Source of the DNA: Candidatus Saccharimonadota bacterium
GTDB taxonomy: Bacteria > Patescibacteriota > Gracilibacteria > UBA1369 > 2-02-FULL-48-14
Length of the DNA stretch: 32,000 nucleotides
Direction of reading: 5' to 3'
Assembly (NCBI GenBank): GCA_965230905.1
Contig: OZ246396.1
Coordinates: forward strand, 300,001-332,000
The position numbers and the translations under genes are program-made. Under the pieces are notes generated by a model, which saw only the letters and a program-made list of their open reading frames with translations, was not told the DNA's origin and ran no database searches. Positions 1-32,000 of the stretch are shown piece by piece; positions within the stretch are counted from its first letter, which is position 1; each line of letters starts with the position of its first letter.

Positions 1-1329
1 ATCTGGAGTTAAGTTGGTCTGTGCTTTTTCGAGCAAGTCGATGAACTCCTTTCGGATTGCAGTGTAAGGATCGATCGGAGCGGGGGCTGCTGCAGGAGGC
101 ACTATGACCCACCCCAACTTTTTTTTCATTTCGCGCTCGCGTTCCAAAAGTTTGGCTTTTGTGGGTTTCTTTACATTGAACAGATTTTCAATTTGTTCAC
201 GTAAATCATCCGGATTCATGGTGAGCTCTGCTGCTAGACTAGCAGAATCTAAAATGTCACCCACCTGAATCTCAATATCATCGATTCCGTCTGTCTTGAT
301 TTGATTCAAGAAAGGCTTCAAGGTCTTATTAGGGTTGACCTTCAATATACTATCTCCGATCTTAGAGTAATTCATTGCGTAATCATCCACTTTTTCAGCC
401 GTGCCATAAATTTTTTCAACCGCATCTTTAGTGAGCCAGGTTCTAACATTCTTAATGATGTCGATGAGTGCTTCGTGTTGATTTTCCACCCGTGGATCCA
501 AGTCGTGTACATCGAAAGTTTCCACTCCATGATGCGAATGGATGTGAACTCCTAAGAGGGTCAAGAGCATGGTGGTTTGCTTTTCTACAATCTGTCGGTC
601 CGCTACTCCGCTCCAATCCAAAATATTAGAGGTTTGTTTCTTGAGTTCTTCACGTCCACTTTCACTGTTAAGGGATTTCTTAAAACGGGCCTCATCGGTG
701 AACATGTAGAGCGCCCTTTCCACATTATCAATATCCAATCCCGCACAGAATCCTTCGAGAGCATGGTGATCGAGGGCGATTTCCTTTTTCTTCGCTGCTT
801 TCTTATCCTTTTTCAGTTTATGCAAAATTTGGTCTCCAATGTGTTGGTCGTCGGTTGCAATAGGGTGGAGGCTTGGAAAGAGTTTTCCTTTAACCCACTC
901 GGCGGCTTTTGCTATGCCCCCTAATGCGGGAACCGCGTGACCATAGTGAGCCAAGGCGTGGATTCCTTTATCAAAAAGGTCGCCGTCGTGGTCGTCGTGA
1001 CCCGCAATGGCGGCCGCTGCACCGGCTGCCGTGGCAACCGCTGAAGCAATAGGATGTCCGTGGGAGTCTACCGCAGGCGCGGCGTGTCTAGCAGCAGCGG
1101 CGGGAGCTGGATGGTGGTGAGGATCTACAGGAGGATGACCGCCATTTGCGGCTGGATGTGCAAATGTTTCTTTACCGGCAACATAAGTAACTCCTTTCAC
1201 CAAACGTGCAAACGATTCAGCAATACCCATCACCCCTCCATTCTTGAAGTGCATACTGTTGTTTGCAGCATTAGGAGCTTCGTGGCCTCCATCGTGATGT
1301 TCCGCTGATTGTGCAGGTGCTGATGACAT
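1..1329 (-). CDS. Hypothetical His-rich protein, partial (443 codons visible; C-terminal part lies beyond the left window edge)
   Basis: Absent from the ORF track because it is open at the edge. My codon-by-codon translation of the reverse strand from the ATG at 1329 has no stop down to position 1: MSSAPAQSAEHHDGGHEAPNAAN...GHPPVDPHHHPAPAAAARHAAPAVDSHGHP...GHDDHDGDLFDKGIHALAHYGH...TNLTPD. It starts 8 nt after the stop of the upstream gene. The + strand ORFs 301-555, 577-924 and 1054-1308 are antisense to it. No family recognised. Confidence 0.7.
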   Translation of the reverse strand, partial: MSSAPAQSAEHHDGGHEAPNAANNSMHFKNGGVMGIAESFARLVKGVTYVAGKETFAHPAANGGHPPVDPHHHPAPAAAARHAAPAVDSHGHPIASAVATAAGAAAAIAGHDDHDGDLFDKGIHALAHYGHAVPALGGIAKAAEWVKGKLFPSLHPIATDDQHIGDQILHKLKKDKKAAKKKEIALDHHALEGFCAGLDIDNVERALYMFTDEARFKKSLNSESGREELKKQTSNILDWSGVADRQIVEKQTTMLLTLLGVHIHSHHGVETFDVHDLDPRVENQHEALIDIIKNVRTWLTKDAVEKIYGTAEKVDDYAMNYSKIGDSILKVNPNKTLKPFLNQIKTDGIDDIEIQVGDILDSASLAAELTMNPDDLREQIENLFNVKKPTKAKLLEREREMKKKLGWVIVPPAAAPAPIDPYTAIRKEFIDLLEKAQTNLTPD

Positions 1330-1337
1330 AATTAAGT

Positions 1338-3980
1338 TTAGTGATGAGCTCCGCCGCCGTGAGCGGCTGCGGGCGCGTGACCCGCGTCTCCATGAGCCGC
1401 GTGACCGTGGCCATGAGGAGCATGAAATATAGAAAGTTCAGGAATAGTTGCGTTCAATCCAAACAAATCCTTTGAAGCGGCATTCGCCACTCCTTCTCCG
1501 GCTCCATATAGACTGAAGAGTGCGCCGGCTGCAAGAGCCAAGCCTCCTCCTTTGAGTCCAGCCCATCCTGAAGCAAGCTTATTGCGTGCCCACTTAAAGG
1601 GTTTGAAGAAACCTGTAGTGGGTTTAACGGTAGCGTGCGCAGGGTAATTCCAACCCCAACGTGCCGCTTGGTACGCTCGCACAAAAGGATTGCTGATCAC
1701 TCGTCCACCCGCTTTCACTGGATTCACCAGCACGGTCTGCCCAATGGCTTTAACCAGCGGCGCTCCATCAACCACAAGGTGTTTTCCAACATTGAGTACC
1801 AACGGGGCGGTTTTTTTCAATACATAGCCTCCTGCAACCAGAGTTCCCACCACTGCAGCCGCACCCAATAGACCAGTGCCGGCCGCTGCCAATGTTGTGT
1901 ATTTAGCCACGGTCTGAATAGGGTGTTTGTTGTGTTTCACAAATTCCCACGTTTTTCCTGGAGCCTTTTTCAAGCCAGGCCAAGCTTTGTCTTTGATCCA
2001 ATCCGCGATTTTTCCAGGCGCCTTTAGAATACCCGGTAAAACGGTGTCGCGCACTCCTTCTTTAACCCAGTTAAGGGCTTTTCCGGCGTGCTTGAGAGGC
2101 GTTCGGTAGAGGTTTTTTGCCAGTTCTTTATTGGTGACCGACTTGGCGGCTTCAAAAGCCTGCTTAACAATCTCGTCTATTTCTTCCGTTGGGGTTCCTG
2201 CTGGGACCATTCCTTCAATGGCTGTTTTGATATCCGCGTCTAAAAAGGGTGGCGTTGCGGATTGAAGCTGATACACCATTTCTCCCAGTTTTTCTTTTTT
2301 AACAAAATGAGTCGCGCTCTTTTTTGGCATGTCGGCGTCTTTCCAATGGCGAAGGATGTAATCAATAAGGGCTTCCTGATTTTTATGCCTTTGGATAGCG
2401 GGTTCAATTTTTAGGGATTCCCTTATAGCCTTCTCAGTTTGTCCACTGTCGGCCCAATCTCGAGTTTTTCTATAAATCCCATGCTCAAAAAGAAATGTGT
2501 CCCACTTCTTTTCATCGGTGAAAGGCAGTTTTCGGCGAGCTTCCACTCCTACCGTGGTCCACTTTTGACCAGCTTCCGCACGGTCCAACGCCGCTTGAAT
2601 GATTTCTGCCACTTCTTCTGGAGCCATGTGCTCCGCATGAATAAAATCCTTGATTTCACTCTCAATGTAGTCTGGAGTGGCGCCTGATTTCTTCAGTTCT
2701 CGCACTAAATTGTGCAAATTTCGGTTGAAAACAAACCTATCCGCGGCACGCTTGTTGAAAGCGCTGTCGGATGCACGGTCAAAGGCGTAGTCCATGACTT
2801 CTTGGTGGCGAGGCACTCCTCGATCTTGTAAAAGTCGCTCTAGATCGTTTCGGATGTCCTTGTCGGAAACGCCTTGGGTACGAAGGTAACGGATTTGGCT
2901 CACCACATTATTTTGGCGAAGCAGATTGTCCCACTTGAAGGCTTCGGCTGCAGGATTGCGGGCTTGAGCTTCATTTTTTACGGTCCGAATCACTTTTCCT
3001 CGTTTTTCTTTGGCTTCCACTTGAGCTTTGAGTGCGAGAGCTTGCTCGATAGCAGCTTCCGCTATTTGCTCGACTTCTTCCTTGCTACACGTATATTTGA
3101 CTCCGTTTACCGTGAAGGACCGGGTTAAAGTTTTTAAATCCAGTTCAATGGCCTCTAGGCCTTCCCCACGGTTCATACGATCCACAATTTCTTGCCCCAG
3201 TTTCATTGTTTTGGCTACGGCTTCGGCCTCTTTTTTGTTTGCCCGTTCGTCCCCGGCTTCTTTCATGGTCACCCGGATCAGTTCGTCCAGGTCCAGGCTG
3301 TCATAATCATTCGAAAACTCTGCTTTTAATTGAGCTACTACCTGGGCAGGATCCATAGTTTCCAGCAGGGCCCGAGCGTGGGTCACCATTCCATTTCCAC
3401 GGACTTCTTGAGCGGTGATTCCGGCGAATTCTCGGACGGCATCGCCTACGATTCCCATCCGTGTGCGGATAATTTTTTCGGGCTCGCTCGTGGGGGCCTT
3501 CTCGAGCAAATGGAAACGTCCAGTGGAGTCGATTTCGATGCGGCCTTTTCCAAAATTTTCTTCGAGGGCTCCTTTGATTTGGTCACGTTCGTCGGGAGTG
3601 GCTACATTGAGCGTAGGAGCTGCTACCCTTTGCACGAAAGGTTCACCGTTTTGAATTTCGAACTTAGTTCCATCGGGAAAGGCCCCTTTACAGCTTCCAA
3701 TGGTCCGCTTAGAATCCAGACGGAACCGTCCACTGGGGTCTATTTCGACGGGACCATTTCCAAAGTGTTTTTCAAGCCTTTCTTTAATCAAAATACGTTC
3801 GTCGGGAGTGGCTGCAATCAGCTCACTAGGTGCTACCCCTTCCACTCGGGGTTCTCCATTTTTAAAATCAAAACCAGTCCCATTGGATAACTTTCCGGTG
3901 CATTGCAAAATAGTACGGTCCGGGCCTAGCTGGAGCGCGGCTTCAAGCTCATTAACTTCGGTTTTATTTCCAGATGCCAT
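1338..3980 (-). CDS. Large hypothetical repeat protein (880 aa) with C-terminal Gly/Ala-rich hydrophobic segments and a His-rich tail
   Basis: Long uninterrupted ORF. Internal 70-residue tandem duplication (aa 21-88 and 91-158). Four ~45-residue helical repeats (aa ~361-613). PG(I/L)xKAPGK duplicated. Hydrophobic stretches TLAAAGTGLLGAAAVVGTLVAGGYVL and GGGLALAAGALFSLYGAG. Tail HAPHGHGHAAHGDAGHAPAAAHGGGAHH. No signal peptide and no family recognised. Confidence 0.75.
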   Translation of the reverse strand: MASGNKTEVNELEAALQLGPDRTILQCTGKLSNGTGFDFKNGEPRVEGVAPSELIAATPDERILIKERLEKHFGNGPVEIDPSGRFRLDSKRTIGSCKGAFPDGTKFEIQNGEPFVQRVAAPTLNVATPDERDQIKGALEENFGKGRIEIDSTGRFHLLEKAPTSEPEKIIRTRMGIVGDAVREFAGITAQEVRGNGMVTHARALLETMDPAQVVAQLKAEFSNDYDSLDLDELIRVTMKEAGDERANKKEAEAVAKTMKLGQEIVDRMNRGEGLEAIELDLKTLTRSFTVNGVKYTCSKEEVEQIAEAAIEQALALKAQVEAKEKRGKVIRTVKNEAQARNPAAEAFKWDNLLRQNNVVSQIRYLRTQGVSDKDIRNDLERLLQDRGVPRHQEVMDYAFDRASDSAFNKRAADRFVFNRNLHNLVRELKKSGATPDYIESEIKDFIHAEHMAPEEVAEIIQAALDRAEAGQKWTTVGVEARRKLPFTDEKKWDTFLFEHGIYRKTRDWADSGQTEKAIRESLKIEPAIQRHKNQEALIDYILRHWKDADMPKKSATHFVKKEKLGEMVYQLQSATPPFLDADIKTAIEGMVPAGTPTEEIDEIVKQAFEAAKSVTNKELAKNLYRTPLKHAGKALNWVKEGVRDTVLPGILKAPGKIADWIKDKAWPGLKKAPGKTWEFVKHNKHPIQTVAKYTTLAAAGTGLLGAAAVVGTLVAGGYVLKKTAPLVLNVGKHLVVDGAPLVKAIGQTVLVNPVKAGGRVISNPFVRAYQAARWGWNYPAHATVKPTTGFFKPFKWARNKLASGWAGLKGGGLALAAGALFSLYGAGEGVANAASKDLFGLNATIPELSIFHAPHGHGHAAHGDAGHAPAAAHGGGAHH

Positions 3981-4007
3981 ACGGAACTTTTTTGGTTTTA
4001 TCTAATT

Positions 4008-4036
4008 AGTATAGCAGAATTTTAGCTTTCCGGCAA
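4008..4036 (-). promoter_or_regulatory. Candidate sigma70-type promoter of the 880-aa gene (TTGCCG - 17 nt - TATACT)
   Basis: Reverse strand reads ccccTTGCCGgaaagctaaaattctgcTATACTaattaga. The -10 hexamer ends 27 nt before the ATG at 3980. Eye-based prediction only. Confidence 0.35.
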
Positions 4037-4093
4037 GGGGCGGAACAGGAGTAGAAACTTGGCAAGGAAAAGGAACTTTGGTACCGTAAAAAC

Positions 4094-4567
4094 ATGAGTC
4101 TCATCCCCTCCCCACAAATCGATAAAATATGGATGTTTTTTGCACCTCTTTTTGTGATTTTTCTGGGTGCCGATCAAGTGAGCAAAGAATGGGCCCACAA
4201 GAACCTGAGCCTCGAGAACAGCACCGACATTGGCCTGGAACTGCACTACAACGACGGCATTGTGTTTGGATTTGATCTGCCGCTGGCGGTGATTTACCTG
4301 CTCACCGTGGCCATTTTGGCTTTTGGAACGTATTTGGTGATTCAAAATAAACTCTGGCGTGACCACTGGCATTTGGCCGGACTCGCCCTTCTGCTGGCGG
4401 GCGCGCTGGGCAACCTCATCGACCGCATTCGTTTTGGCTACGTTATCGATTTTATAAAAGTTTACTGGTGGCCCACGTTCAACTTAGCCGATGTATGGAT
4501 TGTGCTCGCGGTGTTGGTCTTTAGCTGGGAATTTTTGTTCCGTGGCGAGGGCTTTAAAAAGCTCTAA
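4094..4567 (+). CDS. lspA: Lipoprotein signal peptidase (signal peptidase II)
   Basis: 157 aa with four hydrophobic segments. Signal peptidase II signature stretches LGNLIDRIRFGYVIDF and FNLADVWIVLAV. Confidence 0.85.
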   Translation: MSLIPSPQIDKIWMFFAPLFVIFLGADQVSKEWAHKNLSLENSTDIGLELHYNDGIVFGFDLPLAVIYLLTVAILAFGTYLVIQNKLWRDHWHLAGLALLLAGALGNLIDRIRFGYVIDFIKVYWWPTFNLADVWIVLAVLVFSWEFLFRGEGFKKL

Positions 4568-5622
4568 AGCTTCTGCTCGGCAATTAAGTAGTTTTCACAG
4601 GAGAATAGGTATTGTTCTAAAAATATCTTAGCCATGGGTTCCAAGGATTGTTTTTCGTAAAAAACCAGCATGGATTCTTTGTAAAAATCTTCGTCCACAC
4701 TTCGGTATGAAAGTGGCGCACAATTGTTCGCGAGCAAAATAGCATTTGCACAAAGTCGAGCCGTCCGCTTATTACCATCTTCAAACCCCTGAATGTAGCT
4801 AATACCCACAAGCATGAGCAGGGATTTTGTATACACATCCTTCGCTTTTCGCACTGCCTCAAGCAAACTTTCCAGTTCTTCGCGGATTTGATAAGGCACG
4901 CTCAAAGGCTGATATGAAGTACCCAGCACTCCTACGATGCCCTTTCGTAACCCTGTGCCTACATTGAGATCTGCGATGAGATGCCTGTGTACATTTTCAA
5001 CGTCGCGTAACTTTGGCTCCTTCCAGTCTTCAAGATTTTCTAAAATAAAGTTGAAGGTCTGCTTATGATTGAGGATCATAAAAGCTTCTTCTTTTGGGTG
5101 ACCGCTTGCTTCTTTTCCTTCTCTAAGCAGGCGCTCCGTATCCAATAATGTGTAGGTATTCCCTTCAATTCGGGAAGATTTCCATGACAGTTCAATCACA
5201 AAACGTTCCAATTCTTTTCGGGCGATGACTTCAGAAACATCCATTTTTTTACGATAATAGTGACTGGCATCGTCTAATTTTTTGACTTCTTCGGGGAGAA
5301 ATATATGCGGAGGAAAGTTTTCGAATATACGAAGGAAATATTCTTTTCTCCCCCCGCGATTGTCGATGGGCTGATTGAAATAGATCTTTGGATCATAGGG
5401 CGTCTTCAAGAGTCCTTCCATCGTGAGCCAATAGCGAGTTCCTTTTCTCTGCCCCTCAGTGGCGAGGTATCCTTTTTTCTTCAAAAGACTTAGATCCCTC
5501 CTTAAAGTAGCAGCGGAAGTTTTTTCCGGTAGCACCTTAAACAGATCTGAAAGAGCGTATTTGTTTTCGTAAGACAGGCCTTGGAGAAGCTGATTTTGTC
5601 TTTGATTTAAAATTTCAGTCAT
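4564..5622 (-). CDS. Fic/DOC family protein with N-terminal winged-helix-like domain; catalytic His position is Gln
   Basis: 352 aa. N-terminal TSAATLRRDLSLLKKKGYLATEGQRKGTRYWL (wHTH-like). Inhibitory-helix motif SSRIEG matching [ST]xxxE[GN]. The Fic core motif position reads QGFEDGNKRTAR instead of HxFx[DE]GN[GK]RxxR. The 3-prime end overlaps lspA by 4 nt (convergent). Confidence 0.8.
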   Translation of the reverse strand: MTEILNQRQNQLLQGLSYENKYALSDLFKVLPEKTSAATLRRDLSLLKKKGYLATEGQRKGTRYWLTMEGLLKTPYDPKIYFNQPIDNRGGRKEYFLRIFENFPPHIFLPEEVKKLDDASHYYRKKMDVSEVIARKELERFVIELSWKSSRIEGNTYTLLDTERLLREGKEASGHPKEEAFMILNHKQTFNFILENLEDWKEPKLRDVENVHRHLIADLNVGTGLRKGIVGVLGTSYQPLSVPYQIREELESLLEAVRKAKDVYTKSLLMLVGISYIQGFEDGNKRTARLCANAILLANNCAPLSYRSVDEDFYKESMLVFYEKQSLEPMAKIFLEQYLFSCENYLIAEQKL

Positions 5623-5625
5623 AAT

Positions 5626-5694
5626 ATTTATCGCTCAAATGTACCAGTATTATAGCTCATGATGAGCGATAAATCCATGTTAAATGAGCGATAT
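5626..5694. promoter_or_regulatory. Three copies of TGAGCGATA(A/T)A (two direct, one inverted) around a perfect TATAAT, directly upstream of the fic gene
   Basis: Plus strand has ATTTATCGCTCA at 5626-5637, TGAGCGATAAAT at 5663-5674 and TGAGCGATAT at 5685-5694. The reverse strand reads ATATCGCTCA-n10-ATTTATCGCTCA-tcatgagc-TATAAT-actggtacat-TTGAGCGATAAAT-att-ATG. Confidence 0.45.
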
Positions 5695-5758
5695 CTTTGC
5701 CCGGGCAGACCAATTGATACATTTAAGAAACTTAATTGTATCATTTTGAAACAATTAT

Positions 5759-6571
5759 TTAGAGCCTTTGAATCTCTTTGGCTTCCACAGTGAGTTGCCT
5801 CATCAGTTCCACAGGCGCTTTTTGACCTGTTAAGATTTCGAAAAGTGGGAAAACTTGGTTGAGGAACCACTGCTCGCCGGAAAGGGTGTTGGGCACATTG
5901 GCTGCCTTGGCTTCTTCCAAAAAGAGACTGGTTTTTCCGTAAGCGGCGTCCATAGCCACTTCCACATGACGCCAGAGGTAAAACGGCACCAAAGTGGACT
6001 GGCGGTCGCCGCTGCTGTGCGCGGTGGCGTTGATGATAATGTCGGGTTCTTCGCGGATGCTTTCCAGGTTCTCAATGGCCTCAATTCCGATGAGGTCAGC
6101 GAATTCTTTGGCACGGGCGAGCGTACGGTTCCAAATGGTTACGTGTGCGCCCTCTTTTTGCAGACCATAGGCCGCGCCACGCGCGGCCCCTCCTGCTCCT
6201 AAAATCAGTACTCGCTTGTCTTTAGCCGAAGGTATTACCTCATGCAAAGCGCCCATCGCCCCGAGCCAGTCCGTGTCGTAACCATGCAGCTTGCCATCGC
6301 GGTTCCACACAAAATTCACGGCGTGAATCACACCCACCTCCTCCGAAGCTTCGTCCAAATACGCAATCGACGGCGTTTTATAAGGCATGGTCGCCACCAC
6401 GCCGGCCAGTTCGCCGCTGCGCACTTTTTCCATAACGCTCGGCAGGGCGTCCGGCTCAATGTCGTGCGTTTCAAACTCCGCTTCAATGCCGGCTGCCTTA
6501 AGCGCGCCGTTCATCACGGGAGTCGTCAAACAGAATGAGAGCGGGTGCCCTATGATCCAGAATTTCTTCAT
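5759..6571 (-). CDS. aroE: Shikimate 5-dehydrogenase
   Basis: 270 aa. Landmarks are TMPYK (catalytic Lys context), AVNFV...GYDTDW (Asn/Asp), Rossmann motif LGAGGAARGAAYGL and C-terminal NQVFPLFEILTG. The N-terminal substrate loop is divergent (GHPLSFCLTTPVMN). Confidence 0.75.
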   Translation of the reverse strand: MKKFWIIGHPLSFCLTTPVMNGALKAAGIEAEFETHDIEPDALPSVMEKVRSGELAGVVATMPYKTPSIAYLDEASEEVGVIHAVNFVWNRDGKLHGYDTDWLGAMGALHEVIPSAKDKRVLILGAGGAARGAAYGLQKEGAHVTIWNRTLARAKEFADLIGIEAIENLESIREEPDIIINATAHSSGDRQSTLVPFYLWRHVEVAMDAAYGKTSLFLEEAKAANVPNTLSGEQWFLNQVFPLFEILTGQKAPVELMRQLTVEAKEIQRL

Positions 6572-7353
6572 TTCTTGGACTTCATGAATTCGCTAATCCC
6601 CTCGAGTGCTTTGAGCGCTTCCACCGGAACCATCCACACCGTGGTGTTGGATTGATCGGCCGAAATGTCGTTGATGGATTCAAGCGTTCGCAGGTGCAAA
6701 GCTCCTGGAGAATTGGACAGCATCTGAGCCGCCTTGGCGATGTTTTCCGCCGCCATCACTTCTCCCTCAGACTTGATCACCACGGCTCGTCGTTCACGTT
6801 CTGCTTCGGCTTCTTTACCAATCGTGCGCTTCATGTCATCTGGAATGATGATGTCCTTGAGCTCCACGTTCACCACTTCAATTCCCCAACCCATGGTGAA
6901 TTCAGCTACAATCTTCTTAATTTTTTCAGAGAGCTGTTCGCGTTCCGCCAAAAGATTGTCGAGAGAAACTTCTCCCACCACATTTCGCATGGTGGTTTGT
7001 GCCAACTGGCTGGTTGCGTAGTAGAAATTTTCGATGTTGATGATGGCTTTTTGCGCATCGCTTACACGGAAAAAGAGAACCGCCGTAACCCCCACGGAAA
7101 TATTGTCCTTGGTGAGCGATTCCTGAGGAGGCACTTCCACGGTTCGCAGACGCAGATCCACCTTGGTCATGGATTGGAAAATAGGAACCACCAATCTCCA
7201 TCCTGGGTGCACTACTTTAGAGAATTTTCCGAGCGTGAACTTTACCCCGCGTTCGTATTCATTAACCTGGCGAATGCTGATGAGCAAGATAACGGCAATG
7301 ACAATGAGAATGATGGGCATAGAAACAATGAGAAAGGTAATAAGATCAACCAT
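6568..7353 (-). CDS. SPFH / band-7 (stomatin-prohibitin-like) membrane protein
   Basis: 261 aa. N-terminal TM helix, SPFH core (YERGVKFTLGKF...RLRTVEVPPQESLTKDNISVGVTAVLFFRV) and an Ala/Glu-rich coiled coil (GKEAEAERERRAVVIKSEGE). Overlaps aroE by 4 nt. Confidence 0.8.
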   Translation of the reverse strand: MVDLITFLIVSMPIILIVIAVILLISIRQVNEYERGVKFTLGKFSKVVHPGWRLVVPIFQSMTKVDLRLRTVEVPPQESLTKDNISVGVTAVLFFRVSDAQKAIINIENFYYATSQLAQTTMRNVVGEVSLDNLLAEREQLSEKIKKIVAEFTMGWGIEVVNVELKDIIIPDDMKRTIGKEAEAERERRAVVIKSEGEVMAAENIAKAAQMLSNSPGALHLRTLESINDISADQSNTTVWMVPVEALKALEGISEFMKSKK

Positions 7354-7355
7354 AA

Positions 7356-8279
7356 TTATTGTGTAAGTCCCATCCAGTTTTTATAAAAAATCTTCTTTTG
7401 GATGGAGCTGGGAAGATCGAGGTCCTTAGTAAATACCGTAATGTAGTCGGCGTAAAGTTCATTCAGCCATTCCACGGTTTTATCTTCATAGCTAGTGACC
7501 ACCGCGTCGGTTCCAAATAGAATGCGGTCCTGGAAGGTGTCGAAAAATTCCTCGTAGTCTTCCTTATTGGAACGGATGGTTTCAAAGCCTTGCGCGGCAA
7601 AGTCGATGTGTCCAAAGCTGGTGTCGGTGTATAGATTGGGGAACTCCGTCATCAGCGAGGTGAGCCGAGGCAAATCTTTAGAAGCGAGGCAGAAATGTGG
7701 ACAAATCACAGTGAGGTCCGCGTGCAAGGTGAGCACATTGCGGAGTTCGGCTTCGTACTCGGCTGTGTTCACGGGCAACATCAAAGGCAGGTCTTTTTCT
7801 TCAAGCAAAGCATAGAATTCATTCAATTTGGCGTCGTCCAAAGGAGTTTGGTGCGCGTAGCTGTATCCGTTGTAGAGTTTAACCCCCACGGCCCCATCGG
7901 TGACGCAGCTTTCCACTTTTTCAAGACGGAGCGGGTCATTGGGGTCGAGCGTACAAAAGTACGAAAATTGTTCAGGATATTCGGTGACTGCGGCTTTGAG
8001 TGCCGCGTTGTTTTCTTCCACACCGCCCAAATCCACACCTTCGCCTTCAAAGTACAAAAGATCTTCAGGGATGGCTTGCAGCACGGTGTGCGTGATGCCC
8101 AATTCCACCATGGTGGTTTGAAGTTTTATGATTTCCGCCACGCTTTCCACCGATTCATGCACGTTCACAATGGGCATTTCCTTTGAACGGGTCCATTGGA
8201 ACGCCGCAATAATGAATGTCAGGCCCACTAGTCCCACGATCACAAATACGATTGGACTTGTTTGCTTGCGGGGTTTCAT
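7356..8279 (-). CDS. Membrane-anchored amidohydrolase-family (TIM-barrel metal-dependent hydrolase) protein
   Basis: 307 aa. N-terminal TM (IVFVIVGLVGLTFIIAAF). Amidohydrolase-2-like landmarks GAVGVKLY, DLPLMLPVNT, LTVICPHFC, FPNLYTDTSF and DRILFGTDAV. The first metal-ligand motif is atypical (NVHE instead of HxH). Confidence 0.55.
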   Translation of the reverse strand: MKPRKQTSPIVFVIVGLVGLTFIIAAFQWTRSKEMPIVNVHESVESVAEIIKLQTTMVELGITHTVLQAIPEDLLYFEGEGVDLGGVEENNAALKAAVTEYPEQFSYFCTLDPNDPLRLEKVESCVTDGAVGVKLYNGYSYAHQTPLDDAKLNEFYALLEEKDLPLMLPVNTAEYEAELRNVLTLHADLTVICPHFCLASKDLPRLTSLMTEFPNLYTDTSFGHIDFAAQGFETIRSNKEDYEEFFDTFQDRILFGTDAVVTSYEDKTVEWLNELYADYITVFTKDLDLPSSIQKKIFYKNWMGLTQ

Positions 8280-8320
8280 AGGAGGTGGATTACTGGCGCT
8301 AGTATGGCATAATACTTGTC

Positions 8321-8914
8321 ATGAGCAAAATCCATTTAGCGGCGGGCATTTTGCGCGGCGCGGCGACCATGCCGATGCAGCTGATGAACCAGGTTCACGG
8401 CACGAAAATTGTGGAGGTTTTTGCGTACGGCGACGCGCCGGAAGCAGATGCTTTGGTTACGCGCGTTCCAGGTCTACGCATTGCGGTGAAAACCGCTGAC
8501 TGCATCCCTTTGATTATGGCGGATGAAACGGCGGGCATCGCGGCGGCGGTGCATGCGGGTTGGCGAGGCCTCACGGCGGATATTATTCCCAAGGTTTTGG
8601 CGCGCTTGGTTTCACTGGGCGCTGACCCGGCCCGTTTGAAAGTGTTGGTGGGCCCTTCTTTGGGCGTGGAGTGTGCGGAATTTTCAGATCCTTTGCGCGA
8701 GATTCCCGCGAAGTTTCATTGGGCGATTCGAGAGCGCCGAGTGAATTTGAATGGAATTGCCCGGCGGCAACTAGAAGAAGCGGGCGTTCAGCACATCGAG
8801 TGGAAGCCGCTCTGCACGCGCTGCAATACTGAGTGGCCCTCCTGGCGACGTGACAAAACAAGCGAGCGCTTTTTCACCTGGATAGAGCTCGCCTCTCCTG
8901 CACCTTCACATTGA
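8321..8914 (+). CDS. pgeF: YfiH/PgeF family protein (DUF152, laccase-domain / purine nucleoside phosphorylase-like)
   Basis: 197 aa. The conserved His/Cys/His contexts NQVHGTKIV, KTADCIPL and AAVHAGWRGL are all present. Shorter at the N-terminus than typical family members. Confidence 0.75.
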   Translation: MSKIHLAAGILRGAATMPMQLMNQVHGTKIVEVFAYGDAPEADALVTRVPGLRIAVKTADCIPLIMADETAGIAAAVHAGWRGLTADIIPKVLARLVSLGADPARLKVLVGPSLGVECAEFSDPLREIPAKFHWAIRERRVNLNGIARRQLEEAGVQHIEWKPLCTRCNTEWPSWRRDKTSERFFTWIELASPAPSH

Positions 8915-9653
8915 TGGTATGCGCGATTATGTGGTGCTCTTTACAAAGGGGGGCCAAGTAATGCGGATCATGCCGGTGACTGATGGCAAAGGTTTGGGTG
9001 TGGTGGAGGTGCTCGGCCGGTCGTTTACAGGTTTGGATGGAACACTTGGTTCCGTGTTCTTTGTGGAGGACTCGCTGAGTGCGAACGGGAACATGACGGG
9101 ATTGTGATTCTGGTAGTTCTGCCGCGATGGCTGCTTTTTCTTCGGCGATTTCTTGTTCATGACGATCCAAAAGTTCTGTGAGAAGTTCGCTGACATCTAT
9201 TCCTTTCTCCTGCAGTTTTTCCAGCCTGCATTTGACGTCCTGGGAAATTTGTAGCGGAAGCATTTGCCCGGGCAAAGATCGTTCATCGCGGACCAAAGTT
9301 TCTAAAGCTTTCTTCGGCAAAAGTTGAACCTGCTGAGCCCAAAATGCTTCGTTCTCTGGAGTGACCACGGATTGAATGCGAACCAACTTATTTATGCTGA
9401 CCTCTCCCTTCTCTAAAAGTGCCTTCAGAGCCGGTTTGTCTGAAAAGCGTTTTTCTAAATTTAAGGCCGTTCGCACCTGTTCTTCACTCAGGCCGGCCAA
9501 CTTAAAAGCGAATTCAAACACCGAGCCGAAACCTTTGGTCGCGTACAATCGCCGTTTTTCCACTTCCGGCAGCAGCCCCATAAACCGTTGCCTCCACAGG
9601 AGAGCATTTTGTCCGTAGAGGCGGGCTTTTTCATACAGTTCTTCATCGGTCAT
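8874..9653 (-). CDS. HNH endonuclease domain protein
   Basis: C-terminal His-Me finger region CSIQTCKRPAEHLHHTQTFAISHRHDPHYLAPLCKEHHIIAH. I prefer the ATG at 9653 (MTDEELYEKA...) over the TTG at 9686 used by the track. The 3-prime end overlaps pgeF by 41 nt (convergent). Confidence 0.7.
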   Translation of the reverse strand: MTDEELYEKARLYGQNALLWRQRFMGLLPEVEKRRLYATKGFGSVFEFAFKLAGLSEEQVRTALNLEKRFSDKPALKALLEKGEVSINKLVRIQSVVTPENEAFWAQQVQLLPKKALETLVRDERSLPGQMLPLQISQDVKCRLEKLQEKGIDVSELLTELLDRHEQEIAEEKAAIAAELPESQSRHVPVRTQRVLHKEHGTKCSIQTCKRPAEHLHHTQTFAISHRHDPHYLAPLCKEHHIIAHTINVKVQERRALSR

Positions 9654-9819
9654 AGTGGGTGGATTAAGGAATCTAAATTGTAGCAAAAATCCGCCACTTT
9701 AACAGATATAAATGGCCACTTTCTAGTGACAAATCCATGGGTGAGTTTATGTTCACCTTTCTTAACCACTCTGCCGATCGAGGCTGGTAAACGTCCCCGT
9801 TTTCTGTCAAAATCCTCCC

Positions 9820-10776
9820 ATGAATTCAGTACTCCGTCTCCTTTTAAGTGCCCCGATCGACTTTGCGGTTGGAGGGCAAGCCGTGATTGAGGGCGTGATG
9901 ATGCGCTCGCCGCATTATTACATCGTTACCGTGCGCGACCCGGAAGGGAAAATGCAAATGAAGCACGAGAAGTTTTTGAGCATCACCGCGAAGTATAAAA
10001 TCCTGCGTCTGCCGCTGATTCGTGGAATGGTGCATTTAGTGGAATCTATGCGCCTGGGTTATCGCTCGCTCAATTATTCCAATGAGGTATTTTTAGGGGA
10101 AACGGAGGAAAAGAAGGAGTCGCGAAGCAAGTGGATGCAGTTTTTTGTAGCGGCGTTTGGCGTGCTGTCCATTGTCTTCAGCCTGAGTGTTACGATTTTT
10201 ATGCTCAAAGTGCTGCCCCTGTGGGTGGCTGGGCAAGCCGCTGAGCTCTGGCCCGTGGTGAAAGAAAACTACTTTTTATTCAACGCGATTGATGGGCTGA
10301 CTAAAATCACCATCTTCTTGGGTTACATTTCCGCGATTTCTTTGTTTAAAGACATTTGGCGCGTGTTCCAGTATCACGGGGCTGAGCACAAATCCATTTG
10401 GACTTATGAAAATGGGCTCGAGCTGACCGTGGCCAACGCGCGCAAGCAAACTCGTTTCCATCCGCGCTGTGGAACCAGTTTTATTTTCATCGTGATTTTG
10501 ATGAGTATTTTTGTCTACACGCTGGTGCCGCCCGCAGAGACTTTTGCGGGACAGTTGGCGCTTCGTGTGGCGGTGATTCCGCTCATTGCCGGAATCAGTT
10601 ACGAGCTGCTGAAACTGTCTGCTAAATTCCAAAAGTCCGCACTCATGAAGGTGTTTTTGATGCCCGGACTCATGATCCAAAGGCTTACGACGAAAGAGCC
10701 CGAAGATGCGCAATTGGAAGTGGCCCTGAACTCGCTCAGCGAATCGCTCAAACTCGAAAACTCCCTTATTGTTTAG
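9820..10776 (+). CDS. DUF1385 (YqhQ-like) membrane protein
   Basis: 318 aa. Has GGQAVIEGVMMRSP near the N-terminus, a YHGAEHK motif and several TM helices, which is the typical DUF1385 layout. Confidence 0.75.
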   Translation: MNSVLRLLLSAPIDFAVGGQAVIEGVMMRSPHYYIVTVRDPEGKMQMKHEKFLSITAKYKILRLPLIRGMVHLVESMRLGYRSLNYSNEVFLGETEEKKESRSKWMQFFVAAFGVLSIVFSLSVTIFMLKVLPLWVAGQAAELWPVVKENYFLFNAIDGLTKITIFLGYISAISLFKDIWRVFQYHGAEHKSIWTYENGLELTVANARKQTRFHPRCGTSFIFIVILMSIFVYTLVPPAETFAGQLALRVAVIPLIAGISYELLKLSAKFQKSALMKVFLMPGLMIQRLTTKEPEDAQLEVALNSLSESLKLENSLIV

Positions 10777-10797
10777 CAAACCCTACGGGTTCGCCTC

Positions 10798-12798
10798 ATG
10801 CAAATTCAACAAATCAAACGCAATAAACCGCGCATTGCCCTGCTGATTGGGACTTGGTTCCCCGTGCACACGGGTCAGCAAGTGTACACCGCCAAACTGG
10901 CTCAGGCCCTGGCGCGAGATCACGGCTATGAAGTGGATATTTTGACGCGCTCAATCAACGGGAAACTCACAGCGGAACAAAAGGAAATTGAAAAAATCCC
11001 CGCGCTGTACGTTAAAAAATTTGGCTTCAAATCGCATCCGTGGAATGTGTTCATGCAAGTGGCTTACATGATTTGGATTTTCTTTCGCCTGCTGCTCAAT
11101 GGAAAAAAATATGCACTCTACCACGCGCAAGGCGCCACCTGCGCGGCGGCCATGAAGGCGGCCTCGTGGTTCACTCGTGTGCCCACGCTGGTGACGGTGC
11201 ACGGCAACCATGTTTTTGAAAAATCGTGGACGCTGAAAAAGCTCATCCACCGCGTGATGTTTTTGGAAACCAAGTACACGCAGGAAGTGAGCATTGCCGA
11301 GAATTTTTTGAAGGCCGTGAACGTGAATGAGCACATTGCGGTGGTTCCGTACGGCGTGAACACCGAGCCTTTTGATGCCGTGGAAGCCAGCCGTTCGCCG
11401 GAGCGTTTCAACGTGCTGTACGTGGGGCGTCTCGACTTTCAAAAGGGGCTCGACAACCTGCTGAAGGCGACCAAAAAAGTGATCGAATCCAACGGCTTCA
11501 TTCAGTCTCACAAAGATTTTATGTTGCACTTGGTGGGCGACGGACCCGATCGCAGCGCGCTTGAACGGCTCACCAAAAAACTGGGCATAGAAAAATACGT
11601 GCGCTTTTACGGCTACACCATGGGCGAGGATTTGGTGCAGCTTTATAAGTCCAGTGACTTGTTCGTGATGCCGTCCCGCACCGAAGCTTTTCCGCTTTCT
11701 ATTTTGGAGGCGGGGGCGGCGCGCTTGCCGATTTTGGCGACGAATACCGGTGACCTCCGTAACATCGTGATTGAGAACGTGAACGGACATTTGGTGGAGC
11801 CCGACGACATCGACGAACTCGCGTACTATTTGGAATATTTTGCCGGCAATCCGCATTTGGAAAAACTCGGGCAAGGAAGTTACGACCTCGTGACGCAAGA
11901 ATATTCGTGGGACAAAACCATTCAAAAATTGCTGCGTATTTATGAGAGCCTCGTCACCCAAAAAGCGGCCGAGCAACTCAAACCACACACGCATTATTTT
12001 CCATGGCAGTTGCCTTTTTTGTTTATGAATTCTCGTGGAAAACGTAAGGAATATAAAGGCAAGGCGCCGCTGTGTTTTTGCCTGACGACCAACTTGGTGC
12101 AGGCGCATCTCATGGAAGCACTGCCCGACGAAAATGCCGAAATCCCCGTTTACTTGGAACGCTTTTCTGAATTCTGCGCGCAGCTGGAAGTGCCCAGCAC
12201 CGTCTTCATTCAAAGTGATCTTTTGGAATCCCTTTCCACCGAACTTAAAAACATGCAGGACGGTGGCCATGAGCTGGGTGTGAAAATCATGGAACAAGAC
12301 TGGATCACTCCGCCCATGCGCCGCAGCACGCTGCGCGATTTGCGTGACCGACTGGACAGCCTTGGCCTGAATGAAGTGCGCATGATTCGCACGCCGCTGG
12401 AACTCAGCCAACAAGATTTGGAAATTTTGCACGAGGGCGGCTTTGAGTCTCTGCCCACCAGCGAAGATCCTTGGCCGCACGTGGAATTCCACTGGGGCAT
12501 TCCGTTTGGGCACGTCATGAAAATGAATTTGCTGAGCTTTATTGAGATGGACGACCATGAGCTTTTGTCCGCGGTGAATCGCCTGCGCGCGCACGAAAAA
12601 GAACACGGCGTGCATCCTTTTTTGATCTTTGAATGCGACAGCACTGAGTTCACTTCGCGTGACGAGCTGGAACACGCCGCCGGTGAAAACTTCACCCTGC
12701 TTTCCAAAAAATTGGCCTTTCTCAAAGAGCACATGGAGCTGGAGTTTCACACCTTGAGCGAATTCTGCAAATCCTGTAATATAGCCCCTAAAAATTAG
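10798..12798 (+). CDS. Glycosyltransferase family 4 (GT-B) fused to a C-terminal polysaccharide-deacetylase-like domain
   Basis: 666 aa. The N-terminal ~390 aa look GT4-like ([16 protein letters not shown]; [13 protein letters not shown]; EX7E region [27 protein letters not shown]). The C-terminal ~250 aa contain GHELGV and IRTPLE, reminiscent of NodB/CE4 motifs but degenerate. Confidence 0.75.
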
Positions 12799-12799
12799 T

Positions 12800-13936
12800 A
12801 TGAGCGGCTATTTATTCACTTCCGAGTCCGTTACCGAAGGGCATCCCGATAAAATCGCGGATCAGATTAGCGACGCGGTTTTGGACGCCATTTTGTCTCA
12901 AGATCCCATGGGCCGCGTGGCCTGCGAAACGCTGGTGACCACCGGGCTCGTTTTGGTTGCCGGAGAGATCAGCACCCAGACTTATGTGGACATTCCCGCG
13001 CTGGCCCGCAAAGTGATTGAAGAAATCGGTTACAACGACGCCTCGTATGGTTTTGATTCCAAGGCCTGCGCGGTGCTCACCGCTATTGATGAACAAAGCC
13101 CGGATATCGCTCTGGGCGTGGACACGGGCGGAGCCGGAGACCAAGGAATGATGTTTGGCTACGCCTGCGACGAAACGCCGGAGCTCATGCCCTTGCCGAT
13201 TTCACTCGCGCACAAACTCACCTTCGCCCTCGCCAAGGCCCGCAAAGACGGCACGCTGCCCTATCTGCGTCCCGATGGAAAAAGCCAAGTCACTGTGGAA
13301 TACGGCGAAGACGGGCGACCAAAATCCGTGAACACCGTGGTGCTTTCCACTCAGCACAATCCCGAAGTTTCGCAGGAACAAATTCGCGAAGACCTTATTG
13401 AAAAAATCATCAAACCCGTGTGCGGCGACTACCTCACGCCCGAAACTATTTTCCACATCAACCCCACCGGCCGTTTCATTATTGGAGGCCCCCCCGGCGA
13501 CAGCGGACTCACCGGCCGCAAAATCATTGTGGATACCTACGGCGGCATGGGCCACCACGGCGGAGGCTGTTTTTCCGGGAAGGATCCATCCAAAGTGGAT
13601 CGCAGCGCGGCTTATATGGCCCGCTATATCGCAAAAAATATTGTGGCCGCCAAACTGGCTAGCAAATGTGAGGTGCAACTCGCTTACGCGATTGGTGTGG
13701 CGGAACCGGTTTCCATTTATGTGAATACCTTTGGCACCGGCACGCTCGCCGAAGACAAATTGGTGGAGCTTATTCGCAAACATTTCGAGCTCACTCCACG
13801 CGGAATCATTGAATCACTAAACTTACGCCGTCCCATTTACCGCAGCACTGCCGCCTACGGCCATTTTGGCCGCGAATTGGAGGCCTTTACATGGGAAAGG
13901 GTGGACAAGGCCGATGCGCTGGGCAAGGCGGCTTAA
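12800..13936 (+). CDS. metK: S-adenosylmethionine synthetase
   Basis: 378 aa. Hallmarks are [36 protein letters not shown] and [23 protein letters not shown]. Starts 1 nt after the preceding stop. Confidence 0.95.
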
Positions 13937-14373
13937 ACGAAGTGCTCTACTATGTTTTCCATAGTAATCGATTTGAACCTCGCGTTTGAGTATATTTTTT
14001 TGAATAACGCTGGTTCTACCGCCTTTTTTTGCCATTTACACTCATAGGCTAAAAGCTCCTTACCAGCCTCAATGAAGTCTACCTCTGCACCCTGCCTACT
14101 TCTCCAAAAATGGATCTCACTACTGCTTAGCAGACCCCTTAGGTCCGCCTGTTTGTATGCACGCTCTTTTATTTTTTCTGCAATGAAAAAGTTTTCGAAA
14201 ATTGCACCCTTATCGGGCCTTAATTCTAACGGATCCGTATTTCCGATGAGCGCATTCCGAATACCGGTATCATAAAAATATATCTTGTGACTCTTGTTAA
14301 TTTCCTTGGTTTTATTGGTATACAGGGGAGTTAAACGAAAAGTAATGAATGCCTGCTCGAGAAGCGTTGAGTT
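13933..14373 (-). pseudogene. 5-prime-truncated remnant (146 codons) of an AAA+ ATPase with a DUF4143 domain
   Basis: My reverse-strand translation gives NSTLLEQAFITFRLTPLYTNKTKEINKSHKIYFYDTGIRNALIGNTDPLELRPDKGAIFENFFIAEKIKE...EIHFWRSRQGAEVDFIEAGKELLAYECKWQKK...EHFV*. This matches the C-terminal DUF4143 part of COG1373-type ATPases. An in-frame TGA lies at 14374-14376. There is no start codon and no P-loop region upstream. Absent from the ORF track. Its stop overlaps the metK stop. Confidence 0.6.
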
Positions 14374-14403
14374 TCATTCGTTTAATCATAGCTATATGAA
14401 ATC

Positions 14404-14469
14404 AAAGTCCTGATTTTACGACAAATTTAAAGACTTCAGTCCTGGAATTACGGCTAAAATCAGGACTTT
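14404..14469. repeat. Perfect 15-bp inverted repeat AAAGTCCTGATTTTA / TAAAATCAGGACTTT with a 36-nt spacer
   Basis: Arms at 14404-14418 and 14455-14469. A third partial copy, AGTCCTGGA, lies in the spacer. The repeat sits directly next to the truncation point of the ATPase remnant. Confidence 0.8.
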
Positions 14470-14500
14470 ATCAGGGCGTATGTTTAAACGTTGGCTTCCA

Positions 14501-14534
14501 ACAAAAAAGCCCCGGATTTCTCCAGGGCTTTTTA
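14501..14534 (-). terminator. Rho-independent terminator after the 781-aa surface-protein gene (possibly bidirectional)
   Basis: Reverse strand reads AAGCCCUGGA-GAAA-UCCGGGGCUU followed by UUUUGU. This is a 10-bp stem with one G-U pair and a GNRA-type loop. On the plus strand the hairpin is flanked by an A-run and a T-run. Confidence 0.7.
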
Positions 14535-14573
14535 ATTTATTCTTTGAGATCTTCGCCTTACGGCCGAACTCTA

Positions 14574-16919
14574 TTACATCGCGTCTGCAAACATGTTGTA
14601 GAGGATTTGAGTCGCTTCAGCACGAGAGATAGAGTCTCCTGCGTTGAAACACATTCCTCCGTCACATGCGCTTCCTTGTACAAAGTCCCATGCGGTAGCA
14701 ACCGTAACGGCTCCTTCGTACCAAGCTGCAGTGTCTAAATCTTCGTATGCGCCAGTAGCAGTTCCTGCCATGAGAGCATCTGCATCGTCCACCATATCCT
14801 CATAGAGGTAGAGATAAACGTTCACTGCCAATTGTAGGAATTCTGCACGGTTGATTTCTTCTGAAGGTTGATAGGTTCCGTCTGGATTTCCATCTACCAA
14901 GTCAAGATCTGCAAGTCCGGCAATGTATGCAGCGTACCATTCAGCCATATCCACATCGCTGAAAGGATCTTCAGTAGCCTCGGTAGGTTCACCCATAGCG
15001 AGGACTCTCCACAGCATGGCTGCTGCTTCAGCACGGTTTAAGTTTCCGTTTGGAGCAAAGGTTCCGTCTTCATAGCCTTCAACAATGCCATCCTCAGCCA
15101 TTGCCTCAATAGCGTTCTCTCCCCAGTGACCAGAAATATCGGAGAAAGATACTTCTTCAGTAGCTTCATCCTCAGTATCGTCGGTGTCTTCAGTGGACTC
15201 GTCATCCGTAGTATCTTCAGAAGTATCTTCGCTGGTGTCTTCATCATCGGTATCATCAGATACTACCGTTTCTCCAGAGCCCACCGTGAAGCTCACTTCA
15301 TCGCTGAGATCTCCCGTGTCGCTACCATCCGTTGCTCGAAGTTGGTACGTAACCACGTCTCCTTCCTCAACGTCAGTGTCAATGTAGTATTCAGTTCCAA
15401 CCGCAACGGTGGCATAAATAGTTCCACTCACAGGAAGTGGGTCGGTTCCTTTCAAAATTTGGATATAGCTGGTGTCATCTCCAGATGGGTCATCCCAAGT
15501 GATCATAACACCTTCTCCGTCTGAATTGTCTTCTACAGAGATCCCCGTGATGTCATCCAATTCTGTGCTGGTTGTGGTACCAGCTGTGATGCTTACGGTT
15601 GCAGCTGCTTCTGTTTGAATATCCGCGTCAGCAGAGGTTCTTGTAGTCATTGTGAAAGCGGCCGTAGCACCAGTGGCTGACGGATTCCTCACATTCGTAA
15701 GTACCAAACTCTTTGCACCTGGTGAAGTCGTCCCACCTCCAGATTGCGTTAAGGTAACGGTTTGGCTTGATCGGCTAGCCGTCCAGGTTCCATCGAGACC
15801 AGATAGGCTTGAAGTGCTGGTGTTCATACCCGTGAGGTCATAACCTGAAGGGAACACGATCACAATTTTAGCTCCATTCGCCATAGTCGTTCCAACCGTA
15901 GTGAAAGCAACTGTATAGCTTACAAGCGATGTATTTGCCGTGCTTGAAGGCGTGTAGCTCACGCTGGTCAAGGTGCCTACCGTGGTAGTTGGCATGGCCA
16001 CTACAGTGTCTGCGTCGGTGTTGATGTCAGCTCCCGCCGGTGTTGCGGAAGCATCGTTGATCGCAAAATTACTTGCATCCCCCGTCCCCGCAAATTTTCC
16101 GGTTACACCTCCTGTGAGAATGATCGTACGGACGACACCACCGGGCCCCGAGCTTCCATCTATAGTACACGTCACTGCTTGGGCCACCGCGGCACAGGTT
16201 ACCTGGCCGGCAGCTTCCAGAGTCCCTGTCACCACTGCAGAAGCGATGTTTGTTACGTCCAACTCACCAGGAGCTGTGAAGGTGATGGTATCATTGGCGG
16301 CCAGTTGCACCGAGAGCAAGAAGGATATTGTTGTATTTTGAGTTGCGCCTACAACAACGCTTGATAAAGATATCGAAGCGTTTGCATCGGTAGCGGTAAC
16401 GGCCAAAGTACAAGAGGAAGTGCTTGAGAAAGTTGCTGAACCTTCCGTTGTGTTATCAATGGCCCACACAAGAGGAATTGCTGAGGTAACAGCATCGGCA
16501 AGAATAGATAACCCTGTGATTTGTACGTTTTCACCGGAAGCAAAGTTTGTATCTACAGCCAGCTTTACGGTTTTATCGTTCACAGGATAGGTCACGGTAG
16601 TGGATGTAACTCCGCTTGAAGACTGTGTGATCCCAACCGTTGTGTCCGTTGTGTCAAAACGAGCGTTAACTGTGCTTGGAATACGGATGAAAATATCGTT
16701 GGCAGCCGTGATCTCCGTCCCTGATGAGGTGATGGTGATGGTGTTGCTGTTATTTGCTCCTGTTACTGACGCGGTTGCAAGGCTCATGGCTGTACAAGCC
16801 ATGCTTCCTGCAGGAGCAGCAGCAGATGCGAGAGGTACTCCGAAGGAAAAGACTATCCCTGCAATTAGGAATGAGCTTATCAAGGTTTTTAACCTCGATA
16901 ATTTAATAAAGTTGAACAT
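14574..16919 (-). CDS. Secreted cell-surface protein (781 aa) with three C-terminal SLH domains
   Basis: Signal peptide (ISSFLIAGIVFSFGVPLASA/AAP). Thr/Ser/Ala/Gly-rich beta-type body including an FN3-like segment (ITGISVEDNSDGEGVMITWDDPSGDDTSYIQILKG...YQLRATDGS). Acidic D/E/T/S linker. Three SLH repeats (FSDISGHWGENAIEAM..., FSDVDMAEWYAAYIAG..., YEDLDTAAWYEGAVTV...). Confidence 0.85.
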   Translation of the reverse strand: MFNFIKLSRLKTLISSFLIAGIVFSFGVPLASAAAPAGSMACTAMSLATASVTGANNSNTITITSSGTEITAANDIFIRIPSTVNARFDTTDTTVGITQSSSGVTSTTVTYPVNDKTVKLAVDTNFASGENVQITGLSILADAVTSAIPLVWAIDNTTEGSATFSSTSSCTLAVTATDANASISLSSVVVGATQNTTISFLLSVQLAANDTITFTAPGELDVTNIASAVVTGTLEAAGQVTCAAVAQAVTCTIDGSSGPGGVVRTIILTGGVTGKFAGTGDASNFAINDASATPAGADINTDADTVVAMPTTTVGTLTSVSYTPSSTANTSLVSYTVAFTTVGTTMANGAKIVIVFPSGYDLTGMNTSTSSLSGLDGTWTASRSSQTVTLTQSGGGTTSPGAKSLVLTNVRNPSATGATAAFTMTTRTSADADIQTEAAATVSITAGTTTSTELDDITGISVEDNSDGEGVMITWDDPSGDDTSYIQILKGTDPLPVSGTIYATVAVGTEYYIDTDVEEGDVVTYQLRATDGSDTGDLSDEVSFTVGSGETVVSDDTDDEDTSEDTSEDTTDDESTEDTDDTEDEATEEVSFSDISGHWGENAIEAMAEDGIVEGYEDGTFAPNGNLNRAEAAAMLWRVLAMGEPTEATEDPFSDVDMAEWYAAYIAGLADLDLVDGNPDGTYQPSEEINRAEFLQLAVNVYLYLYEDMVDDADALMAGTATGAYEDLDTAAWYEGAVTVATAWDFVQGSACDGGMCFNAGDSISRAEATQILYNMFADAM
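14589..15146 (-). other. SLH-domain triplet (C-terminal wall anchor) of the 781-aa protein
   Basis: Residues ~592-777. Each repeat carries the aromatic/acidic N-terminal part and the (N/S)RAE(A/F) helix typical of SLH domains. Confidence 0.8.
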
Positions 16920-16957
16920 AAGGGTGGAGGGCTTAAAAAATTAAATGGCTGTGCTGG

Positions 16958-16986
16958 ATTATGCCTAAAAGATTTGCATCCTGCAA
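16958..16986 (-). promoter_or_regulatory. Candidate promoter of the 781-aa gene (TTGCAG - 17 nt - CATAAT)
   Basis: Reverse strand reads aaatTTGCAGgatgcaaatcttttaggCATAATccagcac. The 7-bp inverted repeat ATTTGCA/TGCAAAT overlaps the -35. Eye-based prediction. Confidence 0.35.
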
Positions 16987-17021
16987 ATTTCCACGCCCTT
17001 TTTATTTGACTTTCCAGCGAT

Positions 17022-17564
17022 TTATTTTCCTGCCTTCCATTCTTCGATATCGGCGCGAAGTTCGGCGATGAACTCCTGCATGTCGGCGTTGGGATTAGCG
17101 GGATCAATGACTAGCTTTTCAAAGTTGGCCACGGCTTCCTCGGTATTGACCGTATCACCTGCCTTAAGGAGAATCCGCACCGTGTCCTTAATCACCTCTA
17201 TGCTGCTTTGGTCCACCAAGTAAAGTTTTCGGATGTACTCGGCGGCTTTATCGTAGTCCTCCATGGTTTCGTACATGGACGCTAAATTGTTGAGAGTAGC
17301 CCAGTCGTTTTCATTTTGCTCTAAAACTTTTTCGTAATAAGAAACGGACTGCTTCCAATCTCCCAATTGCTGGTAACGGAAGGCGACTTCAAAAAGTGCC
17401 GTGCTGTTCTCGGAATCCTCTTCAAGGATGAGTAGATTTTTTCCCAGGATTTCCTGCTGCTCTTGGCTCCAAGCCTCATCCGCGCTTGGATCACTTTGAT
17501 CCCATTTATTATTACAAGCGGTGAGAAGGAGGGTGAGGGCTAAAATTGAGATGAGTTTTTTCAT
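17022..17564 (-). CDS. TPR-repeat lipoprotein
   Basis: MKKLISILALTLLLTAC has a lipobox (LTAC). TPR-like helices follow (ALFEVAFRYQQLGDWKQSVSYYEKVLEQNENDWATLNNLASMYETMEDYDKAAEYIRKL). I prefer the ATG at 17564 over the TTG at 17597 used by the track. Confidence 0.75.
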   Translation of the reverse strand: MKKLISILALTLLLTACNNKWDQSDPSADEAWSQEQQEILGKNLLILEEDSENSTALFEVAFRYQQLGDWKQSVSYYEKVLEQNENDWATLNNLASMYETMEDYDKAAEYIRKLYLVDQSSIEVIKDTVRILLKAGDTVNTEEAVANFEKLVIDPANPNADMQEFIAELRADIEEWKAGK

Positions 17565-17600
17565 AAAGTTTTTTAATAAGCTCGAGGATTCTAACAAAAA

Positions 17601-17645
17601 AAATTGTAAAACAAAAGCCCCTCACCCGTGAGGGTGAGGGGCTTT
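17601..17645 (-). terminator. Strong rho-independent terminator after the 1567-aa gene
   Basis: Reverse strand reads AAGCCCCUCACCC-UCAC-GGGUGAGGGGCUU, a 13-bp perfect stem, followed by UUGUUUUACAAUUUUUUUU. Confidence 0.8.
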
Positions 17646-17686
17646 GCCAGACCTAAGTCTGAGCCAATTAGGCTAATCCCGAGGGA

Positions 17687-20600
17687 TTAGTATTTAACCG
17701 TGTTGCTAGTCAAGGTTGTTGAGCTAACATTTCCAACCCATCGAACTGTAGCGTTGGTCTCGTACCACCAGAAATCTCCAGGGGTAACGGTACCAGAAGC
17801 TGAGGTTCCAAGGCCGATAGAGAACGTGAGAGGATCATCCACCCCAGCGTCTTCGTGGAGCAGGGCTCCAGAATCGAGAGTCAAGGTGTAGGTCTTTGAC
17901 GTTCCTTTCGCCACTTCGAGAGTGGTGTAAGTATCTGTAGTCCCTAGACCACCAGGCACCAAGAAGATGCTAGCGGTAGAGGTGGTCTTAAGACCAACTG
18001 CTCCTTGAGCAATAGTGTCTCCAGATTCCTTGAGGGAAACGGTCAGACCGCTACCAGCGGTAGCAAGAACGAAGTCGTCATCAGCAGTCAGGTCAACCAC
18101 AAGCATTTCGTTGTGGAAGGCAAGCGCGTCAACAAAGATTTCATCACTTGCATCAATTTCCGTTGATTCCGTAACAGCGAATCCGACTTGGTCGTCAGCT
18201 GCCACGATACCTGTAGTAGGTACGGTGAAGAGAACCCAAGTGTCATCAGTGAATTCATCTGCAGTAGCTACTGCAGTTCCGTTGGCAAGAACACCGGAGG
18301 CGTTCAAGGCAACAGCGGTTGCAGCATCTGGAGTAGTGTCGTCATCGAATACTACTGAGATATCAGCGTAGTCAACGTCACTATCATTGTCCACTTCGTC
18401 CACTTTCATCCAGAACGATACGTAGCTGAATGTATTAGGTAGAGTTGTAGCGTAGGTTTCATCCAAAAGGAAGACTCCATCAGAAGCCGTTCCTGTGGTT
18501 TCAACGATTGCAATCCCACCAGATCCGTCGATGTAATCACCGGCGGTTGTAGTGATAGTAGCTTCACCGTTAGCAATAGCTCCAGCTACGTCGTCCACGT
18601 CATTTTCGTCGTCTCCAGCGAGACCTGTACGAATTTGGATCTTCTCTTGAGCGTTAGCCGATACCGTGAAGACAAAGGCGTCGTCAGTAGAAGAAACAGA
18701 ACGAGATCCAGAAGGTGAGGTAGAAGCGAGAGCCAAAGTAGGCTTGCTTTCGTACACTACCATTTGGTTGGTTCCAGTGAAGTAACCAATTCCAGGCAGA
18801 GAGTAGAAAAGAGCCAAGTTATCTGCCAAGACAGCATCATCATCATCCAAGGTAGTCATTGTCATTGCTGTGGCTGTACTGACAGCGGTGAGAACGAAAA
18901 TTGAATCGCTACCATCTGTCCAAGTCGTATCAGCACCACCCATGATCAATGTTCCAACAGGGAAAAGGTTTGTACCACAAGTATCTACAACAAGCGTATT
19001 GCTTGATCCAACGGCCGCAGTCGTATGATTGGAGGCATTGTTGACCAAACAGTCAGCTGCAATCCATGTAGGTGTACCGAAATCAAGGTCAGAAGCAGCG
19101 GCTACAGCTGAATCGATCTTATCAGCCTTGTAGGTTTCTCCGCTTGAGTCTGCAATTGCTTCAAAGTTATTGAAGGCAACAGCCAGGTCAACGAAGGTCG
19201 CTGCATCCGCACCACTAGAAATGGTGTTGAGGTCTGCGTACACAGTCATAGTAGCGCTATCATCTGCAGGTACGTAGAACGTAAGTCCTGAGAATTGAGC
19301 TGTACCATTTGAAAGGGTTCCGCTTCCTGTTTTAGTAGTTCCGTCTACATCTTCGTACTCAATAGTGAGATCTACTACGTTGTCGTCGTAATCTCCCAAA
19401 GCAGCTGTAATAGCGCTTCGTCGGTTATTGAGAGAAAGGTTTTCAACAGTGAATGCCTCCAAAGTGGAAGTGAATTCAAATGAAGCAATTTCTACATCCG
19501 TAGCTCCGGCAACAACAATGTTTTCACGTGCTGTGCTAGAAGAAACGGCAACGGTCAATGAACCTCCAGAAGAGGCTATAGCATAGGCCGTTGGTGTAGT
19601 GGCGTTAACTGTACCGGTTGTGCTTCCTCCTGCCGTAGCAGAGAAGCTGTTTCCATCTTCATCTTCAACTGTCACATTGGCAGCAGAAGAGATACCGAAG
19701 GCAACTTGTTGTGTAGTAGCATTGTTAGAGATGTCTCCGTATACATAAGCAACGGCAGTTTCTCCAGCCTCAATCTCCCAGTCTACACTGTCGAAGACAG
19801 CGAGGAAGGTAGAAGAGTTGATGGACTTAGCCGCAGCAATTATGTTTCCGTCGCTGTCTTCTAACCAAACACTTCCTACTACAGCCGTAAGACCTACTGC
19901 GTGGTCAGCTGAGTCAGAAGCAGTGTCCCAGTCGGCATTAGCGTCATCGTCGTAGTAAGCCTGAACAGTCAGGTCTGTAACACGACAAGAGTTGGAGTCT
20001 CCACAAGCGAAGGTTAGTCCAGTGAAAGGAACGTCTTCAGAACCCTTTACCCAAGTCTTGATTCCAGGTGTGGAGGCAAGAGAGAGTGCGAGAGAAGGTG
20101 TCTTAACCGTCATCGTCTTAGACGTGATGGCTGATGAAGGCACAAGTACTGAAGAGTTAGTGAGAGTCTTGTTGTTAGAATCCTTCAATTGAGGATAGGT
20201 AGCTCCAAGATCAAGACCAGCTGTGAAAGTCATAGCATTCAACGTAGAAACGTTAGCGATGTCCATGGTCAAAGCAAGGTTGAGCTCTTCACCAGCCTCC
20301 ATTTCGAAGTCATCAGTGAAAAGATGGTAAGCCGCAGCGTCATCAGTTCCAGTTCCAATTGCAGTCGAACCACCTTGAGCGGTAACGAAAGAAGAGGAAT
20401 CCACTCCAGCATAGAGGGCAGAATCAGTGTCTGTGTTTACAATCTTCACATCAGTGAAGTTTGCAACTCCAGCGGCACTGATAAGACCTTCAGAATCATC
20501 GTCAGTATCAGCGGACGTATCCATAGTGATAGGGAAGCTATCAAAGGTTACGTCAGTTACTGAAACGATGCTGAAATCGAGGACTGATACGTCACGAGCG

Positions 20601-22390
20601 TTGGTTGCAACGTCCGAAGCGGAAGGTCCGTCAGAAGAGATAGTAATATCTCCTCCTTCGAGCAGAGAGTAAGAACAGTCTGCGTCGGTAGTGGAGTCAC
20701 AAACTACGCTTCCAGTGTCTGCGCTATCTGTGTCTCCGTTGTAAGCCGTACGAGTTACTGCCATACCAGATCCGTAGAGAGCTCCACGTGAAAACACGTC
20801 GGTGCTTTGATCAATATACACCTTAACGGTGTCATCGGTACGACCTGTATTGAAGTCAGCAGTTACATAGAAGCTCTTAGAAGCTCCTTTAGCGATACAG
20901 TAACCATCAGAGTTTTCACACTCGTCAGAGTCAGCATCGAAATCACCAGAGATGTCGAAGCGGATAACGTCGAGATCATCTACCATAGCTACGGTAGCGA
21001 TTGCTTCAGCGTCGTCACCAGATACGTAGAGGTTGAAGTTTTCAACATCAGCTGTGTTGATACTTCCAGCAAGGTAAAGGCCAAGTTCCTCAACTCCAGC
21101 TGCTTCAGTAGCAGAAGAGAGTTTGAACTTAGCCACGGTTGCACTGTCTTCTCCTACTTGAGGATTGTCCGTGTTACCATTCTTTTCAATAGTAACCGTT
21201 CCTGCATCCGTAGTAGAGATGGTGTGCTTATCAGCTTGAGCAGGGAAGTCCCCGTCAACAGTAGCACCAGCAGCATCTACCTTAGCAGCGCTTGCGATTT
21301 CAAGACCAATTTCACCGGTAGTAGTGTAGTCACCCATGTCCATACGAACAGAGATGGTTCGGGTTTCCCCAGAATCAACGTCAATGTTGTAGGTGAAGGT
21401 AGCTTCGTTGTCTGTAGAACTAATAGTAGTTCCAGCGGTCAAACGATTGCTTCCTTCGTAGAGGTACACTTGGTGAGTAGAAGCCAATGAAGTGATTCCG
21501 TAGTGGTGAACACTGAGAGAATCGACAGTAACGTCTCCACCGTTAGCAGTGAAATCCCAAGCAGCCAACTCTACAGAAGTAGCGTTAGAAGGGATGGTCA
21601 TAGCATCAGGAGATTCGTCGCTAACTTCAACGGTAAGATCACCATCGCTGGTAGGATCTTCTTCCTCTTCATCGTCAGCACGATACTCAGGTTCCTGAGC
21701 TCGGTTAACCATAAGGGCTGCTTGACCACGAGTTACGTTGTAAGCAGGGTAGAAGTTACCATTGTCGTAACCGTTGATTACGCTCCAAGCCCACGCAGTA
21801 CTTACGTACCAAGTAGCGCTTTCTTCGTACCAAGCTCCCTCGTCCACATCAGGGAATTCGTCGAGAGAAGCATCAACGTTAGCGAGACCGAAAGCTTCCA
21901 CAGCAACCTTCGCAAATTCTGCGCGGTTCATGTAAGCATTTGGGTCGTATTCACCTGTAAGGTCTCCGTCAGCATCAGTGCGTCCGCTTACGAATCCGTA
22001 AAGCTCAGCAGTGTTAACGTAGTTTTCAAGTGAGTAGCTAGAGCTTACGTCAGTAAACCCAGCATCGTAATCTTCGTCTACAGCGTCCTCACCGAGGGCA
22101 CCAAGTACGAGGATTTTCGCAGCTTGACCACGTGTAAGGTAGTCATCTACTCCGAAGTCACCATTGTCATAACCGGTCATCCAGCCTTCGTCTGAAGCTG
22201 CGTCAACTGCATCAGCCGCGTAGTGCGAGCTTGATACGTCGTCGAAACTTTCAGCAGAAGCAATTGATGTGAAGCTTACAAGAGAAGCCAACACAGCAAG
22301 AATGCTGAATCCAGCTATGGATTTTTGGATCTTTCGAAAAGCGAAAGAGATATCCATATATATAGGATTAAAATAAAGAGATAAAAACAT
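17687..22390 (-). CDS. Giant secreted cell-surface protein (1567 aa) with three N-terminal SLH domains
   Basis: Signal peptide (FSILAVLASLVSFTSIASA/ES). SLH repeats (FDDVSSSHYAADAVD..., FTDVSSSYSLENYVN..., FPDVDEGAWYEES...). Acidic hinge RADDEEEEDPTSDGD. More than 1300 aa of Thr/Ser/Asp/Ala-rich repeated beta-type modules. An alternative start ATG at 22357 (MDISFAFRK...) is equally possible. Confidence 0.85.
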   Translation of the reverse strand: MFLSLYFNPIYMDISFAFRKIQKSIAGFSILAVLASLVSFTSIASAESFDDVSSSHYAADAVDAASDEGWMTGYDNGDFGVDDYLTRGQAAKILVLGALGEDAVDEDYDAGFTDVSSSYSLENYVNTAELYGFVSGRTDADGDLTGEYDPNAYMNRAEFAKVAVEAFGLANVDASLDEFPDVDEGAWYEESATWYVSTAWAWSVINGYDNGNFYPAYNVTRGQAALMVNRAQEPEYRADDEEEEDPTSDGDLTVEVSDESPDAMTIPSNATSVELAAWDFTANGGDVTVDSLSVHHYGITSLASTHQVYLYEGSNRLTAGTTISSTDNEATFTYNIDVDSGETRTISVRMDMGDYTTTGEIGLEIASAAKVDAAGATVDGDFPAQADKHTISTTDAGTVTIEKNGNTDNPQVGEDSATVAKFKLSSATEAAGVEELGLYLAGSINTADVENFNLYVSGDDAEAIATVAMVDDLDVIRFDISGDFDADSDECENSDGYCIAKGASKSFYVTADFNTGRTDDTVKVYIDQSTDVFSRGALYGSGMAVTRTAYNGDTDSADTGSVVCDSTTDADCSYSLLEGGDITISSDGPSASDVATNARDVSVLDFSIVSVTDVTFDSFPITMDTSADTDDDSEGLISAAGVANFTDVKIVNTDTDSALYAGVDSSSFVTAQGGSTAIGTGTDDAAAYHLFTDDFEMEAGEELNLALTMDIANVSTLNAMTFTAGLDLGATYPQLKDSNNKTLTNSSVLVPSSAITSKTMTVKTPSLALSLASTPGIKTWVKGSEDVPFTGLTFACGDSNSCRVTDLTVQAYYDDDANADWDTASDSADHAVGLTAVVGSVWLEDSDGNIIAAAKSINSSTFLAVFDSVDWEIEAGETAVAYVYGDISNNATTQQVAFGISSAANVTVEDEDGNSFSATAGGSTTGTVNATTPTAYAIASSGGSLTVAVSSSTARENIVVAGATDVEIASFEFTSTLEAFTVENLSLNNRRSAITAALGDYDDNVVDLTIEYEDVDGTTKTGSGTLSNGTAQFSGLTFYVPADDSATMTVYADLNTISSGADAATFVDLAVAFNNFEAIADSSGETYKADKIDSAVAAASDLDFGTPTWIAADCLVNNASNHTTAAVGSSNTLVVDTCGTNLFPVGTLIMGGADTTWTDGSDSIFVLTAVSTATAMTMTTLDDDDAVLADNLALFYSLPGIGYFTGTNQMVVYESKPTLALASTSPSGSRSVSSTDDAFVFTVSANAQEKIQIRTGLAGDDENDVDDVAGAIANGEATITTTAGDYIDGSGGIAIVETTGTASDGVFLLDETYATTLPNTFSYVSFWMKVDEVDNDSDVDYADISVVFDDDTTPDAATAVALNASGVLANGTAVATADEFTDDTWVLFTVPTTGIVAADDQVGFAVTESTEIDASDEIFVDALAFHNEMLVVDLTADDDFVLATAGSGLTVSLKESGDTIAQGAVGLKTTSTASIFLVPGGLGTTDTYTTLEVAKGTSKTYTLTLDSGALLHEDAGVDDPLTFSIGLGTSASGTVTPGDFWWYETNATVRWVGNVSSTTLTSNTVKY
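21698..22246 (-). other. SLH-domain triplet (N-terminal wall anchor) of the 1567-aa protein
   Basis: Residues ~49-231. Each repeat ends in a TRGQAA or NRAEFA helix. Confidence 0.8.
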
Positions 22391-22707
22391 CTGGGTCGTT
22401 CAGTACCCAGAAAACAGAATAAGCAACAATAAAAAGGCCAGAATAAGCTAAAAAAAGTTTATCCACCCCTTCGACCTAAAAAGGTAGTAGATCCATAAGT
22501 AACAGGATGTTTTTATTTTTCGCAGACCCTGAGGGGTCCGCGTGCCGTGATTTCAAGGAGCAAAGACTATAAGGATCGTAAGTAACGTAAGGGGCTCGTA
22601 ATTGTCTTTTGTCTAGCAGACACTTTGTGTCCGCCTTGTGTCTACTTAAACGCGAGGAGTAGACATGTCGTTTCAGCTTCTTTGTTGACAGGACAGTTCA
22701 TGTAGTG

Positions 22708-22782
22708 TGGTAGTCCCAAGGGGAATCGAACCCCTATTTCAGGAATGAGAATCCGGTGTCCTAACCGTTAGACGATGGGACC
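22708..22782 (-). tRNA. tRNA-Glu (anticodon CUC), CCA encoded
   Basis: Manual cloverleaf: GGTCCCA TC GTCT AACGGTT AGGAC A CCGGA TTCTCAT TCCTG AAAT AGGGG TTCGATT CCCCT TGGGACT A CCA. The acceptor stem has 7 bp including one G-U. There is one C-U mismatch in the anticodon stem. The D arm is Glu-type. Confidence 0.85.
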
Positions 22783-22814
22783 ACAAGGGGGCGCTGATTT
22801 AAGGAACTTCGGAC

Positions 22815-22843
22815 AGTTTATTCACTCTTGTCTAATCTTTCAA
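22815..22843 (-). promoter_or_regulatory. Candidate tRNA-Glu promoter (TTGAAA - 17 nt - TAAACT)
   Basis: Reverse strand reads atcTTGAAAgattagacaagagtgaaTAAACTgtcc. The -10 ends 32 nt before the mature 5-prime end. The architecture matches the tRNA-Lys promoter. Confidence 0.4.
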
Positions 22844-23110
22844 GATTTTAGTAGACAAAGTAGACGAGTACTTGACAAGTCGATGGCGACTATACACTAC
22901 GACTCTGATAGGTGACCAGTAAAAATGTTGACTAATCAACATGCTATTCTCCTTTATTTCAAGGCATTTTTAGCACTATTCCCAAACAGATGTTTTATGA
23001 TTTAACTTCGATTAACAAAATAATCTCCAATTTGTAAATAATCTTAGCCATCGGGTTTGTATAGGCGAAATCTGTCCACTCTAACAGGTTGGAAAGACTA
23101 CTTCACAACC

Positions 23111-23170
23111 ATTCCGCCTATACACGCAAATTCCGCCTATACACGCACTTTCATTCCGACTAATCAAAAC
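23111..23170 (+). repeat. Tandem ATTCCGCCTATACACGCA x2 followed by ATTCCGACTAATCA
   Basis: Exact 18-mers at 23111-23128 and 23130-23147 (19-bp period). A related half-palindrome lies at 23153-23166. The inverted copy ATTTCGCCTATACA lies at 23058-23071. Confidence 0.85.
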
Positions 23171-23296
23171 CTTCTTTTAGCTTCAAACAAGCCATTATTA
23201 TGGCCTTTTGCAGGAGTTAATCATTGAACTTGCTTTTTTACATAATTGTTTTATTTTATATATTGCTTTAAGTTGAATTTCCAATAAAGTGTTCGT

Positions 23297-24397
23297 ATGA
23301 ATGACTTTTACTCCGTACTCGGGCTTGAAAAAAACGCCACAGAAGTCGATATAAAGAAGGCGTATCGAAAAAAGGCTCAGCAGTACCACCCAGATAAAAA
23401 CCCCGGCGATAAGGCCGCTGAGGCGAATTTTAAGGAGGTGCAGCAGGCGTACGACGTGCTTGGAGATTCTGGCAAGCGTTCTCAGTATGATCAGTATGGA
23501 AGTGCGGGGCCCGGCCAAGGATTCCCGGGTGGAGCGGGTGGTTTCGACCCGAATCAATTTGGCGGCTTTGCGGATATTTTTGAGAGCTTCTTTGGTCAGG
23601 GATTTGGCGGGCGCAGCGGCGGCGGACGAAAAGCGGGGCCTACGCGCGGCAAGGATATTGAAACGGACCTAACGGTGAAGTTTGAGGAAGCAGTTTTTGG
23701 AACCACCAAGCATTTGGAGATCACCAAGCCTGAGGTCTGCGACCATTGCAACGGGAAAGGAAATGAGCCGGGTACGACAATCAAGACATGTGCAGGGTGC
23801 CATGGACAGGGGCAGGTACGCAGCACTCGCCAGACTATTTTGGGCGCAATCAGCAGTGTACATTTGTGTCCACAGTGTCAAGGACGTGGCGAGGTTCCAG
23901 ATCAAATGTGCACAAAATGCAATGGACAGACGCGTATTCGCAAAAGTGTGGAGGTGGACGTGAACATTCCCAAAGGCATTGAAGATGGCACGACCATTCG
24001 CTTAAAAGGAAAGGGGTCGGCGGGTGGGCTGGGCGGCGAGTACGGAGACCTGTTCCTGCATATTACGGTTGCGCCTCACCCAAAGTTTTCACGGGAGGGA
24101 AAGACCATTTACTCTGCAGAAACGATTCCCCTGGTGCAGGCCGTGTTGGGCGCCACGATTAAGGTGGATACCATTCATGGGAAGGAGCAGCTTAAGGTTC
24201 CGGCTGGGACTCAGGATGGAACGGTGCTCACTATTAAAGGAAAGGGCTCACCGTCTTTGAAGTCCGAGGCGCTGGGAGACCATAAGCTTACACTGCACCT
24301 GAAGGTGCCGGAGAAGTTGACGAAGAAGGAGAAGGAACTCTATGAACAGCTGGCTGAGGGCGCGGGCGTGGAGGTGAATAAAGGGACTTGGTTTTAA
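23297..24397 (+). CDS. dnaJ: Molecular chaperone DnaJ (type I Hsp40)
   Basis: J domain with HPDKN, a Gly/Phe-rich region, four CxxCxG zinc-finger repeats (CDHCNGKG, CAGCHGQG, CPQCQGRG, CTKCNGQT) and a C-terminal substrate-binding domain. Confidence 0.95.
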   Translation: MNDFYSVLGLEKNATEVDIKKAYRKKAQQYHPDKNPGDKAAEANFKEVQQAYDVLGDSGKRSQYDQYGSAGPGQGFPGGAGGFDPNQFGGFADIFESFFGQGFGGRSGGGRKAGPTRGKDIETDLTVKFEEAVFGTTKHLEITKPEVCDHCNGKGNEPGTTIKTCAGCHGQGQVRSTRQTILGAISSVHLCPQCQGRGEVPDQMCTKCNGQTRIRKSVEVDVNIPKGIEDGTTIRLKGKGSAGGLGGEYGDLFLHITVAPHPKFSREGKTIYSAETIPLVQAVLGATIKVDTIHGKEQLKVPAGTQDGTVLTIKGKGSPSLKSEALGDHKLTLHLKVPEKLTKKEKELYEQLAEGAGVEVNKGTWF

Positions 24398-24478
24398 GAG
24401 TTATCCACAAGCGCTTTGTCGAAGATTGTGCAAAAGTTTTTGCGTGCGGTGGCGGCCATTTTAACCTGGAGAGTGGTC

Positions 24479-24505
24479 AAAAAAGCCTGTCGCTGAGGAC
24501 AGGTC
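24479..24505 (-). terminator. Candidate terminator downstream of tRNA-Lys
   Basis: Reverse strand reads CCUGUC-CUCAGC-GACAGG followed by CUUUUUUG, about 25 nt after the tRNA 3-prime end. Confidence 0.5.
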
Positions 24506-24527
24506 TGAATCGTCTACTTTTGTGTAA

Positions 24528-24603
24528 TGGTGGGTCAGCCGGGAATTGAACCCGGGACCATTAGCTTAAAAGGCTATTGCTCTACCAACTGAGCTACTGA
24601 CCC
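24528..24603 (-). tRNA. tRNA-Lys (anticodon UUU), CCA encoded
   Basis: Manual cloverleaf: GGGTCAG TA GCTC AGTTGGT AGAGC A ATAGC CTTTTAA GCTAA TGGTC CCGGG TTCAATT CCCGG CTGACCC A CCA. The acceptor, D and T stems are perfect. Confidence 0.9.
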
Positions 24604-24633
24604 ACGCAGTGGGCAAGTAGTACCCACGCGGGT

Positions 24634-24662
24634 ATTTTATGGATCTAACCTGCAGGATGCAA
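24634..24662 (-). promoter_or_regulatory. Candidate tRNA-Lys promoter (TTGCAT - 17 nt - TAAAAT)
   Basis: Reverse strand reads agcTTGCATcctgcaggttagatccaTAAAATacccgcg. The -10 ends 30 nt before the mature tRNA 5-prime end. Confidence 0.45.
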
Positions 24663-24666
24663 GCTA

Positions 24667-25215
24667 TTATTCGTTGCGCTGGAAAAGACTGACTACCACG
24701 ATGGCCAGAACAGGTAGAGCGAACCAGATATTGTAGTTGTCGACGATGGTTTGGATGAACTGAGACTCCTGATAGAGATTGCTTTCGAAGCCGGCACGGA
24801 TGCTGCCGGTAACGAAGGAACCGCCCGTGAGGTAAACCAAGATGGTGCTGACCATGAGACCGGCGTTGAGGAACCCGAAGCTCAGGTTACCGAGAATACG
24901 GGTCACCACGGATTGCTCTGGAGGCATATCCACTAAAAAGCCGCCCTTGATGGCGAGGATGACTATGGTGAGCACGAAGATGAAGATTTTTATGAGCACC
25001 AAGGCCTGATCACCCATTTCGCCCTGAAGCGTGGGCGCGGCCGGGAGGAGATAGGTTTGGAGCAGGTTACCAATACCGTCGGCCGTGAGGATGGCCATGT
25101 AGGTGGAAATGATCACCTTGAGAGTCTGGTTCCTTCCTATAATAAAGCTGTACGCGATAACGATCCCGAAGAAAACGAGAATGAATAGGTCCCAAGAAAG
25201 TCGAATGTTATCCAC
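24667..25215 (-). CDS. Integral membrane protein, possibly CvpA-like
   Basis: 182 aa, GTG start, 4-5 hydrophobic helices. The N-terminal SWDLFILVFFGIVIAYSFIIGRNQ...AILTADGIGNLL resembles the CvpA family layout. The family call is weak. Confidence 0.6.
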   Translation of the reverse strand: MDNIRLSWDLFILVFFGIVIAYSFIIGRNQTLKVIISTYMAILTADGIGNLLQTYLLPAAPTLQGEMGDQALVLIKIFIFVLTIVILAIKGGFLVDMPPEQSVVTRILGNLSFGFLNAGLMVSTILVYLTGGSFVTGSIRAGFESNLYQESQFIQTIVDNYNIWFALPVLAIVVVSLFQRNE

Positions 25216-25300
25216 GGCGTGGGTGAATGAAGGCGAAGTTATTTTAACAAAAAGCGGCTGGATAACAAAGTTAATCTTATTACAGAGTGGTTCGCCTGGG

Positions 25301-25473
25301 TGACTAGTCGGAATTTTTGGATGTGCGTGTCAACTAGTCAGATTTTTGGTTTTGACTAGTCGGAATTATGCACAATTGAACCTGTGAAGATTTTTTTGAC
25401 TAGTCAGAATGTGCATTTTGACTAGTCGGAATTCCGCCTATACAATGTTGTCTAGTTTTTGACTAGTCGGATC
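25301..25473 (+). repeat. Array of six same-orientation TGACTAGTC(G/A)GAAT repeats (iteron/operator-like)
   Basis: Copies start at 25301, 25331 (degenerate), 25353, 25397, 25419 and 25460. Spacings are 30/22/44/22/41 bp. Related ATTCCGCCTATACA half-sites lie at 25431-25444 and 25499-25512. Confidence 0.85.
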
Positions 25474-25553
25474 GGTTTTTTGCTTTACAATAAGCCACTT
25501 TTCGCCTATACACTTGTGATAAGGCGACACTATGTGTTCTAATCACCTTCCCA

Positions 25554-26045
25554 ATGAATAAAGACTTTCTCACCTTAGAGGAAGCGGCTCATGCTTTGAA
25601 AAAGTCCACCCAGACTATTCGACGAATGATCAAGAAAGGTGAACTGCAAGCGCAACGGATCAAGACGCCGCAGGGCTTTCACTATGTTGTGAGGCGGGCC
25701 GAAGTGAGCGGGATGGCTGAAGCTGAACCGGAGGCAGAAATGGTGTTTTATAATTCGCCTATACAAAATGCGCTAGAGCCACAGGAGGATCAGGAAATTC
25801 CCGTGTTGATTAATCAAACTCAAATTCCGACTAATCAGAATGCAGTTGAGCCGCTCCCAGAGCCAGCTCAGGTACCCCTAGACAAAAAGGAGCCAGTTGT
25901 ATTCTATTTTCCACCCCTCCCCCCTGCCCCATCCGTGGAGGCGCGGGACTTGCTACGGCTGATTGAACGGCAGCACAAGGAACATTTGGGACTGATTCGA
26001 ATCATTGAAAGGCTCCAAGATGAGCTACGTCGTCAAGGAAATTGA
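25554..26045 (+). CDS. Excisionase/MerR-like HTH (HTH_17-type) DNA-binding protein with Pro/Gln-rich linker and C-terminal coiled coil
   Basis: 163 aa. The N-terminal FLTLEEAAHALKKSTQTIRRMIKKGELQAQRIKTPQGFHYVVRRAEV fits the excisionase-family HTH pattern. The C-terminal DLLRLIERQHKEHLGLIRIIERLQDELRRQ is heptad-like. Confidence 0.7.
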   Translation: MNKDFLTLEEAAHALKKSTQTIRRMIKKGELQAQRIKTPQGFHYVVRRAEVSGMAEAEPEAEMVFYNSPIQNALEPQEDQEIPVLINQTQIPTNQNAVEPLPEPAQVPLDKKEPVVFYFPPLPPAPSVEARDLLRLIERQHKEHLGLIRIIERLQDELRRQGN

Positions 26046-26104
26046 TTTGCAGCTGTGGGCCAGCGGTTTTAGACTGCTAGCGATTTCCTATTCACTACGG
26101 CCTG

Positions 26105-27634
26105 ATGAAACTCTACGACAACCCCTGGGGATTTTCCGTTGAACATACGAATCCCTTTCAGCTCTTTTCGCTACTCCAAGAGGTGGCACAATCTGAGCAA
26201 AAGGCGCAAGACATTGTAGATTTGTCGCGTGGGGATCCCGGTTACGGGTTCAGCCCATCGGTGCGCGGACGGGAGTTTTTGTCGTTTTTGCTTTTTTTGG
26301 ACACGAAGCTGAATCACTCCAAGCGTTTGTTCGCAACTTACAGCGCCGAGGATGAAAAGGAACTTTTGGAAGAGATTGCGGTGTTTGCGCACAGTGCGTA
26401 CGTGCCGGCCCTGGCCACGCGGTATTTGGGGGATTTGAGCGAGTTTATTCAAAGGTGTATTCAGATTGCTGGAAGTGAAGGTGTGGAGATGCGGCCGTAC
26501 GATGTGCTGCACGAGATCTTTAAACATTCCACTATTAGCGGCGGGACTTACCACGACCCACGAGGAGAAAAACTGGTGCGGATGATTGTTTCGTGGTGGC
26601 ATAAGAAGAACGTGGCGACGGCGTTCAGCTATGAGGATTTGATTTTTACTTCCGGGGCGTCACATGCGATTGGAACACTTTTTAAACTGCTGGGCGAAGA
26701 AGGGCTGCAGTACCTCACCCATGGTGACAGCGTGCTCATCTCCTCCCCTGCTTACAACCCGTATAATGCGATTTTGCAGCACCGGGGCCTGCAGACCGTG
26801 AGCATCTCTATTAACCCTACGACCGGGAAAATTGAGGAGCGAAGTTTTGAGGTTTTGAAGACGGCCAAAGGTGTAAAACTGTTGGTGCTGATTGATCCGA
26901 ACAACCCGACGGGCTTTTCCATGGACGACGAAACGATGGAGGTCTTGGCGAAATTTGCGAAAGAACAGGATGCCATCATTATTACGGATGAGGTTTACAG
27001 CGCGTTTTTTGAGGATAGAAAATCGATTATAGACCTGTGCCCGGAGCGTACGCTGCGCATTCAAGCACGATCGAAGATTGAGCGGAGCACGGGACTCCGG
27101 TTTGGAGATGTGCTGATTTGCCCGGAAGCCAATAAGTATTTGAGTGAAGTGCGTTTGAAAGATTTGCTCCGCGAAGGTCAGGACTTTAAGAAGGCGTTTA
27201 TGTTTGCGAAGGGACCTGGCGGCGTGCATGGGGAATTCCAACACACCACTTTTGTAAGCGGGCCTGATCAGTACTTGGGTGCGGCGCACATTGTGCTCGG
27301 CGAAGACGAACGCAAAAAATATCGCGAAACCATGCGCAAGAACCAGGAGGTGTTTTGTAAGACACTGGGCCTCCCCCACAAAGGGAACCTCTACTACACC
27401 CTATTCGACATGAATGAAGTGCCCGATTGCAAAACCCAAGACCTCCCCCCAGAACAAAAAATCTACGACCTGGCGAAGTTGGGCGTTATTTACATTCCCG
27501 CCAATTTGTTTTTCTCCGAAGAAGACCGTACTTTGAAGTCCCGTGTGAACACGGTTCGCGCCTCGCTGGCGAATGGCACTCCCGATAAAATCAAACGTGC
27601 CGCTGAAATAACGCGGCAATACCTTACTCATTAA
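26105..27634 (+). CDS. Long-form class I/II PLP-dependent aminotransferase, aspartate 4-decarboxylase (AsdA)-like
   Basis: 509 aa. Has LIDPNNPTG and the PLP-Lys context ARSKIERSTGLRFG. Extended terminal regions (NPFQL, LSRGDPGY, YYTLFDM, VRASLAN) match what I recall of AsdA-type enzymes. Family-level call only. Confidence 0.7.
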   Translation: MKLYDNPWGFSVEHTNPFQLFSLLQEVAQSEQKAQDIVDLSRGDPGYGFSPSVRGREFLSFLLFLDTKLNHSKRLFATYSAEDEKELLEEIAVFAHSAYVPALATRYLGDLSEFIQRCIQIAGSEGVEMRPYDVLHEIFKHSTISGGTYHDPRGEKLVRMIVSWWHKKNVATAFSYEDLIFTSGASHAIGTLFKLLGEEGLQYLTHGDSVLISSPAYNPYNAILQHRGLQTVSISINPTTGKIEERSFEVLKTAKGVKLLVLIDPNNPTGFSMDDETMEVLAKFAKEQDAIIITDEVYSAFFEDRKSIIDLCPERTLRIQARSKIERSTGLRFGDVLICPEANKYLSEVRLKDLLREGQDFKKAFMFAKGPGGVHGEFQHTTFVSGPDQYLGAAHIVLGEDERKKYRETMRKNQEVFCKTLGLPHKGNLYYTLFDMNEVPDCKTQDLPPEQKIYDLAKLGVIYIPANLFFSEEDRTLKSRVNTVRASLANGTPDKIKRAAEITRQYLTH

Positions 27635-27647
27635 TCCACCCTGCCCC

Positions 27648-28895
27648 ATGTCACTTTTTGAAAACACGCTCAAGCAAATCCGAAAGGCTTCCCTGCTCAT
27701 GAATCTGCCCGCGAACGTTGAGGAAGTTTTGAGTCATCCCGAACGCATCATTGAAGTGAGTTTGCCGGTGGTTATGGACAATGGACACCTTCGGGTTTTC
27801 CAGGCTTTCCGTGTACAGCACAACAGCATCCGTGGACCTTATAAAGGGGGTATTCGTTACCACCCACAAGTGGACATGGACGAGGTGAAAGCGCTGTCTA
27901 CTTGGATGACCATGAAGTGCGCGGTGGTGGGCATTCCACTGGGCGGAGCGAAGGGAGGAATTGTGATGGACCCCAAGAGTTTGTCTGCGCGGGAGTTGGA
28001 AGCGGTGACCCGCGAGTACGCGCGTGCGATGACTCCGTTCATTGGACCGGAAATCGATGTGCCGGCGCCGGATGTTTACACGAATTCTCAAATCATGGCG
28101 TGGATTGCGGATGAATATTCCAAAATCAAAGGACACAACGTGCTCGGCGTGGTGACGGGAAAAGCTATTGAAACGGGTGGGTCTTTAGGACGTGACAGTG
28201 CGACCAGCCAAGGGGGTGTTTATATTATTGAAGAATATTTGCAGTCCGTTGGAAAACAGGCCGCTGGGATGACCGTAGCGGTGCAGGGATTCGGAAACGC
28301 GGGCTCACACGTGGCTCGGCTGCTTTCGGAGCTAGGAATGAAAGTAATTGCGATTTCCGATTCTAAGAGCGCGCTGCACTGCGCCGATGGAATTGATGCG
28401 AGTGCCGCCATGGTGTGCAAGTTGGAGAAAGGACAAGTGGGCGAATGCACGCCCGTGGGCGCGAAATGTGACATCATTACTAATGAGCAGTTGCTGGCGC
28501 TACCTTGTGACATTTTAGTACTGTCTGCGCTGGAAAATCAGGTTCGAGTGGACAATGCGGACAGTGTGCAGGCTCGTTTAATTGTGGAATTGGCGAATGG
28601 TCCTGTGACACCCGAGGCCGACGAAATTTTGGCGCGCAAAGGGGTGCCAGTGATTCCGGATATTTTGGCGAATGCTGGAGGAGTGACGGTGAGCTACTTC
28701 GAACTCGTGCAGAATCAAATGAACTACTATTGGAGTTTGGAAGAGGTTCTTGGAAAGTTGAAGCCCATTATGCAAAACGCCTGGCGCGACGTACACGGGA
28801 ATGCGGTGAAGTTTGGGTGTACGTATCGTGAGGCGGCGTTCATTACGGCGCTGAGAAAGTTGGAGGCGGCGATTACGATGAGGAGGGGGAAGTAG
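27648..28895 (+). CDS. gdhA: Glutamate dehydrogenase (Glu/Leu/Phe/Val dehydrogenase family)
   Basis: 415 aa. Has KGGIRYHPQVDMDEVKALSTWMTMKCAVVGIPLGGAKGGI and the Rossmann motif VAVQGFGNAGSHVARLL. Lies 13 nt downstream of the aminotransferase gene. Confidence 0.9.
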   Translation: MSLFENTLKQIRKASLLMNLPANVEEVLSHPERIIEVSLPVVMDNGHLRVFQAFRVQHNSIRGPYKGGIRYHPQVDMDEVKALSTWMTMKCAVVGIPLGGAKGGIVMDPKSLSARELEAVTREYARAMTPFIGPEIDVPAPDVYTNSQIMAWIADEYSKIKGHNVLGVVTGKAIETGGSLGRDSATSQGGVYIIEEYLQSVGKQAAGMTVAVQGFGNAGSHVARLLSELGMKVIAISDSKSALHCADGIDASAAMVCKLEKGQVGECTPVGAKCDIITNEQLLALPCDILVLSALENQVRVDNADSVQARLIVELANGPVTPEADEILARKGVPVIPDILANAGGVTVSYFELVQNQMNYYWSLEEVLGKLKPIMQNAWRDVHGNAVKFGCTYREAAFITALRKLEAAITMRRGK

Positions 28896-28918
28896 GAAGT
28901 TTAATCTAAAGTTTTCTC

Positions 28919-29674
28919 ATGACTATCACGAAGAAAGAGTTGGACCCATTTAATTGCCTCTTGTTTGATATTGCGGCTCATGTAAACCCTAAGCTTTTGA
29001 AAGATTCTGACCAATTTATAGCTCCACCCAATACTTTCGACTTTAAAAAACTGAAAGAATATCGTGGGCTACTTTCTTCTGTAGACTTTGCTGCAAAGAA
29101 AACTGCTAAATACGTTATTTATTTTTCTGAGTTTTATCCAGTTTCTGATAAAATCCCGCCCTATGAGGCTTTAGAGCATCATATCCACTCTTATCTTGAA
29201 GATCTTGATATTCTTGAGAATAAACTTGTGACTTTTTTAACCACTCTAAAGAACGATCTAAAACACGTATATCCTGACGAAAAATCTCAAGTCACAATGG
29301 AGTTTGAAGTAATTGTTAAAAAGATATCGAGGGCTTTTAATGGCGTGTCTGAATCCAGAAATCCTCATCATCACAAAGGAAGCAGGTACATGGACAGCGA
29401 CTTATTAGAATCTCAGTTTGCTGCAACTATGCTTGGTTGGTCGCATACGTTTAACGATTTAATTACTGATGAGGGGAAAGAATACTTAAAAAAACAGGAA
29501 GTGGAGGGTTTTGAGAAGGCAAAAAAAATAAGAATTAAACAGGCTGAAGAGAATAGTGAAAAAATTACAAAATTATTAAACTGGCTTTTTAAGAGTCTTG
29601 ATAAAACCATATATGAATTTCTCGGTATCAAGCATTCAGCGAAACTAATAGGTGCGAAGCAGAACACTAAGTAG
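28919..29674 (+). CDS. AT-rich orphan hypothetical protein with an RNxxxH (HEPN-like) motif
   Basis: 251-aa ORF, visibly AT-rich compared with both neighbours. Uses TTA/CTA/TCA codons that the neighbours avoid. Sequence SESRNPHHHKG (R147-H152; DNA 29357-29374). No family recognised with certainty. Confidence 0.6.
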   Translation: MTITKKELDPFNCLLFDIAAHVNPKLLKDSDQFIAPPNTFDFKKLKEYRGLLSSVDFAAKKTAKYVIYFSEFYPVSDKIPPYEALEHHIHSYLEDLDILENKLVTFLTTLKNDLKHVYPDEKSQVTMEFEVIVKKISRAFNGVSESRNPHHHKGSRYMDSDLLESQFAATMLGWSHTFNDLITDEGKEYLKKQEVEGFEKAKKIRIKQAEENSEKITKLLNWLFKSLDKTIYEFLGIKHSAKLIGAKQNTK

Positions 29675-29808
29675 ATCAGAGGTCTTGCCAAAGCTTCCCA
29701 CTATCGTCCAATTCACCGCCAGCGGTGAACTCCTCAACATCGGTAAATTCGCGCAAGGCGGTGACGACTTCCCTTGCATCGGCTAAGCAATAATGTAAAA
29801 ATTCCGGC

Positions 29809-32000
29809 ATGAAATACATCTATGCATTCGTCGAAGGGAATAAAGATATGAAAGATTTGCTGGGAGGAAAAGGTGCGAACCTCGCGGAAATGACCAATAT
29901 GGGTCTGCCTGTGCCGCCCGGATTCACCATCACGACGGAGGCTTGTAACTACTATTTGGAGAACCACGACTACCCTGCTGGATTTTTTGAGGAGATGAAT
30001 GAGAAGCTGGATGAGTTGCAGCACACGATGGGGAAAAATTTTGGCGATGGCAGCAATCCCCTGCTGGTTTCTGTGCGATCGGGCGCAAGGGTATCGATGC
30101 CGGGAATGATGGATACGATTTTGAACCTTGGGCTGAACGACCAAACGGTGGAAGGACTCATTGAAAAAACGCAGAATCCACGGTTTTCGTACGACTCGTA
30201 TAGGCGCTTTGTGACTATGTTTGGAAACGTGGTTTTGAACATTCCGCATGACCACTTTGAAGAGGCACTTGAATCTGCAAAGAAGACAAAAGGCGTCACT
30301 CTAGACACGGACATGACAGCGGAGGATTGGAAGGCGCTCGTGGCAGTGTTTAAGCAAATTGTTTTGGACGCGAGTGGCAAGCCCTTTCCTGAAAATCCTA
30401 TCGACCAATTGAAGCTCGCGATTTTGGCTGTGTTTAGTTCTTGGAATAGCAAACGAGCGATTACGTATCGCAATTTGCACGGCATGGCGCACAACATGGG
30501 AACGGCGGTGAATGTGCAATCGATGGTGTTTGGAAACATGGGAGAGGACAGCGGGACCGGAGTGGCGTTCACGCGAAATCCATCGACCGGAGAGAAGGAA
30601 TTTTTTGGAGAATTTTTGTTCAATGCGCAGGGAGAAGATGTGGTGGCGGGAATCCGTACGCCCAAGAAAATTATTGAGATGCAGGAATCTATGCCCGCGA
30701 TGTTTGACCAATTGAATGAGGTCCAAAAGACTTTGGAGAATCACTACCACGACATGCAGGACATCGAGTTCACGATTGAGTCGGGCCGTCTGTTTATGCT
30801 GCAAACCCGCAATGGAAAACGAACCGCGCGGGCGGCCGTGAAGGTGGCGGTGGACATGGTGGAAGAAGGACTCATTACGAAAACTGAGGCGATTCGACGT
30901 ATTGATGCGAATCAGCTCAATGCACTTTTGCATCCGTTCATTGACCCTAAGGCGCCCAAGATTGTTTTGGCAAAAGGCTTGCCTGCGTCGCCGGGTGCGG
31001 CTGTGGGAAAGATTGTTTTCTCTGCGGATGAAGCGTACCGAATGGCGGAAGAGGGTGAAAAAGTGATCTTGGTGAGAAAGGAAACGAGCCCCGAAGATAT
31101 TCACGGAATGCACTCGGCGCAGGGAATTTTGACTTCTACGGGAGGAATGACCAGCCACGCGGCGGTGGTTGCTCGCGGAATGGGAAAACCTTGTATTGCG
31201 GGTTGTAAAGAAGCGCACGTGGACGACAAAATCAAGACGCTGGAGATCAACGGACAGGTGTTTGGCGAAGGAGAAATTATTTCTTTGGACGGATCAACGG
31301 GCGAAGTGATGAAAGGCGAAATGCCAACGGTGGAAGCGGCGCTGACGGGAGAATTTGAAGAGCTGATGAGCTGGGCGGATGAGATTCGAACACTCAAAAT
31401 ACGCACGAATGCGGATACGCCGCACGATGCACAAGTGGCGCGCAGACTGGGCGCCGAAGGAATTGGGCTCTGCCGAACGGAGCACATGTTCTTTGATGAA
31501 GATCGCATTATGCTCGTGCGCCAGATGATTTTGTCTCAGAGTGTGGAGTCACGAAAGCGCGCGCTCGACAAATTGCTGCCGATGCAACGCGATGACTTTA
31601 AGGGGATTTTTAAGGCTATGGACGGCTTCCCTGTTACGATCCGTTTGCTCGACCCACCGCTGCACGAGTTCTTGCCAAATACTGAAGGGAAAATCAAGGC
31701 CGTGGCGCTAGAAATGGGTGTGGACTATGTGCAACTCCAAAAAATGGTGGACGCTTTGCATGAACTCAACCCTATGCTCGGTCACCGTGGAGTTCGTTTG
31801 GGTATCACCTACCCTGAGATTTATGAAATGCAGGCACGGGCGATTTTTGAAGCGGGCAAGGCGATGAGCGCCGAAGGCGTGAAAGTGATTGCCGAGATTG
31901 AAATTCCTCTGGTTGGACACGTGAATGAACTCAAAACCATGCGAACCTTGATTGAAAAAGTGGCGCAAGAAATGGGGCCGCTGAACTTTGAATGGAAAGT
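29809..32000 (+). CDS. ppdK: Pyruvate, phosphate dikinase, partial (continues beyond the right edge)
   Basis: Absent from the ORF track because it is open at the edge. From the ATG at 29809: MKYIYAFVEGNKDMKDLLGGKGANLAEMTNMGLPVPPGFTITTEAC. Phospho-His motif GGMTSHAAVVARGMGKPCI. GIGLCRTEHMFF, RLLDPPLHEFLP and NPMLGHRGVRLGI are also present. The minus-strand ORFs 29734-31508 are antisense shadows. Confidence 0.95.
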   Translation, partial: MKYIYAFVEGNKDMKDLLGGKGANLAEMTNMGLPVPPGFTITTEACNYYLENHDYPAGFFEEMNEKLDELQHTMGKNFGDGSNPLLVSVRSGARVSMPGMMDTILNLGLNDQTVEGLIEKTQNPRFSYDSYRRFVTMFGNVVLNIPHDHFEEALESAKKTKGVTLDTDMTAEDWKALVAVFKQIVLDASGKPFPENPIDQLKLAILAVFSSWNSKRAITYRNLHGMAHNMGTAVNVQSMVFGNMGEDSGTGVAFTRNPSTGEKEFFGEFLFNAQGEDVVAGIRTPKKIIEMQESMPAMFDQLNEVQKTLENHYHDMQDIEFTIESGRLFMLQTRNGKRTARAAVKVAVDMVEEGLITKTEAIRRIDANQLNALLHPFIDPKAPKIVLAKGLPASPGAAVGKIVFSADEAYRMAEEGEKVILVRKETSPEDIHGMHSAQGILTSTGGMTSHAAVVARGMGKPCIAGCKEAHVDDKIKTLEINGQVFGEGEIISLDGSTGEVMKGEMPTVEAALTGEFEELMSWADEIRTLKIRTNADTPHDAQVARRLGAEGIGLCRTEHMFFDEDRIMLVRQMILSQSVESRKRALDKLLPMQRDDFKGIFKAMDGFPVTIRLLDPPLHEFLPNTEGKIKAVALEMGVDYVQLQKMVDALHELNPMLGHRGVRLGITYPEIYEMQARAIFEAGKAMSAEGVKVIAEIEIPLVGHVNELKTMRTLIEKVAQEMGPLNFEWK

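Follow-up and report, generated by a model that had tools for sequence, protein, structure and literature searches.

In the parC/ParR system of plasmid R1, two sets of phased repeats in the same orientation flank the promoter of the system's own operon, and one array serves for both assembly and autorepression. The proteins BldC, RacA, Xis, Cox and RdfS bind as multimers to repeated or clustered sites (PMC5859096, PMC4914108, PMC3936717). BldC from Streptomyces is a chromosomal regulator, which binds cooperatively to variable numbers of same-orientation repeats and distorts the DNA (PMC5859096). RacA from Bacillus subtilis (PDB code 5I44) has a MerR-like winged helix-turn-helix (HTH) domain, a disordered linker of variable length and a C-terminal coiled coil (PMC4914108). 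P2 Cox, 186 Apl and lambda Xis (PDB code 4LHF) are recombination directionality factors that double as repressors (PMC3936717, PMC7498355).

The locus compared here with these systems is located in a window of 32,000 nucleotides from a Candidatus Peribacteria bacterium, a member of the Candidate Phyla Radiation (CPR). The gap between a minus-strand reading frame (24667-25215) and the ATG of an HTH gene at 25554 spans 338 bp (25216-25553) and contains six sites of the form TGACTAGTC(G/A)GA, every one on the plus strand. An earlier note on this DNA had described six repeats in one orientation, with start-to-start spacings of 30, 22, 44, 22 and 41 bp. The motif search confirms them, including the copies of TGACTAGTCGGAAT at 25301, 25353 and 25419, and the sequence bears out the T-run said to precede four of the six. 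The core GACTAGTC occurs five times in the window against 0.20 expected, and all five copies are in the gap. When up to three mismatches are allowed, the 14-mer of the array matches 13 places in the window (2.05 expected), a number reached by none of 100 shuffles. The helical phasing proposed in the same note is of modest significance in this window, where the Rayleigh R is 0.70 for a period of 10.5 bp and 0.87 for one of 10.7 bp; random placement does equally well in about 4% of cases. The spacings are kept across species, however, and this is stronger evidence of phasing than the Rayleigh test in one window.

The candidate sites are pseudo-palindromes of 12-18 bp with the form ATT(T/C)(T/C)G-NNTANN-C(G/A)(G/A)AAT. 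The motif family is TG[AT][CAT]TA[GAT][TG]C[GA][GA]A, which covers TGACTAGTCGGA and TGTATAGGCGGA, and ATTCCGCCTATACA belongs to the same family when read on the opposite strand (TGTATAGGCGGAAT). Within the array the left half-site is always T-rich (ATTTTGACT) and the right half-site is always of the C-type (AGTCGGAAT). This asymmetry explains why the sites resemble direct repeats. A perfect 18-bp palindrome, ATTCCGACTAGTCGGAAT, had been reported as well, but it is absent from the window. The best matches to it have two or three mismatches, and one of the two closest, ATTCCGACTAATCAGAAT at 25824-25841, lies inside the HTH coding sequence. The reported recurrence of ATTCCGCCTATACA at 25499-25512 is in fact TTTTCGCCTATACA, which differs from it by two mismatches. 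A-type and B-type sites have TGnnTAGnCGGA in common and both are present in every genome, which suggests that one protein probably reads both.

Table 1. Positions of candidate sites, promoter-like elements and genes in the window
Feature	Position	Strand	Remarks
SLH gene	17687-22390	-	far side of cluster (i) from dnaJ
tRNA-Glu	22708-22782	-	far side of cluster (i) from dnaJ
Cluster (i) start, composite weak sites TTGACAAGTCG...CGACTATACACT	22874-22901	+	kept in orthologues
Cluster (i), 18-bp near-palindrome ATGTTGACTAATCAACAT	22925-22942	.	motif scan, orthologue comparison
Cluster (i), B-type TGTATAGGCGAA	23058-23069	+	motif scan
Cluster (i), three sites: TGTATAGGCGGAAT at 23111 and 23130, TGATTAGTCGGAAT at 23153	23111-23166	-	motif scan
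dnaJ	23297-24397	+	candidate target of cluster (i); domain search
Divergent gene of 182-aa membrane protein	24667-25215	-	no family match; always left neighbour of array
Site 1, TGACTAGTCGGAAT, A-type	25301-25314	+	same position occupied in close orthologues
Site 2, CAACTAGTCAGATT, degenerate	25331-25344	+	GTCAACTAGTCAGA in almost every species, even where the other sites have changed type
Site 3, TGACTAGTCGGAAT, preceded by T-run	25353-25366	+	motif search, orthologue alignment
Non-motif block TGCACAATTGAACCTGT	25369-25385	+	conserved in alignment
Site 4, TGACTAGTCAGAAT	25397-25410	+	motif search
Promoter-like TTGACT-N17-TACAAT (10/12), built from site 5 and inverted B site	25418-25446	+	consensus match; sequence conserved
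Site 5, TGACTAGTCGGAAT	25419-25432	+	replaced by palindrome TGTTGATTAATCAACA in some species
B-type site, TGTATAGGCGGAAT on minus strand	25431-25444	-	inverted, overlaps site 5
Site 6, TGACTAGTCGGATC	25460-25473	+	motif search
Most conserved block, with inverted B-type site TTCGCCTATACA (25501-25512, motif on minus strand)	25484-25512	+	alignment
Promoter-like TTTACA-N17-TATACA, -10-like hexamer in inverted B-type site TTCGCCTATACA	within 25484-25512	+	read from sequence, conserved
Alternative promoter-like TTGTGA-N18-TG-n-TCTAAT, ends 10 nt before ATG	25514-25543	+	inference from sequence
Gene of 163-aa HTH protein	25554-26045	+	domain search, alignment, AlphaFold2
Intragenic B-type ATTCGCCTATACAA, encodes NSPIQ	25752-25765	-	motif scan, alignment
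Intragenic palindrome TTGATTAATCAA, encodes LINQ	25806-25817	.	motif scan, alignment
Intragenic 18-bp near-palindrome ATTCCGACTAATCAGAAT, encodes IPTNQN	25824-25841	-	motif scan, alignment
Aminotransferase	26105-27634	+	directly downstream of HTH gene
Glutamate dehydrogenase (GDH)	27648-28895	+	downstream of aminotransferase

The array is real, but it is one of three clusters; the sites inside the gene and the cluster on the dnaJ side had been missed by the earlier note. The motif family occupies the tRNA-Glu/dnaJ interval (cluster (i), 22874-23166), the gap, and three positions within the HTH coding sequence, giving about 18 candidate sites over 3 kb. Some of them are intragenic and some are 130-420 bp from the nearest start codon. 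In the window cluster (i) lies 2.2-2.7 kb upstream of the HTH gene. The distribution of sites was judged from the window and, for each genome, from about 35 kb of syntenic DNA. Zero-mismatch matches to the degenerate 12-mer fall at fixed offsets from the HTH start, namely at -2.3 to -2.9 kb (the distal cluster), at -300 to -25 and at +160 to +310. Besides the window, 15 of 17 homologous loci taken from genome records have the two HTH-proximal clusters, and the distal cluster is seen in most of the orthologous loci long enough to include it. In flanks of up to 20 kb around these loci almost no such matches occur outside the three clusters, and two distant loci with partial HTH_17 paralogues have none. 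A dispersed repeat of the REP or MITE type, which the note had named as contrary to its proposal, was rejected because copies are almost confined to the three clusters, both in the window and in the orthologue flanks. A metagenome scan for site pairs gave 14 stretches. Peribacteria-type arrays adjoin HTH homologues in three of three cases, while the other 11 stretches have no HTH homologue and are unrelated. Among these are tandem repeats of 42 bp and simple runs of GACTAGTCGGAC, and they come for the most part from contigs with a clearly different GC content (54-72%). The pair pattern is stringent, so that the scan is weak evidence of absence elsewhere.

Twenty uncultivated Peribacteria species, whose HTH proteins share as little as about 35% identity, show the same order, orientation and spacing of the sites when aligned. 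The concern that the array might not be conserved in relatives is answered site by site. The distance between sites 4 and 5 is 22-23 bp in most of the 20 species and 24 bp in one. Sites 5 and 6 are separated by 40-41 bp, or by 51 bp where an additional B site inserts about one helical turn. The centres of site 6 and of the next B site, at the promoter, lie 43 bp apart in 17 of the 20 species. The 210 bp upstream are about as identical as the codons of the HTH domain, and in several pairs more so. For the orthologue L004, for example, the identity is 88% in the upstream 210 bp, 70% in the HTH domain and 51% in the remaining gene.

The intragenic sites also keep their spacing (51 + 21 = 72 bp). 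The only conserved peptides of the linker are those which these sites encode, and they are exchanged together with the type of the DNA motif: TTGACTAATCAA gives LTNQ, TCGCCTATACAA gives SPIQ and TTGTATAGGCGA gives LYRR. In the column of TTGATTAATCAA other lineages have TCGCCTATACA(A/G) (SPIQ) or CCGACTTATCAA (PTYQ), and in the position of ATTCCGACTAATCAGAAT the L007/L020 lineage has TTGTATAGGCGA (LYRR) or TTGTATAGTCGA (LYSR). Since the peptides change when the motif type changes, selection acts on the DNA. This is a clear example of binding-type DNA sites within a coding sequence that dictate the conserved peptides of a disordered linker.

The 163-aa protein consists of a winged HTH domain (residues 1-55, HTH_17/TIGR01764), a disordered linker (approximately residues 56-128) and a long C-terminal helix (residues 130-161). 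In the AlphaFold2 model the winged HTH and the 32-residue helix are confident and the linker between them is of low confidence. Both linker and helix are conserved in the family, the linker being variable in the alignment, and the helix probably forms a coiled coil. The HTH_17 profile scores 35.3 bits (cut-off 27) and TIGR01764 scores 29.6 bits (cut-off 28.8); further sequence matches are to PHROG excisionase families and, weakly, to Pfam Phage_Cox. In a profile search of the sequences of solved structures with E up to 10, only P2 Cox (E = 4.8e-4) and Pukovnik Xis were found. The best Foldseek matches are the BldC-DNA complexes 6AMA and 6AMK (probability 1.00, identity 33-34%, target-normalised TM 0.75-0.79), over an alignment of about 50-56 columns, followed by RacA, Xis, Cox and RdfS. 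The gene had been called excisionase-type from its translation, and both the profile search and the structure prediction agree with an excisionase-type winged HTH whose nearest folds are BldC, RacA, Xis and Cox. No close viral relative was found, the single viral match being weak and N-terminal. In the orthologue comparison no pattern was found in which the residues of the recognition helix covary with the type of motif; the helix of the lineage with TGTATAGGCGGA arrays is nearly identical to that of the A-type lineages. Evidence from co-evolution for the HTH protein as the binder is thus absent.

The winged HTH fold of BldC is the best structural match, and BldC too is a chromosomal regulator and not a phage protein. 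However, BldC has 68 aa and is a winged HTH alone, whereas the 163-aa protein continues with a linker of about 70 aa and the C-terminal helix. BldC oligomerises head to tail on repeats (AATT-N4-C) that abut at about one turn, while the candidate sites described here are pseudo-palindromes of 12-18 bp that do not abut, are 2 or 4 turns apart and are accompanied by inverted sites. The solved-structure profile search gives no sequence-level match to BldC. RacA, also a fold match, has the same three-part architecture as the 163-aa protein, in which the coiled coil follows from a predicted helix. The two systems have in common clustered palindromes with outer TGAC/GTCA, and the C-terminal domain of RacA oligomerises and raises the DNA affinity. 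In contrast, the ram sites of RacA are GC-rich 14-mers over about 600 kb around the origin, with anchoring via DivIVA. The core here is AT-richer (TGACTAGTCA), all sites seen fall in a stretch of 3 kb around the gene of the protein itself, where they overlap with promoter-like elements, and sequence homology to RacA is not detectable in the solved-structure profile search with E up to 10.

P2 Cox is the match at the level of sequence. It uses at least six boxes per target, it autoregulates by covering promoter elements, and its C-terminal part drives oligomerisation. The boxes of Cox, however, are 9 bp long, 10-11 bp apart and wrapped round a continuous protein filament, and Cox is a phage protein partnered with an integrase, whereas the present locus is conserved housekeeping DNA in which neither a mobile element nor a recombinase was detected. 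The one-turn spacing of same-orientation boxes typical of recombination directionality factors was not found; the spacings are 22, 30, 41 and 44 bp (2-4 turns) and inverted sites occur in addition. The parC/ParR system is similar in having phased same-orientation repeats at the promoter of the putative binder's own operon. But ParR is a ribbon-helix-helix protein in an operon with the ParM NTPase, while the winged HTH protein is in an operon with an aminotransferase and glutamate dehydrogenase.

We consider it probable that the array forms the middle of a multi-cluster, cooperative and possibly looped autoregulatory operator complex for the adjacent 163-aa protein, its predicted binder. The earlier note had proposed a cooperative binding array for this protein, for autoregulation or for an origin, partition or recombination site. 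The array is locus-specific and conserved, and the protein has the fold class of repeat-site assemblers; the sites extend beyond the gap. Autoregulation is the leading reading among these options. The origin is disfavoured by the GC3 skew, recombination by the lack of a detected recombinase in syntenic housekeeping DNA, and classical partition by the lack of an NTPase. The computation shows the sites with their enrichment, their restriction to this locus and their conserved arrangement, the selection on the intragenic DNA, and the fold and architecture of the protein, whereas the 163-aa protein as the binder, the stoichiometry, the looping and the sign of regulation are inferred. Units of the protein would sit on a single face of the DNA, at sites separated by about 2 or 4 helical turns. 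The DNA of the array carries phased T-runs and is therefore probably curved. The C-terminal helices would link the bound units, and for this reason cooperative binding is proposed. The inverted sites would cover the -35- and -10-like hexamers of the HTH gene's own promoter or promoters. Because the sites overlap these hexamers, their occupancy would repress the HTH-aminotransferase-GDH operon, and the divergent membrane-protein gene is probably affected as well. Auxiliary operators, acting via looping or bridging, may be provided by the three sites within the gene (+200 to +290) and by the upstream cluster between tRNA-Glu/SLH and the dnaJ region.

The promoter calls are consensus matches in a host phylum whose promoters are uncharacterised. 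Three differing spacings (13, 15 and 17 bp) separate the -35-like hexamers from TATACA. That the TTGACT copies are a stack of -35 elements read by RNA polymerase was considered and rejected, since the L007/L020 lineage has TTGTAT in those positions. No Shine-Dalgarno sequence is present before the HTH ATG, which suggests that the mRNA may be near-leaderless. The HTH gene is followed by genes of aminotransferase, GDH and PPDK. In every locus examined the next gene is on the same strand, from a 4-bp overlap to 59 bp away, and no terminator-like site was found; the HTH gene probably shares a transcript with those of aminotransferase and GDH. Housekeeping genes surround the locus, in an order that is fixed over a class-level clade. 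Genes of ParA, ParB, ParM, DnaA, dnaN and Rep were not detected in the window, and no recombinase or integrase was found among the window reading frames scanned or in the gene lists (+/-6 kb) of six orthologous loci. Control of dnaJ by CIRCE/HrcA was ruled out, as the window has no CIRCE element. A transposon end with Tn7- or Mu-like subterminal repeats by a tRNA gene, with two clusters 2.2 kb apart, was rejected as well, in view of the downstream genes (aminotransferase, GDH, PPDK) and because a search for a transposase detected none.

Simple autorepression would need fewer than about 18 sites over 3 kb, some of them well away from promoters, and this number hints at an architectural role. 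It is conceivable, though unlikely, that the sites form a RacA-like architectural or centromere-like complex at one locus, for anchoring, segregation or local compaction by coiled-coil bridging, with autoregulation as a by-product. Autoregulation of this kind has parallels in parC/ParR and in the parS site within spo0J. The domain architecture fits the published description of RacA, which is among the best fold matches, and the outer TGAC/GTCA of the ram site TGACGCCGGCGTCA is shared with the site core TGAC-TA-GTCA (PMC4914108). The three clusters, with intragenic members and members distant from any start codon, and the strict synteny of the whole block throughout the class agree with such a complex. 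However, no RacA match appeared in the solved-structure profile search even at E up to 10, the ram sites span about 600 kb near the origin against 3 kb here, and no skew switch was seen within +/-10 kb and no nearby gene for a partner such as DivIVA or ParA. In addition, a coupling to transcription is suggested by the several sites that overlap with promoter-like elements and do so at invariant distances. More doubtful is the fuller version, in which the three clusters are a single-locus centromere- or kinetochore-like body, where a RacA-like protein bridges the roughly 18 phased sites and anchors, organises or segregates the small CPR chromosome, autoregulation being secondary. We likewise give little credence to the view that the motif is read by some other protein encoded elsewhere, for example a global regulator, for which the HTH gene would be one conserved target. 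In favour of it, the recognition helix does not covary with the motif type, binding by the HTH protein is a prediction, and cluster (i) lies 2.2-2.7 kb off, beside other genes. On the other hand, all HTH orthologues carry sites, even within their own coding sequence at fixed spacing, almost none are found elsewhere in the flanks examined, the Peribacteria-type arrays found in metagenomes by DNA pattern alone always adjoin an HTH homologue, and the fold class of the HTH protein is known to bind such arrays.

The chromosomal replication origin, or iteron-like repeats associated with it, with the HTH protein as initiator or accessory factor, is a very improbable explanation. Phased direct repeats with T-runs do look iteron-like, and the overall GC skew of the window climbs from about 22 kb. 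The account of the Candidatus Peribacter riflensis origin places unspecified "short repeats" by the skew-defined origin and describes that origin as unmarked by gene content (PMC4736985), which would be in keeping with an origin here. The GC skew at third codon positions (GC3), taken on the plus strand, is nevertheless positive on either side of the locus, +0.45 for the SLH gene immediately to the left and +0.13 to +0.40 for the genes to the right, and in nine other genomes too its sign is equal to the left and to the right within +/-10 kb. With no flip at the locus in 10 genomes the site is not oriC. The rise of the overall skew at about 22 kb reflects gene orientation and composition and not a switch. 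Matches to the DnaA box number 9 where 5.75 are expected, which is no enrichment, and the window has no detected dnaA, dnaN or rep gene. Of all the explanations the least credible, and by now largely refuted, is a relic or active recombination module, in which an excisionase-type protein acts on arm-type sites of an element integrated by tRNA-Lys or tRNA-Glu. The protein does match excisionase families (TIGR01764, PHROG; Cox and Xis by profile), and the region is flanked by two tRNA genes. But neither the window nor +/-6 kb of the six orthologous loci gave an integrase or recombinase, the housekeeping neighbours have a fixed order in a class-level clade, close viral relatives are absent, and the additional linker and coiled coil are atypical of recombination directionality factors.

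CPR bacteria are uncultivated, and to our knowledge almost no gene regulation has been characterised experimentally in them. The locus offers a testable CPR regulator-operator pair, with a defined motif, a candidate 163-aa binder and exact predictions of sites and spacings. If the protein is a plain autoregulator, as we favour, it joins the multimeric site reading of BldC, Cox and Xis to an architecture of the RacA type. If it is RacA-like in function, chromosome organisers with a winged HTH and a coiled coil reach beyond the Firmicutes.

A non-coding RNA, leader, riboswitch or sRNA in the gap was also considered and was ruled out: the two tRNAs are the only Rfam matches in 22000-26200, and RNAalifold on the gap gives a covariation term of -0.06 kcal/mol, that is, no covariation. 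The AACCTGT element of the conserved block TGCACAATTGAACCTGT is also found, inverted as AACAGGTT (23083-23090), in the cluster on the dnaJ side.

The array occupies a gap of 338 bp (25216-25553), with the 182-aa membrane-protein ORF on its left (24667-25215, minus strand) and the ATG at 25554 of the 163-aa HTH ORF on its right. The six sites share one orientation and lie at the coordinates assigned to them in the earlier note, with start-to-start spacings of 30, 22, 44, 22 and 41 bp. With up to 3 mismatches the 14-mer occurs 13 times in the window, compared with 2.05 expected, a count attained by no shuffle. The core GACTAGTC occurs five times in the window, every time in the array (expected 0.2). 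The claimed helical phasing is reflected in a Rayleigh R of 0.70 for a 10.5-bp period and 0.87 for a 10.7-bp period, but about 4% of random placements equal it, and judged from the window alone it is only modestly significant. The perfect palindrome ATTCCGACTAGTCGGAAT described earlier is not present in the window; the two closest sequences have 2 mismatches each, one of them being ATTCCGACTAATCAGAAT at 25824-25841, within coding sequence. The proposed related half-site ATTCCGCCTATACA is the same motif read from the opposite strand.

The sequence TGnnTAGnCGGAAT is common to TGTATAGGCGGAAT and TGACTAGTCGGAAT. The window was scanned with the degenerate 12-mer TG[AT][CAT]TA[GAT][TG]C[GA][GA]A at zero mismatches, and the matches form three clusters plus one chance-like match. 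About 18 sites are located within 2.97 kb and, apart from the chance-like match, none is found across the other 29 kb of the window. The sites of cluster (i), on the dnaJ side, face tRNA-Glu, a mirror of the main array, which faces the HTH gene.

Coordinates of motif sites, clusters, promoter-like elements and downstream genes
Feature	Position	Strand	Remarks
TGACTAGTCGGAAT	25301, 25353, 25419	+	sites 1, 3, 5
CAACTAGTCAGATT, degenerate	25331	+	site 2
TGACTAGTCAGAAT	25397	+	site 4
TGACTAGTCGGATC	25460	+	site 6
Cluster (i)	22874-23166		between tRNA-Glu (22708-22782, -) and dnaJ (23297-24397); 18-bp near-palindrome ATGTTGACTAATCAACAT and a site at 23058
Cluster (i), three copies	23111, 23130, 23153	-	
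Cluster (ii)			reported array and inverted B-type sites 25431-25444, 25499-25512
Cluster (iii)	25752-25765, 25806-25817, 25824-25841		inside HTH gene
TTGACT-N17-TACAAT	25418-25446		promoter-like
TTTACA-N17-TATACA	25484-25512		promoter-like
TTGTGA-N18-TGnTCTAAT	25514-25543		possible promoter-like; overlap with inverted B-type site only possible
Aminotransferase	26105-27634		downstream of HTH gene
Glutamate dehydrogenase (GDH)	27648-28895		downstream

The array is kept in relatives. Zero-mismatch matches were compared in 17 loci from species-representative genomes with 10-kb flanks, and 15 of these have matches in two intervals relative to the HTH start, -300 to -25 and +160 to +310. A cluster at -2.3 to -2.9 kb is also present in those 15 where the locus extends so far, and their 10-kb flanks contain essentially no further matches. 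The remaining two loci, which encode merely distant partial HTH_17 relatives, have zero matches. Cluster (i) is kept at -2.3 to -2.9 kb in most orthologous loci reaching there.

In an alignment of 330 bp upstream from 20 species both the sites and their order are the same. In 17 of 20 species the centre of site 6 is 43 bp from that of the B-type site overlapping the promoter-like hexamer in 25484-25512. Sites 4 and 5 show a spacing of 22-23 bp in most species, with 24 bp in one, and sites 5 and 6 are 40-41 bp apart, except in locus L010 (51 bp), where an extra B-type site adds about one helical turn. Loci L010, L012, L014 and L016 have 1-2 additional B-type sites, TTCGCCTA(T/G)(A/C)C, between sites 5 and 6; these come in steps of about 10-12 bp, so that the array grows by approximately whole helical turns. 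The intragenic site centres keep a conserved spacing of 51 + 21 = 72 bp. Identity of the upstream 210 bp is about that of the HTH-domain codons and higher in several pairs; with locus L004 it is 88% upstream, 70% in the domain and 51% in the rest of the gene. The lineage of L007 and L020 has TGTATAGGCGGA-type sites at array positions instead of TGACTAGTCGGA-type, and the two types therefore replace one another at identical positions. Taken together, the array is a genuine, non-random feature with deep conservation.

Conserved blocks outside the motif are TGCACAATTGAACCTGT and CTTTACAATAAGCCA-N4-TCGCCTATACACTTGTGATAAGGCG...TGTGTTCTAAT in the 20-species alignment. The AACCTGT of the TGCACAATTGAACCTGT block (25369-25385, between sites 3 and 4) recurs inverted as AACAGGTT at 23083-23090 in the dnaJ-side cluster, with its placement among the motif sites unchanged. 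A second factor may have its site here.

Apart from short peptides like NSPIQN and VL(T/I)NQ..(L/P)TNQ, the disordered linker of the HTH protein (about residues 56-128) is variable. In the window its peptides NSPIQ, LINQ and IPTNQN come from three motif copies (25752-25841, CDS 25554-26045), and the conserved peptides result from reading the motif in frame, TCGCCTATACAA encoding SPIQ, TTGACTAATCAA LTNQ and TTGTATAGGCGA LYRR. One alignment column contains LTNQ/LINQ/LTSQ or SPIQ/PTYQ across lineages, and the column of the following site PTNQ/LTNQ/LTSQ/LTSR or LYRR/LYSR; the peptide always tracks the local type of DNA motif (20 species). The structure model gives the encoded residues low confidence (pLDDT 56-72). 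Because radical amino-acid substitutions accompany retained motif-family sequence, the alignments show the DNA, not the peptide, as the constrained object at these sites.

Domain matches of the 163-aa protein are HTH_17, TIGR01764 "excisionase family" and PHROG excisionase families. Among solved structures the family profile has no matches other than P2 Cox (4LHF, E = 4.8e-4) and Pukovnik Xis. In the AlphaFold2 model (mean pLDDT 77) a low-confidence linker joins a confident winged HTH (1-55) to a helix (130-161) that is also confident. Foldseek against the PDB ranks BldC-DNA complexes at the top (33-34% identity, target-normalised TM 0.75-0.79), followed by RacA, Pukovnik Xis, P2 Cox and RdfS, with MerR-family proteins further down. 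The same three-part architecture is described for RacA (PMC4914108). In the strict sense the protein belongs to none of three families, BldC, RacA and recombination directionality factors. Its fold and its putative multimeric reading of sites are those of BldC, Cox and Xis, and its architecture is that of RacA. The operator layout of three clusters, one of them intragenic, is unlike that of every system compared. At 50% identity the family has 49 clusters with E < 1e-30 and 129 with E < 1e-10. Its homologues are full-length metagenome proteins, many members having 150-240 aa, and no close viral relatives were found. In most genome records the organisms are called Candidatus Peribacteria (Peregrinibacteria, CPR).

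The gene order is SLH (the 1567-aa protein) / tRNA-Glu / dnaJ / tRNA-Lys / membrane protein / gap / HTH / aminotransferase / GDH / PPDK (pyruvate phosphate dikinase), with a 251-aa ORF between GDH and PPDK in the window. In loci with called genes this block retains its synteny at protein identities as low as 38%. The PPDK gene begins near 29809 (+) and continues past the window end, hence its absence from the ORF list. The minus-strand ORFs listed at 29734-31218 are spurious, because the codon-position skew there matches coding on the plus strand.

Several other roles for the locus were considered. A replication origin, one of the possibilities raised in the earlier note, was rejected, since GC skew shows no switch: third-position skew of the plus strand is positive on both sides (SLH on the left +0.45, right +0.13 to +0.40) and nine other genomes show the same over +/-10 kb. 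DnaA boxes show no enrichment, and none of the window ORFs scanned has transposase, integrase, ParA/ParB, DnaA or Rep domains. Short repeats of unspecified sequence near the origin are mentioned in a Peribacter paper (PMC4736985), but the present locus has no skew switch. A mobile element or recombination directionality factor is disfavoured, since no recombinase was detected among the window ORFs scanned and synteny is fixed. An RNA element in the gap was rejected: Rfam finds tRNAs only and RNAalifold no covariation. The CIRCE element is absent from the window.

A dispersed repeat, a possible refutation of the array, is contradicted by the motif distribution, which is not dispersed in the window or in homologous-locus flanks; when metagenomes were scanned for pairs of sites, arrays of Peribacteria type turned up exclusively beside HTH homologues. 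The pattern scan also returned a 42-bp tandem repeat with CTGACTAGTCGGAC (L028 4950-5334, L034 1380-1700; contigs of 54-55% GC), which is a different element on unrelated contigs where the HTH homologue is absent. The central proposal of the earlier note, a putative cooperative array for the adjacent HTH protein, survives every computational test applied.

Each site is a pseudo-palindrome with a T-rich left half ATTTTGACT and a C-type right half AGTCGGAAT. The consistent half-site asymmetry and the in-phase T-runs make the array directional, and its DNA is probably intrinsically curved as a result. The 163-aa protein, as the putative binder, would bind cooperatively to sites that lie on one DNA face at intervals of 2 and 4 helical turns, and its C-terminal helices would bridge bound units, as described for RacA and the Cox C-terminal region. 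Since inverted B-type sites overlap promoter-like elements, occupancy would be expected to repress the HTH-aminotransferase-GDH operon and probably to affect the divergent gene of the membrane protein. As auxiliary operators, clusters (iii) and (i) would take part by looping over about 250-330 bp and about 2.2 kb, and from its position cluster (i) could act on dnaJ and the tRNA-Glu/SLH unit. The number and spread of sites leave room for an architectural, RacA-like role.

The conserved TG-n-TCTAAT ends 10 nt before the HTH ATG, which suggests that the mRNA may be near-leaderless. No Shine-Dalgarno sequence precedes this ATG (25538-25556). The conserved AATCACCTT(T/C)C before the start resembles the 16S rRNA 3' end, not its complement.

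The dnaJ gene (region 22800-23296) is solitary, with dnaK and grpE not nearby, and has its own conserved promoter-like TTGC-N-ATAAAGT near the start; the motif cluster precedes the gene by about 130-420 bp. The two large SLH-domain proteins, 781 aa (14574-16919) and 1567 aa (17687-22390), probably belong to the S-layer or cell envelope, and their genes both lie on the strand identified as lagging by GC3 skew. In orthologous loci the gene of the larger one is constantly found immediately left of the tRNA-Glu/dnaJ region. A 352-aa protein at 4564-5622 combines a DeoR-like HTH N-terminal part with a Fic/DOC domain.
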